Below are positions 1 to 64,000 of a stretch of 64,000 bases of DNA, one piece after another; position 1 is the stretch's first letter; the number at the start of each line of letters is the position of its first letter. The notes below the pieces were generated by a model that saw nothing but the letters and a program-made list of their open reading frames with translations, was not told the DNA's origin and searched no databases. Made by a program: the position numbers and the translations under genes. This stretch comes from an uncultured bacterium. Its GTDB lineage: Bacteria; AUK180. The stretch covers positions 75,413-139,412 of the forward strand of contig CALMGJ010000010.1 of the NCBI GenBank assembly GCA_937863565.1, written 5' to 3'.

Positions 1-1184
1 TAAAATATGTCAAAGGCATTATCGCCAAGGCGGTTTCCAGAATGGTCTCGGATATTCATATAGAGGTTTTCGAGAAGCAATTACGGGTAAGATACCGGCT
101 TGACGGCATGCTCGTTCAAGAAGGCGATCCGCTTCCGGCTAAATACAAGGACAGCATCTCTGCGGTCATCAAATCAATGGCCGGGCTCAGGATAGACGAA
201 AAAAGAGTACCTCAGGACGGAAGAATAAAAATGCGCTTCGGTACCAAAGAGGTCGACTTCAGAGTTTCGACACTGCCGTGCATACACGGCGAAAAAGTCG
301 TTATGAGAATCCTCGACAAGAGCAACCTCATGCTCGACATGACGAAGCTCGGTTTCGAGGAGGCCCAGCTCAAGGAATTCATGAAGGCCATCGAAAGCCC
401 TTGGGGGATGCTCCTTATCACAGGCCCTACAGGTTCCGGTAAAACCACCACCCTTTATTCGGCCCTTTCGAATCTTAATAAGACCACAGTGAACATAATG
501 ACGGCGGAAGACCCTGTCGAATACAACCTCAAAGGCATAAACCAGGTACAGATCGACAATGCGGTCGGCATGACATTCGATGCGGCCCTGAAAGCATTCC
601 TCAGGCAGGACCCGGACGTAATAATGGTCGGCGAGATAAGGGATTTCCCCGTTGCCGAAATAGCCGTTAAAGCTGCATTGACAGGTCACCTCGTTCTTTC
701 TACCCTGCATACGAACGATGCTCCATCTTCGATCACAAGGCTCGTCGACATCGGCATCGAACCCTTCCTTGTGGCCTCATCGACTATCCTCGTCATGGCT
801 CAAAGACTCGTGAGAAAAGTGTGCGCGAAATGCGCCGAAGAGACTAAGGTACCGATGGCGGAACTCCAGCGTCTTCATTTCACACAGGAGGAGATCCAGT
901 CCGGGAATTTCAAAAAGGGAAAGGGTTGCCCCGTATGCAACAATACGGGATATAAGGGCCGTCTCGCCGTTTACGAGATCATGCCGGTCAATGAGGAAAT
1001 AAGAGAGATGATAACATCTTCAGCCACTGCCGTGGATCTGAAGAAAAAAGCGATAGAGAACGGTATGTACACGCTTCATAAGAGCGCCCGTTTAAAATTT
1101 TTAAAAGGGATGACGACATTGGAAGAAGTTCTAAGAGTGACCGGCACAGGGGAGGATGAGATTTCCGATTTCTATGAAGGATGA
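1..1184 (+). CDS. Type II secretion / type IV pilus assembly ATPase (GspE/PilB family), 5'-truncated by window edge
   Basis: Reading frame is open to the window start. Contains SDIHIE motif, Walker A GPTGSGKTTT, and C-terminal tetracysteine CAKC…CPVCNNTGYKGR typical of GspE/PilB. Confidence 0.9.
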   Translation, partial: KYVKGIIAKAVSRMVSDIHIEVFEKQLRVRYRLDGMLVQEGDPLPAKYKDSISAVIKSMAGLRIDEKRVPQDGRIKMRFGTKEVDFRVSTLPCIHGEKVVMRILDKSNLMLDMTKLGFEEAQLKEFMKAIESPWGMLLITGPTGSGKTTTLYSALSNLNKTTVNIMTAEDPVEYNLKGINQVQIDNAVGMTFDAALKAFLRQDPDVIMVGEIRDFPVAEIAVKAALTGHLVLSTLHTNDAPSSITRLVDIGIEPFLVASSTILVMAQRLVRKVCAKCAEETKVPMAELQRLHFTQEEIQSGNFKKGKGCPVCNNTGYKGRLAVYEIMPVNEEIREMITSSATAVDLKKKAIENGMYTLHKSARLKFLKGMTTLEEVLRVTGTGEDEISDFYEG

Positions 1185-2379
1185 AGAGACAACAAAGCAG
1201 CTTGAATCGCATCTGAACCTCTCCTGGGTATACTTCAAGCAGGACATGCTCGAAGATTCCGCGAATGAGCTCTATGAAGCCCTGAAGATCGATTCCAAGA
1301 ACAAGAAAGCCCTGAAGCTTCTGGCCGATATCTTTATGAAACAGGGGGATATCGAAAAGGCCGAGACCACTCTTATGCAGATAATCGCCCTTTCACCGGA
1401 CGATGCCGCCATACTAAAGGAAATAGGCAATCTGCTTTTTAAAAAAGGGGACCTCAAGGAAAGCATCAATTACTATGCAAAATGCCTCAAACTCGGATAT
1501 TCCGATGTCGAACTCTATCTCAATGTGGGGAATATCTTCAAGTCGCTGGGCAATTACCAGAAGGCTTTCAGTTTCTTCATGCAGGCCATGAAACTGGAAC
1601 CCGAGAACGAGAATATCATGAAGCTTACCGCCGAACTTTACATCAATCTTGAACAATACGAGAATGCGGCCGAGATCTATGAGCGCATGCTGAAGAAGGA
1701 ACCGGGCAACCTCGATTATCATAAACTCCTCGGCTCGCTTTACATGCTTCTTCAGAAATGGCCGGCAGCTATTGAGATATACAAGAGAGCCGCCTCAGTC
1801 GCACCGGATGACCTCGGGATCCTCAACAATATCGCCATATGCTATTCCAAGCAGGAAAAAACCAAAACGGCCATCAAGATATTCAAGCATATACTCGAGA
1901 AGGACCCTAACGATTACCAGGTATTATCCAACCTGGGGTCCGTTCATTCTAAAACCGGAAGCTTCATCGATGCTCTGGAGTATTACCTTAAGGCGCAGGA
2001 ACTCCGGCCCAATGATCTCAGGATAACTATGGCCATCGGCGTCATATACGACAATCTCGGGAAATACGAAGAAGCCGTTGCGATCTTTAAAAAGATACTT
2101 TCCGCGGAAAAAGATAATATCCTGGCGATGTATTACCTTGCAAATCTCTATTTATACGAAGACATGGTGGATCCCGCCATAGAATTATACGAGCATTTGA
2201 TCGAACTGGCGCCAGATAATCTCGACGCGCAAACGAATCTTGCTCTGAGCTTTCTTAAGAAGAAGGAATACGAGAAAGCACTTGAAATATACAATAGGAT
2301 CCTCGAAAAATATCCCGACAATCAGGTCGCATCGGAACATAAGAGTTTCATTTTAAATGTCTTGAAAAGTGAAGTTTGA
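1174..2379 (+). CDS. TPR-repeat protein
   Basis: Multiple 34-aa TPR-like repeats (A/L/Y/K periodicity). Start ATG overlaps the pilB stop in tatgaaggatga. ORF tracker gives a 1156 start; 1174 is preferred. Confidence 0.75.
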   Translation: MKDEETTKQLESHLNLSWVYFKQDMLEDSANELYEALKIDSKNKKALKLLADIFMKQGDIEKAETTLMQIIALSPDDAAILKEIGNLLFKKGDLKESINYYAKCLKLGYSDVELYLNVGNIFKSLGNYQKAFSFFMQAMKLEPENENIMKLTAELYINLEQYENAAEIYERMLKKEPGNLDYHKLLGSLYMLLQKWPAAIEIYKRAASVAPDDLGILNNIAICYSKQEKTKTAIKIFKHILEKDPNDYQVLSNLGSVHSKTGSFIDALEYYLKAQELRPNDLRITMAIGVIYDNLGKYEEAVAIFKKILSAEKDNILAMYYLANLYLYEDMVDPAIELYEHLIELAPDNLDAQTNLALSFLKKKEYEKALEIYNRILEKYPDNQVASEHKSFILNVLKSEV

Positions 2380-3538
2380 TAAGATAAGGGTGATCTCCCA
2401 TGATAATTACGAAATATCCGGACTGTGTGAAAAACTTGAAATCCTGTTCTCCTCAACGGGGCTTTTTGAAGAACTCGGATCGAAAAAAGTCCGGAAGATC
2501 CTACTTAAACCCAATATTCTCGGGATATATCCTCCGGAGACCGCAACGATAACACACCCGAACCTCGTAGCCGCCGCGGCAAAGGTATTGAAAGCAAAGG
2601 GATACTCGGTGGGTGTCGGCGACAGTTCGGGAATGCTGATCAAGAACGAGTCCATATTGAGCTCCTGCGGGTATGATGCCATCTTTAAAGAAGGCTCGGC
2701 ATCATACGAAAATTTCGACATGGAACCCTTTGACAGAATCCGGGTCAATGAAAAGGAAGTGTACATTACCGGGGTTCTCGGAAGATATGATTACTGCATT
2801 TCAATGCCCAAATTTAAAACACATCACATCACCACGATAACGTGTTGCATAAAGAATTTCTACGGCATAGTACCGGGCGTAAAAAAGACGCATTATCACA
2901 GGGAATTCCATAAATTCCGCGATTTTTGTCTTTTCATGACCGGTCTCTACAGTGTTGTCCGAGCGGATTATTATCTTGTTGACAGCATATTGGCTATGGA
3001 GGGCGACGGTCCCGCCGGAGGCAGCCCGCGGAAACTCGATATGCTGGCCGTCGGCCGCGATGGTGCTAAAATTGATGCATATCTTCTGAAATTGATGGGT
3101 GTCGAGGCGGACAAACTCGAATATTATTCAAACTTAAGGAGTTTGGGTCTTTATTCAGGCATCGGACCGGAAGATATAGAAGCAGAACCGGATTTGGAAG
3201 AACGTTTCGGAAATTTTCAATTACCCTCATCAACAGCCCTTGCGGCACTAACCTCGACCTTGCCCCAATTCGTTTTTAATTTCCTCAGGATCCGGCCCAG
3301 AATTGACGGTGCCAGATGTGTCAGATGCAGGGAGTGCGAGAGAAAATGCCCTGTTGGAGCGATAGTGTACGGGGTAAAAAGGATGAAAATCCTGGATCAC
3401 AAATGCATTGCCTGCGGCTGCTGCAAAGAAGTCTGTTCTGCCGAAGCGATACATATGAGACCGAATCTGATCATGAGGGTCTTCGGATTTTTAAGAGGCA
3501 TTTATGAAAGAGCGAGATATAAAAAAAGACAATCCTAA
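2369..3538 (+). CDS. DUF362-domain protein with C-terminal 2×[4Fe-4S] ferredoxin domain
   Basis: N-terminal DUF362-like sequence, then C-terminal CVRCRECERKCP and CIACGCCKEVC motifs. Confidence 0.7.
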   Translation: MKFDKIRVISHDNYEISGLCEKLEILFSSTGLFEELGSKKVRKILLKPNILGIYPPETATITHPNLVAAAAKVLKAKGYSVGVGDSSGMLIKNESILSSCGYDAIFKEGSASYENFDMEPFDRIRVNEKEVYITGVLGRYDYCISMPKFKTHHITTITCCIKNFYGIVPGVKKTHYHREFHKFRDFCLFMTGLYSVVRADYYLVDSILAMEGDGPAGGSPRKLDMLAVGRDGAKIDAYLLKLMGVEADKLEYYSNLRSLGLYSGIGPEDIEAEPDLEERFGNFQLPSSTALAALTSTLPQFVFNFLRIRPRIDGARCVRCRECERKCPVGAIVYGVKRMKILDHKCIACGCCKEVCSAEAIHMRPNLIMRVFGFLRGIYERARYKKRQS

Positions 3539-3908
3539 TTGCATGGGATGCGGAAAGGAGAACCCGTGCGGATTGAAGCTTGAATTCTCCTACGGCAACG
3601 GCTTTGCCGTAACGGAAAGCGTCCTCGGGCGCATGTATGAAGGCTATGAGAATATCGTTCACGGCGGGATCATTTCGCTCGTCCTGGACGAAGTATCGGC
3701 CAAGGCCGTGATAGAGTATGAGGGCGTTGCCGTCACAGCGCGCATCCAGGTGTCCTTCATCAAACCTCTGATGTGCGGCGTTCCGTTCACCGCCCAGGCG
3801 AGGATAGAGAGTGTAGAAGGAAGGAAGATCTTCGTAAAAGGCGAACTCAAAGAGGCGGGTGTTCTGATAGCCCGCAGCGAGTCCGTTTTCATAAAGGTGG
3901 GTGAATGA
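3504..3908 (+). CDS. Hotdog-fold thioesterase (PaaI-like)
   Basis: 134-aa protein; HGG…SLVLDE core typical of PaaI/YbgC hotdog thioesterases; N-terminal CxxC…C. Confidence 0.65.
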   Translation: MKERDIKKDNPNCMGCGKENPCGLKLEFSYGNGFAVTESVLGRMYEGYENIVHGGIISLVLDEVSAKAVIEYEGVAVTARIQVSFIKPLMCGVPFTAQARIESVEGRKIFVKGELKEAGVLIARSESVFIKVGE

Positions 3909-4854
3909 TATGAGTTTAACGGAGCTTGGGATCAGGGAAGAGATCGAAAGGATCAGGCTCAATGTCGAAAAGGTGATAAAAGGCAAGCAGAGCGCGATCG
4001 AAATGGTCATTATATGCCTTCTCACGGACGGGCACGTGCTCATTGAGGATGTACCCGGTGTGGGAAAAACGATGCTGGCAAGAAGCTTGGCACAATCGGT
4101 GGCAGGGGATTTTAAAAGGATCCAGTTCACGAACGATCTTCTGCCGACTGATATTCTGGGGAATTATATCTTCATGAAGTCAACGGAGCAGTTCGTATTC
4201 CATCCGGGACCGATCTTCACGAACATCCTTCTTGCCGATGAGATAAACAGGGGTACGCCCAAAGTGCAGAGCGCTCTTCTGGAAGGTATGGAAGAGAGAA
4301 CTGTATCCCTGGACAGGAACACGCATTCCCTCCCCGATCCCTTTTTTGTGATCGCAACGGAGAATCCGATAGAACAGACAGGGACTTTCTCGCTGCCCGA
4401 AGCCGAACTCGACCGTTTCATGGTCAAGATCAGGATCGGCTATCCTTCCCGTGAAAGTGAAATGAGCATGCTGCAGGCCGTGCAGGTCAAACATCCCATT
4501 AACGATCTCGGGCCGGTTACTGATAAAATGAAGATCACAGCTATGAGGGATGCGATCAAAAAGGTCGGCATCTCAAATGAGATCAGAGGATATATTATCG
4601 ATCTTCTCGCCGCGACCAGGGGCGATGCCGATGTGATCTTGGGTGGCAGCCCTCGCGCGGCAATAGCGCTTCAGCGTTTGACCCAGGGTCTTGCCGCTTT
4701 TGCCGGGCGTGATTTTGTGATCCCCGACGATGTGAAAAAGGGCTTCAATCCTGTTCTGCGCCACAGGATCAAGATCTCGCCGCAGGCAAGGCTCAATAAA
4801 ATGACAACGGATGACATCCTGGAGAGAATAATCAAGAATGTCCGCGTCCCCTAA
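3901..4854 (+). CDS. MoxR-family AAA+ ATPase
   Basis: Walker A GVGKTMLARSLAQS, and LADEINR sensor region typical of MoxR. Confidence 0.9.
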   Translation: MNDMSLTELGIREEIERIRLNVEKVIKGKQSAIEMVIICLLTDGHVLIEDVPGVGKTMLARSLAQSVAGDFKRIQFTNDLLPTDILGNYIFMKSTEQFVFHPGPIFTNILLADEINRGTPKVQSALLEGMEERTVSLDRNTHSLPDPFFVIATENPIEQTGTFSLPEAELDRFMVKIRIGYPSRESEMSMLQAVQVKHPINDLGPVTDKMKITAMRDAIKKVGISNEIRGYIIDLLAATRGDADVILGGSPRAAIALQRLTQGLAAFAGRDFVIPDDVKKGFNPVLRHRIKISPQARLNKMTTDDILERIIKNVRVP

Positions 4855-6007
4855 AAAGGATTCTCCTGTTCTATCCTATGTCCTCCTTATAATCACGGTC
4901 TTCTCCTCGGCTGTTAATACAGGCTTGAACGTGCTGTACTTTGTGGCCATTTTCATGACCGTCTTTTTGATCTTCGCCTATGCGAACGGAAAGGGGAATA
5001 TCAAAGGGATCGAAATAGAAAGGCATCTCGGCCGAGAATGCCGCGAGAAGGAGAAGATATTCGTTGATTACAGGATAAAGAACAAAAGACGGGCCTATTA
5101 CCTTCAGATAGAGGATGAGAAGTTCTCGTTCCTCGAGAGCGAAGATTATGCTTATGCCGGCTTCCTCGAAGCGGGTCCCGAAACAAAAGAGGTGAGGTCT
5201 TTCTATAAATTCTCGATCCCCGGCATATTCTTTCTGAAAACGTTAAAACTCCGCTCCGCTTTTCCCGCGGGTATCATTGAGTTCGAGAGGACCGTAAACA
5301 CGGAAAACGAGATCGTCGTTCTCCCGGAGACTTTCGATTTTTCCAAAGTGCCGGAGGACCTGTTCATGAACCTATCCGAGAACGAGTACTTCAAAGTCAA
5401 GATCGGTACGGGCGAGAATATTTGGGGAGTAAGGCAGTATGAATATGGAGACAGGATGAGGGATATAGACTGGAAACTCTCCGCCCGTCGCGACGATCTT
5501 ATGGTGAAGATCCGGGAACAGCCGCTCGGAAAAAGGATCTGGCTTATGCCCGTTCTGAAGGATAATGAAAGAACCGACGGCAATGCCGATGTGATAAGGA
5601 TGTGCTCTTCTCTTGCAAAGAACCGGCTCAATCAGGGCTGCTTAGTGGGCCTTCTTATGGGAGGGAGGGTCGTTTTCCCTCACGGCGGCGGCGAGCAGTT
5701 CCTTGTTCTCAGCAAGGAACTATGTTATATCTGGAATGAGAACGCTTCAATACCTGCGGCAGGCAGGATGCTTTCCGCATTATCGCCCGGGGATGTGGCG
5801 GTTCTTGTGACCAACGGTGATCCTGTGGGGCTTTCGCCCATTCTTAAGGATATGCGCAATTCATTCATCAATCCAGTGACGATACATATAGGCGATGATG
5901 TGCGGAAGATGAAGGAATATGCGGACCATTTCATCAATATCGACGAGCGCTTCTATTTCGCCCAAAAGGGAAGGATGGGGGACGTATTTGAGAATACCTT
6001 TTCTTAA
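4838..6007 (+). CDS. DUF58-domain protein (MoxR partner)
   Basis: YEYGDRMRDIDWKLSARRDDLMVK signature of DUF58; N-terminal TM helices; immediately follows MoxR. Confidence 0.8.
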   Translation: MSASPKKDSPVLSYVLLIITVFSSAVNTGLNVLYFVAIFMTVFLIFAYANGKGNIKGIEIERHLGRECREKEKIFVDYRIKNKRRAYYLQIEDEKFSFLESEDYAYAGFLEAGPETKEVRSFYKFSIPGIFFLKTLKLRSAFPAGIIEFERTVNTENEIVVLPETFDFSKVPEDLFMNLSENEYFKVKIGTGENIWGVRQYEYGDRMRDIDWKLSARRDDLMVKIREQPLGKRIWLMPVLKDNERTDGNADVIRMCSSLAKNRLNQGCLVGLLMGGRVVFPHGGGEQFLVLSKELCYIWNENASIPAAGRMLSALSPGDVAVLVTNGDPVGLSPILKDMRNSFINPVTIHIGDDVRKMKEYADHFINIDERFYFAQKGRMGDVFENTFS

Positions 6008-8057
6008 GGATAAAAGAGCTGCAGTCTATTCGCTTTTGTTCCTGCTTTTCCTGCTTTCTTCGGTCACTCTCTATCTTTATCTCGGCGGCAGTTTCTTCCG
6101 GTTCATCGCTCAAAGCGTGCTTGTCATTCTTGGTTTCAGGATTTCGTACAGGGCCGCGGGCAGGAAAGAGAGTAAACTCATTGAAAATCTTCTGGGGCTT
6201 GTGTATATAGCGGCTTTCTTCGGGCAGACGATCCTGATCTGGGAAGGATTCTACATACTCAAGGATATCTTCGCGATAGCCTTCACATGGGGTTTCGTAT
6301 GCATTTCCTTTCACGCTGTTTCAAGAAGACTCGTTCTGAACTTCTATCTGATCACGTTCATCCTCATGATATACAATGCTTCGATAGCGTATAATCTGTA
6401 TTTTCTTTTCATCCTTTTCGTTTATGCTTTTCTTTCAATTACCCTGTTCATGCTGCTCATTGTGCCTTTTGACAGGGAGTTCGCTCCTTCGGACCGCTTC
6501 GAACTGAAAAATGCCGAGATAGGCCGGATGTCGCTGCGCGCGACCGTGATCGGTTTCGCGATCACTTTGGTACTTTATATGTTCTTCCCCTTTTTCTGGA
6601 ACCTGAACTTCTTCAATCTGCCGGTGACGAAGAACCGGAACTATTTCGGTGCTCCGGATATTTCCGAGAAGTTGGTGAGCATAAGCGGATTCTCGCTGGA
6701 TTTCACTCTCAGCTCGGGGAAAGTATGGAATAATCCGCGTAAGGTAATGGAAGTAAAGACATCTCTCCCATCGTACGTTCATTATTTCAAGGGCGCCGTA
6801 TATGACACTTTCGAGGGTATGAGCTGGACGAACAAGAACACGATCCGGTATGAAGTAAGGAACCTTTCATGGCAATTCCTGCCGGAATTCAAGAAATCCC
6901 CATTCATCCATTATGAAACGGATACGCAACAGATCACGTATCTTGTCGGCATTCCCAATGTTCTTTTCTACGAAAATTATCCCAAGGTCATCCGGTTCCC
7001 GGCACGTAGCATGAGAATGGATATGAACGGCAATATCTATATCCCGCAGATACAGGAGATCCCCTTTAAATACGCCGTTGTGACTGAATTGCCGTTTGAA
7101 GTGGAGGAAAGTGCCGTTTTCTCCCCGGTTCAGGGTTTCAGGACCCATCTCAAAGTGGAAAGAGCGTCGGACAGGACCAGGGACCTGGTTCGCCGCATCG
7201 CTTCCGGCGCGGAATGCGAATACAGAAAGGCCCTTGCCATTGAGAAGTATCTTAAGGAGAATTACGAATATTCCCTTGAATTTTCTTACTCGCCTTTGAA
7301 GGAAGATATTGTGGATTATTTCCTGTTCGAATACAAAAAGGGATACTGCGAGCAATTCGCTACAGTTCTTGCCGTAATGCTTCGCCTGGCAGGTATCCCG
7401 AGCAGGGCAGTAACGGGCTTTGCGGGAGGATCTTACGATGCTTCGCGCAATGTGCTTATCCTCAGCGGCAATAATGCCCATGCGTGGGCGGAGGCTTATT
7501 TCGAAGGCGTCGGCTGGATCACGATGGATGCGACACCGGTATCGGGGATGACCGTTCCCGAATCGCGGAGAGGTTTCCTCTCCTTCCTCTCCAGGATATT
7601 CGGAACGGACCCTCAGTTACTTGTGCCCGTTAAGGTCAGGGGAGCGGTAAAGAAGGCCTTTACGGCCGTGTTCCGTTTTATCGCGGGGAATCCCTTTTTA
7701 ATGCTTCTTATCTCTGCGGCGGTGCTTCTTATCGCGCTGAGCGGACATATCATCGCTTTTCTTTCAAAGATCGCCCGGCGGAACCGGCTGGAGAATAAAA
7801 GAATCCTGATCGACGAACTGGAAAAAGCCGCTAGAAGATATCTGAAACTGAAAAGGGGGCCGGCGGATACGGAAACGGAATATTCCGGCAGGATCGTTGA
7901 ACGCGCTCCGTTCCTCTCCCGAAGCCTTACTGAATGGATAGCGGATTATCTTCGGTTCCGGTATGGGGATCCCGCCGGAAAACGCTTAACGAACGGGCTC
8001 TCGGCAGGATTGCGGGACATCAAAAAAAGATTGAAAAATTTTGAAAAAAACATATAA
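5919..8057 (+). CDS. Transglutaminase-like membrane protein (TgpA-like)
   Basis: Polytopic N-terminal membrane region; transglutaminase core YKKGYCEQFATVLAVMLRLAGIPSRAVTGF…NAHAWAEAY…DATP (Cys-His-Asp). 5' end overlaps the DUF58 gene, so the true start may be downstream (TTG near 5985). Confidence 0.8.
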   Translation: MRTISSISTSASISPKREGWGTYLRIPFLKDKRAAVYSLLFLLFLLSSVTLYLYLGGSFFRFIAQSVLVILGFRISYRAAGRKESKLIENLLGLVYIAAFFGQTILIWEGFYILKDIFAIAFTWGFVCISFHAVSRRLVLNFYLITFILMIYNASIAYNLYFLFILFVYAFLSITLFMLLIVPFDREFAPSDRFELKNAEIGRMSLRATVIGFAITLVLYMFFPFFWNLNFFNLPVTKNRNYFGAPDISEKLVSISGFSLDFTLSSGKVWNNPRKVMEVKTSLPSYVHYFKGAVYDTFEGMSWTNKNTIRYEVRNLSWQFLPEFKKSPFIHYETDTQQITYLVGIPNVLFYENYPKVIRFPARSMRMDMNGNIYIPQIQEIPFKYAVVTELPFEVEESAVFSPVQGFRTHLKVERASDRTRDLVRRIASGAECEYRKALAIEKYLKENYEYSLEFSYSPLKEDIVDYFLFEYKKGYCEQFATVLAVMLRLAGIPSRAVTGFAGGSYDASRNVLILSGNNAHAWAEAYFEGVGWITMDATPVSGMTVPESRRGFLSFLSRIFGTDPQLLVPVKVRGAVKKAFTAVFRFIAGNPFLMLLISAAVLLIALSGHIIAFLSKIARRNRLENKRILIDELEKAARRYLKLKRGPADTETEYSGRIVERAPFLSRSLTEWIADYLRFRYGDPAGKRLTNGLSAGLRDIKKRLKNFEKNI

Positions 8058-8142
8058 TATAACGGTCGTGATGGCGTACTAAAGGGAACCGACAATTTTT
8101 TTTGGGAGCTATCCCTGGGGAGGCAGTACCTCTCTAAACAGC

Positions 8143-8171
8143 GCCCCCTTGAAAAAAGGGGTTTTTCTTTT
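8143..8171 (+). terminator. Rho-independent terminator after the transglutaminase-like gene
   Basis: Hairpin CCCCCTT-gaaaaa-AAGGGGG followed by TTTTTCTTTT. Confidence 0.7.
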
Positions 8172-8248
8172 ACGCGGTCACGGCTAAAAAAGAAATTGAG
8201 TTATTTCACATATAGGTGTTAAATGGAACTTTTGGAAGATCACATATC

Positions 8249-8280
8249 GCCCCGAGCTTCAAAAGGGGCTTTTAATAATT
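8249..8280 (+). promoter_or_regulatory. Terminator-like hairpin in the rny 5' leader (possible attenuator)
   Basis: GCCCC-gagcttcaaaa-GGGGC followed by TTTTAATAATT, ending 3 nt before the GGAGG RBS of rny. Confidence 0.4.
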
Positions 8281-8295
8281 ATCGGAGGAAAAATC

Positions 8296-9906
8296 ATGAA
8301 CATTATCTACATAATTGGATATACTCTATCCGGTTTACTTGTAGGTGCCTTAGGCGGCTTTGCCGTCGGTCAGAGACTGGGTAAAAAGAAAGGCAAACTG
8401 AAAAAAGAACATGAGATGCTTGAAGAGGCGAAGAGGAATGCCGACTCGGAGATCAACCGTTCGAAGAACATCAGGGAGCAGACCGAAAAGGAGATCAAGA
8501 TCCTGAAGGAAAAGGCTGAGATCGAGATCAAGGAGAAAAGGGTCGAAGAGAGGGAGAAGATAGAAAAAGAGGCGCAGATTAAAAAGAACGAACTCAATTC
8601 CCTGGAGAAAAGGATCATTCAGAAGGAAGAGAATATCAACAGGCAGAGCAATATCATCGAAAAAAGGATCTTCGAGGTAAAGGACAAAGAAAAACGGCTG
8701 AAATTATACGATGAGACGCTTAAAGAGAGGGCAAAGGAGATCAAAGAGGCCGAAGCCGCAGAGATCTCGTATCTCGAGAAGATCGCCTCGCTTTCCGCAG
8801 AGGATGCTAAAAAACAGCTTCTTGAGATCATGGAGAGGGAAGCGCAGCTCGATTTTACCGGCAAGCTGAAAAAATTCGAGGAAGAGTTCCTTAAAAACGC
8901 TAATCAGAAAGCCCTGGACATCATCTCCACGGCGATCGAAAAAAGCGCTGTGGAATATGTGAACGAGGGTACCGTATCCGCCATCGAACTGCCCAATGAC
9001 GAGATGAAGGGCAGGCTGATAGGCCGCGAAGGCAGGAATATAAGGACCTTCGAAACAGTGACCGGCGTCGATCTTATCATTGACGATACTCCGGATTTCG
9101 TGACCGTGTCCTCTTTCGACCCGGTAAGAAGGGAAGTCGGGAAAAGAGTGCTCGAGAAGCTTATTGCCGACGGAAGGATACACCCGAAGAGAATAGAGGA
9201 GATACATGCCAAGATAGAGAAAGAAGTGAACGAGGATATCATAAAAACGGGTGAGGAAACCGTGTTCGAATTCGGATTTTCTAATATCAATCCCGAAATA
9301 GTCAAACTCATAGGTAAGCTGAAATTCAGGACCTCTTACGGCCAGAATGCGCTTCAACATTCAAAGGAGGTGGCATATATTGCCGCCCATATAGCTCAGG
9401 AACTCGGAATAGACGTGAACTTCGCGAAAAGAGGAGGCCTTCTCCACGATATCGGTAAAGCCATTGACCGCGAACAGGAAGGAAATCATCAGCATCTGGG
9501 AGCGGATATAGCGAAGAAATACAATGAGAATCCGATCATTGTGAATGCCATACTCGCGCATCATGGAGATGTGCCCTACGAATCGCTCGAAGCGTCCCTG
9601 GTCCAGATCGCCGATGCTATCTCCGCATCCCGGCCCGGCGCAAGAAGGGAGACCTACCAGTTCTACATAAAAAGAGTGCGGATGCTCGAAGCCATTGCGA
9701 ATGCTTTCACCGGAGTCGAGAAATCTTTCGCCATTCAAGCCGGAAGGGAACTGAGGATAATAGTGGATTATCAGGATATCAGCGATGACGAAGCAAGGGT
9801 GCTTGCCAGGAACATCACCAAAAAGATAGAACAGGAAGCCAAGTTCCCCGGAACGATAAAGATCATCGTCATAAGGGAAACAAGATTCGTCGAAACGGCA
9901 AAATAA
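8296..9906 (+). CDS. rny: Ribonuclease Y
   Basis: N-terminal TM helix, long coiled-coil, KH domain (GREGRNIRTFE), HD domain (HSKEVAYIAAH…LLHDIGKA); 536 aa. Confidence 0.95.
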   Translation: MNIIYIIGYTLSGLLVGALGGFAVGQRLGKKKGKLKKEHEMLEEAKRNADSEINRSKNIREQTEKEIKILKEKAEIEIKEKRVEEREKIEKEAQIKKNELNSLEKRIIQKEENINRQSNIIEKRIFEVKDKEKRLKLYDETLKERAKEIKEAEAAEISYLEKIASLSAEDAKKQLLEIMEREAQLDFTGKLKKFEEEFLKNANQKALDIISTAIEKSAVEYVNEGTVSAIELPNDEMKGRLIGREGRNIRTFETVTGVDLIIDDTPDFVTVSSFDPVRREVGKRVLEKLIADGRIHPKRIEEIHAKIEKEVNEDIIKTGEETVFEFGFSNINPEIVKLIGKLKFRTSYGQNALQHSKEVAYIAAHIAQELGIDVNFAKRGGLLHDIGKAIDREQEGNHQHLGADIAKKYNENPIIVNAILAHHGDVPYESLEASLVQIADAISASRPGARRETYQFYIKRVRMLEAIANAFTGVEKSFAIQAGRELRIIVDYQDISDDEARVLARNITKKIEQEAKFPGTIKIIVIRETRFVETAK

Positions 9907-9920
9907 AAAGGGGCTGAATT

Positions 9921-11123
9921 ATGAACGGCGTACCGTACCGTAAAAAGATCGTGATCATTAAAACGCCTTCATTTGAAGGTATTCTTTTCAGGAAAATGCT
10001 TCTGGCCCTTTACAACCGGGCCGAGCGGACCGAGGCCGTGTATTCTTACAGATCGGCCTCTTGTGATGATGCGCGCCGCTGTGCCGATCATGTTCATTTC
10101 GATGAGGATCTCACTGCGCCGCTGCAGTTTCTGGCGGACACGGAATACATTGCCGTTCCCGAGATCGATGCCGGAACCGCCTCAGATATAGTAAGGTTCA
10201 ATTCGAGAAAAAATTATATCAAGATCCTCGTTGAAGCTCTTAAGCTGGGCATTCCGGTGGCCGTAACGCTGAATGAAGCCGGCTTTGCGGGAAGGACCGG
10301 CAAGGCAAGGAATGTGCTCGTGGAAGAGCTCGGCAGGATTTGCAGGATAATGACGCCGGACGAACTGGCGGGTCATATGGGAATAAAGGGTTATGAAAAG
10401 GCCTCTCTTGCAGAAGAGGTCAAGAAGGAGGAAATGAAAATGACGGAAAATGCGGAGATCAACATTGCGAAATACATCGACCATACGCTGCTCAAACCCC
10501 AGGCGAGCATAGAGGACATAAAAAAATTATGCGCCGAGGCGAGTAAGTATTCCTTTAAAGCTGTTTGCGTTAATCCGTACCACGTGAAAACCTGCAAACA
10601 GCTGCTTGAGGGCAGCGGCGTGCTTGTTGCGACCGTCATAGGCTTCCCTCTGGGAGCGAACCGTCCAGAGATAAAAGCGGCCGAGACCGAAAAAGCTCTT
10701 GCCGACGGGGCCGACGAGTTCGATATGGTCCTGAACATAGGTGAAGTGAAATCCGGTAATTTCAAGAACGCCGAGGACGATATCCGGGCTGTTGTTGAAG
10801 CTGCCGGAGGAAAGACCGTTAAAGTAATACTTGAGACCTGCCTTCTTACCGATGAAGAGAAGATAAAGGCCTGCATCATCTCCCAGCGTGCCGGAGCGCA
10901 TTTTGTCAAGACTTCTACGGGTTTCTCAACAGGCGGCGCTACGATCGGGGATGTTTATCTGATGAAGCAGACCGTCGGGGACTCCATGAAGGTAAAGGCA
11001 TCAGGCGGGGTTAAGGATTATGACACGGCATTGAAAATGATAGAAAAAGGTGCGGAAAGGATAGGCACCTCTTCCGGTATAAACATAGTGGAGAAAAAAG
11101 GAGGGTCCGGTGAGAAATATTGA
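9921..11123 (+). CDS. deoC: Deoxyribose-phosphate aldolase with about 170-aa N-terminal extension of unknown function, fused in frame
   Basis: C-terminal 220 aa carry DeoC signatures ([31 protein letters not shown]). The N-terminal 170 aa are in frame with no intervening stop and have no recognisable family. A canonical DeoC start (MKMTEN…) lies at about 10432. Confidence 0.8.
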
Positions 11124-12381
11124 AAAGATCACAGGCCGCGAAATACTTGATTCTCGCGGTAATCCCACCGTCGAAGTGACGGTTGAGCTCGAATGCGGGG
11201 TCACAGGTTCAGCCGCGGTTCCCAGCGGCGCATCAACGGGTTCACGGGAAGCCCTTGAACTCAGGGATGGAGATAAAAGCCGTTTCGGCGGCAAGGGTGT
11301 ATTGAAGGCAGTGAAGAACGTGAACGAAATGCTCGCTCCCGCTCTTCTCGGAATGGACGTTATGGAGCAAGTGGCCATTGATAATAAAATGATCGCGCTT
11401 GACGGCACCGAAAATAAATCCAATCTCGGCGCTAATGCCATTCTCGGCGTTTCGATGGCCTGCGCGCGGGCTTCGGCAAATTTTCTCGAGATCCCGCTGT
11501 ACAGATATCTCGGCACCGCTAATGCGAAAAAGCTTCCCGTACCGATGATGAACGTTCTGAACGGCGGTGAACATGCTGACAACAATGTCGATATCCAGGA
11601 GTTCATGATCGTGCCCCACGGATTCGATAAATTCCGCGATGCCTACCGTGCCGCGTCCGAAGTATTCCAGAACCTTAAATCGGTCCTCAAAGGGAAAAAG
11701 CTCTCAACCGGCGTCGGCGATGAAGGCGGTTTCGCCCCGGACCTGAAAAACAACCGGGAAGCCCTTGAAATGATGGTCTCGGCGATCTCGAAGGCGGGAT
11801 ACCAACCCGGCAAACACGTTTCGATCGCCCTTGACTGCGCCGCTTCTTCGTTCAGAACAGAGGATAAAAAGAAGTACTTTTTCGAAGGCAAGGAGATCAC
11901 TACCAAGGATTTGATAGCCTATTACGCAAAATTGATCTCCGAATTCCCGATCGTTTCGATCGAAGACGGTCTTTCCGAGGACGACTGGGACGGCTGGGCC
12001 CAGATGACATCGGACCTCGGCGGAAAAATCCAGATAGTGGGCGATGATATTTTCGTTACCAATATGAAGATCATCCGCGAGGGCATCGGGAAGAAGATCG
12101 CCAATTCCGTTCTGATCAAACTCAATCAGATAGGCTCCGTTACGGAAACGCTCGATGCCGTGGAACTTTCAAGGAACAACGGTTATACCGCCGTGGTATC
12201 GCACCGTTCCGGAGAAACGGAAGACATCTTCATCGCGGACCTGGCCGTGGCTCTGAACATCGGACAGATCAAAACAGGTTCTCTCTGCCGCAGTGAACGC
12301 ATTGCTAAGTATAATCAGCTGCTGAGGATCGAGGAAGACCTCGGCGGCAGTATGTTCTGCGGTGATATCTACGGCAAATGA
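11110..12381 (+). CDS. eno: Enolase (phosphopyruvate hydratase)
   Basis: [24 protein letters not shown]-terminus and the full enolase motif set. Confidence 0.97.
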
Positions 12382-12713
12382 TCAGAAGGATCAAACCGGA
12401 AAAGAAGAAGATAAACCCTATTCTGCTCTCTGCCGCCCTCGCGGCTGTCATGATAGTGATCTTCATCTTCTGGTTCGGAGAGGGCGGGATCAAGGAGAAT
12501 CTCGAGCTGAAGAAGACCATCCAGAATCTTGATTGGGAGATTGAACAGCTCAAAGTCCAGAATGATGTCCTTGAAGAGGAGATCATGAAGATGAAAAAGG
12601 ACCCGGCTTATCTTCTCGAGAAGATAGCAAGGGAAGAACTCAGACTGAAGAAGGAGAACGAGAAGGTGATCTATTTCGAGGAACCGGCCGATGCTGAAAA
12701 TAAGAAACGGTAA
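12378..12713 (+). CDS. ftsB: Septum formation initiator FtsB/DivIC family
   Basis: Single N-terminal TM, coiled coil, [22 protein letters not shown]-terminal motif; ATGA overlap with eno. Confidence 0.8.
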
Positions 12714-13974
12714 TGTCCTCATAAACGGTAAGTTCCGGAAAACGAACATCTACGCGGAAAAAGGCATTATCAGGGAGATCACTCCGCGGGATCTTGCTTC
12801 TTCCGAAACTATTGACGCCTTCGGCAAAGTTGTTATCCCGGGCATCATTGACCCGCATGTTCATTTCGAACTTCAGCAGGGAGAATTCAAAACATCCGGC
12901 GATTTCGAAACGGCGTGCAAGATGGCTCTTTCCCGGGGCGTGACCACTGTCATCGATTATATCCCTGCCGGGGAGAGCGATTTCAGGAAGGAACCTGCTT
13001 TTATAAATTACTCCTTCCACAAGGTCGTCGGAAAGGGATTCAACACAAAAGATATCATACGATTCATCAAGGCCGGGATATCATCCTTCAAAGCCTTCAC
13101 AACGTACGGGAAAAGCGGTCTTATGCTGGATGACGGAAATATGCTCGATCTTATGGCGGCCGTGAAAAAACACAATGCCGTGATCGAAGTTCATTGCGAG
13201 AATGATTCTGTTATAGAGCATAATATGAACGCCCTTTCTCCGGGCGCCGGCTCTCCGGATTCGGCCCGTCCGCCTATTGCCGAGATCGAAGCAGTAAGCA
13301 GAATGTGTCTTTTCGCTCTGAATACGGGTGCGAGGACGCATATCGTACACGTCAGCTGTCCCGAAAGCATCGGAGTGATAAAGGAATATGTGAAGCGAGG
13401 CGCCGCAGTGACATGCGAGACGTGCCCGCAGTACGTGTTCCTGGACGATTCGCTGCTTCACGGCCCCGAGTGGCCTCTTTACGCATCCTGCCCTCCTCTG
13501 CGTTCTGCGGAACGTTCAAGGAAGATGCGAGAACTTCTTTTAAAGGGCTCTATTGATATGATATCGACCGATCACTGCTCTTTCGAAAAGGAATTGAAAT
13601 TGAAGCATACGGATGTGCGGAACATGCCGTATGGAATACCCTCCGCCGGATATTCCGCTCTACTTTTTCTTGAGCTTTTCGGGATGAAACGCGCCGGAAC
13701 GATGTCGTTCTTGATGTCGCGTAATCCCGCTGCGGTTTTCGGGATCGAGAAAAGAGGCCTTATAAAGAAGGGTTATTGGGCCGACCTCGTGATCCTCTCC
13801 CCGTGCTCAAAGGAGAAACTGGACATTCCCCCCTACGATACTTCGGGATACTGCCCTTTCGGCGCGTTCAGTTCTTCCTACGCTGTGGAAACGGTTATCG
13901 TGAACGGCTTTAAGGCATTTGAAAGAGGAACGGTATTCACTAAGAACGGCTCTTTTCTCCCGAGGACGGTATGA
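12691..13974 (+). CDS. Cyclic amidohydrolase (dihydroorotase/allantoinase/hydantoinase family)
   Basis: Metal-binding DPHVHFE near the N-terminus, TCETCPQYV motif, STDHCSF; 427 aa. Confidence 0.7.
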   Translation: MLKIRNGNVLINGKFRKTNIYAEKGIIREITPRDLASSETIDAFGKVVIPGIIDPHVHFELQQGEFKTSGDFETACKMALSRGVTTVIDYIPAGESDFRKEPAFINYSFHKVVGKGFNTKDIIRFIKAGISSFKAFTTYGKSGLMLDDGNMLDLMAAVKKHNAVIEVHCENDSVIEHNMNALSPGAGSPDSARPPIAEIEAVSRMCLFALNTGARTHIVHVSCPESIGVIKEYVKRGAAVTCETCPQYVFLDDSLLHGPEWPLYASCPPLRSAERSRKMRELLLKGSIDMISTDHCSFEKELKLKHTDVRNMPYGIPSAGYSALLFLELFGMKRAGTMSFLMSRNPAAVFGIEKRGLIKKGYWADLVILSPCSKEKLDIPPYDTSGYCPFGAFSSSYAVETVIVNGFKAFERGTVFTKNGSFLPRTV

Positions 13975-14621
13975 GTTTTCTAAAAAAGGGAAGATACATT
14001 GCCGTGGAGGGTGTGATAGGTGTGGGTAAGACCACGCTTACGAAGTTGATCGCGGAAAGGTACAATGGCAAGTTCTTCCTTGAAGTTGTAGAGGAGAACC
14101 CCTTTCTGGAACCGTTCTATGCTGATAAAGAGAAATACGCATTCCAGGCCCAGATCTTCTTCCTGCTTTCGAGGTTCAAACAGCAGCAGGAGCTCATGCA
14201 GATGGACCTGTTCTCTAATTTCATTGTTTCGGATTATTTCTTCGAGAAGGACAGGATATTCGCTTACCTGAACCTGAACGAGAAAGAGCTGGGTCTGTAT
14301 GAAACATTATGGAAAATGATGAGCAGGACAGTCTCGAAACCCGATCTCGTGATCTACCTCAGCGCGAATACCGATATCATCATGAGCAGGATCGAGAAAA
14401 GGGGGAGAAGTTTTGAGCACAATATGGACCGGCATTATATCGAGAACCTCAAACAGGCTTACGACTATTTCTTCTTTCACTACAATGATTCGAATTCGCT
14501 TACTATAAATACGGACAAGCTTGATTATGTCAATGATCCCGAACATCTTGAACTCATCCTCAAGCAGATCGAGGATTTTACTTCGGGGAAAAAATACATC
14601 GATCCCTTCAAGAAGATATGA
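13971..14621 (+). CDS. Deoxynucleoside kinase (dAK/dGK/dCK family)
   Basis: P-loop GVIGVGKTTL, ERY/DR motifs, 216 aa. Confidence 0.85.
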   Translation: MSFLKKGRYIAVEGVIGVGKTTLTKLIAERYNGKFFLEVVEENPFLEPFYADKEKYAFQAQIFFLLSRFKQQQELMQMDLFSNFIVSDYFFEKDRIFAYLNLNEKELGLYETLWKMMSRTVSKPDLVIYLSANTDIIMSRIEKRGRSFEHNMDRHYIENLKQAYDYFFFHYNDSNSLTINTDKLDYVNDPEHLELILKQIEDFTSGKKYIDPFKKI

Positions 14622-15340
14622 ACCCGGCCGTTAAACTCACCAATACTTGCAAGAAGTTCGGCACAAAAACAGCGCTTGACGGCATATCGTTCGAGATCCC
14701 CAAAGGAAAGATAACCGGATATCTTGGTCCGAACGGTGCAGGAAAAACGACTACGCTTAATATCATCTGCGGCGTCATAGCAATGGATTCCGGCTCCGTC
14801 AGCATTGCCGGAAGCGAGATCCCGGGAGACGGAAGTTATAAATCGAGGATCGGGTACGTTCCGGAGAACCAGATGATGTACCAGCAGCTCACCGTGAAGG
14901 AGCATCTTGTATTCGCAGGAAAACTGTACGGAATAGATCGCGGTGTGCTGAAGGAACGCATCGATCGGATGCTCGAGGATTTCGGGCTGCAAGATCAAAA
15001 GGATCATCCCATTCAGAAACTCTCCAAGGGAAATAAACAGAAAACCCTGATAGCCTGCGGACTCATTCACGAACCGGAAATACTCTTTCTTGACGAACCC
15101 CTCAACGGGCTCGATATTGAAAGTCAGTTCAAATTCAAGGAATTCCTCAAGGAGTATCTGCAGAAAGGGAATACGGTGCTCTACTCATCGCACATCATGG
15201 AGGTCATCGAAAGAATGACCGAAAGGATCATCATTATAAGCAAAGGCAGGATCAGATTTGACGGCATGATAAACGATCTTGTTGCCTCATACGGGGGCAT
15301 TTCCTTCGAAGAAGCTTTTATGAAGAAGATAAATGAGTAG
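14618..15340 (+). CDS. ABC transporter ATP-binding protein
   Basis: Walker A GPNGAGKTT, LSKGNKQK signature, Walker B ILFLDEP. Confidence 0.92.
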   Translation: MNPAVKLTNTCKKFGTKTALDGISFEIPKGKITGYLGPNGAGKTTTLNIICGVIAMDSGSVSIAGSEIPGDGSYKSRIGYVPENQMMYQQLTVKEHLVFAGKLYGIDRGVLKERIDRMLEDFGLQDQKDHPIQKLSKGNKQKTLIACGLIHEPEILFLDEPLNGLDIESQFKFKEFLKEYLQKGNTVLYSSHIMEVIERMTERIIIISKGRIRFDGMINDLVASYGGISFEEAFMKKINE

Positions 15341-16868
15341 AGGATTAAGGGATACTTTCCTTCTTCTTTCCGTTTTCCTGAAGATAGATGCGAGAAACCC
15401 GAAGCTCCTCGAAAGGAACGACGGGAAGCTTTTCGCGTCGAATTTCATATATGTCCTGTATGCATTGACCGGTTTTACCTTTACGGTCAGCATTCTGATC
15501 AGAGGCCTTGACCCTTTAAACTACGCCTTCAATCTTCTTACGCTTCTTTCCGCCAATGTTTTCATTGTAGTATTCCTGGAGATGAGAAGGATATTCATCA
15601 TGCCTGAAGACTCGTTCATTCTTTCGGTTATGCCCGTTTCCAAAGGCTCCATAGTCATGGCGAAGATCCTCAATATAGCGGTATTCTCTTTTTTTATCAT
15701 GATATCCCTCGGCGCCGCGCCCGTTCTTGCCGGAACGGTCGTTCCCCGTTTCTCGGGCATCTTGCCCGCATCGGCAATGGTGCTGGCTCTGCTTTTCAAC
15801 GCGCTCTCCGCGGCCTTCCTTGCGGCATTCCTTTTCGTCATCCTTATTTCGATCGGGGGAAAAGGAGGGTTCGAGAAGATCTCCGTTCATGCTTCCGTGG
15901 TCCTGCTTATCGCATTTTATACCTGTTTCATCCTGTTCACAAGGGAATCAGGCATAAAGGATATCAGAACGGTCCCGGTATTCAGCTGGTTGCCGGCATA
16001 TCATTTTGCAAGGCTTTACGATCTTTCGATCTCAGGCAATATTAAGGGATTCCTCTTGCTGGTCTTTCTTATCGTCCTTTTCTGTGCGGCCGGCGCCGCG
16101 GTCTTCTATACGATCCTTGCCGGAACCTATCACAGACATCTGCAGACTTCCGGGGAAATAGAGGCGATATACGATACAGGAGGATCCGTCTACCGTAAAA
16201 ACCCTTACGGCATACTACTCGGGGCATATTCAAAAAGGGATCATCAGCTGAAGCTCCGGAACTACTCCCTTATCGGGATCATGGCGGTTTTCTTCATTAT
16301 GCTCTTTTTGGTCCCCGAAGAAAAAGATGCTGCCCCGTCGCCTTTTCTGATAAGCGCGACCGCTTTTGCGTTCAATCTCTATTTCATGATCACCGTTCTC
16401 ATCACCAATCATCTCTATTCGAAGGACTATGAGGCCTCTTATATATTCAAGGTGACCCCTTATGATGATGAAGAAGGCCGGACGGATTTCCTGCGCTTTC
16501 TGGCGAAACATTACTTTCTTCCGGTCTTTGCCGTTCTTGCCGCGGCTCTTACGTACGCTCTGGGACCCGTGAACGCATTCAAGGCTTTTTCTGTATATTT
16601 CAATTTCACGGTCCTTTCCATCTGCATATTCTTTTATATCAACCGCTCATCTCCGTTATCCCTGAAAGAGGACAGTCGCTCGAACCAGATGAAATATCTT
16701 ATCATGTTCATACTTGCGGTCCCGCTTACAATTTTGAGTTCAGTCCTGTTCAACGCGGCAGCACACGGCTTGATTCTTCTTTTCAACGGGATCAATGCTA
16801 TAATATTCATTATCAATGCCGTTTTATTGATATTGCTGCTAAGAAAAAGGCAATGGAGGTTTCAGTGA
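15333..16868 (+). CDS. ABC transporter permease-like polytopic membrane protein (uncharacterised)
   Basis: 511 aa, about 10–12 hydrophobic helices, overlaps the ABC ATPase gene. Confidence 0.6.
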   Translation: MSRGLRDTFLLLSVFLKIDARNPKLLERNDGKLFASNFIYVLYALTGFTFTVSILIRGLDPLNYAFNLLTLLSANVFIVVFLEMRRIFIMPEDSFILSVMPVSKGSIVMAKILNIAVFSFFIMISLGAAPVLAGTVVPRFSGILPASAMVLALLFNALSAAFLAAFLFVILISIGGKGGFEKISVHASVVLLIAFYTCFILFTRESGIKDIRTVPVFSWLPAYHFARLYDLSISGNIKGFLLLVFLIVLFCAAGAAVFYTILAGTYHRHLQTSGEIEAIYDTGGSVYRKNPYGILLGAYSKRDHQLKLRNYSLIGIMAVFFIMLFLVPEEKDAAPSPFLISATAFAFNLYFMITVLITNHLYSKDYEASYIFKVTPYDDEEGRTDFLRFLAKHYFLPVFAVLAAALTYALGPVNAFKAFSVYFNFTVLSICIFFYINRSSPLSLKEDSRSNQMKYLIMFILAVPLTILSSVLFNAAAHGLILLFNGINAIIFIINAVLLILLLRKRQWRFQ

Positions 16869-18163
16869 ACGACACCGTCATAGGGCACATCGGCGGCTCG
16901 GCCGGAAAAGAGGTCCGCCTAAAAGGCTGGGTATACAATTTCAGGAGTTCCGGCAAGATCGCTTTTCTTATATTGAGGGACGGTACGGGTTTCATCCAGT
17001 GCGTCCTTGTGAAGGGCGAAATAGGGGAGGAATACTTCGAACTCGCAAAAACACTTCAACAGGAGGATACGATCGAAGTGGCCGGAAAAGTCGCGGAAAA
17101 CCCTCGCTCTCCCGGTGGGTACGAGATCGCAATGACCTCCCTTCGTATCATCAATCAGTTCAGGGGTGAAGAATATCCTATACAGAAGAAGGACCATGGA
17201 GTGGATTTCCTCTTAAATAACCGCCATCTCTGGCTGAGAAGTAAGATGCAGTTCGCTACGCTCAGGATACGCGATGAGATCGTGAAGGCGATCAGGGATT
17301 TTTTCTATGAAAGGGAGTTCATCCTCATAGACTCCCCTATATTCACGCCGACGGCGCCGGAAGGGACATCCTCTTTGTTCGCTACGGATTATTTCGGGGA
17401 GAACGCTTTCCTTTCGCAATCCGGCCAACTCTATCAGGAGGCCGGCGCGATAGCCTTCAGGAAAACATACTGCTTCGGACCTACTTTCAGGGCCGAGAAA
17501 TCAAAAACGAAAAAACACCTTACCGAGTTCTGGATGATCGAACCGGAAGTCGCTTTTGCCGATCTTGATGACATGATGACGCTTTCGGAAGATTTCGTTT
17601 GTTATGTTGTCGGACGCGTACTCGAGAAAAAAAAGGAAGAGCTTAAGATCCTTGAACGGGATACTTCTGATCTCGAGAATATCAAGGCCCCTTTCGAACG
17701 TATCACCTATAAACAAGCGGTAGAACTTGTCAATAAAGGCGGCCTTCCCATGAAGTTCGGAGAGGATTTCGGTGCGGATGAAGAGGATATTGTCAGCAGG
17801 AATTTTAAAAAACCTGTTTTCATCCACAGATTTCCGAGGTCGATTAAACCTTTCTATATGGAAGCGGACCCCGAGGACGGGGATCTTGTGCTGAATATGG
17901 ACCTTATTGCTCCGGCAGGTTACGGCGAGATCATCGGAGGATCCCAAAGGATGTACGATTTGGACCGGCTTAAGGAAGAGATGAAGAAAGCCGGGCTCAG
18001 TGAAAAGGATTATCACTGGTATGTAGATCTCAGAAAATGGGGATCCTGTCCCCATGCCGGTTTCGGTCTCGGCCTCGAAAGGACGGTTGCGTGGATAACC
18101 GGTATCGAGCATATCAGGACCGCCATCCCGTTCCCGAGAACTATCAATCGCTTAAATCCATAG
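16853..18163 (+). CDS. asnS: Asparaginyl-tRNA synthetase (class II)
   Basis: 436 aa; OB-fold N-terminus GWVYNFRSSGKIAFLILRDGTGFIQCV; class II motifs (FRAE, GFGLGLERT). Confidence 0.88.
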   Translation: MEVSVNDTVIGHIGGSAGKEVRLKGWVYNFRSSGKIAFLILRDGTGFIQCVLVKGEIGEEYFELAKTLQQEDTIEVAGKVAENPRSPGGYEIAMTSLRIINQFRGEEYPIQKKDHGVDFLLNNRHLWLRSKMQFATLRIRDEIVKAIRDFFYEREFILIDSPIFTPTAPEGTSSLFATDYFGENAFLSQSGQLYQEAGAIAFRKTYCFGPTFRAEKSKTKKHLTEFWMIEPEVAFADLDDMMTLSEDFVCYVVGRVLEKKKEELKILERDTSDLENIKAPFERITYKQAVELVNKGGLPMKFGEDFGADEEDIVSRNFKKPVFIHRFPRSIKPFYMEADPEDGDLVLNMDLIAPAGYGEIIGGSQRMYDLDRLKEEMKKAGLSEKDYHWYVDLRKWGSCPHAGFGLGLERTVAWITGIEHIRTAIPFPRTINRLNP

Positions 18164-18181
18164 AAATGAACAGGGGGATAT

Positions 18182-19894
18182 ATGAAAAGAGATCCGGTAA
18201 AAGATCTTAACGTATTCAGGGGAAAGGCCTTCCGGGGTGAATGGCCGACCGTGCCCGAGATGCTTGAAATGACCGTTGAGAAATACGGCCGGAAAAAAGG
18301 CTTCACCGCCTTCGAACCCGATTATCTGAGTCTAACTTATGCCGAGATAGGTTCCGTAACGGATGAGATCGCGGGATATCTCCTTTCGTCGGGCATCGTG
18401 AAGGGCGACCGCGTGGGGCTTGCGGGCAAGAACTCCCCCGAATGGACGATCGCATATCTGTCCGTTCTGAAGCTGGGTGCCGTGATCGTTCCCGTCGACT
18501 ATCAGCTCCCTTCGGAAGATATCGGAAAGCTCTTCTCGCACGCTGCGGTGAAGGCCGTATTCGTGGACGAGGAAAAATTCGAGGATATCCCGGCCGCGGG
18601 TCTGAACCTTTCCCTCAAGATATCGCTTTCGAAAAACAGGCCGAACTACCTTCTCAACTTAAAGTCCGGAGGCCGTGAAGTGTCCGCTCCTCCTTCCGAG
18701 AACGATATCTGCGCCATTCTGTATACATCGGGCACAATGGGTAATCCGAAAGGAGTTGTGCTTAGTCACCGGAATTTTACTTCAGATGTATATCTTGCCC
18801 AGGCGCATCTGAAACTCTATTCGAGCGATGTGTTCTATGCACTTCTTCCGCTGCATCATATTTATACGATGACAGCGGTATTTCTCGAATCCGTCTGCGT
18901 GGGTGCCGAAATAGTATACGGGAAAAGGATCGTCACGAAGAATATCCTCGAAGAGCTCAAGAAAGGCAAGGTCACCATGTTCCTTGGCGTGCCCCTCCTT
19001 TTCAATAAGATCATAAAGGCCGTTATGAAAGGCATTAAGGAGAAAGGACCCTTTGCCAATGCCGTTGTGGGCGGGATGATGGCCTTCAGCGGGTTCATGA
19101 AGAAGACCTTGAACATCAATCCCGGGAAATTCCTGTTCCGTTCCATTCTCAAGAAGATATCGTTTGAGAGAATACGCGTTTGCATTTCCGGGGGCGGTCC
19201 GCTCCCTCCGGAGACCTTCAGGAAATTCAATCAGCTGGGGATCGATTTCATTCAAGGTTACGGCTTGACGGAGACGGCTCCGATACTTACTTTAAATCCC
19301 GTGGAACATTATAAGGAGACTTCCGTAGGGAAAGTCCTTCCCGCCGTCGATCTCAAGATAGCCGAGCCGGATAAGGACGGCATAGGGGAGATCATCGTAA
19401 AAGGGCCGATGGTGATGAACGGATATTATATGAACGACGAAGAAACGAAGAAGATCTTCAGCGGAGACGGTTATCTTAAAACGGGTGACGTGGGATACCT
19501 GGACGGGGAGAACTATGTCTACCTCACCGGAAGGAAGAAGAACATCATCGTGACAGAGGGCGGGAAAAACGTTTCTCCCGAGGAGATCGAATACGGCTTC
19601 GAGATATACGAGGAGATCGAGCAGATCATGGTGAGGGGGTATCTGAAGAATGCGGAAACGAAGACGGAGGATATCATGGCCTATGTGTTCCCCTGCAGGG
19701 AATATTTTGAATCGGAGTTCAAAAAGACCGATTCGGCATGGGACGATGCCTTTGTCGCCTCGAGGATCGGTTCCGTTGTTGCCGAAGTCAACAATGCTCT
19801 TCCCGCGTATAAAAAGGTGAAACGCTTCGAGGTCCTGAAAGAACCTATGGAAATGACAACGACCAAGAAGATAAAAAGATTTAAAATTCAATAG
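18182..19894 (+). CDS. Long-chain fatty-acid–CoA ligase (AMP-binding family)
   Basis: AMP-binding motif YTSGTMGNPKGV, GYGLTET, 570 aa. Confidence 0.9.
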   Translation: MKRDPVKDLNVFRGKAFRGEWPTVPEMLEMTVEKYGRKKGFTAFEPDYLSLTYAEIGSVTDEIAGYLLSSGIVKGDRVGLAGKNSPEWTIAYLSVLKLGAVIVPVDYQLPSEDIGKLFSHAAVKAVFVDEEKFEDIPAAGLNLSLKISLSKNRPNYLLNLKSGGREVSAPPSENDICAILYTSGTMGNPKGVVLSHRNFTSDVYLAQAHLKLYSSDVFYALLPLHHIYTMTAVFLESVCVGAEIVYGKRIVTKNILEELKKGKVTMFLGVPLLFNKIIKAVMKGIKEKGPFANAVVGGMMAFSGFMKKTLNINPGKFLFRSILKKISFERIRVCISGGGPLPPETFRKFNQLGIDFIQGYGLTETAPILTLNPVEHYKETSVGKVLPAVDLKIAEPDKDGIGEIIVKGPMVMNGYYMNDEETKKIFSGDGYLKTGDVGYLDGENYVYLTGRKKNIIVTEGGKNVSPEEIEYGFEIYEEIEQIMVRGYLKNAETKTEDIMAYVFPCREYFESEFKKTDSAWDDAFVASRIGSVVAEVNNALPAYKKVKRFEVLKEPMEMTTTKKIKRFKIQ

Positions 19895-19903
19895 GAGAAT
19901 ATC

Positions 19904-21001
19904 ATGGAGAAAAATTCATTCACATTCCTTGAAGACCTGCTCAAGGAACCGAGTCCTTCCGGTTTCGAGGAAAGCGCAGCGAAAGTATGGAGGGCATATG
20001 CCAAGAAATTCGCCGATAAGGTCAAAGGCGATTTCCACGGCAATTCGTATGCCTCGATCAACGAGAAAGGGTCCCTGAGGATCTATATGTCCGGTCATAT
20101 AGACGAGATCGGCTTCATGGTCAAAACGGTCACGAACGAAGGGTTCATCAAGATCGCGCCCATCGGCGGCATAGACGGACATGTCGTAGTAGGCCAGAGG
20201 GTGTGGATCTATACCGAGAAAGGCCGTGTTTACGGCATCATCGGAAGGAAACCCATTCATCTGTTCAAAGCGGAAGACAGGACGAAGATCATGGAGATAG
20301 ACCAGATGTGGGTCGATATCGGCGCAAAGAACAAGAAGGAAGCAATGTCGCTCGTTTCGATCGGCGATCCAATCGTCATTGCCGCCGGTTTTGAAAAACT
20401 GAGGGGTGATTTATATGTGGCAAGGGCCTTTGACGACAGGATCGGGTCCTTTGTCGTAGCCGAAGCGCTCCGGCTACTTGCCGAAGGCAGGAATAAAAAT
20501 AAAAAATCCGGGAAAAATAAAAAGTCCGGCATCGGGCATAATGTGACCGCGGTAGCTACTGTTCAGGAAGAGATAGGCCTGAGAGGAGCGACCACGAGCG
20601 CATATAATGTTCAGCCTCATATCGGCTTTGCCGTGGATGTTACATTCGCTTCAGACAGCCCGGGAAGCACCGAGGACATGATCGGCACGATAAAATGCGG
20701 CGGCGGTCCTGTTATCGCCCGCGGGCCGAACATTAATCCGCGGCTTTTCAATCTGATCGTGAAAACGGCAAAAGCAAATAAGATCCCGTATCAGGTAACC
20801 GGTGTTCCGAGAGGCACGGGTACGGACGCGAATGCGATCCAGCTCACACGCGGCGGCGTGGCAACCGCCCTAATCAGTATTCCGAACAGATATATGCATA
20901 CGCCGGTCGAAGTTGTCTCGCTCGCTGATGTTGCAAACTGCGCCAAGCTCATCGCCTGTACGATAGAGAACATAAGATCGGCTGACGATTTCCTGATCTG
21001 A
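19904..21001 (+). CDS. M42 family aminopeptidase (FrvX/YsdC-like)
   Basis: MEKNSFTFLEDLLKEPSPSGFEE N-terminus, HIDEIGF, metal ligands; contains a Lys/Asn-rich insertion (GRNKNKKSGKNKKSG). Confidence 0.88.
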   Translation: MEKNSFTFLEDLLKEPSPSGFEESAAKVWRAYAKKFADKVKGDFHGNSYASINEKGSLRIYMSGHIDEIGFMVKTVTNEGFIKIAPIGGIDGHVVVGQRVWIYTEKGRVYGIIGRKPIHLFKAEDRTKIMEIDQMWVDIGAKNKKEAMSLVSIGDPIVIAAGFEKLRGDLYVARAFDDRIGSFVVAEALRLLAEGRNKNKKSGKNKKSGIGHNVTAVATVQEEIGLRGATTSAYNVQPHIGFAVDVTFASDSPGSTEDMIGTIKCGGGPVIARGPNINPRLFNLIVKTAKANKIPYQVTGVPRGTGTDANAIQLTRGGVATALISIPNRYMHTPVEVVSLADVANCAKLIACTIENIRSADDFLI

Positions 21002-21011
21002 GAACTCCGGA

Positions 21012-22214
21012 AAGAAGCTGAAGAAGATAATCTTCATCGAATTCACGGGAAGGGGCGGCATTCATCAATACACCGCCCTTTATCAGGCCGGGCTGAAAAA
21101 ACGGGGGTACGGCACAGCCTTGATCACGGGCCGCGACCCCGAATCCCATGAGATCCCCGGAGTGAAGCGTTACTGCATTGAACCCTATGAAGGGCTTCTT
21201 AAAGCCGCATTCGATGCAAAGAACGCCTTGAAAAATCTTATGAAAGGAAAAGGGCAGAGGCCTGCAGAAACAGGGAAAGGGATCAATACAAATTCACCGC
21301 TCGGGATCAGATTCCTCTGGAGCAAGATCCTCCGCTCTATAAGAAGAGAGAAACCCGATGCCGTTCATATCCAGTGGCTGTGGGATTATTATCCGGAACA
21401 GGTATCCTATATCGCGAAACTGGCAGCCGGCGGCGTCAGGTTCTTTTATACCTTCCATAATTCAAAACCGCATGAAGGCTTCGCTCAGGGGATAAAGGAT
21501 TTTTTTAAAGCGCTTCATCCCCATCTCACGCTTTGCTTCACGCATTCCGAATTCGATAAGAAAGAGGTCACCCGCCTCTACGGCATTCCCGGGGATAAGG
21601 TCCGCGTACTCAAGATGTTCAATCCGCTCGCCGTATTCCCAAAAGAAAAGAAGCTTGACCCGCGAATGGTGGTGCTCCTTTTCTTCGGATATATCAGGCA
21701 GTATAAAGGGCTTGACCGGCTTATCGGCCTTCTCGGTTCGGATGACCCCGTCTACGATAATGTGAAGCTCCATATCCTTGGCAGCGTATCGGACAAAGAC
21801 AGGGGGGTCTATGAGGAACTTATCGGAAAGAACGGAAGAAAACAGAATATAGAATGGGACATCGGATATGCCGGTCCGGAAAAAGTTTCGGAGGCCTTTG
21901 CGCACGCGGATGTTCTCGTTCTGCCGTACAGGGATGCTACGCAGTCGGCCGTGATACCGCTCGCATATTATACGCGCACACCCGTGATCGTGAACGATGT
22001 CGGCGGCCTTTCGGAGAACGTTTCCGACGGCAGGACGGGTTTCGTTCTGAAGGAGCCGTTCGAAGAGCGTTTCACCGCGCTTCTTAAAAGAGAGAACATA
22101 AAAGAGCTTCTCGGCGAAATGTCCGGTAACGCTCTTTCATATTATAACGATAATCTGGAAACGGAGAAGGTAATAGATTCATATATCAAGATGATATCCT
22201 CGTTCATCCGTTAG
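21012..22214 (+). CDS. Glycosyltransferase family 4/1; conserved N-terminus lies upstream of the first canonical start (TTG at 21120)
   Basis: C-terminal GT-B features. In-frame upstream sequence KKIIFIEFTGRGGIHQYTALYQAGLKKRGYGTALITG is a typical GT4 N-terminal beta-alpha unit but has no ATG/GTG/TTG. Confidence 0.6.
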   Translation, partial: KKLKKIIFIEFTGRGGIHQYTALYQAGLKKRGYGTALITGRDPESHEIPGVKRYCIEPYEGLLKAAFDAKNALKNLMKGKGQRPAETGKGINTNSPLGIRFLWSKILRSIRREKPDAVHIQWLWDYYPEQVSYIAKLAAGGVRFFYTFHNSKPHEGFAQGIKDFFKALHPHLTLCFTHSEFDKKEVTRLYGIPGDKVRVLKMFNPLAVFPKEKKLDPRMVVLLFFGYIRQYKGLDRLIGLLGSDDPVYDNVKLHILGSVSDKDRGVYEELIGKNGRKQNIEWDIGYAGPEKVSEAFAHADVLVLPYRDATQSAVIPLAYYTRTPVIVNDVGGLSENVSDGRTGFVLKEPFEERFTALLKRENIKELLGEMSGNALSYYNDNLETEKVIDSYIKMISSFIR

Positions 22215-22291
22215 ATTCCGGATATGCTCTCGGACGGCGATCCGGTCCGCGGCCCTCTTTGGAGCCGTGCGCATACCGGTCGCCGGAGACA

Positions 22292-22836
22292 TCAAAGGAA
22301 ACTCTGACGAAACCCGGCCGTATGATAATATGGAGATCGCTTGTCCTCGGTTCCTTGCGTTCTTCCTTGCCCATCCACTTTCACTTTTACATAGAATTCC
22401 CTGTCCCTTACCATATGGAACACGATAAAAATAAGAAGGTTCACTTCTGTTTCAGAGACTGCTGAAACAGGCGCAAGATACTCGGTCCTCCATTTCCCGT
22501 TGCTGTATTTCATGTCAAGACGGAAAAAAATCGAATAGAAAGCATTGATCCCGTTGAAGTCGAAAACAATACCTTCTCCGGTTCTCTTTACGGAAAATAA
22601 GGAAGAAAATACTTTCTCTTTCATTCTACCATATTATAAAGAAAACCCACTTCGGACATAGGGGGATAATATGTGCGAATAGAAAAGAAGATAGGACGGC
22701 TTCGCGGCAAGTTCCACATGCGCGGCCCGGTGTCTGCCCGAATATTGTGCAAAACCTCCGGGATTTTAAGAAAAAGCCCTTTATTATATATGTTAAATAC
22801 GGCAGGCGCTACAGATCCAATTGCAGGGGAAATCAA
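22292..22836 (-). pseudogene. Two overlapping minus-strand ORFs (71 + 110 aa) in an otherwise ORF-free 700-bp region; possible gene remnant or small unknown genes
   Basis: ORFs 22621–22836 and 22292–22624 overlap by 4 nt; no recognisable family. Confidence 0.2.
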
Positions 22837-22883
22837 AAAAGAGATAGGCGCAAAATGAAAGATCGAAAACGGGGGAAATCTCT

Positions 22884-22912
22884 TGACTTAAACTTTTAAG
22901 ATGATATTATAT
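22884..22912 (+). promoter_or_regulatory. Sigma70-like promoter upstream of argF
   Basis: TTGACT, about 17 nt, then TTATAT/TATTAT, followed by GGAGG RBS 7 nt before the ATG at 22936. Confidence 0.55.
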
Positions 22913-22935
22913 TGAAAATCCAACGGAGGTATCGT

Positions 22936-23874
22936 ATGCATATGCTTAAAAAGGACCTTGTTTCAATTCTGGATTGGAACGAGGAAGAGATCAAACACCT
23001 TTTCAAAACTGCGGAGCGGATAAAGAATTACCAGAAGACCGGCGTGGAATTCCACTCCCTTAAAGGTAAAACGCTCGGTATGATGTTCTCTAAGGCTTCA
23101 ACGAGGACGAGGGTCTCTTTCGAAGTCGGCATGTACCAGCTCGGAGGGTATCCTCTTTATCTTGACATCAAAGCCAATCTGCAAGTAGGAAGGGGAGAGA
23201 CCATCGAGGATACGGCCAGAGTGCTTTCCAGATATCTGGACGGCATAATGATCAGGACATTCTCTCACGACGATGTCGTGAAACTTGCCAAGTACTCTTC
23301 CATTCCCGTTATCAACGGGCTTACGGACCTTTTGCATCCCTGTCAGGTCCTGACGGATATCTTCACCTTCATCGAACACAGGGGGGATCCGAAGGGAGCC
23401 AATGTCGTTTTCATAGGCGACGGCAATAATATGGCGCATTCATGGCTCAATGGCGCAGCAAGATGCGGAATGAACCTTACAATAGCCTCTCCGAAAGGTT
23501 TTGAAGTGAAAAAGGATGTTTTCGACGCTGCATCGGCCGTGGCTAAATACAATGGATGTACATTGAAGCTCACCAATGACCCGAGGGAAGCCGTCAAAGG
23601 CGCCGACCTTCTTTATACGGATGTCTGGGCTTCGATGGGCCAGGAAGCTGAAGCGAAAGAGAGAGTGAAAAAATTCGAAGGATTCCAGTTGAACAGGGAA
23701 CTCGTCGATCTTGCCGATAAAGATGTCCTCATCATGCACTGCCTTCCCGCTCACAGGGGAGAGGAGATCACAGATGATGTTATCGATGATCCGAAACACT
23801 CCGTCGTTTTTGATGAGGCGGAAAACAGACTTCACCTGCAAAAAGGAATACTGCATATACTCATGACCAAATGA
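22936..23874 (+). CDS. argF: Ornithine carbamoyltransferase
   Basis: STRTRVSFE carbamoyl-phosphate motif, HCLP ornithine motif. Preferred start is ATG 22936 (MHMLKKDL) with GGAGG RBS; the ORF tracker TTG at 22912 is unlikely. Confidence 0.93.
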   Translation: MHMLKKDLVSILDWNEEEIKHLFKTAERIKNYQKTGVEFHSLKGKTLGMMFSKASTRTRVSFEVGMYQLGGYPLYLDIKANLQVGRGETIEDTARVLSRYLDGIMIRTFSHDDVVKLAKYSSIPVINGLTDLLHPCQVLTDIFTFIEHRGDPKGANVVFIGDGNNMAHSWLNGAARCGMNLTIASPKGFEVKKDVFDAASAVAKYNGCTLKLTNDPREAVKGADLLYTDVWASMGQEAEAKERVKKFEGFQLNRELVDLADKDVLIMHCLPAHRGEEITDDVIDDPKHSVVFDEAENRLHLQKGILHILMTK

Positions 23875-24305
23875 TCGCAGTAATACAGCGCGTTTCACGC
23901 GCCTCCCTGCGGATAGACGGAAAAGAGAAGGCCTCCCTCAAGGGGGGCCTTCTTATCTTATTGGGCATATCGAAAAAAGCAAAAGAAGAGGATATTCCGC
24001 GCTTGGCCAAAAAAATACTCAATCTCAGGATATTCTCCGATGAAGGAGGAAAAATGAACCTCTCCGTAACGGATGTCAAAGGCGGTATTCTCCTCGTTTC
24101 GCAGTTCACCCTCTGCGCTGATGCATCTAAAGGGAACAGACCTTCATTCGGCAGGGCGATGGACCCTGCGGGGTCCTTTAAACTATACGGACTCCTCAGG
24201 GATGAACTCAAGAGATCGGGCCTTGATGTTCAGGAAGGGCAATTCGGCGCTCATATGGAAGTCGAACTGGTCAACGACGGTCCTGTTACACTGATCCTTC
24301 CTTAA
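23871..24305 (+). CDS. dtd: D-aminoacyl-tRNA deacylase
   Basis: MIAVIQRVSRASL N-terminus, SQFTL motif, 144 aa; ATGA overlap with argF. Confidence 0.92.
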   Translation: MIAVIQRVSRASLRIDGKEKASLKGGLLILLGISKKAKEEDIPRLAKKILNLRIFSDEGGKMNLSVTDVKGGILLVSQFTLCADASKGNRPSFGRAMDPAGSFKLYGLLRDELKRSGLDVQEGQFGAHMEVELVNDGPVTLILP

Positions 24306-26263
24306 AGTACGAATTTGAAAAGCAGGCTTTTTCCTGTATCTGACTGAAATCTGTAACCCAAATAAAAAAATGTCTTCGGAAAAGGTTCCCAGGAGAGAAG
24401 TGTTTCATAGATCCTCACTGATCCCGGGCCGGACAACTGGTATTTTCCTCTTATGAAAAGCCTCTCCGTTATGTTCAGATATGCATTGAAGATCTGGATC
24501 TCGTTCTCAAAAGGTTCCGTCAAAAGCCCCGTCGTATCTGCCGAAAGCGTATAATCGATAATGAGCCTGTTCAGCGGTTTTGCCGAAACATAGAAGGAAA
24601 AAGCCCTGAAAACCCGGTCGACCGCTTCAATATAATCGGCCCTCGTTCCGCTTCTTGCGCTTATTGAGAAGCGTATCTTTTCAGAGGCGGGGGTAGAAAC
24701 GCTGAAATACGTTTCTTTCATACGGTAAAGATATCCGGAGAATTCTTCGGCGCCTGCTCCGACGCTGAAATAGAAGGACATAAGATTCTTTAGAATGGGG
24801 TTGAAGTAAATGACCATCCCGTCTCTGTCCTTCTCCGAACTCACTCCGGCATACATGTTCCCCTGCACGCCGAAAATGATCTGGTTGAAGTTGTGCGGGA
24901 ACACGAAAAAAGAAACGCCGGCCAATCCTCCGAGCAGATCGTTCTCGGAAAGGTATCCGGAAGGAGAAGCGAAAACATCATCGATCCTGCAGAGCCAGCC
25001 GTAAACCTGCATGAAGCTGTTGTAATAGGAGATTTCGGTGCTGCCGTAAGTCCCGGTGATCCCGTCGATCTCAGAATTGAGGTAGCTTAAGTTCAGCACG
25101 AGATTCTGTTCTGGCGAATAGATGACGGAGAATCCTCCAGTGAAATCCCTCCTGACAAGCGAGAAATACCCTCTCAATTTCACCTTATCCCAGATATTCA
25201 GAAGCGTGTTCCCGAGATAAGTTGTCCTTTCTTCTTCAGGCTCTGCAAGATCGTTCTCGGAAAGAGCCATGAGGAGCGTTTCGGATTCATTGATGTCCAG
25301 AATGAATTTAGCGCCTAAAAGGGGTTTTGAAACCCTTCTTGAATAAAAAACGAGCTCGGGCGGCATGAAGGCGGCGCTTCCCGTAAAGAAGTCGCGCCTC
25401 TCCTGACGGTAAAGTTCATACCTTGTGAAATTAAAAGAAAGATCGTCCGCTTCGATCTGTGCATAATCAGGATTGAAGATCAGTGCTCCGGAAAATGTCC
25501 CGGCATAACTGAATTCCGCGTCGCCTCCCATATCCGGGTCGGTTTCCCGTTCGAGATCCGACCTTAAAAAAATGAAGGGGGAAACATCGACATACAGCTG
25601 CTCCTTGATAGGGAAAGAAAATTCGGCCAATACGGCTTTCTCCATATTCGTGGCCGATTCCAGAGGTCCGAGGGGTACCATAGAACAGCTCTCGTTCGTA
25701 TTATACGTGAAACGCAGGATATTCAGACGGAACCTTTCGGCGCCTTTTTTAAAATCAAGAGCATTGAACGGGATGAATATCTCGGCATTCCAGCCATCGC
25801 TCGTATCGGCTGTTCGGCCGTACCACTCCGCATTCCAGCTTTTATTGAAAAGGCCGTTATTGAGAAAATACGCGTCGATCTTCAGGCCTCCCCTCAAAAC
25901 GGTGAAATAGTAACCGCTCCTTCCGCGGCCCTCCGGATCGATAAGGATAGAGATCATATCGGAAGAATTGGTCTGTTCGGTCATCCCGTAAGTAGGAGGA
26001 GTTCTTTCCGGCGGTTGGGTGCACTCAAAGAAGAAATACAATCCCTTGGGAGAATATACGCCCCACACCCTTGTGCTGTCCGTTTCACGGACACCGTTGA
26101 CGGGAAGCCGCTGGATCAGGCCGTCTGAAAAAAAAGATCCTTCGTAAATATCTTCGCGGACAGCGTCAAGAACGATCTCTCCTTCGTCAATAAGCTTAAA
26201 AGGCGCCGCCCAGGTAAAAAATGACAATAGGCATATAAAGATAAAAAGAAGCGTTCTTTTCAC
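24302..26263 (-). CDS. Large secreted beta-rich protein, DUF5916-like outer-membrane protein with N-terminal CBM9-like domain (tentative)
   Basis: Signal peptide MKRTLLFIFICLLSFFTWAAP; 653 aa, aromatic/Gly-rich beta-strand pattern; N-terminal region resembles CBM9-like modules. Confidence 0.5.
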   Translation of the reverse strand: MKRTLLFIFICLLSFFTWAAPFKLIDEGEIVLDAVREDIYEGSFFSDGLIQRLPVNGVRETDSTRVWGVYSPKGLYFFFECTQPPERTPPTYGMTEQTNSSDMISILIDPEGRGRSGYYFTVLRGGLKIDAYFLNNGLFNKSWNAEWYGRTADTSDGWNAEIFIPFNALDFKKGAERFRLNILRFTYNTNESCSMVPLGPLESATNMEKAVLAEFSFPIKEQLYVDVSPFIFLRSDLERETDPDMGGDAEFSYAGTFSGALIFNPDYAQIEADDLSFNFTRYELYRQERRDFFTGSAAFMPPELVFYSRRVSKPLLGAKFILDINESETLLMALSENDLAEPEEERTTYLGNTLLNIWDKVKLRGYFSLVRRDFTGGFSVIYSPEQNLVLNLSYLNSEIDGITGTYGSTEISYYNSFMQVYGWLCRIDDVFASPSGYLSENDLLGGLAGVSFFVFPHNFNQIIFGVQGNMYAGVSSEKDRDGMVIYFNPILKNLMSFYFSVGAGAEEFSGYLYRMKETYFSVSTPASEKIRFSISARSGTRADYIEAVDRVFRAFSFYVSAKPLNRLIIDYTLSADTTGLLTEPFENEIQIFNAYLNITERLFIRGKYQLSGPGSVRIYETLLSWEPFPKTFFYLGYRFQSDTGKSLLFKFVL

Positions 26264-26329
26264 AAACTGATTATAACATAAAAGGATATTAAAATGAAAT
26301 TGCGAGCGAACGAAGCGGGAAAAAAACTC

Positions 26330-26695
26330 TCAGTTCTCCACTACGAAAACGAATGTCCTATTACCGATCTGAACCTTTGTATTGTTCTTCAAAATGGCCT
26401 TGGCTATCGGCTTATCATTCACAAAGGTCCCGTTGGTAGATCCCAGATCCTCTATTATGAACGCATCCGCTTTCTTCGTGATCACACAGTGTATCCTGGA
26501 AACCTTCTCGTCATTGTTTATGCTAAGCGCGCAATCCCCTGACCGACCGATAATAAAAGGTGTTTTAGAGATCTCGTGTTTCGACTGATTGTCGACATCT
26601 ACCAGATAGGAAATCCCATGAGTTAACGGTTCAAAATCAACTTTCTTCATCTTCGAATCAACTACCGTTTCGTTCTGATAATCTTTATTGTCCAT
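26330..26695 (-). CDS. FHA-domain protein
   Basis: C-terminal FHA signature PFIIGRSGDCALSI…SRIHCVI…STNGTFVN; 121 aa. Confidence 0.85.
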   Translation of the reverse strand: MDNKDYQNETVVDSKMKKVDFEPLTHGISYLVDVDNQSKHEISKTPFIIGRSGDCALSINNDEKVSRIHCVITKKADAFIIEDLGSTNGTFVNDKPIAKAILKNNTKVQIGNRTFVFVVEN

Positions 26696-26791
26696 TTACC
26701 ATCTCCCAACAATATATTATAATACTTTGGCAATAAAAGTCAAGCGGATAATATGCTCGCGGTGTGATTATTCACAAAAAAATGCTATATT

Positions 26792-27583
26792 TCAGAAAGC
26801 CCTGTACGAATCGAGCCTTATGCCCTGCTTCTCGGTCTCGGACAACCTGCCTTTATCCCAAAATAGCGCCGATTCCCAGTCGCCGTACATCGGATTGGGA
26901 AGTATAATGAATTTTTTGCCGAACAAGCTGCCATTTTCATCCGTCGCCTCGGAGCGTTCCCCTATCCCCTTATTGAAGAATATATTCGAAAAATCATTGA
27001 GATTGTCGCCGATGAGAAGAACGATGTCATACATAAGAGCGATCTTCTGTCTGGTGTATTCCTTGTCGGATGAGCCTTCTCTTAGAAAGATATGTTCTTT
27101 ATCGGCGAACGGGAACCCGAGATCCTTCAAATTCTTTAATGTGCAATCATACAGATGCTTTTTCCTGTTCGTTACATAAAATACCTCAATGCCGTTCTTT
27201 TCTGCGAACTTAATGAATTCAAGGGCGCCGGGAACAGGCCGGGCTTCGGATCTTTTGCACCACTCATCCCAACCGGCGGGGTAGTTCCGGTTGTTCTTCA
27301 GGACCCAGCCCTGGTACGGCGAGTTATCAAGAACGGTCTCGTCGATATCCGTGATAACGGCAGGCTTTAGGCTCTTATCCCTGGGCGTATTGATGTATTC
27401 CGTAAGCCGGTCCCTTGCCGAATTGAAGGCCTGAAGGCAAAGAGCCTTGTATTCGGCAGACGTCTGCACCCACAGAACGGACATAAGCGTATATTCGGTA
27501 GAGAGATCCGTTCTCTCGAGCGCGGCGTTCCGTGCAGTAAAGATGAATAAAGCGGCAAAGAAAAGAAGAAGAACCTTTCTCAT
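26792..27583 (-). CDS. 5'-nucleotidase / class B acid phosphatase, lipoprotein e(P4) family (HAD superfamily)
   Basis: DDDD-type motif ITDIDETVLDNSPY. Preferred start is the internal Met (MRKVLLLFFAALFIFTARNAA, signal peptide) at 27583, not ORF-tracker 27670. Confidence 0.8.
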   Translation of the reverse strand: MRKVLLLFFAALFIFTARNAALERTDLSTEYTLMSVLWVQTSAEYKALCLQAFNSARDRLTEYINTPRDKSLKPAVITDIDETVLDNSPYQGWVLKNNRNYPAGWDEWCKRSEARPVPGALEFIKFAEKNGIEVFYVTNRKKHLYDCTLKNLKDLGFPFADKEHIFLREGSSDKEYTRQKIALMYDIVLLIGDNLNDFSNIFFNKGIGERSEATDENGSLFGKKFIILPNPMYGDWESALFWDKGRLSETEKQGIRLDSYRAF

Positions 27584-27587
27584 ACCA

Positions 27588-28367
27588 TTACTTACCGATA
27601 AGTTTTTTAAGCATATCCATCCCTTCAAGGGCGTCTTTATCGGTATCGTCGCCGGATGGTTCGGTCTCATTCGTTTTCTGCGTCTCTTCTGCCGGCATCA
27701 AACCTTCCATGAACAGGGCCATGAAGCTCGCGGCTTTTTTATATCCCGCCGGAAGTTCGAAAAGCGAGGCGCTTACGGCTCCGAAGCGGATGTCCTCAAC
27801 GAGAAAAACGACCTTAGCCTGAGCATCCTGCATCTCAACCTTTACCGGAATGCCGTCTTTCTTCGATTCCCATACGGTCCTTTCCGACCTTGTTTGCGGA
27901 GAGCTCTTGAGATATGATTTAACATTATATTTCTTACAGTCCCATTTCCCTACTTTCTCTTCGCCAAGGAGCTTTCTCTCCTCTACATAATCGGCGGCAA
28001 GTTCTCCTCCCGTATCCTTAAGGTTCATCTCCGCGTATCCCTTCTTGCTGTGGATAATCATGTAGGCTTTTGCCGAAGCCGCGTCCGAGATCACGGAATA
28101 GGGGAACATGGGGTCCTTTGCCGGATCATAGTTCTTTTCGGTAGTGGAGATGAGCGAGAGGTCGGAACGCATCTTCCCTTTGGATATATAGACCTTCTGG
28201 GAAAGAACGGAAACGGCGCCGTCTTTCTGAGTGGACGTGTTCCTTGCTGTGATCGTCATATCGGGCGCATTCTTCAAAAGTTTCGCCCAGGGATTGTAAT
28301 TATTCTGCTGAGCGAAAGCGCAGACAAGAAGACCGACGACCAAGATAAATACTGCTGTTCTTTTCAT
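27588..28367 (-). CDS. Secreted protein of unknown function (LolA-like/DUF4412-like, tentative)
   Basis: Signal peptide MKRTAVFILVVGLLVCAFAQ; 259 aa; acidic C-terminal tail. Confidence 0.6.
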   Translation of the reverse strand: MKRTAVFILVVGLLVCAFAQQNNYNPWAKLLKNAPDMTITARNTSTQKDGAVSVLSQKVYISKGKMRSDLSLISTTEKNYDPAKDPMFPYSVISDAASAKAYMIIHSKKGYAEMNLKDTGGELAADYVEERKLLGEEKVGKWDCKKYNVKSYLKSSPQTRSERTVWESKKDGIPVKVEMQDAQAKVVFLVEDIRFGAVSASLFELPAGYKKAASFMALFMEGLMPAEETQKTNETEPSGDDTDKDALEGMDMLKKLIGK

Positions 28368-28420
28368 ATAACCTCCTTTTATATCCTAATATGGCAGCAT
28401 GATAATCATTTCGCGGGCGA

Positions 28421-30358
28421 TCATAGTTCCGGGAACATCCTGTAAAGGAACGTTGAGATCGCAGGCACATATGTGATGAGAAGCACTGATACAAGAAGGA
28501 TGATGAGAAAACTCACCACATATGAATATATCCGGTTAAGCGGTTTCTTGAACGTATATGAAGCAAGGAAAAGGTTCAAACCGACCGGAGGCGTAAGATA
28601 ACCGAGTTCGAGATTGCATAAAAAGATGATGCCCAGGTGAACGGGATCGATCCCGTAGCTCATACCTAAAGGTATGATGAGCGGCGCTACTACAACTATC
28701 GCGGAGAAAATATCCATAAGGCATCCCGTTATTAAAAGAGCGAAATTGAGAAGGAGAAGGAATACATATTTCGACTTTATCGTCGCGACGAGATTCGCTG
28801 CGAGCTTCTCCGGGATCTGCGCGTCGACGATATAGTATGAAAGGCCTTTGGCGATCCCGAGTATGATCAGGATGCCGCCCAGCATCACCAGGGATTTTTT
28901 CACGATCTCTTTCATATCTTTTAGTTTGAGGTCTTTATATACCAGGCACTCGATGATGATCGCGTAAAGAAGGGCGAGGGCGCCGGATTCCACAATCGTA
29001 GTGAGCCCGGCGAAAAAACTAACGATGACCACTACGGGGAGCAGAAGCTCCCAGAACGCACCTTTTACCGAATCGAAGAACTCCTTTGCCGGTATCTTCT
29101 CCTTGGATACGGGTATATTCTTAGAATTTGCAATACCGAGAATGATGATGCACAGCATCATGAGGAAACCGGGAACGATGCCGGCCACGAACATCTTCTT
29201 TATGCTGATCCTGGCCACGACGCCGTACATGATGATCGCGATGCTCGGAGGGAAAAGGAGCCCTATGCTGCCCGAGGCCGTAAGGATTCCGTACGAAAAT
29301 TTCTCGCTGTAACCCCTTTTTATGAGCATGAACGACAGCAGTCCGCCCAAGGCGAGTATTGTGACCCCCGAAGCGCCTGTAAAGGTCGTGAAGAAAGCGC
29401 ACATGATAACGCTCACGAGAATAAGCCCTCCCTTCACACGGCCCATGAGCAGATTGAAGAACCTGAGCAGGCGCTCTCCGGCCTTGCTCTCCGCAAGAAT
29501 GACGCCCGTTATCGTGAAAAGCGGGATGGCGGGTATCGAAGATCCCGTTATCATAACATAATTTTCATTGGCAAGCACGTCCAGAACTCCATGTGCGCGC
29601 GTGAAAAGAAAAAGGCTTATCCCTCCGAGGACCACGAAAATATAATTGCCCAGAAAGAGCGATGCGGCAAGAACGATGATGAAAATAAGGGCCAGCGGTC
29701 CTGAAGCAAAACCGAAAAGCCAGGACAATTTCGTTTTTATCGCATCAGCCGCAGGATAGATCTCGACGCCCGGAAGAAGGGCGCAGAGGGAGGAAACAAT
29801 GCTGTCGAAAGCGTAAAGAACCGCTATGAAGATAAGAAAAGGGATCAAGAATGCCGCCGTTTTCTTGAATTCCCTGAGTTCGCTCAGGAACATGAGAAAA
29901 AAACCGACAGGCATTATAAGGCCGATGAGTTTAAGAGGGATGACGCCTGCCTTGTCCGTTGCCGAAAAAGCATTAAGAACGAAGGATAAAGCCGCCGCCG
30001 TGAAGATAAAAAGGACTATTGTCTTTAGCGACCCGTCAAGGATCACGAAAAACTTCTTGAGCCGCTCGCTTTTGAAACTCTCCAGAATGGCCCCGAGGGA
30101 CAAATGCCTTTTTTCGAGATAAGCGGCTACCGCTCCGACAAAGGAAAGGATGAGTACGATATGCTGAACATATTCACTTGATCCCCGCACGCCCGTTACG
30201 AAGACTTTGCGTAAAAATATCTCGAGGATCGGAAGCAGGGCGAGAAAGAAAACGATAATGAATGCAAAATATTCCCAGATGAAAATCCCGCTCTTCTTCA
30301 GGAAAAGGACGATGGCGCTATTTTTTATTCCTGCTTTCATTGAGGTATTTATCCACAA
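28421..30358 (-). CDS. TRAP transporter fused permease (DctQ-DctM fusion)
   Basis: 645 aa; N-terminal 4-TM DctQ-like segment then about 12-TM DctM-like domain. Confidence 0.85.
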   Translation of the reverse strand: MWINTSMKAGIKNSAIVLFLKKSGIFIWEYFAFIIVFFLALLPILEIFLRKVFVTGVRGSSEYVQHIVLILSFVGAVAAYLEKRHLSLGAILESFKSERLKKFFVILDGSLKTIVLFIFTAAALSFVLNAFSATDKAGVIPLKLIGLIMPVGFFLMFLSELREFKKTAAFLIPFLIFIAVLYAFDSIVSSLCALLPGVEIYPAADAIKTKLSWLFGFASGPLALIFIIVLAASLFLGNYIFVVLGGISLFLFTRAHGVLDVLANENYVMITGSSIPAIPLFTITGVILAESKAGERLLRFFNLLMGRVKGGLILVSVIMCAFFTTFTGASGVTILALGGLLSFMLIKRGYSEKFSYGILTASGSIGLLFPPSIAIIMYGVVARISIKKMFVAGIVPGFLMMLCIIILGIANSKNIPVSKEKIPAKEFFDSVKGAFWELLLPVVVIVSFFAGLTTIVESGALALLYAIIIECLVYKDLKLKDMKEIVKKSLVMLGGILIILGIAKGLSYYIVDAQIPEKLAANLVATIKSKYVFLLLLNFALLITGCLMDIFSAIVVVAPLIIPLGMSYGIDPVHLGIIFLCNLELGYLTPPVGLNLFLASYTFKKPLNRIYSYVVSFLIILLVSVLLITYVPAISTFLYRMFPEL

Positions 30359-31319
30359 GATCGAGAGCTTCCTTTTCGAAATTTACGCCGACGAGCTTGG
30401 AAAAACCGATATTGACCTGCCGGTTCCAATCCGTAACGGCCGCAGGAGGGACTTCGTTGATCTTGAGCCCGTACTGAAGCATTGTCTTCACGGCCTCGTC
30501 ATCAGTTTTATATATCTCATCCTGCATCCTCTGCCCGATGGACGTTGCGGCCTCCATCATTTTATCTTTGTATTTCTGAGGGATCCTGTCCCACGCCCTT
30601 TTAGAGAAAATTACAGCCCCGATGAAGGGCGCCCATCTCATTGCGCACATATTGTTCGCCAGGCCGAACCACTGATATGAAGCGGCATTGAGGGGAGAAG
30701 TGGCCAGCGCTTCCGTCATTCCGCTTTGGAGCGATGTCATGATCTCTGTGGACGGCAGGGGAATCGGATTGAAACCCTGCTCCTTCCATGATTGAAGTTC
30801 ATTGGCATCACCCTCCCATACCCAAAGTTTCAGTTTTTTAAGATCGTCGGGATAGACAACAGGTTTTTTACTGAAGAAATGGACCCATCCGATATGCGTC
30901 CAGACAATGATCTTGAAACCTTCTTTTTCGAATTTTTTCTCGAAGTATTCCTTCATTTTCCCAAGTACATGGAAAAGTTCTTCATTGGTCTCGATCTTCC
31001 GGGGCATTTGAATCGCCATGATTTCTTTAACGATCCTGCTCAAGCCCACGCCGGTAAGGCCGGCCGCGTCGAGCTGGCCCACGCGCAGCTTCCGTATCAT
31101 ATCTATCTCGTCCCCGACAGTTCCTCCGGAATAGATCTTCATATTGAAATTCCCTTCCGTTATCTTCAGCCATTCCTCGGAGATCTCCCTGAGATGTTTG
31201 TCCCATGGCGATCCGGCAGGGGAGAGACTGCCGAGCTTCAGGACGGTCTCGGACGATGCTGTCATCAGAAAAGCTATGAAAACGGTAAGTACAAGACATT
31301 TTCTCATATCACACCTCAA
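30318..31319 (-). CDS. TRAP transporter substrate-binding protein (DctP family)
   Basis: Signal peptide, LKLGSLSPAGSPWDKHL N-terminal motif typical of DctP family SBPs; 333 aa. Confidence 0.85.
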   Translation of the reverse strand: MRCDMRKCLVLTVFIAFLMTASSETVLKLGSLSPAGSPWDKHLREISEEWLKITEGNFNMKIYSGGTVGDEIDMIRKLRVGQLDAAGLTGVGLSRIVKEIMAIQMPRKIETNEELFHVLGKMKEYFEKKFEKEGFKIIVWTHIGWVHFFSKKPVVYPDDLKKLKLWVWEGDANELQSWKEQGFNPIPLPSTEIMTSLQSGMTEALATSPLNAASYQWFGLANNMCAMRWAPFIGAVIFSKRAWDRIPQKYKDKMMEAATSIGQRMQDEIYKTDDEAVKTMLQYGLKINEVPPAAVTDWNRQVNIGFSKLVGVNFEKEALDLVDKYLNESRNKK

Positions 31320-32230
31320 TCTATAAGGAAATAGTCGTCCATATGCGCAAGAAAATATGCGGCCCTTCTTTTGGCCAGAATGTTCTCAAGCCTTTCGGGA
31401 GAAGGCATTTCCGTATCTATGGCAAGCGTTCTACCAAGAAGGTCCCTGAATTCGGCCGCGTTCTGTTCGTTCACCGAAACGCTCAAAGCAAGGGCAAGAT
31501 AGATCGAACCCTTTTTCCCGCGGGAGAGTTCCACGGCCCTTTTAAAATGCTCTCTTGCCTTTTCGGGGCTGCCTCCCATGGCCGGAGGTATGCTGCCATA
31601 ATAAGTTACAAAGAACTCATGAATGCCGCCGTTATTGAAAGTCTCGTCCAATTCCAAGCACCGCTTCAGGATCTGAACGGCATAACCGGATGAAATGGAG
31701 AGTTCCATGTCGAATTTATCGCAATTGAAAGCCCCCATCCACGAGAGCGCCAGCCAGTAAAGTTTTTCAATATCCTTAACACCGAAAGCAGAAAGTGTAG
31801 AGCCGGGGTTATCCTTCAAACTGTCCAAAAAATTCTTATTTTTTAACGGAATCGACCTTAAAAGATAATCCTTCGCCCTCAGATAGAGCTTTTTTGCTCT
31901 ATTTACCGCAGTTTCCTTCTCCTGGAATCTCATACCCTCAGCCAATTCTGAAGGCGTGTAAACAAATGCGAACGAATACATGGCATACGCTTTTCCGGCC
32001 GCCAGCAGGAGATCCTGATCATCAGGCAATTCCGCTATCAACGCATCATAGGTCTTGAGGAAAACGGGCAAACTTTCACCTACAAGTTCGAGATCGTTCT
32101 CAGCGGCAAAAAGGTCGCCGGAACTTCCGGACAGTGCCTTTGAGACGTTCTTTAAAGCGAATTTCTTGACCGAACAGGATGAAAGGGCTAAAAAGGTTAT
32201 TGCTATAAGAATAATTGACCGTGTTCTCAT
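31316..32230 (-). CDS. TRAP-associated TPR lipoprotein (TatT family)
   Basis: Lipoprotein signal MRTRSIILIAITFLALSSC, TPR-like helical repeats, directly upstream of and co-oriented with DctP/DctQM. Preferred start is 32230 with AAAGAGGT RBS (ORF tracker 32371). Confidence 0.7.
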   Translation of the reverse strand: MRTRSIILIAITFLALSSCSVKKFALKNVSKALSGSSGDLFAAENDLELVGESLPVFLKTYDALIAELPDDQDLLLAAGKAYAMYSFAFVYTPSELAEGMRFQEKETAVNRAKKLYLRAKDYLLRSIPLKNKNFLDSLKDNPGSTLSAFGVKDIEKLYWLALSWMGAFNCDKFDMELSISSGYAVQILKRCLELDETFNNGGIHEFFVTYYGSIPPAMGGSPEKAREHFKRAVELSRGKKGSIYLALALSVSVNEQNAAEFRDLLGRTLAIDTEMPSPERLENILAKRRAAYFLAHMDDYFLID

Positions 32231-32547
32231 GAGTACCTCTTTACAATTATTATACCATAAAAACGAAAAATTCCGCATTATTTTATTGCGATTGCTCGAT
32301 AAAGCGCCCTTGCCGTAACAGAGAAGCGTTTTATGTCCATATGCGGATCTCGTATCTTTTTCATCTGTCAATTCCTCCTATCCTAAACTATCCATTGATC
32401 TGTGTGCATTTTTTTTACTCGTTAATCCTTCAATTGCGTAATAAAAAAGATATTTTTATTATTCATTCTTCGTATTTCAATGTTCATTTTATTTTGTTGT
32501 AACCTTTGCCGTCCAGAGTCGTTATATTAGTAAAGCGGAGGTTGAAT

Positions 32548-33123
32548 ATGAAGACGAAGATCTTTCTACTGATTGCTTTACTTATGATGACGAGCATTAC
32601 GCTCACTGCTGCAAAGCATCCCTGCAAAGAGGGTATGCCCGATCCGGGACATCCCTGCAAAGAGAGTATGCCGGGCGAACCCGGCCCCTGCTGTCCCAAC
32701 GATGCTCCCGACGGACCCGGTCTTAATCCCGATTTCGGAGCAAGATTGAAAGAGCATCTTCAGCTTACCGATGAGCAGCTCAAGAAACTTGAAGCTGTAA
32801 GGCTTGAACTCCAGAAGGCGGCCGAAAGGATCAAGATCCGTATCGAGAAGAAAGAACTCGAGATCAAAGAAGTCATGATCGAAGATAAGATAGATTTCGA
32901 TAAGATCAAAAGTATCTTAAAGGAGATCAACGACCTGGAACTTGAACTGAAGCTCAACCGCTGGGACCATCTTCAGAAGGTTGAAAAGCTGATATCTAAA
33001 GAGCAGTTTGAGAAATTCAAGATGTTCTTTTTCAGAGCAGGCGGAAGGGATAAAATGCCGGGAAAAGATGGGAAAAAAGTAATTATTAAAAAGCAGATCA
33101 AGGACAAAAAAGTAAAAAAGTGA
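32548..33123 (+). CDS. Periplasmic ZraP/Spy/CpxP-family protein (LTxxQ motif) with Cys/His-rich N-terminal repeats
   Basis: Signal peptide MKTKIFLLIALLMMTSITLTA; duplicated HPCKE(G/S)MP motif plus PCCPND; LQLTDEQLKKLEAV (LTxxQ); Lys-rich tail. Start ATG 32548 with GGAGG RBS. Confidence 0.7.
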   Translation: MKTKIFLLIALLMMTSITLTAAKHPCKEGMPDPGHPCKESMPGEPGPCCPNDAPDGPGLNPDFGARLKEHLQLTDEQLKKLEAVRLELQKAAERIKIRIEKKELEIKEVMIEDKIDFDKIKSILKEINDLELELKLNRWDHLQKVEKLISKEQFEKFKMFFFRAGGRDKMPGKDGKKVIIKKQIKDKKVKK

Positions 33124-33134
33124 TCACGGGTAAT

Positions 33135-33170
33135 GGCGGGGCTTTAAAAGGCCCCGCCTTCATTTTTTCT
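33135..33170 (+). terminator. Rho-independent terminator (convergent gene pair)
   Basis: GGCGGGGC-tttaaaag-GCCCCGCC followed by TTCATTTTTTCT. Confidence 0.8.
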
Positions 33171-33627
33171 AAAGGGCGTTCTTAGGCCCTTTCTCCTTTT
33201 CAGGTTTTTTCGGGTTTTCGCATTCGTTCTCTATTTTCTGTATTTTATCTTTCAACTCGATCTTAAGTTCGATGAAAGCATTCTTCACTTCTTCCAGGAA
33301 CTGCTGGAACTTCTCTTTCTTAACGGTTTTTATCTCCTGTATCCGCATTTCCGCTTTTTTATCGAACACGATCACAGGAAGCAGCGGAATATCCAATGTA
33401 AAAAGTCTCCCTCTAATGCGAATCTTCTTGCCTGACTTGAGCGTTCTCTGTGTTATCAGGATAAGTGTGTTGCCGGCATCATCCTGGACCTTTACGGCAT
33501 TGAATTCGCCTATAGCGGATATCTTCGTTATTCTGCCTTTGAAGGAGAGTTTCTCCCTTTCCTCCGCATAAAGGGAAGAAAGAATGAAAAGCATTAAACA
33601 AAAAAAGAAAGCATATCTGGTCTTCAT
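33169..33627 (-). CDS. Secreted hypothetical protein
   Basis: Signal peptide MKTRYAFFFCLMLFILSSLYA; beta-rich N-terminal half, coiled-coil/Lys-Glu-rich C-terminal half. Confidence 0.55.
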   Translation of the reverse strand: MKTRYAFFFCLMLFILSSLYAEEREKLSFKGRITKISAIGEFNAVKVQDDAGNTLILITQRTLKSGKKIRIRGRLFTLDIPLLPVIVFDKKAEMRIQEIKTVKKEKFQQFLEEVKNAFIELKIELKDKIQKIENECENPKKPEKEKGPKNAL

Positions 33628-33712
33628 TATCCGCCTCCATGGAGAATTCTATTGAAAAAGAATAAAAAAATCAAGGGAAAAGTGCATTATTGCAATAATG
33701 TTCAAAAACCTG

Positions 33713-33741
33713 TTGAAAAAAACATGATTATTTGCTATAAA
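33713..33741 (+). promoter_or_regulatory. Sigma70-like promoter (TTGAAA-17-TATAAA); the -10 overlaps the first ATG of the downstream ORF
   Basis: TTGAAA at 33713–33718, 17-nt spacer, TATAAA at 33736–33741. Confidence 0.45.
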
Positions 33742-34106
33742 TGCTTATGGTATACGAAAATTCCGATCTTAACAGAAATATCGAAGAACTTAATAAAAAA
33801 GTAGAGAAGATAGAGAAGTACTTGTGTAAACTGGCGGAGTTCCTCGAGAAACTCGATGCCGAAAAGATCGGCAAGAATGTCAAGTATAACCTGGCCATGT
33901 ACGAGTCCAAGATCAAGGATGAGGACAAAGCGGATAAGATCATTAAGACCTTCCTGCAGGGACGCTTCCAGACCTGCGAGATATGCGGAAGGTTCAAGTT
34001 CATAGAAAATCTGACAGACAATCACGCTATTTGCGAAAAGTGCCTTCAGAAATACATCGCCCACGGCACTACGATCGAACAGGCAAAAGCACTCGAAAAA
34101 AAATAA
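33741..34106 (+). CDS. Small coiled-coil protein with C-terminal CxxC…CxxC zinc-ribbon
   Basis: 121 aa; CEICGRF…x14…CEKC. The true start is probably ATG 33747 (possibly leaderless). Overlapping minus-strand ORFs are judged spurious. Confidence 0.5.
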   Translation: MLMVYENSDLNRNIEELNKKVEKIEKYLCKLAEFLEKLDAEKIGKNVKYNLAMYESKIKDEDKADKIIKTFLQGRFQTCEICGRFKFIENLTDNHAICEKCLQKYIAHGTTIEQAKALEKK

Positions 34107-34127
34107 CGGTTCTTTTTAGGAGGATTT

Positions 34128-35351
34128 ATGATCGACCTTTTGAAGAATTATTCCATTAATGCCAGAAGAATGAAAAAGTCCGCCATCAGGGAACTTCTGA
34201 AACTCACCAATCGTCCGGAGATAATCTCCTTTGCCGGCGGACTTCCTGCCCCTGAAGCCTTTCCTATAGATGAAATGATAGATCTTGTGGAGGGCGTATT
34301 AAAGAACTACGGCAAGAAAGCGCTTCAATATGGTCCCACTGAGGGCTATCCGAAGTTCGTCGAACAGCTCATCAAATGGGAGAAGGAACAGAACGGCATC
34401 GATATAAAACCGGAGAATCTCTTGATCACCACCGCCTCTCAGCAGGCTCTCGATCTCGTGGCGAAGATACTCATAGACCCGTCCGATCCCGTTATCGTAG
34501 AACGGCCTACGTACCTTGGCGGGCTTCAGGCATTTAATCAATACGGCGCTAAGTTCATCGGCGTACCCATGGACGATAATGAAACGGGCATCAATATGGG
34601 AAAACTCGAACAGACGCTTCAAAAGCTCAAAACGGACGATGAACATTATAAATTCGTGTACATCGTTCCCGATTTCCAGAACCCCACGGGTATAACGATA
34701 CCTCAGGAAAAGAGAAAAAGACTGATCGAGCTGTCCGAAGAATTCCAATTTCTTCTCATCGAGGATTCACCCTACAGGGAACTGCGATTCGAAGGCAAAG
34801 AACCTGAAATGATGTACAAGATGGACAATACGGGAAATGTGATCACGCTCCATACGCTGAGCAAGACCTTCGCTCCCGGTTTGAGGCTCGGTTGGATAGT
34901 AGCCCATGAAGATATCATAGATAAACTCAATACCGCAAAGCAGGCCACGGACCTGTGCACGCCTTCTTTCACGCAGGCGATAGCGGCGGAATTCATGGCA
35001 AGGGGACTTCTTTTGGAGAACATTAAAAAAGTAAAGGATCTTTATAAGAAGAAAAAAGACATCATGCTCGACTCGTTCAAAAAATACCTTCCGGAAAGGA
35101 AGGATATCACCTGGACAAGGCCTGAAGGCGGACTGTTCCTCTGGCTTACATTGCCCGGATATATGAACACATCCACTCTCTTCGAACAAGCCCTTGAAGA
35201 AAAAGTGGCCTATATCGTCGGAGAGGCCTTCGATTGTTACGGGGTGATGAAAAACGCCATGAGAATGAACTTCTCGTATCCTTCCGAAGAGGAGATAGTC
35301 GAGGGTGTGAAAAGGCTTGCTAATCTGATCAAGAAAAATATTAAAGACTGA
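34128..35351 (+). CDS. PLP-dependent aminotransferase (class I/II, ARO8/LysN-like)
   Basis: KSAIRELL…FAGGLP N-terminus, SKTFAPGLRLGW Lys-PLP motif; 407 aa. Confidence 0.85.
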   Translation: MIDLLKNYSINARRMKKSAIRELLKLTNRPEIISFAGGLPAPEAFPIDEMIDLVEGVLKNYGKKALQYGPTEGYPKFVEQLIKWEKEQNGIDIKPENLLITTASQQALDLVAKILIDPSDPVIVERPTYLGGLQAFNQYGAKFIGVPMDDNETGINMGKLEQTLQKLKTDDEHYKFVYIVPDFQNPTGITIPQEKRKRLIELSEEFQFLLIEDSPYRELRFEGKEPEMMYKMDNTGNVITLHTLSKTFAPGLRLGWIVAHEDIIDKLNTAKQATDLCTPSFTQAIAAEFMARGLLLENIKKVKDLYKKKKDIMLDSFKKYLPERKDITWTRPEGGLFLWLTLPGYMNTSTLFEQALEEKVAYIVGEAFDCYGVMKNAMRMNFSYPSEEEIVEGVKRLANLIKKNIKD

Positions 35352-35366
35352 GAAAAGGTACTGTTC

Positions 35367-36815
35367 ATGAAAGAATTCGGCTTATACGCGCTCGATATCC
35401 TGTCGTCTAAAAAAGTCACGTACGGCGATATTAGGATCATAAGCACGAAAGACCAGAACATCGTCATACGCAACGGCCAGGCGGAGTTCAACTCAAAAAG
35501 AAGTTCGCTCGGGTTCGGTATCCGCGTTTTCTACGACGGAGCCTGGGGGTTTGCGGCGAGTTACGATCTTTCGAAAAAGTCAATCGGCAGGATCGCTGAA
35601 AAAGCGATCGGGATAGCAAAGGAATCGTCCAGATATAAAAAAAGCAAAGTAGTGCTATCGCCCTACGATGCATGCGATACGGCCGATTTCGTTTCACCCT
35701 ATAAACTCAATCCTTTCGATATTTCCGAGGAGGAAAAGCTTGCGCTTCTCATCGGGGCATCCCTTTCCATGAAGACGGACCCTAAGATCCTTTACGGCAT
35801 ATCGAATGCCAGCTTCAGGGAAGAGGATAAGCTTTTCATGTCCACCCATGGTCAGGAAATACGGCAAAGATTCGTTCAGACGGGTGCGGGGATCACGGCG
35901 ATCGCTTTCCATGAAGGCGAGGTCGCCAAAAGATCCTATCCCGCCTCCTTCGGGGGGGATTTCCGCAATGCCGGTTGGGAATTCGTGAAAGAACTGGATC
36001 TTCAGGGCAAAGGGCCGGTTATTGCGGGAGAAGCCGTGGAACTGCTCACTGCTCCCGGGGTGCCCCATACAAACACCACGCTTGTTCTCGAAGGTTCGCA
36101 GCTGGCGCTTCAGATACACGAATCCTGCGGGCATCCCACTGAGCTCGACAGGGTGCTGGGTTTCGAGCGGACGCTGGCAGGCACGAGTTTTTTGACATTG
36201 GATAAACTCTACGATCTCAAATACGGTTCGGACATCGTAAATATCACTTCAGATGCTACGAATACGGCCGCTCTGGGGGGATTCGCCTATGATGACGAAG
36301 GCATTCCCGCTCAGTGCTCCTTCCTTGTCAAGGACGGGCTCTTCGTGGGATATCAGACCTCGAGGGAAACTGCTCCGGTGATCGGCCAATGCTCAAACGG
36401 TTGCATGCGTGCCGACGGATACCACAATATCCCTCTGATCAGGATGACGAGCATAAACCTGCTTCCGGGAGAACATTCATTCGAAAGCATCATCTCGGAA
36501 GTGGAGGACGGTTTCTATTTCGCATTGAACAAATCCTGGAGCATAGACGATAAACGCCTGAACTTCCAATTCGGCTGCGAGATAGCCTGGGAGATCAAAA
36601 AAGGCAAACTCGGGAAGATATTTAAGAATCCCTCTTATACGGGGATAACGCCAGAATTCTGGGGTTCCTGCGATGCGATCGGCTCGGCGGAACACTACCG
36701 GATCTGGGGAATACCCAACTGCGGCAAGGGAGAACCGTCGCAAACGGCGCGTGTTTCCCACGGCGCATCCTTCGCACGCTTCCGCAATGTAGAGGTAGGA
36801 GTTTCCCAATGGTGA
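35367..36815 (+). CDS. tldD: TldD-family metallopeptidase (pair 1)
   Basis: HExxxH motif QIHESCGHPTELDRVLG; Gly-rich C-terminal GxC…GKGEP motif; 482 aa. Confidence 0.88.
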   Translation: MKEFGLYALDILSSKKVTYGDIRIISTKDQNIVIRNGQAEFNSKRSSLGFGIRVFYDGAWGFAASYDLSKKSIGRIAEKAIGIAKESSRYKKSKVVLSPYDACDTADFVSPYKLNPFDISEEEKLALLIGASLSMKTDPKILYGISNASFREEDKLFMSTHGQEIRQRFVQTGAGITAIAFHEGEVAKRSYPASFGGDFRNAGWEFVKELDLQGKGPVIAGEAVELLTAPGVPHTNTTLVLEGSQLALQIHESCGHPTELDRVLGFERTLAGTSFLTLDKLYDLKYGSDIVNITSDATNTAALGGFAYDDEGIPAQCSFLVKDGLFVGYQTSRETAPVIGQCSNGCMRADGYHNIPLIRMTSINLLPGEHSFESIISEVEDGFYFALNKSWSIDDKRLNFQFGCEIAWEIKKGKLGKIFKNPSYTGITPEFWGSCDAIGSAEHYRIWGIPNCGKGEPSQTARVSHGASFARFRNVEVGVSQW

Positions 36816-38122
36816 AAGAAAGACTTAACGGGATAGCAAGAGAGATCCTGTCCGCTTCCGATGCGGATTTTACGAGAGTTTCCATCTCGCTATCCGAAAC
36901 GGATCTTACAAGATTCGCCAATTCCGAGATACATCAGAACGTTTCCCAAGAGAATATCGGCATAGGGATAGAACTGGCCTACGGCTCGAAGCACGGCTTC
37001 ACTACCCTGGACTATCCCGATCCCGAACTTATAAAAAGCGAAATCAAGGCGCTGAAAGCGCTTGTGATCGCGGGGAAGGACGATCCGGAATTCTGCGCTG
37101 CGAGAGGGGAGAATCACGAATACTCGGAGAAGTATGACGAAGAAACAGCCTCTCTCGGTCCGAAAAGCATGGCGGATATTGCAGGCGGCATCATCGCAAG
37201 GACGAACAAGGCGGGCCAGGAATCATTCGGTTCATTAAGCTTACGGAGGGAACACGAACTTCTCGCTAATTCCTTCGGCTCGAAAGCGTTCTCCGAAGCG
37301 ACGGTAGTGGAGCTCGTTACGATCCCCGTGAAGAACGAACGGACTACTTATAATGAATTCTTCTCCCACAGGATATCCGATTATTCTGAGGAGGCTCTTC
37401 TTGCCGCACCGCTTTCGCGGATGGACCTTTATAAAAATTTCAGCGATCTCAAAAGAGGGAAATATACCGTCCTTCTCGAAGAGATCGCAGTATCGGATAT
37501 CATACGCTTTTTTAACTATATGGTATCCTCCGGCCGCATGCTTCATGAGAAACAGAGCGCGTTCTACGGCAATATGGGCAAGGAGATCACCGGAAAAAAT
37601 CTCACTCTTCACGATGATCATACGGACCCTCGGACCGTGGGAAAACCTTATGATTCCGAACTCAATACAAAAGAGAGGATCGTGCTCATCGAGAACGGCG
37701 TGGCCAAAAACGTTGCGTTGAACGAAAAATATTCCAAGCTTCTCGGGATGAAGAACAACGGGCATTCTGTCATGGGAGGCCAGAACACGATGTGCGGCAA
37801 TCTCCGTCTGGAAACGGGCGATGCGCCAAAGGACGAGATAATATCCGGCATTGAGAACGGGCTTCTGATAACGAGATTCCATTATACCAATGTGCTGGAT
37901 ATGAGAAAAACCATATTTACCGGAATGACAAGGGACGGCATGTATATTATTAAAGACGGAAAGCTCACGGGAACGGGCAATAATCTCAGGTTCACGATCA
38001 ATATACTGGATGCGTTCAAGAACATCAAGGCCCTTGGAAAAGAACTTGTCTGCATCGGCGGCGTTTCCGTTCCCTGCCTTAAAATAGAGGATTTCAATTT
38101 CACTGGGGAGACGAGATTTTGA
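36809..38122 (+). CDS. TldE/PmbA-family protein (pair 1)
   Basis: PmbA/TldE architecture without HExxxH; overlaps tldD by 7 nt. Confidence 0.82.
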   Translation: MVKERLNGIAREILSASDADFTRVSISLSETDLTRFANSEIHQNVSQENIGIGIELAYGSKHGFTTLDYPDPELIKSEIKALKALVIAGKDDPEFCAARGENHEYSEKYDEETASLGPKSMADIAGGIIARTNKAGQESFGSLSLRREHELLANSFGSKAFSEATVVELVTIPVKNERTTYNEFFSHRISDYSEEALLAAPLSRMDLYKNFSDLKRGKYTVLLEEIAVSDIIRFFNYMVSSGRMLHEKQSAFYGNMGKEITGKNLTLHDDHTDPRTVGKPYDSELNTKERIVLIENGVAKNVALNEKYSKLLGMKNNGHSVMGGQNTMCGNLRLETGDAPKDEIISGIENGLLITRFHYTNVLDMRKTIFTGMTRDGMYIIKDGKLTGTGNNLRFTINILDAFKNIKALGKELVCIGGVSVPCLKIEDFNFTGETRF

Positions 38123-39012
38123 GCGAGTTCATAAGGTCCCTATTCGGCGATTCGCTTTCCGAAGCCGTAAAAAGCCCGGTCTTTATAAAGATCATCCAGA
38201 GTTTTTTCATCATGCTCGTCTTCGGCGGCGTTTCCTTCATGTTCACATCGCTGATCGGGAAGGGAGTGAAGAACAGCCAAGCGCGCTACAGGGCCGTGAA
38301 ATATGTCAATGTATTCTTCTCCGTCCTCATCATTGTCTGTATCTTTCTTATTTGGATATCCATGCTCCGCTCCGTGGCCATAGTCCTCTCCGTGATATCC
38401 GTAGGGCTTGCCCTTGCGCTTCAATCGGTCATCCTTTCCTATGCCGGATGGCTTTATATAATAACTCGGAAATCCGTGAAAGTCGGTGACCGCATCGAGA
38501 TAAACGGCCTCATCGGGGATGTGATCGACATCGATCCCTACAGCATCACGCTTCTTGAAATAGGTAACTGGGTGAAAGGAGAGATGTCCACGGGCCGGAT
38601 CGTGAAACTGCCCAACAGCGCCGTGTTCCAGCATCACCTGTACAATTACACGCATGGCTGGGATTTCATCTGGGACGAGATATCGGTAACAATAACTTTC
38701 GAAAGCGATTTTAAAAAAGCCGAGGCGATATTCCTCGATATCATAAAGGATTATGCCGCGAAATATCAGGAAGAGATAAAAAAGACCATAGATGAACTCG
38801 GGAAAAAATACCTTATCTATTTTAAATTCTATACCCCGAAGACCTTTGTTTCAATAGAATCCTCGGGCATTCAGGTAACCCTGCGCTACCTGGTCAACGC
38901 GCGTGAAAAACGCATGAAGAGGGACGAGATATCGCGTGAATTCCTTCTTCGGATTGGTCCGGAGCCGGATGTGAATCTGGCATATGAAACGCGCAGGATC
39001 GTCAAGGATTGA
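38119..39012 (+). CDS. Small-conductance mechanosensitive channel (MscS family)
   Basis: 3 TM helices followed by beta-domain VKVGDRIEINGLIGDVIDIDPYSITL; ATGA-type overlap. Confidence 0.85.
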   Translation: MSEFIRSLFGDSLSEAVKSPVFIKIIQSFFIMLVFGGVSFMFTSLIGKGVKNSQARYRAVKYVNVFFSVLIIVCIFLIWISMLRSVAIVLSVISVGLALALQSVILSYAGWLYIITRKSVKVGDRIEINGLIGDVIDIDPYSITLLEIGNWVKGEMSTGRIVKLPNSAVFQHHLYNYTHGWDFIWDEISVTITFESDFKKAEAIFLDIIKDYAAKYQEEIKKTIDELGKKYLIYFKFYTPKTFVSIESSGIQVTLRYLVNAREKRMKRDEISREFLLRIGPEPDVNLAYETRRIVKD

Positions 39013-40235
39013 ACCGGATCCGGCAGTATTTCGCGAATTTCATTTTTGAAACGAAAAAGAAGACCGCACTGTACAGGCTTCTCATGCTGCACTCCTTTTT
39101 CGAAGGTCTCACTCAGGGTATATTCCTTCTGCAGGAAACGATAGCGAAGAAATCGCTTTCCGCAACGGATTTTCATGTGACCGTTCTTACGATACTGATA
39201 CATATCGGTCTCGTTTTCTCCATCTTTTTCGGCGTCTATTTCAGGGGAAGGAAGAAAGCCCCGGGCTATGTTGTGGGCCTGCTGGCCGGCAGGCTTATTT
39301 TTCTGTTCTCATTCCTGATAGGGAATATCTATATTTTCATCGGGTTTGTATTCCTCTATTATTTCTCAACATCGGTCATTTCTCCCGGCATAAACAGCGT
39401 ATTCAAGAACGAGTTCAAGATCACGAACCGGGGGAAGCTGTTCTCGATGCTGCGCGCCGCAATGTCGCTCTCCGCCATGCTCTCTTCTTATATTGCGGGT
39501 AAATATCTGGACCTCACGCAGAATTACAGGATCGTGCTGATCGCGGCCGGCATTTTCGGAGTATTGTCCTTTTTGATGCTCATTGCAGTCGACAATACGG
39601 CCGATTATTCCAAGATGCGAGCAGCCGGACCGGCAAAACCGATGCCACTGGACAGGGATTTCCTTCGGTTCGAGGCCTGCTTCATGACATACGGGTTCGC
39701 ATTCATGATAATGCTCCCGGCCGCGCCGATCTACCTTATAGATAAAATGGGTTTCAGTTTCACACAGATGGGATTCGTAAAAGGGGCAATGGCTCAGATA
39801 TTCTTCATCATGTTCATCCCGTTCGCCGGCGCCGTTTTCGACAGGATGTCGCCGTGGAAGGTCTTCCGCAACAGCCAGATCCTTCTTTCCCTTTTTCCTC
39901 TCGGATTTCTCCTCGCCGATACTTTTTTCCCGCATAGAACAGTCATTTATGCCGCATTCCTTTTCTACGGAATGGGGATCTCGTCAATGACCGTGTTGTG
40001 GACACTTGCTTCCATCTATTTCGCAAAAGGCGAGGATTCGAGCTATTATCAGTCCGTACATGTGGCTTTTACGGGCGTGAGAGGCCTGCTTGCTCCCGCT
40101 TTGAGCTATTTTCTGTTCAGGACCTTCTCGTTCAGAGTGTGCTTTATAATGGCCGCCGTGCTTTTCCTTGCCGCATTCGCGATGGCACAATACCGCATTC
40201 TTGCAGGAAAAAGAACTTTTATCGCTTCTCAATAG
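39009..40235 (+). CDS. MFS transporter
   Basis: 408 aa, about 12 TM helices, typical MFS loop motifs. Confidence 0.75.
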   Translation: MNRIRQYFANFIFETKKKTALYRLLMLHSFFEGLTQGIFLLQETIAKKSLSATDFHVTVLTILIHIGLVFSIFFGVYFRGRKKAPGYVVGLLAGRLIFLFSFLIGNIYIFIGFVFLYYFSTSVISPGINSVFKNEFKITNRGKLFSMLRAAMSLSAMLSSYIAGKYLDLTQNYRIVLIAAGIFGVLSFLMLIAVDNTADYSKMRAAGPAKPMPLDRDFLRFEACFMTYGFAFMIMLPAAPIYLIDKMGFSFTQMGFVKGAMAQIFFIMFIPFAGAVFDRMSPWKVFRNSQILLSLFPLGFLLADTFFPHRTVIYAAFLFYGMGISSMTVLWTLASIYFAKGEDSSYYQSVHVAFTGVRGLLAPALSYFLFRTFSFRVCFIMAAVLFLAAFAMAQYRILAGKRTFIASQ

Positions 40236-40236
40236 G

Positions 40237-40264
40237 TTGAAAATCTTTGAATTTCTGATATACT
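40237..40264 (+). promoter_or_regulatory. Internal sigma70-like promoter upstream of ferritin-like gene
   Basis: TTGAAA-16-TATACT, then CAGGAGGT RBS and ATG 40287. Confidence 0.45.
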
Positions 40265-40286
40265 AAATGTAAACAGGAGGTAGAAT

Positions 40287-40787
40287 ATGGGTACCAAAGG
40301 CAAAGCTATCGTAGGGATCAGGATCAATGATCTTATCAAACTTCTGAACAGCGCACTGGCGGACGAGTGGCAGGCGTACTACCAGTACTGGATCGGAGCG
40401 AAGGTCATTAAAGGGCCTATGAAAGAAGCTGCTATCGCGGAACTTCTCCAGCATGCGGCGGATGAGCTCAGGCATGCCGAAATGGTCAGCGGCCGCATTA
40501 TCCAGCTGGGCGGCACTCCGGTGCTCACGCCCGTAGAATGGGCAAAAGTGTCAAATTGCGGTTATGATGCTCCGAAGGATCCGTTCATTAAAAAAGTGCT
40601 CCAGCAGAACATCAAAGGCGAGCAGTGCGCGATAGAGGTCTACAATCAGATAGTGAAGCTCACAAAGGATAAAGATCTTGTCACCTTTAATATGGCGGTG
40701 CAGATCATGACGGACGAAGTCGAGCACGAAGAGGACCTCCAGGCGCTTCTCGAAGATTTCGAAACGATGAAAAGGTCGTTCAAGTGA
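40287..40787 (+). CDS. Ferritin-like (four-helix-bundle, bacterioferritin/Dps-like) protein
   Basis: 166 aa; paired E…ExxH diiron-type ligands (EWQAYYQY…ELRHAE; EVEHEED). Confidence 0.7.
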   Translation: MGTKGKAIVGIRINDLIKLLNSALADEWQAYYQYWIGAKVIKGPMKEAAIAELLQHAADELRHAEMVSGRIIQLGGTPVLTPVEWAKVSNCGYDAPKDPFIKKVLQQNIKGEQCAIEVYNQIVKLTKDKDLVTFNMAVQIMTDEVEHEEDLQALLEDFETMKRSFK

Positions 40788-40799
40788 AAGGGAGATGAC

Positions 40800-42128
40800 A
40801 TGAACAAAGCATTTCTTGAGGGTCTTCAGAGCCTGACGAAAAAGTACGGAGAGAAACTTAACTTTTCGTACTCCGAATGGGAGACGGATTTCCTGAGGTT
40901 TTACAGGAGCAAGACGAATTACAATATCAGCAACCGTATAAATACTCTCGGCTGTACAGTCCACAGAGGAAAGCGTGCGATGAGCTTCTCTATCGACGAG
41001 CCCGATATTGCCGGGGTAGAAAAGAAATTGCAGGCCGTCCTTGCGGTTATAGACGGTATCCCTGAAGATCCCGACTTCGTAGACATCGAGAACGACACAA
41101 GGGCCGCTCTGGCCGCAGAAACGGTGAATAATATCACTGCGGTGGGTCTTGAAAAAAAGATCGGTCTACTCAATGAAATAAAAAGGGACGCCGCGACAAA
41201 AGGCTTCAGGATCTTCGGGACTTTCATTACGAATTATGTCGAACATGCTGTAATAAATTCCAGCGGGGTTTTCAAGACCTCGGTCACTTCTCCATTCTTG
41301 TTGGATGTCAAGGCGGTCAAGGACGACAATGACGTCACAGTGATCGAGAACACGGGGGGCAGCGATTACGGCGCTTTCTCTGAAAAGGATTTCCGCGCCT
41401 CTCTTTCTGCGAAGATGGATAATGCCGGAAAAGAGCTGATCGATATGGAGCCGGGAAGATACGAGGTAGTGCTCTCTCCTTCAGCCACGGCCGAGTTCAT
41501 GGGCTATCTTCTGGCTCTTGCGAACGGCGGAACGCTGGACAGCAATAATTCGTTCTTCGAAGGAAAAGTTGGGCAGAAATTATTCCCGGAAACGCTCACG
41601 GTCACCGATGACCCCTTAAATCCGAGGCTTGTGAGGACGCCATATAACGACGAGGGAAGACTTCTCGGGAAACTTCCCGTAATAGAAAGAGGAGTGTTCA
41701 GGAATTTCTTCATCGATAATTATTACGGCAACAAACTGAAAATGGATAAAAACGGCAATTCGGGCTCGAACATCGTCATTGGAAAGGGGAAGATACCTCT
41801 TTCCGATATGATCAAGGGGATCAAGAAGGGTCTTTTTATCTCTAACCTGCATTACATGAACTTCATAAATCCCAAAGAGACCTCGGTGACCGGTCTTACA
41901 AGGGACGGCACTTTTTTGATCGAGAACGGGGAGATCAAAAACGTTGTGAACAATCTCCGTTTCACGGTGAAGATAGAGGAAGTATTCCGCAATGCCGTTG
42001 AATTCGAGGATAGGGAACATGTGCTTGCGCGCTCGGGCAATTACGGTGAATTCGGGATCAATACGGCTCTTGCCCCGCATATCAAGGTGAAGGATTTCAA
42101 TATCACCTCGTCGACAAAGACGGTATAG
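40800..42128 (+). CDS. TldE/PmbA-family protein (pair 2)
   Basis: PmbA/TldE-like, no HExxxH; C-terminal GxxxG…beta region similar to pair 1 TldE. Confidence 0.82.
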   Translation: MNKAFLEGLQSLTKKYGEKLNFSYSEWETDFLRFYRSKTNYNISNRINTLGCTVHRGKRAMSFSIDEPDIAGVEKKLQAVLAVIDGIPEDPDFVDIENDTRAALAAETVNNITAVGLEKKIGLLNEIKRDAATKGFRIFGTFITNYVEHAVINSSGVFKTSVTSPFLLDVKAVKDDNDVTVIENTGGSDYGAFSEKDFRASLSAKMDNAGKELIDMEPGRYEVVLSPSATAEFMGYLLALANGGTLDSNNSFFEGKVGQKLFPETLTVTDDPLNPRLVRTPYNDEGRLLGKLPVIERGVFRNFFIDNYYGNKLKMDKNGNSGSNIVIGKGKIPLSDMIKGIKKGLFISNLHYMNFINPKETSVTGLTRDGTFLIENGEIKNVVNNLRFTVKIEEVFRNAVEFEDREHVLARSGNYGEFGINTALAPHIKVKDFNITSSTKTV

Positions 42129-42137
42129 GAGACTCTG

Positions 42138-43577
42138 ATGAAGAACACGGCTTTAAAGATATTGAACAAGATAGAAAGGTCGGGGATCACGTATGCGGAC
42201 GTAAGACTTACGTCCACCGATAATGAAGGGTTCCATTTTGAAAGAGGCGCTCTCAAAGGCATGGGCGGCCAGAAGGACTCGGTAAGAGTGGGCATACGGG
42301 TGCTGGCTGAAGGGACCTGGGGTTTTGCCGCCGGTTCTGATATTTCGGATAACGCTGTCGATGCGATGATCAAAAAGGCAACGGACAATGCGAAAAAGGG
42401 AAGCAGGTTTCAGGCTGAAAGAGATGAATTCAAGCCGATCAAGGGGATTGAAAAAGAGTACCGGTTCAAACCCGAGATCGATCCGTTCACGATGCCTCTT
42501 GAAGAAAAACTTGCCTACTTGGAAAAGCTCGCGAAGATGATCGCGGGTGACCCCAATATTCCGTTCTCCATTGTGGATCTTATGTGCTACAGGCAGCATA
42601 AAGTGTTCGTCAATACCGAAGGCATGATCGCGGATACTGTCGTTTACGACATCAAACCTTCCATGATGGTGATCGCCGTCGGCCCGGGCGGAGTGATGTC
42701 CAGAACATTCCCCGGACATATGGAAGCGAGAAGAGGGGGCTTCGAAGTGCTGAAACAATACGACTTCGAGGGAAATGCCGAAAGGATAATGAAAGAAGCG
42801 GCGGAACTTCTGACGGCAAAAGGAGTTGAGGATGACGAAGGCGATATTATAATCGGCGCCGGCCATCTCGCTCTCCAGCTTCACGAATCCGTGGGGCATG
42901 CAACTGAAGCGGACAGAATATTCGGCATGGAGATATCTTACGCGGGCAAGACTTTTGTTAAGCCCTCCATGATAGGCAATTTCAAATACGGTTCGGATAT
43001 ACTCACGATATACACGGATGCCAGTGACGAGCGGGGCATCGGATTCCATCCTGTCGACGACGAAGGCGTGCCGGCAAAGAGAGTGGATATCATTAAAAAC
43101 GGAGTCCTGAAAGACCTGCAGACATCACGGCAGATCGCGGATAAACTCGGGCTGGAGCCCTCGTCCAATATGAAGGCCTCGTTCGCCTCGGATTTCCCGC
43201 TGGTCCGCATGACCAATCTCTGCATTGAACCCGTAAAGGGAAGCCTCAAAGAGATGATCGCCGGAACAGAGAACGGATATCTTGTTGATTTCACGAAGAC
43301 CTGGTCGATTGACGACAACAGGAATAATTTCCAGTTCACGACCGAAATAGGCTGGAAGATCAAAAACGGGAAGATCGAGAGGGTCGTGAGGGAACCCACT
43401 TATTTCGGCATAACCAAGGAATTCTGGAATTCCTGCGATGCGATATGCGGACCCGAGGAATGGAACTATTACGGAACTTTCTTCTGCGGCAAAGGCGAAC
43501 CGGGTCAGGCGATGCACCTGTCGCACGGCGTGGCGCCTGCACGTTTCAGGAAAGTGAAGCTTCTTAAAAGCTATTAA
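42138..43577 (+). CDS. tldD: TldD-family metallopeptidase (pair 2)
   Basis: HExxxH motif QLHESVGHATEADRIFG; C-terminal CGKGEPGQ; 479 aa. Confidence 0.88.
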   Translation: MKNTALKILNKIERSGITYADVRLTSTDNEGFHFERGALKGMGGQKDSVRVGIRVLAEGTWGFAAGSDISDNAVDAMIKKATDNAKKGSRFQAERDEFKPIKGIEKEYRFKPEIDPFTMPLEEKLAYLEKLAKMIAGDPNIPFSIVDLMCYRQHKVFVNTEGMIADTVVYDIKPSMMVIAVGPGGVMSRTFPGHMEARRGGFEVLKQYDFEGNAERIMKEAAELLTAKGVEDDEGDIIIGAGHLALQLHESVGHATEADRIFGMEISYAGKTFVKPSMIGNFKYGSDILTIYTDASDERGIGFHPVDDEGVPAKRVDIIKNGVLKDLQTSRQIADKLGLEPSSNMKASFASDFPLVRMTNLCIEPVKGSLKEMIAGTENGYLVDFTKTWSIDDNRNNFQFTTEIGWKIKNGKIERVVREPTYFGITKEFWNSCDAICGPEEWNYYGTFFCGKGEPGQAMHLSHGVAPARFRKVKLLKSY

Positions 43578-44422
43578 GGATATCTGAAGACGAGGACATT
43601 CTCCGCCGGGGGTTTGTCCCAGAAGAAAAAGCCGTTCTCGATAAGGAACGGGATATGTCTTTTCAGATATGAAGGTATGACAAGTTCATAGCCGGGCGCT
43701 TCGCATAGAGCATTGAACGAGCGTATCAGTTCAATTATATCCGCCTTTCTGAAGGATACTAAAGTGAAGGCCCTGTCTTTCCTTTTAGGGTTCCTCTCGT
43801 CAAAAAAGATGCTTTTTCCCGCAATATAGGTCCTTATCCTGCTCTTCAGATACCTGATGCCCTCGGGAGTGTTCTTAATATGATGCCATCCGAGCGGGAT
43901 ATGTTCTCCGAACCGGGAGAACATCATCGGCGGAATAAGAGTGCGTTCCGGTTCGATCACGGTCTTCCTTCTTTTCCTGAAGATTACGGTGAACGTTTCG
44001 CAGAGCCTGAATCCTGCTTTTCCGGCTATATCGATGCTTTCACGGTTCATATAATAAGTGGAGAATTCGAGATGTCTCAGCTTCCTGCTTTTTATCATTT
44101 CGCTGCCTTGAGCGAACACGTACCCGGCCAGCATCTTGCCGTAGCCTTTGCCTTGATAGGCGGGGTGTATCCTCAAACCTTCAAGCCAGCCTACTTTCCC
44201 CGGAAAGAGGGTCAGTTTCCCGACGCCCACCGTCTTGCCGCCGAAAGTGAGCGCATAGAGGCCTCCTTCCTTGAGCCAGAAAGGGAAAACATCTTTGAGA
44301 TAATCTTCTCCACCCCAGGTGAGATCGGAAATCTCCGCTATATCCCTTAGATCGGAAGGCCGGGCCTTCCTTATCCGGGGACTATTTGAAATGTTCGGGG
44401 AAGAAGATCCTGTATTTGTCAT
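43574..44422 (-). CDS. GNAT-family N-acetyltransferase with about 150-aa C-terminal extension
   Basis: GNAT motif A IHPAYQGKGYGKML. Preferred start is the internal Met 44422 (MTNTGSS…), because the ORF-tracker start 44542 would overlap MTAP by 160 nt. Confidence 0.7.
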   Translation of the reverse strand: MTNTGSSSPNISNSPRIRKARPSDLRDIAEISDLTWGGEDYLKDVFPFWLKEGGLYALTFGGKTVGVGKLTLFPGKVGWLEGLRIHPAYQGKGYGKMLAGYVFAQGSEMIKSRKLRHLEFSTYYMNRESIDIAGKAGFRLCETFTVIFRKRRKTVIEPERTLIPPMMFSRFGEHIPLGWHHIKNTPEGIRYLKSRIRTYIAGKSIFFDERNPKRKDRAFTLVSFRKADIIELIRSFNALCEAPGYELVIPSYLKRHIPFLIENGFFFWDKPPAENVLVFRYP

Positions 44423-45251
44423 GCTTCTTCCAGTCAATATGATCGTTGGATGTCTGAACAGCCCCGTCCAACGCATGATGACATGCGCAGTCGGCCGCAG
44501 TATCCGCATGCTCGAAAATGTAGCCGAGTATCCTCTTGGCATTCCCGATATTGTGCCTCATATTGCCGAGCACCATCTCTACGGACACTGCCTCCTCTCC
44601 TTCGAACCAGCAATCATAATCCGTCGAAAGCGCTATTGTGACATAACACATCCCGGCCTCCCTTACAAGTTTCGCCTCGGGAAGGGCTGTCATGCCGATA
44701 ATATCCATGCCCCACTGCCTGTAGACCTTCGATTCGGCCTTTGTGGAAAATTGCGGTCCTTCCATGCATAGATATGTGCCCGACTTATGGTGGGCGATGC
44801 CGAGCTCTTCGCAGGCCTTGACCGCCAGAGCGCGCATACCGCCGCAGAAGGGATCGGCAAAAGGTATATGTACAACGACTCCTTCGCCGAAGAATGTGTT
44901 CACGCGTGAGCGCGTCCTGTCGAATATCTGATCGGGTATCACGACATGTCTGGGTTCGATCTTCTCCTGAAGGGAACCGACCGCGGAAACGGAGATCACC
45001 TGCTTCACGCCGAGTGATTTCAATGCCCACACATTGGCTCTTACGTTTATCTCGGTGGGGAGTATCGTATGTCCCGTGCCGTGCCTGGGAAGAAAGGCCA
45101 CCGATCTACCGTGTATGTCGCCAACCGTTATCGGGGCCGAAGGGTTGCCGAACGGGGTTTTTACAGTAATTTTCTCTATGTTCTCGAGTCCTTCGAACTT
45201 GTCAAGGCCGCTTCCGCCGATCACTCCGATCTGTGCCTGTTTCTGCGTCAT
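44382..45251 (-). CDS. mtnP: S-methyl-5'-thioadenosine phosphorylase
   Basis: MTQKQAQIGVIGGSGL N-terminus, PNP/MTAP family motifs; 289 aa. Confidence 0.88.
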   Translation of the reverse strand: MTQKQAQIGVIGGSGLDKFEGLENIEKITVKTPFGNPSAPITVGDIHGRSVAFLPRHGTGHTILPTEINVRANVWALKSLGVKQVISVSAVGSLQEKIEPRHVVIPDQIFDRTRSRVNTFFGEGVVVHIPFADPFCGGMRALAVKACEELGIAHHKSGTYLCMEGPQFSTKAESKVYRQWGMDIIGMTALPEAKLVREAGMCYVTIALSTDYDCWFEGEEAVSVEMVLGNMRHNIGNAKRILGYIFEHADTAADCACHHALDGAVQTSNDHIDWKKHDKYRIFFPEHFK

Positions 45252-45363
45252 AATACACCTCTTATTAATATGAAAATTTTCTTATGATAATATTAAAACG
45301 GGAAATATTCAAGCGGAAATTTCAAATTGCCGCAAACTTCTGGTCTCGGAATTTATGATGTTC

Positions 45364-45391
45364 TTGACTGTTTTGTCCGATTTGCTATAAT
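45364..45391 (+). promoter_or_regulatory. Near-consensus sigma70 promoter for methyltransferase gene
   Basis: TTGACT-16-TATAAT, then GGGAGG RBS at 45404 and ATG 45413. Confidence 0.7.
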
Positions 45392-45412
45392 GATCATTAT
45401 AAGGGAGGCTGA

Positions 45413-46132
45413 ATGAAAGAGAAGGACCCGGCTAAGATACTTGGCGGAATATCCGGCGGTAGGATCCTCGACGCGGCCACGGGATACGGGAATACGATAA
45501 TGCAGCTGAAGGATTCCCTGAAGGATTTCGACGAGATCATCGGCATCGATACGGTCCCGGCGGGACCGGTACTTGAAAAAGCACGGAGCGTATTCGACGG
45601 AAAAAAGATTAAATACATGAGGATGGACGCTGCGGAACTAGATTTCCCGTCCGGCAGTTTCGATACGGTCTCGATGGGTAATTCGCTGCACCATCTGTCA
45701 AAACCGGCTCAAGCACTGAAAGAAATGTTCAGAGTACTGAAACATGGAGGGACATTAATTGTAAATGAAGTATACCGCGACGGACAAACGGAAGAGGAAA
45801 TGACCCATGTTCTGCTCCATCATTGGTGGGCGAAGATAGACTCCAAGCTCGGGATAACCCACAATGAAACATATATCAGGGGAGAGATCCTGAAAATGAT
45901 CGGAGGACTCGGCCTTTCCCGTACTGATGACTTCGACATCACCGACAGATCCGATCCATTTGACAGGGAAAGGCTCGATATGATCATTGGAACATTCGAA
46001 ATGTATCATAAAAAAGCGGAAGAACTTGAGGATCGCGAGGAGCTCATCGCTGAAGGCCAAAAACTAAAGGATATGATCGGGAGAAAGGGCTTCAGATGGG
46101 CAAAGATGCTTCTTGTCATCGGTAAAAAATAG
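45413..46132 (+). CDS. Class I SAM-dependent methyltransferase
   Basis: SAM-binding motif I ILDAATGYGNT; Methyltransf_11-like; 239 aa. Confidence 0.8.
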   Translation: MKEKDPAKILGGISGGRILDAATGYGNTIMQLKDSLKDFDEIIGIDTVPAGPVLEKARSVFDGKKIKYMRMDAAELDFPSGSFDTVSMGNSLHHLSKPAQALKEMFRVLKHGGTLIVNEVYRDGQTEEEMTHVLLHHWWAKIDSKLGITHNETYIRGEILKMIGGLGLSRTDDFDITDRSDPFDRERLDMIIGTFEMYHKKAEELEDREELIAEGQKLKDMIGRKGFRWAKMLLVIGKK

Positions 46133-46383
46133 GGACGTTGGTTGACATTGTTGACAAGATGCCCGTAAACCGCACCTAAATCTTTTCTAATAGGGATATT
46201 ATTTAAAACAGTATAAGAGCCCGACATGATGGCGGCGCTGAACGGACCCCGCCCATGCAAAATTGAGGAATCATGCAAAACAGCAAGGATTTATACGGAG
46301 TTGAATATGAAATTTCACCTTTTTCAACCACCGTCCCTCTTGCATCCCTTGCAAAAAAGGCTGAAAAGCGTTAAAATATATTA

Positions 46384-47565
46384 GTGAACGATAAAAAAGT
46401 CAAAATCCTTCATATAATCACACGGCTTATCGTCGGCGGAGCGCAGGAAAATACGATGTTCTCCGTGGAAGGTCTCATCGCGGACGGCTGGGAAACGGAC
46501 CTTCTTTCAGGGCCGACATACGGTCCGGAAGGGGAGATCGTGGGAAAGATCAAATCCAAAGGCATACCGCTTTACATCGAACCTTCGCTCCACCGCAACC
46601 TTAATCCCGTGAATGACATCAAAGCATTCTTCCGTCTTATCCGCTTCATTAAAAAAGGTAAGTACGGCATCGTCCACACCCATTCCTCAAAAGCCGGTAT
46701 ACTCGGCAGATGGGCCGCGTTTTTTGCCGGAGTACCTGTGATCGTACATACGATACACGGGCTTCCTTTCCACGAATATCAGGGCGCGTTCGCCAATTTG
46801 CTTTATATATTCTCCGAGCGGATCACTGCTCCCATTACAACACAGACCGTTTCGGTCTCTTCCAATATCATCGAGAAATGCCTCAAAAAAAAGATCGGAA
46901 AAAGAAAGAACTATTCAGTGATCCGCTCAGGGCTCAATGTGGAGGATTTCCTGAGGGCTGTCGGTGAAGGCCCGGCCGTGAGGGAAAAACTCGGCATCGC
47001 GAAAGATAGGATGGTCATAGGGATACTGGCCCGTCTTTTCCATCTTAAGGGTCACGATTACATTATCGACGCTGCACCGGAGATCGTAGCCGCGCACCCC
47101 GAAGTTGTCTTCCTTTTCATTGGCGACGGCATACTGAGATCAACTTTTGAGGAAAAGATTAAAAAACTCGGCCTTGAGGAGCATTTCGTATTTGCCGGCC
47201 TTATCTCCCCCGGGGATGTGGCGCGGTATATAGATGCCTGCGATCTGATCGTTCATCCCTCCCTTCGCGAAGGTCTTCCAAGGGTCGTCCCGCAGTCGTT
47301 CATTTTAGAAAAACCGGTAATCGCCTTCGATGTGGACGGGACTTCCGAAGTGGTCATTCCCGGGAAGACCGGCCTTCTTGTGGCTCCCAAAGATACGAAG
47401 GATTTGAAAAATAAAGTAATTTATGGTATAAATAATTTTAAAGCCATGAAAAATATGGCAATAAACGGAAAAAACCTTGTTTTGGAATGCTTTACTATAG
47501 GCAAAATGGTGGAAGATATCGAAAAACTTTACGGCAGGTGTTTGAGTGTTAGGCAGAAAGGATAG
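46384..47565 (+). CDS. Glycosyltransferase family 4
   Basis: KILHIITRLIVGGAQE N-terminus, C-terminal EGLPRV…E motif of GT4. Confidence 0.85.
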   Translation: MNDKKVKILHIITRLIVGGAQENTMFSVEGLIADGWETDLLSGPTYGPEGEIVGKIKSKGIPLYIEPSLHRNLNPVNDIKAFFRLIRFIKKGKYGIVHTHSSKAGILGRWAAFFAGVPVIVHTIHGLPFHEYQGAFANLLYIFSERITAPITTQTVSVSSNIIEKCLKKKIGKRKNYSVIRSGLNVEDFLRAVGEGPAVREKLGIAKDRMVIGILARLFHLKGHDYIIDAAPEIVAAHPEVVFLFIGDGILRSTFEEKIKKLGLEEHFVFAGLISPGDVARYIDACDLIVHPSLREGLPRVVPQSFILEKPVIAFDVDGTSEVVIPGKTGLLVAPKDTKDLKNKVIYGINNFKAMKNMAINGKNLVLECFTIGKMVEDIEKLYGRCLSVRQKG

Positions 47566-49579
47566 TTCAAAAAACTTCGAGAAATTCATTAGCGAAGCGA
47601 TCATTGAACTTGATAAAAAAGCATACTCAAAGGCTGAAAAGCTTTTCCAGAAAGCGAAGGAAACTGACCCGGAAAGATATGAGTCGTACCTATATCTCGG
47701 CAATCTCTATTTCGAGCAGAACAATGAATCGAGCGCCAAGGAGAATTTCCTCAAGGCTATTTCGATAAATACGAAACTCAAGGAAGATATATCCAATTCC
47801 GCAGTGGCTTACTGGGAGAAGAAAGTATATGCGAGAGCTATTGCCGAGCTCAAGAAACTTGTTCTCATCGATCCATTGAATTCGGAGTATATTTCGGACC
47901 TTGTGAAGATCTATATGGAGATCGAGAATTTCGACGAAGCGAGAAAACTTCTCGAAAACCTCTATGAAAAGAACAGGGACAATCTCGACATCATCCAGCA
48001 ATTAACATACCTCTTCGAGGATATGGGGGATTTCAACCGGGCTTTAGAATTCTCTGAAAAGGTCATCATGGAACGTTCGGAAGACCCGTTCGCCGTCAAT
48101 AACCACGGCTATATCCTGCAGAAACTCGGGAGGGAAGACGAATCGCTGGATTATTTCGATAATGCCATTCAGCTCGATTCGATGAATTCGATGTTCTGGA
48201 TGAACCTTGGGGTAAGCCTCAAGAACCTCGGCAGATACGATGAGGCGCTTGAGAAACTCGACAAAGCTTATGAACTTTACCCGGAAGACATCAATGTGCT
48301 CGACGAACTCTCGTCAACTTATATAAAGAAGGGCGACCTCACAAAGGCTACGGAATTTCTGAATAAGATACTCGAGATCAACAAAAACGACGCCCACGTA
48401 CATAAGAACTATGCCGAGATCTACTATCTGAACGGTGAAAAAGAGAAAGCGATCGAAGCGTACAGGAATGCGATAGCCCTGAACCCGAAGGGGAAGGACA
48501 ATTATTTCAGGCTGGGGCAGATATATTATGAAATGGGCGATTTCGAGAACGCCAGGAATTTCCTCAAGACCGGGGCCAATCTTTTCCCGAAGGCGAAGGA
48601 GATAATAAAGCTCATCGGCATCATCGAGTTCGAGGGAGGGAATTATTCCGAGGCGATCAAATACTATAAGCGGTACATCGCCAATAACCTTTACGATCCG
48701 GAGATCCTTGCCAATCTCGGTTTTATCTACAAAGAACTCGGTTTCATCCATTTCGCCATCTGGTCCTACGAAAAGGCCAATTCAATCAAGACGGACGAGA
48801 AGGTGCTCGAAGCGCTGGCAGAACTCAGTTTCAGGGTCCGCAAGATCGAGGACAGCGTGAACTATCTTAAAACCCTTCTCAGCATCACGCCTACCACGCT
48901 CAAGTACTATACGATGCTCTCGAAGATACTGATCGAGAAAAAGGACTATTCGCATGCCTTTGCCGTTCTGGATGTTGCCGCAAAAATGAAACCCGATCAT
49001 TACGAGATACTCATAGAACAGGGCAATATCCTGATGTTCGAAGGCAAGTATAAGGAAGCGCTCGACATTTTCAAATCCGCGATCTCCAAGAACCCGAAGG
49101 CCAATGAAGGCTATATAGCGATAGCCAAACTTTTCCTTGCGATAAATCAGCCCGAAAAAGCGGAAATGATGCTCAATCAGGCGATCAAATTCGCCGGCGG
49201 TTCAGCCGAGGTTTATTTCTTCTTCGGCGATACGGTAGGGAAATTCCCCAACAGGTTCGAAGAAGCCGTAAGCTATTACGAAAAAGCCAAGGAATTGAAC
49301 CCGCATATCGCCGCCACGCATTTTAAACTGGCACAGCAATATATTGAGATGGGTCTTCTGGACGATGCCGCCAATGAGGTCATCATGCACCTCAAAGAAT
49401 TCAGCGACGATGCTGAAGCCCTTAAGATTTCCGGGTATATAAATATTCAGAAAGGGAATTTCCAGGAAGCGCTCGATATCTACGAGAGGGTGATGAATCT
49501 CAGCGAGAAGAAAGAGCGCAATATCGAGAACATAATTCAGATCCTGAAGGAAGAGCTCGATTCAAGATTGAAAAAATGA
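47546..49579 (+). CDS. Large TPR-repeat protein
   Basis: 677 aa of tandem TPR units (AxxxY/NLG motifs). Confidence 0.8.
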   Translation: MLGRKDSSKNFEKFISEAIIELDKKAYSKAEKLFQKAKETDPERYESYLYLGNLYFEQNNESSAKENFLKAISINTKLKEDISNSAVAYWEKKVYARAIAELKKLVLIDPLNSEYISDLVKIYMEIENFDEARKLLENLYEKNRDNLDIIQQLTYLFEDMGDFNRALEFSEKVIMERSEDPFAVNNHGYILQKLGREDESLDYFDNAIQLDSMNSMFWMNLGVSLKNLGRYDEALEKLDKAYELYPEDINVLDELSSTYIKKGDLTKATEFLNKILEINKNDAHVHKNYAEIYYLNGEKEKAIEAYRNAIALNPKGKDNYFRLGQIYYEMGDFENARNFLKTGANLFPKAKEIIKLIGIIEFEGGNYSEAIKYYKRYIANNLYDPEILANLGFIYKELGFIHFAIWSYEKANSIKTDEKVLEALAELSFRVRKIEDSVNYLKTLLSITPTTLKYYTMLSKILIEKKDYSHAFAVLDVAAKMKPDHYEILIEQGNILMFEGKYKEALDIFKSAISKNPKANEGYIAIAKLFLAINQPEKAEMMLNQAIKFAGGSAEVYFFFGDTVGKFPNRFEEAVSYYEKAKELNPHIAATHFKLAQQYIEMGLLDDAANEVIMHLKEFSDDAEALKISGYINIQKGNFQEALDIYERVMNLSEKKERNIENIIQILKEELDSRLKK

Positions 49580-50346
49580 AGATCAGCGTTCTGGGCTCAG
49601 GAAGCAAAGGCAATTCGATCTTCTGTCAGCTGAATGAGACAAAGATCCTTATAGATATAGGTTTTTCTTATAAACAGACGAAAGAGCGGTTGGAGAAAAT
49701 AGGGGAAGATCCGGAGAACATACAGTTCATACTGATATCGCACGAACACAGCGATCACATCGGGGGCCTCGAAGCATTCAGCGCGAAACACGGTAAAAGA
49801 TTCTTCATCTCCCGGCATTCACTGGCCAAGATCAAAAGCAAGATTAAGAACGTCGAACTCGCGGAGGCCTTTGAAGCGGGCCAGAGCATAAGGGGAAATG
49901 ATTTCGAGATCTGCACGTTCCCCCTCAAGCATGACAGCGCTCAGAACACAGGTTTTTTTCTGAAAGACAAAACCGGCACAGCGCTTCTCATCTATGATAC
50001 CGGAGAGATCCCGGAAGATATTCTCAAAAAGTACGGGGATGCAGATATCCTTGTCATCGAAGTTAACCATGATGTCGAGATGCTCTACGGTTCGAGATAT
50101 CCTTGGATGCTTAAAAAGAGGATCTTGAGCGAAAAAGGACATCTTTCGAATGAGCAGGGCTTCCATGTGGCCGAACGCCTTTCCGCGGGGCGTAAAAAGC
50201 TCAAATATATCTTCCCCGTTCACATAAGCGAGGAGAACAATCATATCGAACTTGTAAGAAAGGCTTTCCACGGAAGCAAGATCGCGGAAGGGCCCGAGCT
50301 CGTAGAGAGTTATCCGGATAAACCGACCAAATTGGTGCAGTTGTGA
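49576..50346 (+). CDS. MBL-fold metallo-hydrolase
   Basis: HEHSDHIGGL metal-binding motif; 256 aa. Confidence 0.8.
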   Translation: MKISVLGSGSKGNSIFCQLNETKILIDIGFSYKQTKERLEKIGEDPENIQFILISHEHSDHIGGLEAFSAKHGKRFFISRHSLAKIKSKIKNVELAEAFEAGQSIRGNDFEICTFPLKHDSAQNTGFFLKDKTGTALLIYDTGEIPEDILKKYGDADILVIEVNHDVEMLYGSRYPWMLKKRILSEKGHLSNEQGFHVAERLSAGRKKLKYIFPVHISEENNHIELVRKAFHGSKIAEGPELVESYPDKPTKLVQL

Positions 50347-51317
50347 ACACGAAGGAGATACTATCCCATCTCGGTTCGGGCGGGCTTACCGCATTCAATA
50401 CGGACACCGTTCCCGGGATCTTCGCCGCCTATAACGACCGCGCGGCCGCCGATAAGATCACGGCCCTGAAGAAGAGCGCTCGGGGAAGAACCTATCAGGT
50501 TTTCATATGCGATCTCGGCCAACTTGACCTTTTAGGCATTAAAAGCGGCAAGGAGGAAATTCGAAAATTCCTTCCGGGCAAATTCTCCGTGCTTCTTGAA
50601 ACGAAACTCAGAATGCCCCATATCGTAAAAGACGGCAAGATCTCGATCCGCATGATGTCTTCCGGTCTTTTGAAGAAGGTGCTCAACGAAAGGGGCCCTT
50701 TATTAGCGACATCGTTCAATGAATCGGGAAAGGCCTTCCCGAGGAATTACGGAAAATTCTCGAAAGAGATAATGATATGCGAGGATCTCAAGGTCATAAG
50801 CCGCTCGCCGTCCACGCTGATCGATATAAAAAAATACGGATACGACATTCTCCGCCCGGGTAGTGGCGATATCGGCGCAACAGGCGCGATGACTGTGATC
50901 GGGAGCGATCACGCCGGTCTTGAAATGAAAAGCGAAGTGAAGGAAACCCTTCATAAATATTCCATCATAGTCACTGATGTGGGAACATTCAACGGCGATT
51001 CCGTGGATTACCCGGACATTGCGCACATTGTCGGCAAAGCCGTTCAGAAAAAGAAATTCCCTTACGGGATACTCATCTGCGGCACCGGCATCGGCATGTC
51101 CATTGCAGTGAACAGGTTCAAAGGTGTGAGGGGCGCCCTGTGCCACAACGAGAATTTCGCCCGGCTGGCGCGGATGCACAATGACGCCAATGTTCTCGTT
51201 CTAAGCGGACGGTTCCTTGATAAAAAGATCCTGGACCCGCTCATCAGCACATTCTTCTTCACTTCTTTCGAAGCCGGAAGACATGCAGCGAGGATAAAAA
51301 AAATTGAAAAAGTATAA
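50343..51317 (+). CDS. Fusion protein: YrdC/Sua5/TsaC-like domain + ribose-5-phosphate isomerase B (RpiB/LacAB)
   Basis: N-terminus FNTDTVPGIFA…LLATSFNESGK (YrdC-like SANxSG-type motif). C-terminus MTVIGSDHAGLEMK…GILICGTGIGMSIAVNR (RpiB). No stop between the domains. Confidence 0.75.
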   Translation: MNTKEILSHLGSGGLTAFNTDTVPGIFAAYNDRAAADKITALKKSARGRTYQVFICDLGQLDLLGIKSGKEEIRKFLPGKFSVLLETKLRMPHIVKDGKISIRMMSSGLLKKVLNERGPLLATSFNESGKAFPRNYGKFSKEIMICEDLKVISRSPSTLIDIKKYGYDILRPGSGDIGATGAMTVIGSDHAGLEMKSEVKETLHKYSIIVTDVGTFNGDSVDYPDIAHIVGKAVQKKKFPYGILICGTGIGMSIAVNRFKGVRGALCHNENFARLARMHNDANVLVLSGRFLDKKILDPLISTFFFTSFEAGRHAARIKKIEKV

Positions 51318-51810
51318 TGCCGTTCTTCTTGTCTTGCTTCTTTTGACAGTTCCGGCGGGAGCTTTCGATATCACCGTTCATGCCGGTTATTGCGCGCCGC
51401 TTTTTTCATCGGCCGGCATCCTGAAAGGCGGATATTCGCTTTCCGCAAGCGTTCCCATCCAAGAGGGTGAGAGGACCGGCACCGTTCTTGAGTTCTTTCA
51501 GGATACGATGACTGTCAAGAACTTCCCGGAGATCAGTTTCAAGATGATCGGGATCACTGCCTCGTTCCGGTATTATTTTATGAGGGGGTTCTCATTCGAT
51601 CTGTACGGAGAGGCCGGTCTTTCCGCGCTTTCCGAGGAATTGAAAAGGGATGAGATGGTGAACGGGTACTTCTTTTTTGCCATCCCCCTGAGCGTGCAGA
51701 TCGAATATTTCTACACGGAAAAGGTGCACCTGATCGCGCGAAGCAGAACGGTCATAACGGATTCCGTATACTACACATGCTTATGCGCCGGGATAAAGGT
51801 GATGCTGTGA
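51304..51810 (+). CDS. Secreted hypothetical protein (beta-barrel-like)
   Basis: Signal peptide MKKYNAVLLVLLLLTVPAGA; alternating aromatic/Gly pattern; 168 aa. Confidence 0.5.
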   Translation: MKKYNAVLLVLLLLTVPAGAFDITVHAGYCAPLFSSAGILKGGYSLSASVPIQEGERTGTVLEFFQDTMTVKNFPEISFKMIGITASFRYYFMRGFSFDLYGEAGLSALSEELKRDEMVNGYFFFAIPLSVQIEYFYTEKVHLIARSRTVITDSVYYTCLCAGIKVML

Positions 51811-52367
51811 AAAAGCTCTTTCTCTCTGCCGTCATCGCCATTCTCATGTTCTCCTGCGGTTTCAATCCGCTGATCCCTTCATTGGATGAGCTTGATGGAG
51901 GCAAGGATTACTTCCCCTTCGATAAATACGGGCGGTGGAATTATGTCTCTTCCGCCGGGGATACCATGTCCGTCGTTATCACGGACAGCTTCGAATCCTC
52001 GGGTTCGACTATCTACAAAGTGAATGAAGTAACGGCATCGGAAACGGAGACCTACTATCTAACGAAAAAGGATGACGGCATCCATATATACATCTTGGGC
52101 ACTATCCAGGATTACATAAAATATCCGCTTGTAAATAATTTCAGCTGGGAGTATCAGATAGGTTTCTACAGAGTGCTGGCATTCGTTCTCGAGGACCCAG
52201 AGGCTTTCGGCGACTGGGACGATCCCAAACTCATCGAACTCGATTATTACGATATTACCAAGGAGAGCACATATCAGTTCTCATACTACTATTACTACGA
52301 AGCGGACGTCGGCCCGGTGCGGATTGAAAAGGAAAACAGGATCTATGACCTTCTGGATTACGAATGA
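51777..52367 (+). CDS. Secreted/lipoprotein hypothetical protein
   Basis: N-terminal hydrophobic segment with Cys (LMFSCGF); Tyr/Asp-rich; 196 aa. Confidence 0.5.
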   Translation: MLMRRDKGDAVKKLFLSAVIAILMFSCGFNPLIPSLDELDGGKDYFPFDKYGRWNYVSSAGDTMSVVITDSFESSGSTIYKVNEVTASETETYYLTKKDDGIHIYILGTIQDYIKYPLVNNFSWEYQIGFYRVLAFVLEDPEAFGDWDDPKLIELDYYDITKESTYQFSYYYYYEADVGPVRIEKENRIYDLLDYE

Positions 52368-53437
52368 AGAAGATAGACGAAGATTACATGTCGCTCGCCC
52401 TTGACCTGGCAAAAAAAGGCAAGAATCCGTCGCCTAATCCGATGGTAGGCTGCATTGTCATAAAAAACGGCAGGATAATCGGGAAAGGATATCATAAAAA
52501 AGCCGGCGGCCCCCATGCCGAGGTCTATGCGTTGAGGGAAGCGGGTGCCGACGCGAAAGGTTCCACCCTTTATGTAAATCTCGAACCGTGCGCCCATCAC
52601 GGGAAAACCCCGCCATGCTCGGAAGCCATCATTAAGGCCGGCGTGAAACGCGTTGTATCGGCGATGGTGGACCCGAACCCGCTTGTTTCGGGCAAGGGCC
52701 ACGCCGCTCTCAAAGCGTCCGGCATCGAGACCTCGACCGGCATACTTGAGGAAAAGGCCCGCGAACTGAATAAATTCTTCATTAAATATATCAAGACCGG
52801 CCTTCCTTTTGTGCTTCTAAAGGCCGCTATCTCTCTGGACGGCAAGATCGCCGTAAAAACGGGCGATTCGAAATGGATCTCGAACAGCGAAGCGAGAAAG
52901 AAGGTTCATATCTTAAGGAACCAGGTCGATGCCGTCCTTATAGGCCTGCATACTTTTCTCACCGACAACCCCCATCTTACCGTAAGGATCAAGAACGCGT
53001 CCCGCGAGCCGTACAAGATAATCCTTGCCGGGAAGAACCGCATCCAGAACCTGCATAAATCCAATCTCTATAAGGAGAACAGGGAGCGGCTCATCATCGT
53101 TCAGAACACAGATGCCGGCAATGAGGTTTACGAAGGCGATGTGCACAGGATCATTTCTCTGGACAGGAAGCATACGATGAAGGATGTCTGCGCCGCCTTA
53201 GGGAAGATGGAGATCACTTCTCTTTTAATTGAGGGTGGAGGAAGCGTATTCACGAAATTCATCGATGAGAATATCGTGGATGAGTATGTTTTTTTTATCG
53301 CACCTATCATAATAGGCAATGACGGGATACCGTTCTACAAGAATCAATCCGGGGAAGAGATCGGAAAAGCGATCGCTTTCAAGAGGATAAACGGCGCTTT
53401 TGTGAACGGGAACGTGTACATGGAGCTGAAAAGATGA
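52364..53437 (+). CDS. ribD: Riboflavin biosynthesis bifunctional deaminase/reductase
   Basis: Deaminase motifs HAEVYAL…CAHHGKTPPC; C-terminal reductase domain; 357 aa. Confidence 0.92.
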   Translation: MKKIDEDYMSLALDLAKKGKNPSPNPMVGCIVIKNGRIIGKGYHKKAGGPHAEVYALREAGADAKGSTLYVNLEPCAHHGKTPPCSEAIIKAGVKRVVSAMVDPNPLVSGKGHAALKASGIETSTGILEEKARELNKFFIKYIKTGLPFVLLKAAISLDGKIAVKTGDSKWISNSEARKKVHILRNQVDAVLIGLHTFLTDNPHLTVRIKNASREPYKIILAGKNRIQNLHKSNLYKENRERLIIVQNTDAGNEVYEGDVHRIISLDRKHTMKDVCAALGKMEITSLLIEGGGSVFTKFIDENIVDEYVFFIAPIIIGNDGIPFYKNQSGEEIGKAIAFKRINGAFVNGNVYMELKR

Positions 53438-54363
53438 AAAGCATTATGGTAACGGGCGGTGCCGGTTTCATCGGTTCACATATTGCCGAACGTCTTGAAA
53501 ATGACGGGTACAAGGTTATCGTCGTAGATAATTTTTCCACCGGGAAAAGGGAGAATTTAAAGAATTTCAGCGGGATCATCATCGAATCGAACATCAGCGC
53601 GCCCGATGCCATGTTAGAGATAATGAAGAAATACAAGATCGAGTATATCTGTCATCAGGCGGCGATCCCTTCGGTAAAAAAGTCGGTCGAAGCGCCGTAT
53701 CCCAATATGATGAACAATATCAATTCTACGATGACGCTGTATGAGGCGGCCCGGAAATACGGCAAGATAAAAAAGATCGTTGCCGCATCCTCATCATCGG
53801 TATACGGGGAATCGCTTAAACTCCCAAAGGAAGAGAGCGATCCCGTCAATCCGATATCCCCGTATGCGCTTTCGAAATATTTTACGGAGAACTTGACGGT
53901 GATCTATGATAAGCTCTACGGGATCCCTTCTGTCGCTCTGCGGTATTTCAATGTATTCGGCCCCCGTCAGGACCCGGGCAGTCCGTATTCGGCGGTGATA
54001 GCGAAATTCATCTCGAATACGCTTAAAGGCAGAACGATCGAAATATACGGAGATGGAGAGCAGACCAGGGATTTCACCTATATAGAGAATGTCGTATCTG
54101 CCAATCTTCTGTCTCTTTTCTCCGAGGCAAGCGGCGTATTCAATATAGCATGCGGGAGCAGGATCTCTTTGAATGCTCTTGTAGAATTGATCTTCCGTGT
54201 TACCGGCGCCGAAGTGGCTTTGAAAAATAAAGAAGAGAGAAAGGGCGATATAAAGCATTCTCTTTCTTCCGTGGAAAAAGCAAAAACCGAACTTAAGTAT
54301 GAACCTTCCGTATCTGTAGAGGAAGGCATCAGAAGAACGGTAGATTTCTACAAGAATGCATAA
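53434..54363 (+). CDS. NAD-dependent epimerase/dehydratase (GalE-like)
   Basis: VTGGAGFIGSH Rossmann motif, YxxxK (YALSKY); 309 aa. Confidence 0.85.
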   Translation: MKSIMVTGGAGFIGSHIAERLENDGYKVIVVDNFSTGKRENLKNFSGIIIESNISAPDAMLEIMKKYKIEYICHQAAIPSVKKSVEAPYPNMMNNINSTMTLYEAARKYGKIKKIVAASSSSVYGESLKLPKEESDPVNPISPYALSKYFTENLTVIYDKLYGIPSVALRYFNVFGPRQDPGSPYSAVIAKFISNTLKGRTIEIYGDGEQTRDFTYIENVVSANLLSLFSEASGVFNIACGSRISLNALVELIFRVTGAEVALKNKEERKGDIKHSLSSVEKAKTELKYEPSVSVEEGIRRTVDFYKNA

Positions 54364-55021
54364 TATCGCGCTTCTCACCGATTTCGGTACGGCGGACGGC
54401 TATGACGCTCAACTCAAAGCGGTGATCCACTCCGGACTTCCCGGCAAAGTGCTCCTGACAGATATCACTCATTCCGTACCTCATGGCAATATCGGGTTCG
54501 GGTCTTTCGTTCTCAAGAATTCCTACGGCGTATTTCCGCCCGGCACTGTTTTCTTTTCCGTTGTGGACCCCGGCGTCGGAAGCGCCCGCTCCGTCATTTT
54601 TGCCCGTTCCGGAGGCTATTTTTTCCTGGGGCCGGATAACGGGCTTATGGACTGGGCCCTTTCAGAACATCCGTCCGGCGTATTTGAAGTGAAGAAGAAG
54701 ATGCGGTCCACCTTCGAAGCAAGGGATGTCATGGCGCCTTTTCTGGTGTCCGTTCTGAGCGGGAAGATAAAGCCCGTATTCAAAAAACGGCCGTTCCGTG
54801 GCCCGCGTATCATCACGGACCCGTCGGGCGCGGAGGGGTATTCGATCGTTTATAAAGACCATTTCGGGAATCTCATCACGAACATATCCGCAGAGACGGA
54901 ACTCAAATCTCTCGTTTACAAAAGTAAAAAGATCTATCCCGCGGGATGCTATGCGGAAAAAACCCCGGATAAACGCCTTGTCAAAGGGTCATCGGGGTTC
55001 TGGGAGATCGCAGCGCTCTGA
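54356..55021 (+). CDS. SAM hydroxide adenosyltransferase (DUF62; fluorinase/chlorinase-related)
   Basis: IALLTDFGTADGYDAQLKAVIHS N-terminus typical of DUF62; 221 aa, somewhat short. Confidence 0.7.
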   Translation: MHNIALLTDFGTADGYDAQLKAVIHSGLPGKVLLTDITHSVPHGNIGFGSFVLKNSYGVFPPGTVFFSVVDPGVGSARSVIFARSGGYFFLGPDNGLMDWALSEHPSGVFEVKKKMRSTFEARDVMAPFLVSVLSGKIKPVFKKRPFRGPRIITDPSGAEGYSIVYKDHFGNLITNISAETELKSLVYKSKKIYPAGCYAEKTPDKRLVKGSSGFWEIAAL

Positions 55022-55096
55022 GCGCAAGCTCTCTTGTGAACATCCCTCTATCTTAAAAAGATCTGTTATTAACGGCAAGATATAAACCGGGTACCG

Positions 55097-56326
55097 TCAC
55101 GGCTTCCGGAAAACATTGATTAGAAAACCGCTTCTCAGTTTCGGCTCGAACCAGGTGGATTTCGGAGGCATCACCTGTCCCGCGTCCGCTATCCCGATGA
55201 GTTCTCCTATCGATGTCGGGAACATCGAGAATGCTACGGCGAACTCTCCCGAAGCCACTCTTTTTTCGAGCTCTCCGGTACCTCTGATCCCGCCCACGAA
55301 ATCGATCCTTTTATCCGTTTTAGGGTCCTTGATCCCGAGAACGGGATCGAGTATGCTGTTCTGGACGATATAGGAATCGAGTTTTTTAACGGGGTCCTTC
55401 TCCTCAATGAATGCCTTCTTCGCAATTAAAAGGTGCCATTTTCCGTCAAGGAACATTCCGAACTGATGCCTTTTGCGGGGCCTGCCTTTCCAGGCCTGTT
55501 TCATTTCTCCGATGGTGAACCGTTCACCGAGCTTTTCGATGAACTGGTCTTTGGTAAGTCCGTTCAGATCCTTCACAAGGCGGTTGTAATCGAGGATATT
55601 GAGCTCTTTATCCGGGAAGAACACGGCGAGGAAATGCTCCGTTTCGGGAGTTTTCATATCGCGGTATGTCTGGGCTGCCGCCTCGCTTCTGTGATGTCCG
55701 TCCGCGATGTACAGCGCATCGAGTTTGCCGAATTCCGCCACGATCTTTTCGATCAGGGTTTCGTCCTCTATCTTCCAGACCTTGTGCGTGATCTTGTCCG
55801 TGAATGTCACATCATAAAGAGGTTCGCCCTTCTGGACCTTCTTCACCATCGAAGAAACGGCATTACTCTTCTTGTAGGTAAGAAAGACCGGCCCGGCATT
55901 CGCTCCGGTGGTTTTAACATGCTTTGTTCTGTCGACCACCTTTTTTGTCAACGTGTGTTCGTGCTTTTTGATCTTGCCTTCATCGTACTCCTTTGCCGAA
56001 GCGAGTCCCACGATCCCGCTTTGAAAATGATCGCCCATCTTCTGGCTGTATATGTAAAGGCAGGGTTTATCCTCCTCGATCAGGTTTTTAGCGTCTATGA
56101 GCTTTTTGAAGTTCTCCAGGGCTTTTTTATATACTTCCTCACTGTACAGGTCGGTCCCTTCGGGCAGGTCGATCTCCGGTTTTACAACATGTAAAAATGA
56201 GAAGGGATTGTCTTTGGCGATCTCCTTCGCCTCACGGGAGTTGACGACATCATAGGGGAAGGAAGGGATCTTGTCCTCGTACCCTTTTGCAGGTCTGAAG
56301 GCTCTAAAAGGTCTGATAATAGACAT
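55097..56326 (-). CDS. DUF1015-domain protein
   Basis: MSIIRPFRAFRP…FPYDVV N-terminus typical of DUF1015. Preferred start is 56326 with GAGGT RBS (ORF tracker 56341). Confidence 0.8.
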   Translation of the reverse strand: MSIIRPFRAFRPAKGYEDKIPSFPYDVVNSREAKEIAKDNPFSFLHVVKPEIDLPEGTDLYSEEVYKKALENFKKLIDAKNLIEEDKPCLYIYSQKMGDHFQSGIVGLASAKEYDEGKIKKHEHTLTKKVVDRTKHVKTTGANAGPVFLTYKKSNAVSSMVKKVQKGEPLYDVTFTDKITHKVWKIEDETLIEKIVAEFGKLDALYIADGHHRSEAAAQTYRDMKTPETEHFLAVFFPDKELNILDYNRLVKDLNGLTKDQFIEKLGERFTIGEMKQAWKGRPRKRHQFGMFLDGKWHLLIAKKAFIEEKDPVKKLDSYIVQNSILDPVLGIKDPKTDKRIDFVGGIRGTGELEKRVASGEFAVAFSMFPTSIGELIGIADAGQVMPPKSTWFEPKLRSGFLINVFRKP

Positions 56327-56455
56327 GGCAATACCTCGCATGAAAATTTTTATTGATTATATAACATTATTTTTTAAAGTCAAGCGAAGAATGGTCCCCG
56401 TGATACGGGAAATGGGAAGGCATTCCATTTTCTAAAAAAAAATTATAAAAAATAC

Positions 56456-56484
56456 TTGACATTTGCACATATGTGCGTTATAAT
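56456..56484 (+). promoter_or_regulatory. Consensus sigma70 promoter (TTGACA-17-TATAAT) with embedded perfect 12-bp palindrome GCACATATGTGC (candidate operator)
   Basis: TTGACA 56456–56461; palindrome 56465–56476 within the spacer; TATAAT 56479–56484. Confidence 0.75.
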
Positions 56485-56512
56485 ATAGTGAGGTTATGAA
56501 CATAGGTGCAAT

Positions 56513-56965
56513 ATGCCAAGACCAAGGAACTGCAGGAACATCAAAGGACCGCCTCTTATTTCCGCCTTTAAACCGGTAGGAACACCCGCGCGGTGTCTGA
56601 AGAGCGTAACCATAAGTTTAGATGAATTCGAAGCTATCAGACTTGCCGATCATGAAGGACTGGAACATGAGGAAGCTTCAAAACTGCTCGGTATCTCACG
56701 TTCGGTATTCACGCGTCTGGTTGAGAAAGCGAGGCAAAAGATAGCCGATGCCCTGATCAATGGTTGCGCTATCATAATAGAGGGCGGCGATTATCATTTT
56801 CAGTGTGATTATTACAGGTGTTTGAAATGTTTTGCGGTCATAGAAAGATCATTTTCGGAAAACCCGCCGGTCAATTGCCCGAACTGCGGTTCAGAGGATA
56901 TCAAACATCTCAATGAACATTACGGCGGAAGAGGGCACTGCCGAAGACATGGCGGGAATATTTAA
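56513..56965 (+). CDS. DUF134 (UPF0251) predicted DNA-binding protein
   Basis: N-terminus MPRPRNCRNIKGPPLISAFKPVG…, central helix-turn-helix-like region, C-terminal Cys cluster CPNCGS…H; 150 aa. Confidence 0.75.
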   Translation: MPRPRNCRNIKGPPLISAFKPVGTPARCLKSVTISLDEFEAIRLADHEGLEHEEASKLLGISRSVFTRLVEKARQKIADALINGCAIIIEGGDYHFQCDYYRCLKCFAVIERSFSENPPVNCPNCGSEDIKHLNEHYGGRGHCRRHGGNI

Positions 56966-56977
56966 TAGGAGGTTATC

Positions 56978-57325
56978 ATGCCTGGTATGAACGGAACTGG
57001 GCCCCTCGGAGAGGGATCGATGACAGGAAGAGCAATGGGCCGCTGCAATCCTTCGGCGAACAATGGAACGCCTTTGGGTAATTTTTTTGGCAGACTCGGT
57101 CTCGGAAGACGCTTCGGCTTCGGCCGCGGTTTCGGCTTCGGCCGCGGTATTGGCTTTGGCCGCGGTTGCGGCTATGGACGCGGTTTCGGCTATGCAGCGC
57201 GGGGATTTTTCCCATATGCTCCGGATGCAAAAAGCGAACTCGAATCCCTGAAAGCGGAAAAGAAACTACTTGAGGAAGAGATCAAACGATTGGAAGCGGC
57301 TGAAAGCGGTCCGGAAAACAAATAA
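56978..57325 (+). CDS. Gly/Arg/Phe-repeat coiled-coil protein (DUF5320-like)
   Basis: N-terminus MPGMNGTGPLG…MTGRAMGRC; (F/Y)G(F/Y)GRG repeats; C-terminal coiled coil LESLKAEKKLLEEEIKRLEAAE; 115 aa. Confidence 0.7.
   Translation: MPGMNGTGPLGEGSMTGRAMGRCNPSANNGTPLGNFFGRLGLGRRFGFGRGFGFGRGIGFGRGCGYGRGFGYAARGFFPYAPDAKSELESLKAEKKLLEEEIKRLEAAESGPENK
57101..57190 (+). repeat. About 18-bp tandem DNA repeat (ttcggcttcggccgcggt-like, about 5 imperfect copies) encoding the GFGRG units
   Basis: Direct repeats visible in sequence 57101–57190. Confidence 0.7.
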
Positions 57326-58171
57326 TTGAAGATCGCTTTTGCAAGCGGGAAGGGCGGCACCGGCAAGACCGCCCTTTCCGTCAATTTCGCATTATTCTGC
57401 GCGGAAGAGGAACACACGCTTCTTTTGGACCTTGATGTTGAGGAACCGGATGTCCTCAATTTCATTCCACGAGCGGAAATGCTCAATAAAAGAGAGATCA
57501 GCGTCAGGATCCCCGATATTGACAAAGAAAAATGCGACCTTTGCGGCAATTGCGTTAAAGCGTGCAATTTCAATGCGCTGCTTCTTTCAAGAGAAGAGGT
57601 GAAGATCTTCCCCCAGCTTTGCAAGAACTGTTTGGCCTGCGCCGATGTCTGTCCGCGGGATGCCGTTACATTCAAAGAGAAAAGGATAGGAGAGGTCAGC
57701 TCTTTCGGAAGCGACCGGCTCGACCTGATCGAGGGCAGGCTCGATATCGGCGACATACACACCAAAACAATGATCTCGGAAGCAAAAAGATCGGTTTTTA
57801 AAGAATACGATACCGTTATATACGATTGCCCGCCGGGCACCACCTGCCCTATGGTGGAAGCTGTGGTTGACGCGGATTATGCCGCGCTTGTGGCGGAACC
57901 CACTTTGTTCGGCCTTTGCGATCTGGAACTGGCCGTTTCGGCATTGCAGAAAATGAAAAAACCATTCGGCATCATTATCAATAAATCGGAAGAGAATAAC
58001 GATATTATTAAAAAATACTGCATGGATAACGGCATTGTGATACTTGCGGACATCCCTTTTGACGAAGAGGTCTTCAAAAGATACGCGGAGGGGAGGGACC
58101 TGGTAAGTCTGAAATGGTACAAAGGCAAGATGGCCCAGCTCCGACTCAATATAATGAAGGCTGCCCGATGA
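57326..58171 (+). CDS. MinD/Mrp-family P-loop ATPase with inserted 2×[4Fe-4S] ferredoxin domain (copy 1)
   Basis: Deviant Walker A ASGKGGTGKT; CDLCGNCVKAC and CKNCLACADVCP motifs; TTG start right after the upstream stop. Confidence 0.85.
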   Translation: MKIAFASGKGGTGKTALSVNFALFCAEEEHTLLLDLDVEEPDVLNFIPRAEMLNKREISVRIPDIDKEKCDLCGNCVKACNFNALLLSREEVKIFPQLCKNCLACADVCPRDAVTFKEKRIGEVSSFGSDRLDLIEGRLDIGDIHTKTMISEAKRSVFKEYDTVIYDCPPGTTCPMVEAVVDADYAALVAEPTLFGLCDLELAVSALQKMKKPFGIIINKSEENNDIIKKYCMDNGIVILADIPFDEEVFKRYAEGRDLVSLKWYKGKMAQLRLNIMKAAR

Positions 58172-59064
58172 AACAGATAGCTTTCGCAAGCGGAAAAGGC
58201 GGAGCGGGAAAAACCACCCTTTCCGCGGCTTTCTTCGATCATGTGGCAAGCATGTCCGTATTTGCGGATTGCGATGTTGATGCTTCGGACGCCTTCATCC
58301 TTCTGGAGAAGAGGACCCTTTCATCGGAACCTTTCGAATCCGGGTATAAATACGAAATAGAACAGGATAAATGCACTTCCTGCGGCATATGTCGGGAAAA
58401 ATGCGTTTTCGGAGCGATAAAGATAGAGAACGGGAAATATCTTATAGACCTTTTTAAATGCGAGGGCTGCGGGAGATGCGCTTTGGCTTGTCCGGCCGCC
58501 GCCATAAAGAAAGAAAAGAACTACTGCGGGGATATCTTCAATGCCGAAACACACGGCGGTCATCCGATGGCATATGCCCGGTTTTTCCCCGCGGAAGACA
58601 ATTCGGGTAAACTGGCAAGTAAAGTGAGGATGCGCGCCGTAGCGCAAATGATAAAGGAGAAACGGTCCCTCATCGTGATAGATTCGCCGCCGGGCACCGG
58701 CTGTCCCCTTACTGCGAGCATCACCGGCATTGACTTTCTTGTGGTTGTGATAGAATGTACGATGTCCGGCTTTTCTGATGCGCAGCGTCTCATAGAGCTT
58801 GCAGAGAAGATGAAGATCCCCGTGATGGCAGTATTGAACAAAACAGGCCCGGATGATCTTACTCTTGAAAAAGCCAAAAGGATGCTTGCAGAAAAAGGCA
58901 TTCCCCTTGCGGGCAAGATACCTTTCACAAAAGAGGTGAGCAGTCTTATAAATAGAAAAAAACTCATAACGGATACGGCAGACCCCGCATTGAAGACCGT
59001 TATCGAAAGGATATTTGCCGAGATCTGCCGTTTATCGGGAATAGAAAAAAGGAGTGAAATATGA
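58168..59064 (+). CDS. MinD/Mrp-family P-loop ATPase with inserted 2×[4Fe-4S] ferredoxin domain (copy 2)
   Basis: ASGKGGAGKT; CTSCGICREKC and CEGCGRCALACP. Preferred start is ATG 58168 in ATGA overlap (ORF tracker 58114). Confidence 0.85.
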   Translation: MKQIAFASGKGGAGKTTLSAAFFDHVASMSVFADCDVDASDAFILLEKRTLSSEPFESGYKYEIEQDKCTSCGICREKCVFGAIKIENGKYLIDLFKCEGCGRCALACPAAAIKKEKNYCGDIFNAETHGGHPMAYARFFPAEDNSGKLASKVRMRAVAQMIKEKRSLIVIDSPPGTGCPLTASITGIDFLVVVIECTMSGFSDAQRLIELAEKMKIPVMAVLNKTGPDDLTLEKAKRMLAEKGIPLAGKIPFTKEVSSLINRKKLITDTADPALKTVIERIFAEICRLSGIEKRSEI

Positions 59065-59387
59065 AAATAGCAGTGGCAACGAACGACAAGACCAGCGTAA
59101 ACCGCGAATTTGCAAGAGCCCTTTTTTTTGCGCTCTACGATGACAGCGGTAAAACATTTGATTTTTTGGATAACTCGGAATCCCAGAACGCCGCTCACGG
59201 CGCAGGCATCATGGCCGCCAATACATTGAAAAAAAATTCAGTGGATGCGGTCCTTGCTTTTCAGCTTGGCCCCAAAGCGCTTGACGGATTGAAAACCAAT
59301 GGTATAAAGATCTTCAGGGTCAATGCAGGCGTTGCTTTGACTGAAGCGGTGAAGATGTACGAAGAGGGCAAACTCGGGGAATACTGA
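59061..59387 (+). CDS. NifX/NifB-C-like (dinitrogenase FeMo-cofactor-binding fold) protein, copy 1
   Basis: 108 aa; MKIAVATND…G…F…D pattern typical of the Nitro_FeMo-Co family; ATGA overlap. Confidence 0.7.
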   Translation: MKIAVATNDKTSVNREFARALFFALYDDSGKTFDFLDNSESQNAAHGAGIMAANTLKKNSVDAVLAFQLGPKALDGLKTNGIKIFRVNAGVALTEAVKMYEEGKLGEY

Positions 59388-59392
59388 AAGAT

Positions 59393-60187
59393 ATGCAGAT
59401 CACCGTACTTGCCGAGAACAAAGCGGGTAAAGGGGCATATGCCGCCGAACACGGCCTTTCCCTTCATATCGTTCACGGAGAATACACTGTTCTTTTCGAT
59501 ACGGGACAGAGCGGGCTTTTTTCCGAGAACGCCCTTAAAGCCGGCACGGATATCACGTCTGTTCATGCCTCTGTTCTGAGCCACGGCCATTACGACCATG
59601 CCGGGGGGCTTCCAAGATTTATGGAGCTGAACTGCCGCGCACGGATCTTTATGAAGAAGGAAGCCTTGATCCCGAAATACTCCGCGGACGGACGTTTTAT
59701 CGGTACGGACCTGCAAGCTGACAAGGAGAGGTTCTCGTTCATCGACAAACAGTTTGAATTAACTGAAGGGCTTTGGATCATTCCCTCTATTGAAATATTC
59801 GATCAAGATGACACGAACTGCTCGGGTTTTTTCATAGATGACGGACAGGATCTCAGGGCGGATATGTTCGAAGACGAGCTTTTTCTCGCAGCCATGACCG
59901 AAGAAGGCCTGACCGTGATCACGGGATGTTCGCACAGGGGAATAACAAATATCGTTCATACCGCAAAAAGGATATTCAAAAGCCCTGTTGCAGCGGCGAT
60001 CGGCGGTTTTCATCTGAAGGCAAGGTCAGCAGATGAAGTGAGAAGAAAGGCGCTGGCACTGAAAAAAGCGGGATTGAAACGCATTGAAACAGGGCATTGC
60101 ACCGGAAGGGAGAGCCTACGGGAATTGAAAGAGGTCTTCGGGGCGGGTCTCGGAGAGCTTTTCTGCGGAAAGAAAATAAAAATCTGA
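59393..60187 (+). CDS. MBL-fold metallo-hydrolase
   Basis: HGHYDHAGGL motif; 264 aa. Confidence 0.8.
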   Translation: MQITVLAENKAGKGAYAAEHGLSLHIVHGEYTVLFDTGQSGLFSENALKAGTDITSVHASVLSHGHYDHAGGLPRFMELNCRARIFMKKEALIPKYSADGRFIGTDLQADKERFSFIDKQFELTEGLWIIPSIEIFDQDDTNCSGFFIDDGQDLRADMFEDELFLAAMTEEGLTVITGCSHRGITNIVHTAKRIFKSPVAAAIGGFHLKARSADEVRRKALALKKAGLKRIETGHCTGRESLRELKEVFGAGLGELFCGKKIKI

Positions 60188-60198
60188 AGGAGAAGATA

Positions 60199-60546
60199 AT
60201 GGGAACGGAAAAAGTCAGGATCGCCATACCCGTAGTGGGAGGCGCAATAAGCGAGCATTTCGGTCATTCGGAAAAATTCGAGGTGTACACGGTCAAGGAC
60301 GGAAAGATCGAAGGCAGTGAGGACCTGGTCCCGCCGCCGCATGAACCGGGCGTGATTCCGAAATGGCTGAACGGGATCGGGGCGAATGTGATCATCACGG
60401 GCGGCATAGGAAGAAAAGCCGTGGAACTTTTCAATTCATACGGTATAACGGTTGTTTCGGGAGTATCTGCCATGACGGCCCGCGAAGCGGCAGAGAAATA
60501 TGTAGAAGGTAACCTTGATTCCACGGGAGAGACCTGTTCGCATTAG
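60199..60546 (+). CDS. NifX/NifB-C-like (FeMo-cofactor-binding fold) protein, copy 2
   Basis: MGTEKVRIAIPVVGG…HFGHSEKFEVY…; start ATG 60199 with GAAGGAG RBS (ORF-tracker start 60097 would overlap the MBL gene). Confidence 0.7.
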   Translation: MGTEKVRIAIPVVGGAISEHFGHSEKFEVYTVKDGKIEGSEDLVPPPHEPGVIPKWLNGIGANVIITGGIGRKAVELFNSYGITVVSGVSAMTAREAAEKYVEGNLDSTGETCSH

Positions 60547-60610
60547 GCTCCGCACCCGTTTTATAAAAACCGCTTTTTATGATATAATCTCAAAAATGGA
60601 GGTCGTCTCT

Positions 60611-61720
60611 ATGAAATGCGGCAGATCCCTCATCTTTGCTCTCGTCTCCCTGCTTTTCATTCTTTCTTCCTGCAAAAGGACCCTTGTCATTGACGATAAT
60701 GCCATAGAGATAAATAAGCTCACCGGCAGCGCCAAAAGTTTCTATGAAGGCAATGATCAGACAGTTTTCCGAACATTCATCCTGGACGGCAACTCGCATT
60801 TCATAATTGCCGAAGAGGATAAACTTGCCTATCTCGGGCGCTATCTCGACAGAATTCGGTATTATGAGGAGAACGGGACCTATAAGCATGTCATACTGCC
60901 CTATGAGAAGCAGTTCGCCGGCCCGGATGATGTCTCCCTCGTTTATGAGAGGAATCTCAGCACACAGAAAGTGTCTTCCGTTGATAATGACCTTCAGACG
61001 AAATTGAACATGAGCATAGACGAGATGATCGTCAAGCTCGGGAAATTGAAACCCCTTACCGAAGATAGAAAGGCGGAGATAAAAGCGTCCGTTTCCGCGC
61101 GTTTCAAAGGGGTTTTCAGAAAGACCAGATCTGTGAAAACGGATGTTTTCCTCTATCAGGTGCGCACCGAACTTCTCGATAAGATAAAAAAAGGCCACGA
61201 GGATCAAAAAGAGCTCATCTCGGAAATAGAGATGAAAAAGAAAAGTTTCATCACGAAGATCCTCATTGCACGGGTCAGTTCCGGCTACACGAAGGATTCG
61301 GGGATAGTCACCGAACTTGCCGCGGAATGGAAGGCGGTCCTGGGAGAGCACGGCCTGGACGCGGGGGATGCTTTCAATATGGAATTGAAGAGCCACTGCG
61401 AGAAGATAAGTCAGCCGCATTATATAATGCTCGGTTACGGTGTGGACATAACCGATTCGATAGAAAACGCTTGCCTTGAAGATCCGGAACATTTCGCAAG
61501 CTCGCTTTTTCCCATAGTCAAAATACCGGGGATACGCTCTCTCGTGGGCGGCGGCACTAAATCACTCGAAGACAAGAAAGATATGTCCGGGGAGGAAAAT
61601 GAGGAAGGTCTGATCGGCTCTCCCGCCGAGGAGGAAATAATGATGAATACCGATGCAATTAATAGGATATTGGAGAATAAGAAGATATCAACCGAAGATC
61701 TCATCAGATCTCTGGAATAG
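60611..61720 (+). CDS. Lipoprotein of unknown function
   Basis: Lipobox signal MKCGRSLIFALVSLLFILSSC; GGAGG RBS 8 nt upstream of ATG 60611; Lys/Glu-rich; 369 aa. Confidence 0.65.
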   Translation: MKCGRSLIFALVSLLFILSSCKRTLVIDDNAIEINKLTGSAKSFYEGNDQTVFRTFILDGNSHFIIAEEDKLAYLGRYLDRIRYYEENGTYKHVILPYEKQFAGPDDVSLVYERNLSTQKVSSVDNDLQTKLNMSIDEMIVKLGKLKPLTEDRKAEIKASVSARFKGVFRKTRSVKTDVFLYQVRTELLDKIKKGHEDQKELISEIEMKKKSFITKILIARVSSGYTKDSGIVTELAAEWKAVLGEHGLDAGDAFNMELKSHCEKISQPHYIMLGYGVDITDSIENACLEDPEHFASSLFPIVKIPGIRSLVGGGTKSLEDKKDMSGEENEEGLIGSPAEEEIMMNTDAINRILENKKISTEDLIRSLE

Positions 61721-61789
61721 AATCCCCCCTTGAAAAAATATTAAAAAACATTACAATATTACAAACTCAAACAAGTTTGGAGGTTTTCT

Positions 61790-62872
61790 ATGGAAAGGGT
61801 TCACAATTTCAATCCCGGTCCTGCAGCGCTCCCGCTGGAGGTACTGAAACAAGCACAGGAAGAATTTCTCGATTTTAAAGGCGAGGGAATGTCCATCCTG
61901 GAGTCCAGTCACAGGGCGAAATCGTTCGACGCGCTCATCATCGATGCAAAGAAGGACTTAAAGTCGATCATGGGACTTTCGGACGAATACGATGTCCTGT
62001 TCCTCGGAGGCGGAGCTTCAACGCAATTCGCGATGATACCGTACAATTTCCTTAAAGAGGGGACGACGGCCGATTATATCAATACGGGCACATGGGCCAC
62101 AGCCGCGATCAAGGAATCGAAAAAACTCGGCAAGACGAATGTCATCGCTTCATCCGAAGACAGGGAGTTCAGATATATCCCCAAGGATTTCAAGATCGAT
62201 CCCGATGCCTGTTATCTTCACATAACATCGAATAATACCATCCGCGGTACTCAGTGGCAGTCCTTCCCCGATACGGGGAACGTGCCCCTGATCTGCGATA
62301 TGTCGAGCGATTTTCTCAGCAAAAAGCTCGATTTCAGCAAATTCTCTCTCATCTATGCCGGCGCGCAGAAGAACATAGGCCCCGCGGGCGTTACCGTTAT
62401 CGTGATCAAAAAGTCGATGCTCGAGAAACAGAGAAGCGGCGACCTTCTCACAATGCTGAATTATAAAACGCATATCGAAAAGGAATCGCTCCACAATACG
62501 CCGCCTGTCTTCCCCATCTATATCGTCGCGCTCGTTCTGAAATGGGTGATCAAACAGGGCGGTCTTCCCGCGATCGAAAAGCTCAATGACAAAAAAGCCG
62601 GTCTGCTCTACAGCTGTCTCGACAATTCGAACGGATTCTACAGACCGACGGCGGACAAGGATTCGCGCTCCAAGATGAACATCACTTTCAGGCTTCCTTC
62701 GGAAGAGCTCGAGGAGAAGATCGCCGGCGAAGCGAAGAAGGCGAAACTCATTGGCCTCAAAGGCCACAGATCGGTAGGCGGTCTCAGAGCGTCGTTCTAC
62801 AATGCCGTTTCTCTTGAAAGCGCGGAGAAACTCGTGGAATTTCTGGAGAATTTCAGAAAGGCAAATTCATAA
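61790..62872 (+). CDS. serC: Phosphoserine aminotransferase
   Basis: MERVHNFNPGPAALP N-terminus and class V aminotransferase motifs; 360 aa. Confidence 0.93.
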   Translation: MERVHNFNPGPAALPLEVLKQAQEEFLDFKGEGMSILESSHRAKSFDALIIDAKKDLKSIMGLSDEYDVLFLGGGASTQFAMIPYNFLKEGTTADYINTGTWATAAIKESKKLGKTNVIASSEDREFRYIPKDFKIDPDACYLHITSNNTIRGTQWQSFPDTGNVPLICDMSSDFLSKKLDFSKFSLIYAGAQKNIGPAGVTVIVIKKSMLEKQRSGDLLTMLNYKTHIEKESLHNTPPVFPIYIVALVLKWVIKQGGLPAIEKLNDKKAGLLYSCLDNSNGFYRPTADKDSRSKMNITFRLPSEELEEKIAGEAKKAKLIGLKGHRSVGGLRASFYNAVSLESAEKLVEFLENFRKANS

Positions 62873-62884
62873 GGAGACGATGAA

Positions 62885-63814
62885 ATGACGAAAATATTGC
62901 TTCTGGACAAGGTCGCCAAAGAGGCGGTCAATATGCTGAAGAAAGTGGAAGGCTTCGAGGTTGACGCGGAAAATGAACTCACCCTCGAGCAGAAGACGGA
63001 AAGAATGCCCGATTACGATGCGTGCGTGATCAGAAGCGCAACGAAATTCGACAAAGCCCTTCTCGATGCCGGAAAGAAGCTCAAACTCATCATAAGGGCG
63101 GGAGAAGGCACGGACAATATAGACAAACCCTATGCCGCGGAAAAGGGCATAGCAGTGGAGAACACGCCGGGCCAGAACAGCCACGCCGTTGCCGAACTCG
63201 CTCTCGGGCATATGTTCAGTCTGGCCAGGCATCTTCCCCGCGCGGATGAAACGATGCACAAGGGGACCTGGGACAAGAAGAACCTTGCCGGTACAGAGCT
63301 CAAAGGCAAGACGCTCGGCATCATCGGCTCCGGGAAGATAGGGCACGACCTTGCCGGTATGTGCAAGGCCTTAGGCATGAGGACCGTCGCTTTCGATGTG
63401 GTGCAGAACGCCAAGGATATTGAATATGTTGATATGGATACGCTTCTTTCCACGGCCGACTATATCTCGATACATGTGCCTTTGAACGACAAGACAAGGG
63501 ACCTCATCAAGAAAGCGGAGCTTTCGAAGATGAAAAAGACCGCTTATATCATCAACTGCGCAAGAGGCGGGATCATCAATGAAAAGGACCTTGCCGATGC
63601 GGTCAAGGAAGGCATCATCAAAGGCGCGGCGGTGGATGTTTATACGGAAGAGCCGGTAAAACCGGAGAACCCGCTTATCGGCGTGCCGGGCATTCTGCTC
63701 ACGCCTCACCTGGGCGCTTCAACGGCCGAAGCGGAGAACAATTGCTCCACGGCCGCCGCGGAACAGATCATCGCTTTCTTCAAGGAGAACAAAGTACTGA
63801 ACAAGGTCAACTGA
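62885..63814 (+). CDS. serA: D-3-phosphoglycerate dehydrogenase (short form) / D-2-hydroxyacid dehydrogenase
   Basis: GxGxxG GIIGSGKIGHD, catalytic R…E…H (TPHLGAST); adjacent to serC. Confidence 0.85.
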   Translation: MTKILLLDKVAKEAVNMLKKVEGFEVDAENELTLEQKTERMPDYDACVIRSATKFDKALLDAGKKLKLIIRAGEGTDNIDKPYAAEKGIAVENTPGQNSHAVAELALGHMFSLARHLPRADETMHKGTWDKKNLAGTELKGKTLGIIGSGKIGHDLAGMCKALGMRTVAFDVVQNAKDIEYVDMDTLLSTADYISIHVPLNDKTRDLIKKAELSKMKKTAYIINCARGGIINEKDLADAVKEGIIKGAAVDVYTEEPVKPENPLIGVPGILLTPHLGASTAEAENNCSTAAAEQIIAFFKENKVLNKVN

Positions 63815-63841
63815 CCTTGTTTTATTATCAAAAGATCAATG

Positions 63842-63875
63842 GCCGGGTATCCGAAAGGGTACCCGGTTTTTTTTG
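63842..63875 (+). terminator. Rho-independent terminator after serA
   Basis: CCGGGTA-tccgaaagg-GTACCCGG followed by TTTTTTTT. Confidence 0.8.
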
Positions 63876-64000
63876 AAAGAGGATTTTAACAACTTTTAAC
63901 TTCGCGATCTTCGCAATGTTCCGCGTAATAAATAAAGACCAGGTAATTTTGAGATAAGTATAATAAGTATAACACCGTCCCCATTTTTCCAATGTCAACC

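Follow-up and report, generated by a model that had tools for sequence, protein, structure and literature searches.

The window, by which we mean the whole stretch of 64,000 nucleotides that was analysed, carries two pairs of genes for TldD/TldE peptidases arranged as mirror images around genes for an MscS-type channel, an MFS transporter and a ferritin-like protein, and the question arises what this arrangement stands for. The original prediction regarded the seven genes as one undescribed unit for peptide processing, export or detoxification. From our point of view, it is quite probable that in the locus three units, each of which is inherited on its own elsewhere, have instead come to lie side by side in a lineage-specific manner, namely (i) a six-gene block termed module A; (ii) the gene of a DPS-like (DPSL) mini-ferritin; and (iii) the TldE2–TldD2 pair. 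The full arrangement was encountered in this one Cloacimonadota-like genome only, so that we regard it as an ordinary gene neighbourhood rather than a novel system for peptide processing. The features concerned are the following:

33741–34106, + strand: Zn-ribbon gene, first gene of module A; 121 aa, coiled-coil plus 4-Cys zinc ribbon
34128–35351, + strand: aminotransferase gene, module A; class I/II, PLP-dependent; Aminotran_1_2 1e-42 (Pfam)
35367–36815, + strand: TldD1, putative catalytic subunit of pair 1, M103 metallopeptidase; 482 aa, three PmbA_TldD domains (Pfam)
36809–38122, + strand: TldE1, putative non-catalytic partner in pair 1; 437 aa, PmbA_TldD_3rd 3e-40
38119–39012, + strand: MscS-family small mechanosensitive channel homolog; 297 aa, MS_channel_2nd 5e-10 (Pfam)
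39009–40235, + strand: divergent MFS transporter, last gene of module A; 408 aa, MFS_1 1e-27 (Pfam)
40237–40264, + strand: sigma-70-like promoter match to the consensus, within the 51-nt spacer that precedes the DPSL gene
40287–40787, + strand: DPSL mini-ferritin; 166 aa, Pfam Ferritin 1e-29
40800–42128, + strand: TldE2, putative non-catalytic partner in pair 2; 442 aa, PmbA_TldD_3rd 2e-45
42138–43577, + strand: TldD2, putative catalytic subunit of pair 2; 479 aa, three PmbA_TldD domains (Pfam)

The predicted order TldD1–TldE1–MscS-like–MFS–Dps-like ferritin–TldE2–TldD2 on the + strand was borne out by ORFs and Pfam, with junctions of −7, −4, −4, +51, +12 and +9 nt from TldD1 to TldD2, and the two subunit orders differ, D preceding E in pair 1 and E preceding D in pair 2. 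The boundaries 35367–43577 are correct for these seven genes but leave out the aminotransferase gene, which ends 15 nt 5′ of TldD1, and the Zn-ribbon gene, both of which run in the same direction and form part of the conserved block. Since all nine genes from the Zn-ribbon gene to TldD2 are co-directional with tiny gaps, and since no convincing intrinsic terminator was found between them, they are possibly co-transcribed and co-regulated in this genome, and a local functional link is conceivable.

PmbA_TldD domains (Pfam) were detected in four of the seven ORFs with E values of 1e-28 to 1e-45, and the PF01523, PF19290 and PF19289 matches of these four proteins exceed the gathering scores. TldD1 and TldD2 can both be aligned over their full length to 5nj5_A (E. 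coli TldD), which brings the HExxxH motif (HESCGH at residue 251 of TldD1, HESVGH at residue 249 of TldD2), the E and D that follow it (HESCGHPTELD and HESVGHATEAD, respectively) and the CGKG cysteine into register (nCGKGE in TldD1 and fCGKGE in TldD2, aligned with vCGKeG of E. coli). In E. coli TldD, the third metal ligand is C454 in CGK, whereas E270 and D272 are structural (PMC5810440). The HExxxH motif was also looked for in TldE1 and TldE2 and is absent from both, as had been claimed; the full catalytic set is kept by the two TldD copies only.

With 36% identity between TldD1 and TldD2 and 27% between TldE1 and TldE2, the pairs are, as judged from their sequences, ancient paralogs and not recent duplicates. 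Each D protein co-clusters with its own E lineage, and TldE1 clusters with TldE genes located 3′ of D1-type TldDs in other phyla. Because the pairs are old paralogs with co-clustering D and E proteins, two separate predicted heterodimers, as had been postulated, are the natural reading, with either pair most likely assembling into a heterodimer by itself. Indirect evidence for this pairing also comes from the adjacency and translational coupling of the genes within each pair. Against the NCBIfam equivalogs for TldD (NF008006, NF040952) and PmbA (NF008268), the best scores of 87–148 bits stay below the cutoffs of 438–635, and the four proteins belong to the family without being equivalogs of its E. 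coli or archaeal representatives. The TldD1 lineage is spread over many phyla, with homologs of 65–66% identity in 5 clusters and the next ones (53–57%) in Firmicutes, Dictyoglomus, Actinobacteria, Zixibacteria and Chloroflexi, while the thousands of TldD2 homologs at 56–64%, named Cloacimonetes, Cloacimonadota or Syntrophosphaera, point to a lineage that is conserved across Cloacimonadota.

Gene order was compared with 80 loci of related species, anchored on TldD2 and covering 10 kb upstream, and with the relatives that carry module A. The full seven-gene order occurs in 0/80 of the former and 0/3 of the latter, and only sub-blocks recur, which leaves the idea of a single unit unsupported. 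Of the two observations that had been named beforehand as refuting it, a gene order that is not conserved elsewhere is seen, and recent duplication of the pairs is not. What does recur is TldE2–TldD2, a tight two-gene unit in essentially all of the 80 loci, where TldE2 orthologs (41–52% identity) lie immediately 5′ of TldD2 with a median gap of 10 nt (71 loci). Neither DPSL nor MscS was found within 10 kb upstream of the pair at any of the 80 loci; one has a distant MFS gene and one a different second Tld pair. An amidohydrolase is located directly 5′ of pair 2 in 35 of them, and in relatives it is also accompanied by glutamate dehydrogenase (L005 and L011, on the downstream side) and by a beta-eliminating lyase (L019).

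Module A, i.e., Zn-ribbon protein–aminotransferase–TldD1–TldE1–MscS-like–MFS (33741–40235), is kept in the closest relatives (L083/L084, L085 and L086), a comparison that comprises three or four related contigs, two of which end inside the block. In these relatives, the gene after MFS is DUF4140/4139, followed by M23 peptidase and bactofilin, all of them unrelated to the present locus, and TldE2–TldD2 resides on separate contigs (L017, L011), whose flanks show no synteny. D1-type TldD followed by TldE was encountered in Dictyoglomaceae, Actinobacteria, Zixibacteria and 80 metagenome loci, in unrelated contexts and never with MscS or MFS genes on the 3′ side.

That module A is conserved within a small clade counts against mere juxtaposition. 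The Zn-ribbon gene, with a likely true start at ATG 33747, is found directly 5′ of the aminotransferase gene in all these relatives; its product has no match in Pfam and a low-confidence AF2 model (pLDDT 58.6), and its motif GRFQTCxxCGxFKFIExLTxxHxxCxxC is invariant in 4 sequences. The aminotransferase is evidently of the broad-specificity PH0207/MsAT/2-aminoadipate (ARO8-like) type, as suggested by its PDB matches (1x0m/3aov, P. horikoshii PH0207, 1e-113; 1wst, "multiple substrate aminotransferase", 1e-111; LysN, 4e-88), and orthologs with 68–72% identity lie directly 5′ of TldD1 in three related MAGs. For the MscS-like protein, the MS_channel_2nd match, the alignment of residues ~61–230 to MscS/YnaI structures and N-terminal hydrophobic segments at residues 17–83 conform to the family layout of a pore-lining TM3 followed by a beta-domain, even though the protein scores far below the NCBIfam MscS equivalog cutoffs. 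Orthologs at 44–50% lie 3′ of TldE1 in L083 and L086, and an MFS ortholog (42%) directly follows MscS in L083/L084.

One could imagine module A as a genuine operon with a joint function that belongs to a small marine-sediment or seep clade and in which cytoplasmic peptide hydrolysis and transamination are coupled to membrane solute flux, for example for the homeostasis of peptide-derived amino-acid osmolytes or for the export of catabolic products. This partly overlaps with the juxtaposition of three units but claims a dedicated unit. Order, strand and overlaps are indeed kept in three related MAGs at just 38–72% protein identity, the MAG names suggest vent, seep and brine sediments, and another Cloacimonadota genome contains a non-orthologous aminotransferase-MscS-TauE string. 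However, the clade is very small (6 clusters with >60% identity), and inheritance alone can account for synteny among close relatives. D1-type pairs from outside the clade are never accompanied by MscS, MFS or aminotransferase genes, the other MscS homologs (40–47% identity, mostly Omnitrophota) are found in unrelated contexts, and the MFS protein matches no subfamily model even at E≤1 and no PDB relative at E<0.01. We thus consider such an operon unlikely, and slightly less likely still the specific version in which module A ties a TldD/E peptidase to amino-acid transamination and solute flux, e.g., in osmolyte homeostasis, and DPSL-TldE2-TldD2 is co-transcribed by positional accident. If true, a dedicated module A would provide a physiological role for a TldD/E pair beyond toxin and RiPP processing.

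The DPSL gene invites a different speculation. The "ferritin-like" assignment is correct at the level of the ferritin family and can be refined to a DPSL mini-ferritin of the B. fragilis 2vzb type, as the protein matches 2vzb with 2.7e-40 over residues 12–165 and also the P. furiosus and S. solfataricus DPSL entries in PDB. The protein has the ferritin-like four-helix domain, and bacterioferritin-type di-iron ligands (E, ExxH, E, ExxH) are present as E27, E60xxH63, E112 and E144xxH147, and C91 and C114 align with both cysteines of 2vzb; according to the S. solfataricus DPSL structure paper, a cysteine pair near the di-iron site is reportedly a family hallmark. Since the score for NCBIfam Arch_DPS (82 bits) is below the cutoff of 250, the protein would belong to a bacterial DPSL branch. 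An internal promoter had been suspected before this gene, and a candidate site is found there (TTGAAA-16-TATACT with TG upstream, 10/12 consensus matches), followed by AGGAGG.

DPSL-TldE2-TldD2 might accordingly be envisaged as a local oxidative-stress transcription unit, in which the DPSL promoter would drive the sequestration of iron together with a protease for the removal of unfolded polypeptides that have suffered oxidative damage. The promoter-like site, the strong RBS and the 12-nt gap to TldE2 without a terminator are compatible with this, as are the action of TldD/E on unfolded peptides, the Fe or Zn bound by TldD (PMC5810440) and the detection of an S. solfataricus PmbA/TldD protein only after Ni (redox) stress (PMC1995220). 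Yet the promoter is a consensus match only, and with DPSL beside TldE2–TldD2 in 0/80 related species loci any coupling would be unique to this genome, so that we rate this idea as decidedly improbable.

A role in RiPP maturation and export had also been proposed, and TldD/E does mature microcin B17 and other RiPPs, with TldD-type proteases encoded in some pearlin and biphenomycin clusters (PMC10885120, PMC12707348). As had been stated from the start, no precursor-like ORF is present in the intergenic gaps, which measure only 9–51 nt and leave no room for one, or in the 113-nt upstream gap. Within ±10 kb, neither YcaO, radical SAM, MNIO, PEARL, lanthipeptide or ABC-peptidase genes nor a dedicated exporter were found, and the 20 flanking genes (22.9–33.6 and 45.4–55.0 kb) belong to housekeeping or transport families only (Pfam). 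A seven-gene system for peptide (RiPP-like) processing, export or detoxification, in which the two TldD/E proteases would be specialised, the MFS protein would export and the MscS channel would act as a release valve, could point to two pairs with seemingly intact catalytic sites beside a transporter, but having neither precursor nor modification enzymes, an order missing from all related loci and Tld pairs from lineages that occur as stand-alone housekeeping pairs, it is largely refuted and highly improbable.

This leads back to the juxtaposition of three units, in which unit A (33741–40235) is common to a handful of closely related MAGs, unit B (40237–40787) is the DPSL gene with its own promoter-like site, and unit C (40800–43577) the standard, tightly coupled pair of the Cloacimonadota lineage. 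Each heterodimer would be a hollow M103 metalloprotease into which unfolded peptides are threaded via a narrow pore and trimmed without sequence specificity, as demonstrated for E. coli TldD/E (PMC5810440). In an anaerobe whose lineage ferments peptides and amino acids, the role that we consider likely for both pairs is general cytoplasmic peptide turnover feeding amino-acid catabolism. This role fits the adjacent aminotransferase and, in relatives, the glutamate dehydrogenase and the amidohydrolase beside the pair. The DPSL protein most likely would oxidise and sequester iron with peroxide and thereby protect against oxidative stress; from a DPSL family member, a dodecameric shell and H2O2-dependent iron oxidation would be expected. 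Judging from the neighbours and the lifestyle of the lineage, the locus probably serves the breakdown of peptides and amino acids in the cytoplasm, to which protection against oxidative stress would be added.

The TldD/E family is reported in ~60% of bacterial genomes. As the mirror-image arrangement would be a one-genome coincidence, the locus opens no new route to a TldD/E role beyond the E. coli toxin and microcin processing. It does reveal a phylum-wide, translationally coupled TldE-TldD pair in Cloacimonadota, often beside amino-acid-catabolic genes, and a second, widely distributed D-E lineage whose pair is embedded here in a small conserved block together with genes for an aminotransferase, an MscS homolog and an MFS transporter. 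It further cautions against reading RiPP functions into TldD/E gene neighbourhoods. In the literature, TldD/E is described as a ubiquitous, sequence-independent protease that is mostly encoded outside biosynthetic clusters (PMC5810440, PMC10885120).

Compared with known systems, the TldDs of RiPP clusters (pearlin/ammosamide; BipI of biphenomycin) are likewise catalytic subunits of the TldD family in which the metal site is intact, but their clusters contain a precursor or scaffold peptide together with modification enzymes (PEARLs, MNIO, B12-rSAM), of which none is found here, and BipI functions without TldE (PMC10885120, PMC12707348). The DPSL protein resembles that of B. fragilis (2vzb) and the archaeal ones (S. 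solfataricus 2clb, P. furiosus) in its di-iron ligands and both cysteines, whereas its position between two peptidase modules has no counterpart in related genomes. The aminotransferase matches the Thermococcales enzymes PH0207 and T. profundus MsAT (PDB 3aov, 1wst) over the full length (E ~1e-113); these convert amino acids to 2-oxo acids in peptide-fermenting anaerobes, while in the present case the substrate range is predicted and translational coupling ties the gene to a TldD/E pair. The E. coli genes tldD and pmbA are unlinked; here, each pair consists of neighbouring genes that are coupled in translation, and two pairs occur in one genome region. Identity to E. coli TldD/TldE (PmbA; MEROPS M103, PDB 5nj5) is low (87–93 bits vs. 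NCBIfam equivalog cutoffs of 513–635). The likeness lies in the three-domain architecture with full-length alignments, in HExxxH and the C-terminal CGK cysteine being confined to the D subunit and lacking in the adjacent partner, and in the mechanism to be expected by analogy, namely that a hollow heterodimer takes up unfolded peptides and trims them irrespective of their sequence (PMC5810440).

Between 33.7 and 43.6 kb of the window, nine closely packed genes are found on the + strand:

33741-34106 (+), 121-aa protein
34128-35351 (+), PLP aminotransferase
35367-36815 (+), TldD1
36809-38122 (+), TldE1
38119-39012 (+), MscS-family protein
39009-40235 (+), MFS transporter
40287-40787 (+), ferritin-like protein (DPS-like mini-ferritin, DPSL)
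40800-42128 (+), TldE2
42138-43577 (+), TldD2

The junctions from TldD1 through TldD2 amount to -7, -4, -4, +51, +12 and +9 nt, TldD1 starts 15 nt past the end of the aminotransferase gene, each of the nine genes is preceded by a Shine-Dalgarno-like GGAG/AGGAGG, and a GNAT acetyltransferase gene is convergent with the end of TldD2. No terminator-like hairpin was detected in any intergenic gap of this cluster, and the repeat search at the module junctions yielded neither insertion-sequence ends nor duplications, only short matches from paralogous coding motifs. Neither the Rfam nor the tRNA scan gave a match within the window. The HExxxH motif is confined to TldD1 (HESCGH) and TldD2 (HESVGH), both of which align over their full length with E. 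coli TldD (5nj5_A), with the motif, the subsequent Glu/Asp and the C-terminal CGK cysteine, the third metal ligand (PMC5810440), in register. ORFs, family assignments, motif check and these alignments hence confirm the seven-gene layout and the restriction of HExxxH to the TldD copies as described in the original prediction, the left boundary of which was, however, drawn two genes too short, as the 121-aa protein and the aminotransferase were omitted. Just upstream lies a TRAP-T type transporter operon (28421-32371, -) encoding a TAtT T-component, a DctP-like binding protein and a fused DctQ-DctM.

The two pairs had been proposed to form separate heterodimers, with a phylogeny of the four proteins as the means to tell ancient from recent duplication. 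TldD1 and TldD2 share 36% and TldE1 and TldE2 27% identity. In a neighbour-joining tree calculated from 40 D and E sequences, a simple distance tree that is adequate for this coarse question only, TldD2 falls into a clade made up of Cloacimonadota only and TldD1 is nested in a multi-phylum clade (Firmicutes, Dictyoglomus, Actinobacteria, Chloroflexi, Zixibacteria, Verrucomicrobia and Terriglobales; 52-57% identity). Judging from these identities and separate clades, the pairs are not recent duplicates. Since the E subunits mirror the D tree, TldE1 grouping with the partners of D1-type genes and TldE2 with those of D2-type genes, the data support two distinct, co-evolved TldD/TldE heterodimers.

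TldD2 has thousands of homologs at 56-64% identity, and those that carry a name belong to Candidatus Cloacimonetes, Cloacimonadota or Syntrophosphaera. At 90% identity, the window's own TldD1 and TldD2, both from a single 140,895-bp contig, cluster with no other sequence, and neither has an exact-sequence database match. The nearest species-level genomes are MAGs, either unclassified or assigned to Cloacimonadota, with names pointing to vent, seep and brine sediments. A TldD2-alignment scan with one genome per species provided 80 loci, each with at most 10 kb of flanking DNA at either end, against which all window proteins were run by tblastn. TldE2 followed by an adjacent TldD2 was found in essentially every locus with upstream DNA present (median intergenic gap 10 nt, 71 loci). 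A DPSL or MscS gene was found within these flanks in none of the 80 loci, an MFS gene in one (L053, 28% identical, 6 kb upstream) and an aminotransferase gene in one (L022, 2 kb downstream). What does recur, in 35 of the 80 loci, is an amidohydrolase gene (426 aa, PF01979/PF07969) directly 5' of the pair on the same strand at a distance of about 50 nt (e.g., L020 353-1633, L021 7329-8606 and L032 7373-8638), a three-gene string that is absent from the window. Among the window's closest relatives, glutamate dehydrogenase lies immediately downstream of TldD2 in L005 (4735-6066) and L011 (11602-12939), and a Na+/H+ exchanger lies ahead of TldE2 in L003, L004 and L006. Several loci hold secreted C25, M28, M6 and S8 peptidases. 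In L019, from a complete Cloacimonadales chromosome (OY762463.1), a beta-eliminating lyase is located upstream of the pair, and a third-lineage TldD-TldE pair (13702-16445, -) lies 2.3 kb downstream on the other strand, convergent and with a nitroreductase gene in between; Tld pairs lying close together are consequently not unique to the window. A PHP-domain gene upstream of the Tld pairs in L011 and L087 was dismissed as chance, as no significant similarity exists between the two PHP proteins.

Just five protein clusters are more than 60% identical to TldD1. In the contigs of three of these that we examined (L083/L084, L085 and L086), the 121-aa protein, aminotransferase, TldD1, TldE1, MscS and MFS genes follow each other in the window's order and spacing up to the contig ends, which fall within TldE1 in L085 and past MscS in L086. 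We refer to this block as module A (33741-40235). Beyond the MFS gene, L083/L084 continue with DUF4140/DUF4139, an M23 peptidase and a bactofilin, not with DPSL or a second Tld pair; in these genomes (CAYVPX, JAGGYO), TldE2-TldD2 resides on separate contigs (L017, L011), the upstream stretches of which (7-8 kb) have no similarity to the window. Distant metagenome TldD1 loci served as negative control for the linkage of MscS, MFS and aminotransferase; the matches listed came from soil-type samples, were 46-52% identical and included no member of the window's clade. In genomes of Dictyoglomaceae, Actinobacteria and Zixibacteria, as in most of at least 80 metagenome loci, TldE comes after the D1-type TldD, and among these genomes and the metagenome matches listed MscS or MFS never did. 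An aminotransferase occurred near distant D1-type pairs once among the matches listed, 5 kb away and on the other strand. Most homologs of the window's MscS type stem from Omnitrophota, and their gene neighbourhoods are unrelated.

Two kinds of apparent counterpart were rejected. Another Cloacimonadota MAG carries an aminotransferase-MscS-TauE string with gaps of 3 nt and 7 nt (L091 6835-9731), the aminotransferase of which is non-orthologous (22% identical). In 3 of the at least 80 metagenome loci, a ferritin-like gene is found about 2 kb downstream of the D1-type pair (L121 14906-15277, L162 4756-5169 and L165 13578-13991); these encode classical bacterioferritins, not DPSL, and as they are nearly identical in type they probably represent one lineage.

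The seven-gene order, suggested to form one functional unit, is thus absent from the 80 TldD2 loci as well as from the examined module A relatives. Since only sub-blocks recur, the region reads as three units placed end to end, namely (i) module A, (ii) the DPSL gene, and (iii) the phylum-wide TldE2-TldD2 pair, and by this comparison the symmetric Tld arrangement is a lineage-specific coincidence. The closest solved relative of DPSL is that of Bacteroides fragilis (2vzb, E 2.7e-40, whole length), archaeal DPSLs coming next, and the di-iron ligands E27, E60xxH63, E112 and E144xxH147 and the cysteine pair C91/C114 are all present. The 51-nt gap 5' of the gene contains TTGAAA-16-TATACT with an upstream TG, followed by AGGAGG, so that the internal promoter proposed here fits, as a consensus match only. 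It is possible that DPSL and TldE2-TldD2 are co-transcribed, in this genome only.

Within module A, the 121-aa protein consists of a coiled coil and an invariant 4-Cys zinc ribbon (GRFQTCxxCGxFKFIExLTxxHxxCxxC) and always comes first in the aminotransferase-TldD1-TldE1 block (L083 124-489, L085 4343-4705, L086 2063-2428). It has no Pfam or other family match, and its AF2 single-sequence model (pLDDT 58.6) was unusable. As a TTGAAA-17-TATAAA match ends at 33741 and the homologs start at the position equal to ATG 33747, the mRNA may be leaderless from the latter. Public annotations of the MscS start differ (266 aa in NCBI/ENA, P0242; 297 aa in Logan, P0241), and the L086 ortholog, which aligns over 98% of the longer form, favours the TTG start at 38119 overlapping the TldE1 stop. 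The MFS protein could not be assigned to a subfamily by family and structure-database searches.

It had further been proposed that the region acts in RiPP-like peptide processing and export or in detoxification. As noted in that proposal, no precursor-like small ORF is present, and the intergenic gaps of the cluster leave no room for one. Neither is there a peptide-modifying enzyme among the 20 annotated flanking genes, which comprise TRAP-T transporter, ornithine/aspartate carbamoyltransferase, HAD phosphatase, FHA, methyltransferase, glycosyltransferase, TPR, metallo-beta-lactamase fold, Sua5/RpiB, RibD, epimerase and SAM hydroxide adenosyltransferase families. RiPP clusters with TldD-type proteases, such as those for pearlins and biphenomycins, also contain precursors and modification enzymes (PMC10885120, PMC12707348). 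A 2023 review (PMC10885120) puts the share of bacterial genomes with TldD/E at about 60% and notes that the genes mostly lie outside biosynthetic clusters and that other roles in the cell are assumed for the protease, and the E. coli complex acts on unfolded peptides as a sequence-independent "pencil sharpener" (PMC5810440). The RiPP reading is consequently unsupported. A literature search on TldD in Cloacimonadota found nothing relevant.

Overall, all features of the region are real and belong to known families; only mildly new is the small-clade block of Zn-ribbon protein, aminotransferase, TldD1, TldE1, MscS and MFS. From our point of view, both Tld pairs are probably general cytoplasmic peptidases, and their neighbours, namely the coupled aminotransferase, amidohydrolase, glutamate dehydrogenase, beta-eliminating lyase and secreted peptidases, hint at a role in peptide and amino-acid catabolism. 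Such a role would agree with the amino-acid-fermenting lifestyle of cultured-proxy Cloacimonadota. DPSL probably protects against oxidative stress, as this family does in anaerobes. The aminotransferase, finally, is similar to Pyrococcus PH0207 and to the Thermococcus "multiple substrate aminotransferase" (E ~1e-113), which are broad-specificity enzymes of peptide fermenters.

Follow-up and report, generated by a model that had tools for sequence, protein, structure and literature searches.

A seven-gene locus of an uncultured bacterium as a probable DUF134-regulated variant of the anaerobe-specific ORP operon

The closest described counterpart of the locus analyzed here is the orange protein (ORP) system of Desulfovibrio vulgaris Hildenborough and D. 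alaskensis G20, whose members are Orp3, Orp4, Orp5, Orp7, Orp8, MrpORP/Orp9, and OrpR. In D. vulgaris, the ORP products have been purified as a complex with Fe-S clusters, MrpORP is a dedicated Fe-S donor, OrpR is a redox-sensing regulator, and the system is linked to cell division (PMC6345978, PMC8359166), the sole phenotype in the literature for the Desulfovibrio complex. Desulfovibrio Orp3, Orp4, and Orp8 purify together, show Fe-S absorbance, and obtain their clusters from MrpORP, which transfers Fe-S clusters in vitro; the ATPases Orp3 and Orp4 accept clusters and do not donate them. The orange protein holds an anionic Mo-Cu-S cluster non-covalently (PMC6345978). A second relevant system is IssA (SipA, PF2025), a thioferrate iron-sulfur storage protein of Pyrococcus furiosus with relatives called IssX.

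The window that we analyzed is a 64-kb stretch of DNA from an uncultured bacterium. It contains a run of seven tightly coupled genes, all on the + strand downstream of a sigma-70 promoter, in the order DUF134, DUF5320, ATPase1, ATPase2, NifX1, MBL, and NifX2. The features are as follows.

56456..56484, + strand: sigma-70 promoter, TTGACA-17 nt-TATAAT, matching the consensus at 12/12 positions
56464..56477, no strand: candidate DUF134 operator 1, palindrome TGCACATATGTGCg within the promoter spacer
56497..56510, no strand: candidate DUF134 operator 2, TGAACATAgGTGCA, ending 2 nt upstream of the DUF134 ATG
56513..56965, + strand: DUF134/UPF0251 protein, 150 aa, sigma-region-4-like helix-turn-helix plus C-terminal CxxC...CPxC zinc ribbon; PF02001, 100.6 bits (cut-off 27), besides a weak Zn-ribbon match
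56978..57325, + strand: DUF5320 protein, 115 aa, N-terminal MPGxxGTGPxGxGxMTGRxxGxC, repeat region 25-84, C-terminal coiled coil; PF17253, 69 bits
57326..58171, + strand: ATPase1, 281 aa, TTG start, MinD/ParA-fold P-loop ATPase of Orp3/Orp4 type with a 2x[4Fe-4S] ferredoxin insert at residues 62-115; CbiA/ParA and Fer4 (Pfam)
58168..59064, + strand: ATPase2, 298 aa, ATPase1 paralogue of the same architecture, its start overlapping the ATPase1 stop (ATGA); CbiA/ParA and Fer4 (Pfam)
59061..59387, + strand: NifX1, 108 aa, no Cys, NifX-fold protein of orange-protein/MTH1175/IssA type; PF02579, 63.5 bits
59393..60187, + strand: MBL, metallo-beta-lactamase-fold protein, 264 aa, HGHYDH motif, 2P4Z/TM1679 type, a recurrent accessory gene; Lactamase_B (Pfam)
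60199..60546, + strand: NifX2, 115 aa, counterpart of the MrpORP C-terminal Di-Nase domain as a protein of its own; PF02579, 62.8 bits

A sequence-only reading had proposed these open reading frames, their families, and the consensus promoter. All seven frames are present, Pfam profile searches concur with the assignments, the promoter is as it described, and protein lengths from public gene calls agree for six of the seven genes. The junctions in gene order are 12, 0 (TAA abutting TTG), -4 (ATGA), -4 (ATGA), 5, and 11 nt, so the TTG and ATGA coupling is as claimed, while two junctions (12 and 11 nt) exceed the 1-5 nt given for the others.

Could unrelated genes merely lie side by side behind a strong promoter? 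Such chance adjacency is next to impossible and was rejected on synteny and fusion proteins. Among 81 related loci (numbered here with the prefix L) from many bacterial and archaeal phyla, 67 have the two ATPase genes as a tandem, a NifX-fold gene lies within 3 kb in 62 of these 67, and the nearest relatives keep the gene order unchanged, MBL gene included. Fusions also occur (A1-A2, NifX-DUF5320, and Mrp-NifX), and the genes of the operon overlap or nearly abut. Only the MBL gene fits chance adjacency, since most related clusters lack it: 7 of the 81 scanned loci have an MBL gene within or close by, as do L082 and L083. The seven-gene arrangement is far beyond chance.

Judged by its sequence, the window operon is very probably a variant of the anaerobe-specific ORP (orange protein) operon, one probably regulated by DUF134. 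Like the Desulfovibrio system, it encodes two paralogous MinD-type ATPases of ~31-32 kDa with two [4Fe-4S] ferredoxin motifs each, a single-domain Di-Nase protein closest to orange protein, and a second Di-Nase module of MrpORP type, and operons of both kinds are restricted to anaerobes. The likeness to Orp3 and Orp4 is one of architecture. Loci related to the window provide a further link. True MrpORP genes (501-557 bits) adjoin the ATPase pair in L013, L016, L054, and L059, and OrpR-type regulators with a GAFTDA motif and a PAS-domain C-x8-C-x3-C triad adjoin it in L055, L062, L070, and L076; L018, L075, and L079 contain OrpR-like regulators in which the motif is GAFTGA. The ATPases of the OrpR-linked loci share 39-40% identity with ATPase1. 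The module had been described as conserved but functionally unassigned; it is indeed conserved, but as an ORP cluster it is not an unstudied module.

The window differs from Desulfovibrio in being one operon instead of two divergent ones, and in having a sigma-70 promoter and DUF134, a predicted repressor, in place of sigma-54, IHF, and OrpR; no sigma-54-type -24/-12 element is found near the promoter at 56456-56484. It has DUF5320 and the MBL hydrolase in addition, no equivalent of the small Cys-rich Orp5 was recognised in the operon, and the Mrp P-loop domain of MrpORP is missing, with just the Di-Nase half kept, itself short of two conserved cysteines. That half is NifX2, which aligns at 114 bits with the MrpORP model NF041136 over positions 250-365 and is 53% identical to the C-terminal domain of a bona fide MrpORP (474 bits; cut-off 450) at the syntenic position in L083. 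NifX2 has SEHFGHSE and CSH in place of the CxHFGHCE and CDH of Desulfovibrio-type proteins, and it lacks two of the cysteines that are proposed cluster ligands in MrpORP. The best solved-structure match of NifX1 is D. gigas ORP (2WFB, 1.1e-12), followed by MTH1175 (2.3e-11). Among solved structures, the MBL protein matches 2P4Z (1e-48) and 3H3E (4e-40) and is 37% identical to the syntenic gene product in L083.

DUF134 is likely, from its sequence and sites, the repressor of this ORP-type operon, and it probably regulates itself. In the AF2 model (pLDDT 84.8), ~47 residues of the helical portion fit sigma region 4 with deviations of 0.6-0.9 A, and the family keeps C103, C106, C122, and C125 without exception. 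Allowing at most one mismatch, TGMRCATATGYKCA has just two matches in the 64-kb window, and these are candidate operators 1 and 2. The core of operator 2, GAACATAGGTGCA, is identical and equivalently placed in L083, L084, and L085; the DUF134 proteins checked in L085 and L086 are ~56-59% identical to that of the window. Exact core matches are enriched ~680-fold upstream of DUF134 genes. In 1.06 Mb there are 33 extended sites, every one at the 5′ end of a DUF134 gene or an ORP-type operon and, as a rule, overlapping the -35 and -10 elements or situated between them. DUF134 is a probable repressor because DUF134/ORP-type operons from different phyla share a conserved palindrome, ATGARCATATGYTCAT, that overlaps their promoters, an arrangement not found in the literature searched. 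DUF134 would repress its own operon through both palindromic operators, one within the -35/-10 spacer and the other against the start codon. Metal-responsive repressors of the ModE type offer a functional analogy, a small DNA-binding protein with a palindromic operator over its own promoter, but the fold of DUF134, a sigma-region-4-like helix-turn-helix with a zinc ribbon, is unrelated and its repressor role predicted. In L088, DUF134 and its operator occur in a molybdate/tungstate context, where a modA-type molybdate/tungstate uptake operon, too, has the palindrome overlapping its promoter.

The two ATPases, which share 27% identity and 48% similarity, have the deviant Walker A GKGGxGK[ST] with its signature lysine (GKGGTGKT in ATPase1, with DCPPGTTCP as switch II) in common with the Mrp/NBP35/ApbC and MinD/ParA ATPases, as well as the MinD/ParA/Mrp fold (ATPase1 AF2 model, pLDDT 93) and, probably, ATP-sandwich dimerisation. 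All of them belong to a P-loop superfamily that we take to be the SIMIBI class. Unlike those relatives, the window ATPases carry a ~55-residue 2x[4Fe-4S] ferredoxin domain after the Walker A, an insert that structure searches found in no solved structure; they also have no Mrp CxxC and no MinC or MinE partners, and they fall far below the cut-offs of all specific Mrp/ApbC/MinD-type family models. Two CxxCxxCxxxCP motifs had been claimed for each ATPase; the second is as claimed in both, but the first is CxxCxxCxxxC without the proline. The switch-II residue C174 of ATPase1 is kept in 92% of relatives and C179 of ATPase2 in 100%. The A1 type precedes the A2 type in 63 of 72 pairs, two-module fusions make up ~35 of the best 150 family representatives, and the modules of P0245, the single fusion checked, run A1 then A2. 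From their motifs, the predicted clusters are of the ferredoxin, electron-transfer kind, and they could serve as redox sensors instead of electron donors.

These properties bear on the earlier proposal that the module assembles or carries a metallocluster for a client enzyme, as NifEN/NifX/NafY or Nbp35/Cfd1 do, which we regard as improbable. NifX-fold proteins do carry cofactor precursors in nitrogenase maturation, MrpORP passes on clusters in vitro, some clusters include Mrp or NifU-Mrp genes, and in L088 DUF134 and NifX adjoin MOSC, modABC-like genes, and a molybdoenzyme, all of which favor a carrier. However, the argument from NBP35/Mrp/ApbC scaffolds fails because motif inspection finds the bridging CxxC of scaffold ATPases in neither protein, both reach 25-40 bits with the models for ApbC and MrpORP (cut-offs 348 and 450), the clusters are ferredoxin-type, and the Desulfovibrio counterparts accept clusters and do not donate them. 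NifX1 and NifX2 also fall far short of the cut-offs for the nifX and nifB families. Neither the window nor the related loci (~90 neighbourhoods) show a conserved client gene, and nitrogenase, hydrogenase, and CODH, already noted as absent, were not found among the 20 largest other open reading frames of the window.

A redox-gated positioning system for cell division is also unlikely, if a little less so. Here the MinD-like ATPases would attach to the membrane or cell pole by amphipathic helices at their C-termini, their Fe-S clusters would sense very low redox potential, the septum would be placed, and the NifX-fold proteins would be regulators or adaptors. The Desulfovibrio complex is assigned a putative role in cell division or in placing the septum, MrpORP localises to the pole, and a MinD-like amphipathic helix is reported at the C-terminus of Orp3 and Orp4 (PMC6345978, PMC3897727, PMC8359166). 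MinD structures are among the best matches of the ATPase1 model, and the C-terminal 14 residues of ATPase2 are its most amphipathic such stretch (hydrophobic moment 0.68), but ATPase1 has a C-terminal helix of no more than moderate amphipathicity, and MinD family models give 54 bits against a cut-off of 202 and 36 against 213. There is no minC, minE, or other division gene in the operon, nor any division gene in nine related neighbourhoods with precomputed Pfam labels; the constant partners are instead metal-cluster-binding NifX-fold proteins, at times joined by Mrp, NifU-Mrp, Zip, or modA-type genes. The division phenotype could itself stem indirectly from disturbed Fe-S or metal supply.

The comparison with IssA concerns the cargo. 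NifX1 belongs to the same NifX-fold (IPR003731) group and matches MTH1175, an IssA-type template, and the window system likewise has a cationic, Gly- and aromatic-rich disordered segment. This is residues 25-84 of DUF5320, whose Gly/Arg/aromatic repeats contain 19 Gly, 8 Arg, and 13 aromatic residues (pI 11.5) and have the composition of the thioferrate-binding tail of IssA (PMC5524996), a likeness in sequence composition only that does not imply homology. In the window, the tail is on the separate DUF5320 protein with its conserved N-terminal motif and coiled coil, whereas NifX1 is tail-less; such tails occur in cis on NifX-domain proteins of related loci, and NifX-DUF5320 fusions in L023, L034, L065, and L071 exceed both Pfam cut-offs. 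Neither this fusion nor the likeness to the IssA tail was found in the literature searched, and the IssA literature searched makes no mention of an ATPase pair.

On balance we favor, as the explanation of the whole, a DUF134-regulated ORP operon that handles a metal-sulfide cargo; the handling mechanism, driven by ATP and redox and acting on an anionic inorganic metal sulfide, is put forward tentatively. ATPase1 and ATPase2 probably form an ATP-dependent MinD-type heterodimer, judging by the Orp3/Orp4 analogy, the fixed gene order, and the natural fusions, and each subunit would hold a pair of ferredoxin-type [4Fe-4S] clusters and, in switch II, a conserved cysteine. The cysteine-free NifX1 is expected to dock on the pair, by analogy with Desulfovibrio Orp8. 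NifX1 and NifX2 would hold the anionic metal sulfide non-covalently, candidates being an Fe-S polymer resembling thioferrate or a Mo/W-S cluster of the thiomolybdate type, and DUF5320 would supply in trans, with its coiled coil, the cationic Gly/Arg/aromatic tail that related proteins including IssA have in cis. ATP hydrolysis and electrons passing through the ferredoxin inserts would load or unload the cargo, and the MBL protein would be accessory. The hints to the cargo diverge, with the context of L088 pointing to molybdate/tungstate and the IssA analogy to iron.

Seven genes on the forward strand follow a sigma-70 promoter in the window, in this order:

56456-56484, + strand, sigma-70 consensus promoter (TTGACA, 17 nt, TATAAT), a perfect match
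56513-56965, + strand, DUF134 (PF02001, 100.6 bits against a gathering score of 27), weak zinc-ribbon match at the C-terminus
56978-57325, + strand, DUF5320 (PF17253, 69 bits against a gathering score of 27)
57326-58171, + strand, ATPase1, TTG start, CbiA/ParA P-loop and two Fer4 motifs (Pfam)
58168-59064, + strand, ATPase2, CbiA/ParA P-loop and two Fer4 motifs (Pfam)
59061-59387, + strand, NifX1 (PF02579)
59393-60187, + strand, MBL, metallo-beta-lactamase fold (Pfam)
60199-60546, + strand, NifX2 (PF02579)

A sequence-only reading had proposed this operon, and it stands with small corrections only: the reading frames are present, the Pfam assignments agree and the consensus promoter lies in front. 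The junctions are, in order, 12, 0, -4 (ATGA), -4 (ATGA), 5 and 11 nt; the tight coupling by a TTG start, ATGA overlaps and a 5-nt gap is thus as claimed, but two junctions, at 11 and 12 nt, exceed the 1-5 nt first stated. For six of the seven genes the protein lengths match public gene calls, and these six proteins are all singletons when clustered at 90% identity, and the organism has therefore been sampled a single time. The nearest relatives, at about 49% identity, are in metagenome-assembled genomes of Spirochaetota and Bacteroidota.

Judged from its genes and their sequences, the operon is very probably of the ORP (orange protein) type. The module had been regarded as unstudied, but the same core is already described in Desulfovibrio as the ORP cluster. 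In D. vulgaris, the ATPases Orp3 and Orp4 are paralogues that each contain two [4Fe-4S] ferredoxin motifs; Orp8, the 'orange protein', is a single-domain Di-Nase (NifX-fold) protein in which a [S2MoS2CuS2MoS2] cluster is held non-covalently; and Orp9, or MrpORP, is a Di-Nase domain fused to an Mrp/NBP35 P-loop domain (PMC6345978, PMC8359166). The similarity of Orp3 and Orp4 is given as 41% (PMC6345978). The orp genes of D. vulgaris form two divergent sigma-54 operons whose activator, OrpR, is a redox sensor containing an Fe-S cluster; Orp3, Orp4 and Orp8 purify together, with the absorbance of Fe-S clusters, and MrpORP supplies them with clusters; the complex is described as 'putatively involved in cell division' in Desulfovibrio (PMC6345978, PMC8359166). 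A physical ORP complex containing Fe-S clusters has been shown only for that genus (PMC6345978).

The window operon has the adjacent paralogous MinD-type ATPases with two [4Fe-4S] ferredoxin motifs each that mark Orp3/Orp4, and in NifX1 (108 aa, zero cysteines) it has a single-domain Di-Nase protein that, like the orange protein, offers no cysteine ligands. Among solved structures NifX1 matches the D. gigas orange protein itself best (2WFB, 1.1e-12, residues 13-104), followed by MTH1175 (2.3e-11, full length). Of MrpORP, however, only the Di-Nase half is present, as NifX2, and the Mrp P-loop domain is absent. The window form also replaces sigma-54 and OrpR with a sigma-70 consensus promoter and DUF134, and it adds a trans-acting DUF5320 and a recurrent MBL gene. 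No sigma-54 promoter (-24/-12 element) lies near the operon, and matches to this element in the window are fewer than expected by chance. The form is very common and, as far as the literature searched extends, is an undescribed variant of the ORP system.

Orthology to the Desulfovibrio orp genes is inferred through proxy loci linked to OrpR and MrpORP, taken from a set of related loci in other genomes (numbered with the prefix L). NifX2 scores 114 bits against the curated MrpORP model (cut-off 450), covering model positions 250-365, and is 53% identical to the Di-Nase domain of the MrpORP at the syntenic position in L083, which itself passes the family cut-off (474 vs 450 bits). True MrpORP genes, at 501-557 bits, adjoin the ATPase pair in L013, L016, L054 and L059. 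OrpR-type regulators, with the three-domain architecture, GAFTDA and the PAS triad C-x8-C-x3-C, adjoin the pair in L055, L062, L070 and L076, and ATPase1 is 39-40% identical to the ATPases of these four loci over nearly the full length. OrpR-like regulators with GAFTGA flank ORP-type clusters of Spirochaetota and Ignavibacteria (L018 2497-3858, L075 2497-3852, L079 1838-3232); these have PAS, sigma-54 AAA+ and HTH_8 domains and the same PAS cysteine triad, C-x8-C-x3-C. The OrpR paper describes the regulator as seemingly restricted to Deltaproteobacteria.

The cysteines of the motif CxHFGHCE have been proposed as [3Fe-4S] ligands in Desulfovibrio MrpORP (PMC6345978). Both are absent from NifX2 (SEHFGHSE) and from the spirochaete MrpORP of L083 (8329-9531; SSHFGHAE), so that in these two Di-Nase domains the histidines and a C-terminal C-x-H alone remain of the cluster motif.

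The gene order is conserved in other genomes, as the sequence-only reading had supposed. ATPase1 has thousands of relatives, and its family comprises 522 representatives at E <= 1e-30 (50% identity clustering; 1.84 billion cluster representatives searched), spread across many bacterial and archaeal phyla. A scan with one genome per species gave 80 loci, drawn from many phyla of anaerobic bacteria and from archaea, among them Bathyarchaeia, Thermoplasmata, Methanophagales and Thorarchaeota. We classified the ORFs of the loci with profiles made from the window proteins, and because many contigs end early the counts are lower bounds. The tandem ATPase pair occurs in at least 67 of 81 loci, with overlapping stop and start codons in 42 of these, and the ATPase1-type gene precedes the ATPase2-type gene in 63 of 72 pairs. 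Within 3 kb of the tandem pair a NifX-fold gene is found in 62 of the 67 loci; at least 30 of them have DUF5320, at least 25 have DUF134 and at least 5 have an MBL gene. The same gene order as in the window recurs in its nearest relatives, and this synteny excludes chance adjacency of the operon genes. The ORP cluster is among the most widespread anaerobe-specific gene sets still without a biochemical function.

Gene order in the nearest relatives of the window operon (A, ferredoxin-insert ATPase)
L082: DUF134, DUF5320, A, A, 4HBT, NifX, MBL, NifX
L083: DUF134, DUF5320, A, A, NifX, MBL, 4HBT, MrpORP
L084, L085, L086: DUF134, DUF5320, A, A, NifX, with or without a second NifX

Several additional genes are found repeatedly within or next to the clusters (L082, L083, L084, L087, L088, L089, L017/L054/L058) and encode a 4HBT thioesterase, a 1-Cys peroxiredoxin (AhpC-TSA), TrmO_N, DsrE, a Zip metal transporter, a CGGC-domain protein and a DUF89/ARMT1-like phosphatase. 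The module had earlier been read as a self-contained assembly or carrier system delivering a metallocluster to a client enzyme encoded outside the window. This is possible, but we find no conserved client gene among the window ORFs tested or in the related neighbourhoods, and no nif genes among those window ORFs.

The two ATPases, of 281 aa (ATPase1) and 298 aa (ATPase2), are 27% identical and 48% similar. Both have the deviant Walker A GKGGxGKT, a switch II of the form D-x-PPGT-x-CP and, between the Walker A region and switch II, a ferredoxin insert consisting of CxxCxxCxxxC and then CxxCxxCxxxCP. Two CxxCxxCxxxCP motifs had been assigned to each protein; the second is confirmed, and the first lacks the proline. 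The AlphaFold model of ATPase1 (pLDDT 93) has the MinD/ParA/Mrp fold, and the ferredoxin insert is absent from all solved structures matched.

A role as scaffold or carrier, drawn earlier from NBP35, Mrp and ApbC, is unsupported because the clusters of the window ATPases are of the ferredoxin type and the Desulfovibrio homologues accept clusters. Outside the ferredoxin insert neither ATPase has an Mrp-type CxxC, the bridging-cluster motif of the Mrp/NBP35/ApbC carriers, and the family scores are far below cut-off (ApbC, 25 bits vs 348; MrpORP, 40 and 32 bits vs 450). The same is true of the MinD models (minD_arch, 54 and 47 bits vs 202; minD_bact, 36 and 39 bits vs 213), and the operon contains neither minC nor minE, so that with the MinD division ATPases only the fold is common to both. 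In favour of the published suggestion of a redox-gated role in positioning or cell division, the main rival to the metal-sulfide mechanism proposed below, are that fold, the Desulfovibrio phenotype and, in a hydrophobic-moment test, a C-terminal helix of ATPase2 that is strongly amphipathic, where that of ATPase1 is only moderately so. However, none of the neighbourhoods examined has division genes, and the partners of the ATPases consistently bind metal clusters.

Beyond the eight ferredoxin cysteines each ATPase has one in switch II, which is C174 in ATPase1 (57845-57847; kept in 92% of the family) and C179 in ATPase2 (58702-58704; kept in 100%). This is the position where NifH places a ligand of its inter-subunit cluster, and by analogy a putative third metal site bridging the subunits is conceivable here. 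Among the best 150 family representatives, about 35 are two-module single polypeptides of 485-710 aa. In P0245, the one fusion checked, the N-terminal half is of the ATPase1 type (43% identity) and the C-terminal half of the ATPase2 type (38%). Because the gene order is fixed and such fusions exist, ATPase1 and ATPase2 probably act as a heterodimer.

With the nitrogenase carriers NifX, NafY and NifB-C the window NifX proteins have only the PF02579 superfamily domain in common; their scores are 22.7 bits against the nifX family model (cut-off 112) and 15-17 bits against nifB (cut-off 344), and the window ORFs tested include no nif genes. The MBL protein resembles its reference proteins of the 2P4Z/TM1679 type over the full length, with the HxHxDH motif present as HGHYDH and matches to 2P4Z at 1.1e-48 and to 3H3E at 3.6e-40. 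We take these MBL-fold proteins to be COG1237.

The first gene of the operon probably encodes a repressor that controls it, as predicted from the fold of DUF134 and from a palindrome in the promoter region. In the model of DUF134 (pLDDT 84.8) three helices superpose on sigma-70 region 4 at 0.6-0.9 A, and a zinc-ribbon-like beta domain follows whose four cysteines are invariant across the family. A word-indexed search gave 512 relatives of DUF134. A fold search gave no full-length analogue, only local matches to sigma region 4 and zinc-binding domains, and searches of DUF134 and DUF5320 against solved structures gave low-complexity or zinc-ribbon noise only. The candidate operators are:

56464-56477, candidate operator 1, palindrome TGCACATATGTGCg, inside the promoter spacer
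56497-56510, candidate operator 2, TGAACATAgGTGCA, ending 2 nt before the DUF134 start codon

These are the sole matches with no more than one mismatch in the 64-kb window. The same palindrome lies upstream of DUF134 genes in related loci, with the consensus ATGARCATATGYTCAT, or ATGAGAATATTCTCAT in Bacteroidota. Upstream DNA (4.2 kb) has 11 exact matches to its core, vs 3 in 904 kb elsewhere, and an extended 20-nt pattern has 33 sites in 1.06 Mb, all at the 5' end of a DUF134 gene or an ORP-type operon. The first gene behind these extended sites varies (DUF5320, NifX, ATPase or DUF89 phosphatase); one site is upstream of an OrpR-type gene and another precedes a modA-type molybdate/tungstate uptake operon in L088. 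The common layout is cTTGACA, 1-2 nt and TTATGAGCATATGCTCATAAT, with the -10 element supplied by the right arm, and this placement of the palindrome within the promoter is the geometry of a repressor. The core of operator 2 is identical in the closest relatives (GAACATAGGTGCA), although the DUF134 proteins of two of them, L085 and L086, are only about 56-59% identical to that of the window. The palindrome thus looks like the DUF134 operator. In the literature searched we found neither this palindrome as a DUF134 operator nor any publication on DUF134 function. The comparison therefore yields a predicted repressor with a defined candidate operator, which can be used to map the regulon and to find the inducing signal.

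The palindrome overlaps promoters of DUF134 genes and ORP-type operons in some archaea as well as in many bacterial phyla (the window, L001, L008, L025, L026, L029, L035, L036, L053, L083-L089 and others), and it is often paired, with two sites 23 or about 33 bp apart. Planctomycetota operons open with the DUF89/ARMT1-like phosphatase gene immediately behind the operator. Two matches at L005 646-761 fall inside a 102-bp tandem repeat (L005 560-900) and were dismissed as chance; the surrounding region (L005 529-3474) has no ORF of at least 80 aa, and its G+C content is down to 26-30% over most of its length. The C-terminal end of DUF134 reads GGFGHGRCC in many homologues and GGRGHCRRHGG in the window. 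A second Cys-rich module (C-x-CPxCG ... CPxCG) follows DUF134 in L002 and L068 homologues and follows the DUF5320 N-terminal motif in small proteins at L034 6763-6993 and L038 168-392; it may relate to the small Cys-rich protein Orp5.

DUF5320 matches profile positions 1-94 of 99 and consists of a conserved N-terminal motif, a 60-residue segment (pI 11.5) containing 19 Gly, 8 Arg and 13 aromatic residues, and a coiled coil. We found nothing relevant on DUF5320, COG1149 or the inserted ferredoxin domain in the literature searched. The composition of DUF5320 recalls IssA, the thioferrate iron-sulfur storage protein of Pyrococcus. The tail of IssA, 70 residues long with 15 Gly, 14 aromatic and 7 cationic residues (pI 10.7), has been suggested to wrap around an anionic (FeS2-)n chain (PMC5524996). 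Vaccaro et al. modelled the NifX-fold domain of IssA on MTH1175 (PMC5524996), and the window has a domain of this type in NifX1. NifX1 is tail-less, unlike IssA with its cationic Gly/aromatic-rich C-terminal tail on the NifX polypeptide; in the window the tail-like composition is on the separate DUF5320 protein.

In other loci the two parts are joined. Orange-protein-type NifX domains are fused to the DUF5320 repeat region and coiled coil in L023 (5954-6511), L034 (5944-6498), L065 (752-1396) and L071 (6349-6951), and all four fusions pass both Pfam cut-offs. Further fusions of this type occur in L059, L061, L066 and L074, and L042 and L078 resemble IssA in architecture, their NifX domains having Gly/Arg tails alone. 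These fused and tailed forms have the architecture of IssA, and because NifX-DUF5320 fusion proteins exist, DUF5320 is predicted to work with NifX-fold proteins. The fusion proteins are thus a handle on the system, since they pair DUF5320 with NifX-fold proteins and the two ATPases with each other.

The orange protein binds an anionic metal sulfide without protein ligands, and NifX1 is likewise cysteine-free. As to the metal, the analogy with IssA points to iron, and the orange protein together with L088 points to Mo/W. In L088, modABC-like genes occur together with a MOSC-domain gene and a molybdoenzyme, and the modA-type and DUF134-NifX genes are both behind the operator. Along L088 1799-6738 and downstream, three operator-bearing promoters precede a modA-type ABC transporter (molybdate/tungstate), a DUF134-MOSC pair and a DUF134-NifX pair, and the molybdoenzyme beside them is of the xanthine-dehydrogenase type. 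This context hints that DUF134 may respond to Mo/W status.

We propose, tentatively and at somewhat less than even odds, that the Fe-S ATPase heterodimer would use ATP and electrons to load or unload an anionic inorganic metal sulfide, with the NifX-fold proteins and the DUF5320 tail holding this cargo. The operon itself is probably controlled by the DUF134 repressor. A broader and more doubtful version is that DUF134, in bacteria and archaea, would be a repressor with a metal or metal-sulfide effector (Fe-S, or Mo/W as thiometallate) that acts at ATGARCATATGYTCAT to control a previously unrecognised ATP- and electron-driven store or mobiliser of anionic inorganic metal sulfides, made of orange-protein-type NifX-fold proteins, a trans-acting IssA-like cationic DUF5320 tail and the Orp3/Orp4 Fe-S ATPase heterodimer. 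If such a store or mobiliser exists, a single ancient system would underlie both the orange protein complex of sulfate reducers and the IssA thioferrate particles known from Thermococcales. The hypothesis of anionic metal-sulfide binding, as in IssA and the orange protein, joins two separate literatures; if correct, it would be relevant to the storage and mobilisation of Fe-S or Mo/W-S by strict anaerobes of sulfidic habitats.

The surroundings of the operon are unrelated to it. Upstream is a DUF1015 gene on the opposite strand, and downstream an unassigned lipoprotein-like ORF is followed by serC and serA. This ORF (60515-61720), directly behind NifX2, has a probable start at 60608, a signal peptide, a lipobox-like LSSC and its own promoter-like site at 60560-60588; it matches nothing in Pfam or NCBIfam, and no intrinsic terminator was found between NifX2 and it. 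Rfam and tRNA scans of the window gave zero matches. Elsewhere in the window are a DUF362 protein with a ferredoxin domain (2369-3538), a MoxR-DUF58-transglutaminase cluster (3901-8057), three PmbA/TldD paralogues (35367-43577) and a second, unrelated MBL-fold gene (49576-50346).

Follow-up and report, generated by a model that had tools for sequence, protein, structure and literature searches.

A DUF5320 protein with a cationic Gly/Arg/aromatic repeat encoded in an ORP-like operon of an uncultured bacterium

The DUF5320 gene and its operon

Analysis of the window, a stretch of 64,000 nucleotides from an uncultured bacterium, revealed a small gene on the plus strand (positions 56978 to 57325) encoding a protein of 115 amino acids. 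The translation was identical to that given in the initial annotation. The deduced protein belongs to the Pfam family DUF5320 (PF17253; E = 8.5e-19). The gene is preceded on the same strand by a Shine-Dalgarno sequence, AGGAGG (56967 to 56972), located by direct reading of the sequence 5 nt 5' of the ATG, and its TAA stop codon directly abuts the TTG start codon of the next gene at 57326. A scan of the window detected neither Rfam families nor tRNAs, and a second DUF5320 gene was absent from the window. An identical protein sequence is not on record in the collections searched, where the best homologue shared 41 to 47% identity, and NCBIfam contained no model matching the DUF5320 protein.

Seven closely packed genes form an ORP-like operon in which the DUF5320 gene is second. 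The genes, all on the plus strand, encode in order a DUF134 protein, the DUF5320 protein, two MinD-type Fe-S ATPases, a NifX-like protein, a metallo-beta-lactamase (MBL)-fold protein, and a second NifX-like protein. A promoter-like site, TTGACA-17-TATAAT (56456 to 56484, plus strand), matches the sigma-70 consensus at 12 of 12 positions, lies 29 nt upstream of the DUF134 start and is, judged from its sequence, the probable operon promoter. The first gene (56513 to 56965) encodes a DUF134 protein (PF02001, 100.6 bits), a putative helix-turn-helix (HTH) DNA-binding protein with a four-Cys zinc-ribbon-like C-terminal tail; its matches to HTH, sigma-70 region 4, and zinc-ribbon models were weak and under the respective cutoffs. 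The third gene (57326 to 58171) encodes an Orp3/Orp4-like MinD/ParA-type P-loop ATPase with an inserted 2x[4Fe-4S] ferredoxin domain, and the fourth gene (58168 to 59064) encodes a second MinD/ParA-type Fe-S ATPase. The open reading frame of the fourth gene is listed from 58114, and its likely start is the ATG at 58168 (MKQIAFASGKGG), which gives a 4-nt overlap with the stop codon of the third gene. The fifth gene (59061 to 59387) encodes a small NifX-like (Nitro_FeMo-Co) protein (PF02579, 63.5 bits), the sixth (59393 to 60187) the MBL-fold protein, and the seventh (60199 to 60546) the second NifX-like protein. The latter matches the C-terminal domain of MrpORP, contains the motif VPPPHEPG, and aligned with positions 263 to 365 of NF041136 (E = 1e-31, far under the whole-protein cutoff). 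The initial annotation had placed the gene of interest between a DNA-binding protein and Fe-S ATPases, in agreement with the putative DNA-binding DUF134 protein on one side and the two Fe-S P-loop ATPases on the other.

Protein architecture, family and tandem repeat

The protein begins with an N-terminal family motif (amino acids 1 to 25, MPGMNGTGPLGEGSMTGRAMGRCNP; 56978 to 57052, plus strand), in which the invariant Cys23 is encoded at 57044 to 57046. A cationic Gly/Arg/aromatic repeat region (amino acids 38 to 76; 57089 to 57205, plus strand) is predicted to be disordered and has a net charge of +8, a pI of 12, and a composition of 44% Gly, 21% aromatic residues, and 21% Arg/Lys. The C-terminal part forms a predicted amphipathic helix (amino acids 84 to 110; 57227 to 57307, plus strand). 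AlphaFold2 modeled residues 1 to 80 as disordered (pLDDT 43 to 52; 80 of the 115 residues below 55) and the helix with confidence (pLDDT 81 to 97), which supports the C-terminal coiled coil proposed earlier. Leu91, Leu98, and Leu105 are spaced by seven residues in the manner of a leucine zipper, the heptad pattern is conserved across the family, and the C-terminal tail carries a net charge of -3. According to the model, the helix is probably a short leucine-zipper coiled coil. Searching the PDB with a profile yielded only chance matches to low-complexity or coiled-coil proteins (best E = 0.006) and no relative. The ATPase inhibitor IF1 was among these chance matches (E = 0.013).

Comparison with the Pfam DUF5320 profile (PF17253) gave 69 bits against a cutoff of 27, with amino acids 1 to 107 aligned to profile positions 1 to 94 of 99. 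The suggested DUF5320 assignment was thereby borne out well above the cutoff. A total of 176 homologues were found, and PF17253 was annotated on 120 of 120 of the matches listed; a profile search returned 12,249 cluster representatives at 50% identity (E <= 1e-3). The initial annotation had regarded aromatic-Gly-Arg repeats as unusual in bacteria. This view does not hold, since such repeats are the hallmark of a family that numbers more than 12,000 clusters (50% identity) and occurs in anaerobic bacteria and archaea. The common build of the family consists of an N-terminal motif, a cationic Gly/Arg/aromatic repeat, and an acidic coiled coil. Among 220 members, the net charge is positive over the middle region in 100% and negative over the last 38 residues in 90%, and the family median charges of repeat and tail are +6 and -3, compared with +8 and -3 here. 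Protein length, RG count, and number of aromatic residues are also near the family medians. The open reading frame is a genuine gene and encodes a typical rather than an unusual member of DUF5320.

The family motif, MPxGDxTGPxGxGPMTGRxxGxC, starts at residue 1 and contains one invariant Cys. In 220 full-length members, M1, P2, G8, P9, G13, G17, G21, and C23 are conserved to approximately 100%. The protein studied here has M1, P2, T7, G8, P9, G11, G13, T16, G17, R18, G21, and C23, and it varies at positions 4, 5, 14, 22, 24, and 25; it carries a minority variant of the motif with M4, N5, R22, N24, and P25, where the family has G, D, Y/F, A, and G. The closest N-terminal motifs were those of a Brevinematales protein (P0013) and of the protein encoded at the orp5 position in Nitratidesulfovibrio (83% identity over amino acids 1 to 23). 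The pattern MPG...GTGP...MTGR, on which the initial annotation had staked its reading, is common to thousands of homologues. The metal site that had been proposed for two cysteines of the repeat fared less well. The Cys of the GRC sequence is Cys23, which lies outside the repeat and is the invariant Cys of the N-terminal motif, and the Cys of the GCGYG sequence (Cys64) lacks conservation: of 266 family members, 189 (71%) have a single Cys.

Within the repeat region, Tandem Repeats Finder (TRF) identified an 18-bp tandem DNA array at 57113 to 57191 on the plus strand (period 18, 4.4 copies, 85% matches, score 109). It encodes F/I/C-G-F/Y-G-R-G, that is, (Φ-G-Φ-G-R-G)n, and the palindrome CCGCGG is present in every full 18-bp unit. 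An additional degenerate unit, encoding LGLGRR, lies 5' of the TRF array (57095 to 57112), so that the earlier count of about five copies at 57101 to 57190 was a fair description. Composition alone does not explain the array, because in 500 shuffles that preserved the amino acid and codon content of the gene the top TRF score was only 56. The Arg codon is CGC in five of five units (window-wide share among Arg codons, 0.16), and the Gly following Arg is encoded by GGT in five of five units (window-wide share, 0.17). These shared synonymous codons indicate that the units arose by DNA duplication and not by convergence at the protein level. Almost every relative has a less homogeneous array; a TRF score of at least 90 was reached by only 1 of 90 family genes. 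Two further signals in the repeat were rejected. The CCGCGG palindromes could form RNA hairpins, but the folding energy was no better than that of shuffled sequences (z = +0.92), and a terminator-like match at 57123 to 57148 is an artifact of the 18-bp repeat.

The description of the locus as slippage-prone and length-variable was confirmed in part. The length of the repeat does differ among close relatives elsewhere in the family: within family clusters of at least 90% identity, none of which contains this gene, 11 of 12 internal indels fell in the repeat region. However, these indels comprised 1 to 4 residues, mostly 2 or 4, and not whole six-residue units. The low complexity of the repeat, the unusual homogeneity of its DNA for the family (TRF 109), and an overlapping antisense open reading frame at 56976 to 57230, which was attributed to the GC-rich codons of the repeat, might point to a non-functional chance reading frame over a GC-rich tandem repeat or to a hypervariable contingency locus. 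Such an explanation is extremely improbable. The gene has a strong ribosome-binding site and is translationally coupled to the next gene, its operon position is conserved, and its product matches DUF5320, with its more than 12,000 clusters, over the full length, with invariant residues outside the repeat; in practice, family conservation refutes it. In addition, the repeat unit is a multiple of three nucleotides, so slippage alters the length of the protein and keeps the reading frame.

Gene neighborhoods, domain fusions and a probable link to Orp5

The neighborhood of DUF5320 genes was analyzed at 77 loci from the genomes of other, very diverse anaerobes. A MinD-type Fe-S ATPase gene or a NifX-like gene was located within 5 kb at 59 loci and both were present at 51; the window resembles these 59 loci in having NifX-like and MinD-type 2x[4Fe-4S] ATPase genes near the DUF5320 gene. 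The immediate downstream neighbor was NifX-like at 27 of the 77 loci and a MinD-type Fe-S ATPase at 14, and a DUF134 gene was found within 5 kb at 21. Individual loci revealed further associations: a DUF5320 gene directly 5' of feoB and 1.3 kb downstream of a gene for a DtxR-family repressor (L038), one after an EncFtn-like gene (L010), and one before moaA (L055). Domain fusions were also detected. Four proteins combine Nitro_FeMo-Co and DUF5320, both above the Pfam cutoffs (L042, L054, L071, and L076), two combine DUF5320 with a 2x[4Fe-4S] ferredoxin domain (P0402 and P0458), and proteins of Methanosarcinaceae (L019 and L032) and Desulfosarcina (L011) join DUF134 to the N-terminal motif of DUF5320 together with an RG-rich tail. 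This conserved neighborhood and these fusions are consistent with the scaffold or adaptor role suggested in the initial annotation.

The fusions with DUF134 indicate that DUF5320 may have a regulatory role. The protein could accordingly be an RGG-type nucleic acid binder acting with DUF134 in gene regulation, either as a co-regulator or as an RNA/G-quadruplex binder. The DUF5320 gene lies directly 3' of the DUF134 gene here, in keeping with the DUF134 genes and fusions at other loci, and a scan of Methanosarcina mazei for RG-rich quadruplex-binding motifs flagged DUF134 and DUF5320 proteins (PMC7565180). However, the evidence for quadruplex binding consists of a motif match alone, DNA binding by DUF134 is deduced from weak HTH matches, and most DUF5320 loci have no DUF134 gene, whereas NifX-like or Fe-S ATPase genes occur at about three-quarters of them. 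The NifX-like and ferredoxin fusions and the neighboring iron and molybdenum genes point to metal handling instead, and we regard nucleic acid binding as very unlikely. The likeness to eukaryotic RGG/RG and FG low-complexity regions lies in the disordered Arg/Gly/aromatic composition and involves no sequence relationship.

ParA/MinD ATPases usually work with partner proteins that are small and often disordered. McdB, which acts with a ParA-type ATPase, is small, disordered in part, and self-associating. The DUF5320 protein might likewise be a partner of the two MinD/ParA-type ATPases, comparable to MinE, the N-terminal peptide of ParB, or McdB. Its N-terminal peptide would then stimulate ATP hydrolysis, and the disordered repeat together with the coiled coil would mediate self-association or condensate formation, with positioning by the ATPases, for example, at a pole or septum. 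The gene abuts ATPase genes here and at 14 of the 77 loci, a cationic disordered block beside an acidic helix is a self-associating type of sequence, and ORP proteins have been linked to cell morphology and polar localization in Desulfovibrio vulgaris (PMC6345978). The resemblance to McdB-type partners consists of gene context and composition and includes no sequence relationship. Since the commonest immediate neighbor and fusion partner is the NifX-like domain and not the ATPase, since no fusion of DUF5320 to an ATPase was seen, and since a MinD-type Fe-S ATPase was undetected in the sequence examined at some DUF5320 loci, a partner of this type appears unlikely.

The invariant Cys23 could also suggest a small iron-sulfur protein, acting as a cluster carrier or sensor, in which a [2Fe-2S] or [4Fe-4S] cluster would sit at the interface of an oligomer, ligated by Cys23 (plus Cys64 here) from two or four chains that the coiled coil brings together. 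The coiled coil would gather the single cysteines of several chains, and the partner proteins are all Fe-S or metal-cluster proteins. Furthermore, Orp5, a component of the ORP complex, is stated to be homologous to the [2Fe-2S]-binding ORP-operon protein Dde_3197 (PMC6345978, citing Maiti 2016). The identity of Dde_3197 is uncertain, however; a Nitro_FeMo-Co protein is reported as its top named match (PMC10533852), and it may therefore be Orp7-like and not a DUF5320 protein. Most members have only one Cys, approximately 60 disordered residues separate it from the coiled coil, and the motif Cys is missing from P0458. Neither the N-terminal motif nor any Cys is present in the DUF5320 part of the NifX-DUF5320 fusions, which indicates that the thiolate is dispensable in some contexts. 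On balance, an iron-sulfur protein seems rather unlikely.

Comparison with the ORP system provided a candidate identity for the family. In Nitratidesulfovibrio (L029), a DUF5320 gene occupies the orp5 position, between the divergently oriented gene of an OrpR-like sigma-54 activator, in which the GAFTDA motif is present, and two ATPase genes; its product scored 28.4 bits against DUF5320 (cutoff, 27). The published start of the D. vulgaris Hildenborough orp5 operon, ATG CCA TAC GGA GAT, encodes MPYGD in its first five codons, and the layout of the ribosome-binding site is the same as in L029. From these five codons, which agree with the start of the DUF5320 motif, and from synteny, DUF5320 is probably Orp5 (DVU2105 in D. 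vulgaris). Homology searches seeded with Desulfovibrionaceae proteins, and the cluster listings, did not include DVU2105 or Dde_3197. Orp5 was pulled down with Orp3, Orp4, Orp8, and Orp9 (PMC6345978). The DUF5320 gene here lies directly upstream of an Orp4/Orp3-type ATPase pair, with NifX-like genes close by. The two systems also differ. In D. vulgaris, ORP is under sigma-54/OrpR control and includes a divergent orp7-8-9 operon with MrpORP, both of which are absent here, whereas the window contains a single DUF134-led operon of the sigma-70 type with an MBL-fold gene. The window contains neither an OrpR gene nor an Mrp/NBP35 (Orp9) gene, and no EBP gene lies beside the operon; OrpR homologues have been located in Deltaproteobacteria (PMC8359166). 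In the Nitratidesulfovibrio proteins, the helix is in the middle and the RG repeat is C-terminal, the reverse of the order in the protein studied here.

A proposed adaptor role and the parallel to IssA

Family membership, the disordered region with its helix, the gene neighborhood, the fusions, and the orp5 position in Nitratidesulfovibrio together point to a disordered, cationic, non-enzymatic adaptor subunit of an ORP-like metal-sulfur complex formed with the ATPases and the NifX-like cluster carriers, an assignment to which we give about an even chance. We infer that the protein is physically part of such a complex in this organism, and we infer each mechanistic step as well. The coiled coil would oligomerize the DUF5320 protein, the N-terminal motif would dock onto a partner or supply a thiolate ligand, and the cationic repeat, by analogy, might hold anionic metal-sulfur cargo or acidic partner surfaces electrostatically.

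The analogy is to IssA (PF2025), the thioferrate iron-sulfur storage protein of Pyrococcus furiosus, which belongs to the NifX family. In IssA, an IPR003731 domain precedes a tail that is unstructured, cationic, and rich in aromatic residues and Gly; the only Cys of the protein lies in this tail, which was proposed to bind anionic thioferrate or an inorganic Fe-S polymer by electrostatics (PMC5524996). As described there, the tail resembles the DUF5320 protein in being unstructured, repeat-like, cationic with a high pI, and rich in Gly and aromatic residues, in having a single Cys, and in its association with IPR003731/Nitro_FeMo-Co. In IssA, tail and NifX-like domain are parts of one polypeptide, whereas the DUF5320 protein has no Nitro_FeMo-Co domain, which is encoded here by two separate operon genes. 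The description of IssA does not mention an N-terminal MPxGDxTGP motif or a coiled coil. The DUF5320 protein may thus be comparable to an IssA tail supplied in trans as a separate protein. A bolder extension of this analogy, which we advance tentatively and consider rather doubtful, is that DUF5320 proteins are IssA tails in free-standing form. As oligomeric polycations, each chain carrying one thiolate, they would wrap or nucleate anionic inorganic metal-sulfides and shuttle them, possibly in a condensate-like state, between NifX-like carriers and Fe-S ATPases. The metal-sulfides concerned might be thioferrate-like Fe-S chains or thiometallate clusters.

Taken alone, the gene contributes little, since both its DUF5320 product and the ORP-like operon are typical of their kinds. 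Interest lies rather in the family, whose more than 12,000 clusters (50% identity) are spread over anaerobic bacteria and archaea. The searchable literature hardly covers it, mentioning DUF5320 in only two papers, each time in passing, and contains no experiment on any verified DUF5320 protein. Its members are largely disordered, an uncommon trait among conserved prokaryotic proteins, and gene neighborhood and fusions tie them to NifX-like cluster carriers and Fe-S ATPases. The probable link between DUF5320 and Orp5 and the parallel to the IssA tail lead to testable hypotheses on metal-sulfur handling by anaerobes. If DUF5320 proteins are indeed free-standing IssA tails, the widespread, anaerobe-specific ORP-type systems would store and traffic pre-formed metal-sulfur material.

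DUF5320 family membership and shared modules

Translation of the ORF at 56978-57325 (+) yielded the 115-amino-acid protein quoted in the initial annotation. The gene carries AGGAGG 5 nt 5' of its ATG, and its TAA stop abuts the TTG start of the following gene. Comparison with Pfam revealed a whole-length match to DUF5320 (PF17253; 69 bits, cutoff 27), and no NCBIfam model matched the protein. Among 5.8 billion protein clusters, 176 relatives were found, the closest being merely 41 to 47% identical; all 120 of those listed carry the PF17253 annotation. When 1.84 billion cluster representatives were searched with a profile, 12,249 proteins passed at E<=1e-3 and 5,245 still did so at E<=1e-10. 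No related protein was found among solved structures.

DUF5320 members have three modules in common: an N-terminal motif, a Gly/Arg/aromatic repeat and a C-terminal helix region. The motif starts at residue 1 and reads M1 P2 x G4 D5 [RG]6 T7 G8 P9 x G11 x G13 P14 M15 T16 G17 R18 x x G21 [YF]22 C23, with approximately 100% conservation of M1, P2, G8, P9, G13, G17, G21 and C23. It is doubled in one subfamily (e.g., the homologs P0237 and P0243). The repeat has a positive net charge in all 220 full-length members examined (median, +6; window protein, +8), and the helix region a negative one in 90% of members (median and window protein, -3). Length, RG count and aromatic content of the window protein lie near the family medians. 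By all membership tests, the window protein is a DUF5320 member. Aromatic-Gly-Arg repeats, initially regarded as unusual in bacteria, are thus the hallmark of a very large family. Two Cys had also been placed in the repeat; Cys64 does lie there and is not conserved, whereas Cys23 ("GRC") is an invariant residue of the N-terminal motif. Exactly one Cys is present in 189 of 266 members.

Repeat array and predicted structure

Tandem Repeats Finder (TRF) analysis revealed an array of 18-bp units at 57113-57191 (+) (4.4 copies; 85% matches; score, 109), preceded by one further degenerate unit. Its product comprises four and a half hexapeptides of the form F/I/C-G-F/Y-G-R-G. The best score among 500 codon shuffles of the gene was 56, so composition does not account for the array. 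The repeat-unit Arg is encoded by CGC in five of five units and the following Gly by GGT in five of five, while the shares of these codons in the long ORFs of the window are 0.16 and 0.17, respectively. Since the array is not compositional and the units share synonymous codons, the repeat arose by duplication of DNA. Folding of the repeat RNA was no better than that of shuffled sequence (z = +0.92).

AlphaFold2 modeling with a 56-sequence alignment gave pLDDT values of 43 to 52 for residues 1 to 80 and predicted one helix only, at residues 84 to 110 (pLDDT, 81 to 97). Leu91, Leu98 and Leu105 follow a seven-residue spacing in this helix, and a regular a/d pattern runs through the family consensus. 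These results agree with the initial description of the ORF, of about five copies of an 18-bp repeat and of a C-terminal coiled coil.

The locus had also been proposed to be slippage-prone and length-variable. No near relative of the gene was found in the collections searched; elsewhere in the family, members of thirteen clusters (>=90% identity) were aligned, and 11 of 12 internal indels fell within the Gly/Arg repeat. These indels span 1 to 4 residues, mostly 2 or 4, rather than whole hexapeptide units, and support the proposal in part. Slippage would alter the length of the protein and not the reading frame, because the repeat unit is a multiple of three. Among 90 DUF5320 genes in genomic loci, a DNA tandem repeat scored >=30 in 36, >=50 in 13 and >=90 in one, which places the window array among the most homogeneous. 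This homogeneity suggests recent duplication.

The operon and related gene neighbourhoods

The DUF5320 gene is the second of a tight seven-gene operon with intergenic gaps of 0 to 12 nt or 4-nt overlaps. The first gene (56513-56965, +) encodes a DUF134 protein, in which a C-terminal four-Cys zinc-ribbon-like segment and a GGRGHCRRHGG tail were observed. After DUF5320 come two P-loop ATPases of the MinD/ParA type, both of which contain a 2x[4Fe-4S] ferredoxin domain as an insertion; the last three genes encode a NifX-like (Nitro_FeMo-Co) protein, an MBL-fold protein and a second NifX-like protein (60199-60546, +). For the second ATPase, the mechanical ORF spans 58114-59064 (+), and the conserved N-terminus MKQIAFASGKGG begins at the ATG at 58168; this start, at which the gene would overlap the stop of the preceding ATPase gene by 4 nt (ATGA), is likelier. 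The second NifX-like protein aligns with the MrpORP C-terminal domain (positions 263 to 365 of NF041136, E=1e-31), with the VPPPHEPG motif retained. Both Cys of the published CxHFGHCE motif are replaced by Ser (ISEHFGHSEKF), so that this protein may be unable to bind the MrpORP cluster.

A perfect sigma-70 consensus (TTGACA-17-TATAAT, 12/12) is located at 56456-56484 (+), 29 nt upstream of the DUF134 gene, and an 11/12 match at 56383-56356 (-) points towards the DUF1015 gene (55097-56341, -). The 171-nt region between these genes looks like a pair of strong back-to-back predicted promoters. Directly 3' of the operon, a 401-amino-acid ORF (60515-61720, +) had no Pfam match; a lipoprotein-like signal, MKCGRSLIFALVSLLFILSSC, comes after an internal Met, so the product, of unknown function, may be a lipoprotein.

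A scan of one genome per species yielded 80 loci from Bacillota, Desulfobacterota, Planctomycetota, Omnitrophota, Atribacterota, Spirochaetota, Bacteroidales, Chloroflexota, Methanosarcina and other archaea. Neighbours were sought by single-sequence searches with the window's own neighbouring proteins, so that counts are lower bounds. Within 5 kb of the DUF5320 gene, a MinD-type Fe-S ATPase or NifX-like gene was present in at least 59 of 77 loci, both in at least 51, DUF134 in at least 21 and an MBL-fold gene in at least 9. The next gene downstream encodes a NifX-like protein in 27 loci and an ATPase in 14. DUF5320 might be viewed as a MinE/McdB-like partner of the ATPases, a reading that fits the latter loci and that we consider quite improbable. 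Other metal-related neighbours were found at loci in which ORP-like genes were not detected. In locus L038, a short DUF5320 gene (66 amino acids, no coiled coil; 6001-6201) lies 8 nt before feoB (6209-8101), in the usual feoA position, with a DtxR-family iron repressor gene 1.3 kb upstream. An EncFtn-like gene precedes DUF5320 in L010, moaA lies downstream in L055, and an OrpR-like activator and a NifX-like gene precede it in L061. An ARMT1-like/DUF89 damage-control phosphatase gene occurs near DUF5320 in 14 of the 80 loci (e.g., L046:3405-4250, L058:6827-7729 and L076:5107-6000); it is an accessory member of DUF5320 clusters and is absent from the window operon.

Four loci encode Nitro_FeMo-Co followed by DUF5320 in one polypeptide, both above Pfam cutoffs: three from Dehalococcoidia (L042:6292-6930, L054:3981-4616 and L071:6900-7454) and one from Pirellulales that also has a 2x[4Fe-4S] domain (L076:7592-8518). 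These fusions keep the repeat and coiled coil, and the NifX-like domain takes over the position of the N-terminal motif with its Cys. A stand-alone Fe-S protein with Cys23 ligating across an oligomer would fit the invariance of this residue, which the fusions dispense with; we regard it as rather unlikely. In the homologs P0402 and P0458, the N-terminal motif and repeat are followed by a 2x[4Fe-4S] ferredoxin domain instead of the coiled coil. DUF134 is fused to the DUF5320 N-terminal motif (MPxGDGTGP) and an RG-rich tail in Methanosarcinaceae (L019:5233-5826 and L032:1056-1676), where a Cys-rich ribbon follows the RG-rich stretch, and in Desulfosarcina (L011:336-929). Such fusions would suit an RGG-type nucleic-acid binder acting with DUF134, a role that appears very unlikely. 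The sole module common to all fusion arrangements is the Gly/Arg repeat.

Relation to the ORP complex and possible role

[quoted passage not shown] In the Nitratidesulfovibrio sp. locus L029, an OrpR-like sigma-54 activator, which has a PAS domain and shares the GAFTDA motif listed for DVU2106, is divergent from the DUF5320 gene; two ATPases follow the latter, and an Orp7-like protein, ORP and MrpORP lie on the opposite side. Relatives of this DUF5320 protein in other Nitratidesulfovibrio species carry the NCBI name DUF5320. The published promoter figure of the Hildenborough orp5 operon ends AAGGAGCACAT ATG CCA TAC GGA GAT G (PMC3897727 supplement), encoding M-P-Y-G-D, a DUF5320 motif start; L029 has the same layout (AGGAGGCGCAT ATG CCT GGC ATG AAC). 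From this synteny and the orp5 start, we infer that Orp5 (DVU2105) is probably a DUF5320 protein, as judged from five codons and gene order, so that a family member would have been pulled down with ATPases and NifX-like proteins. The searchable literature contained no link between the term DUF5320 and Orp5. Orp5 has been called homologous to the [2Fe-2S]-binding Dde_3197, a small ORP-operon protein of D. alaskensis (PMC6345978); this statement sits uneasily with the best named match of Dde_3197, a Nitro_FeMo-Co protein (PMC10533852). The window gene agrees with Desulfovibrio orp5 in gene order, but its operon lacks OrpR/sigma-54 control and an MrpORP partner; assignment to an ORP-like cluster describes the gene better than the term Orp5 equivalent.

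NifX-like domains hold inorganic metal-sulfur species non-covalently: the orange protein binds a Mo-Cu cluster in this way, and the C-terminal domain of MrpORP an Fe-S cluster (PMC6345978). In Pyrococcus furiosus IssA, a NifX-like domain carries an unstructured tail rich in Arg, aromatics and Gly; this tail contains the single Cys of IssA and has been proposed to wrap anionic thioferrate electrostatically (PMC5524996). DUF5320 has the same chemistry as this tail, with the NifX-like domain encoded alongside and sometimes fused, and may work like it. As the window protein lacks a NifX-like domain in its own chain, it does not qualify as an IssA.

The feature first described is genuine, and the protein represents an ordinary member of an established family of unknown function. 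The analysis shows only its family membership, disorder and helix, gene neighbourhood and fusions, and each step of the mechanism is inferred. In the most likely reading, DUF5320 would be an adaptor subunit, multivalent through its coiled coil; the cationic repeat would retain either cargo in the form of anionic metal-sulfur species or acidic surfaces of its partners, and the N-terminal Cys motif would provide a docking site for a partner or a ligand. The evidence favours such a role in metal handling over a stand-alone Fe-S protein, a MinE/McdB-like partner or a nucleic-acid binder.
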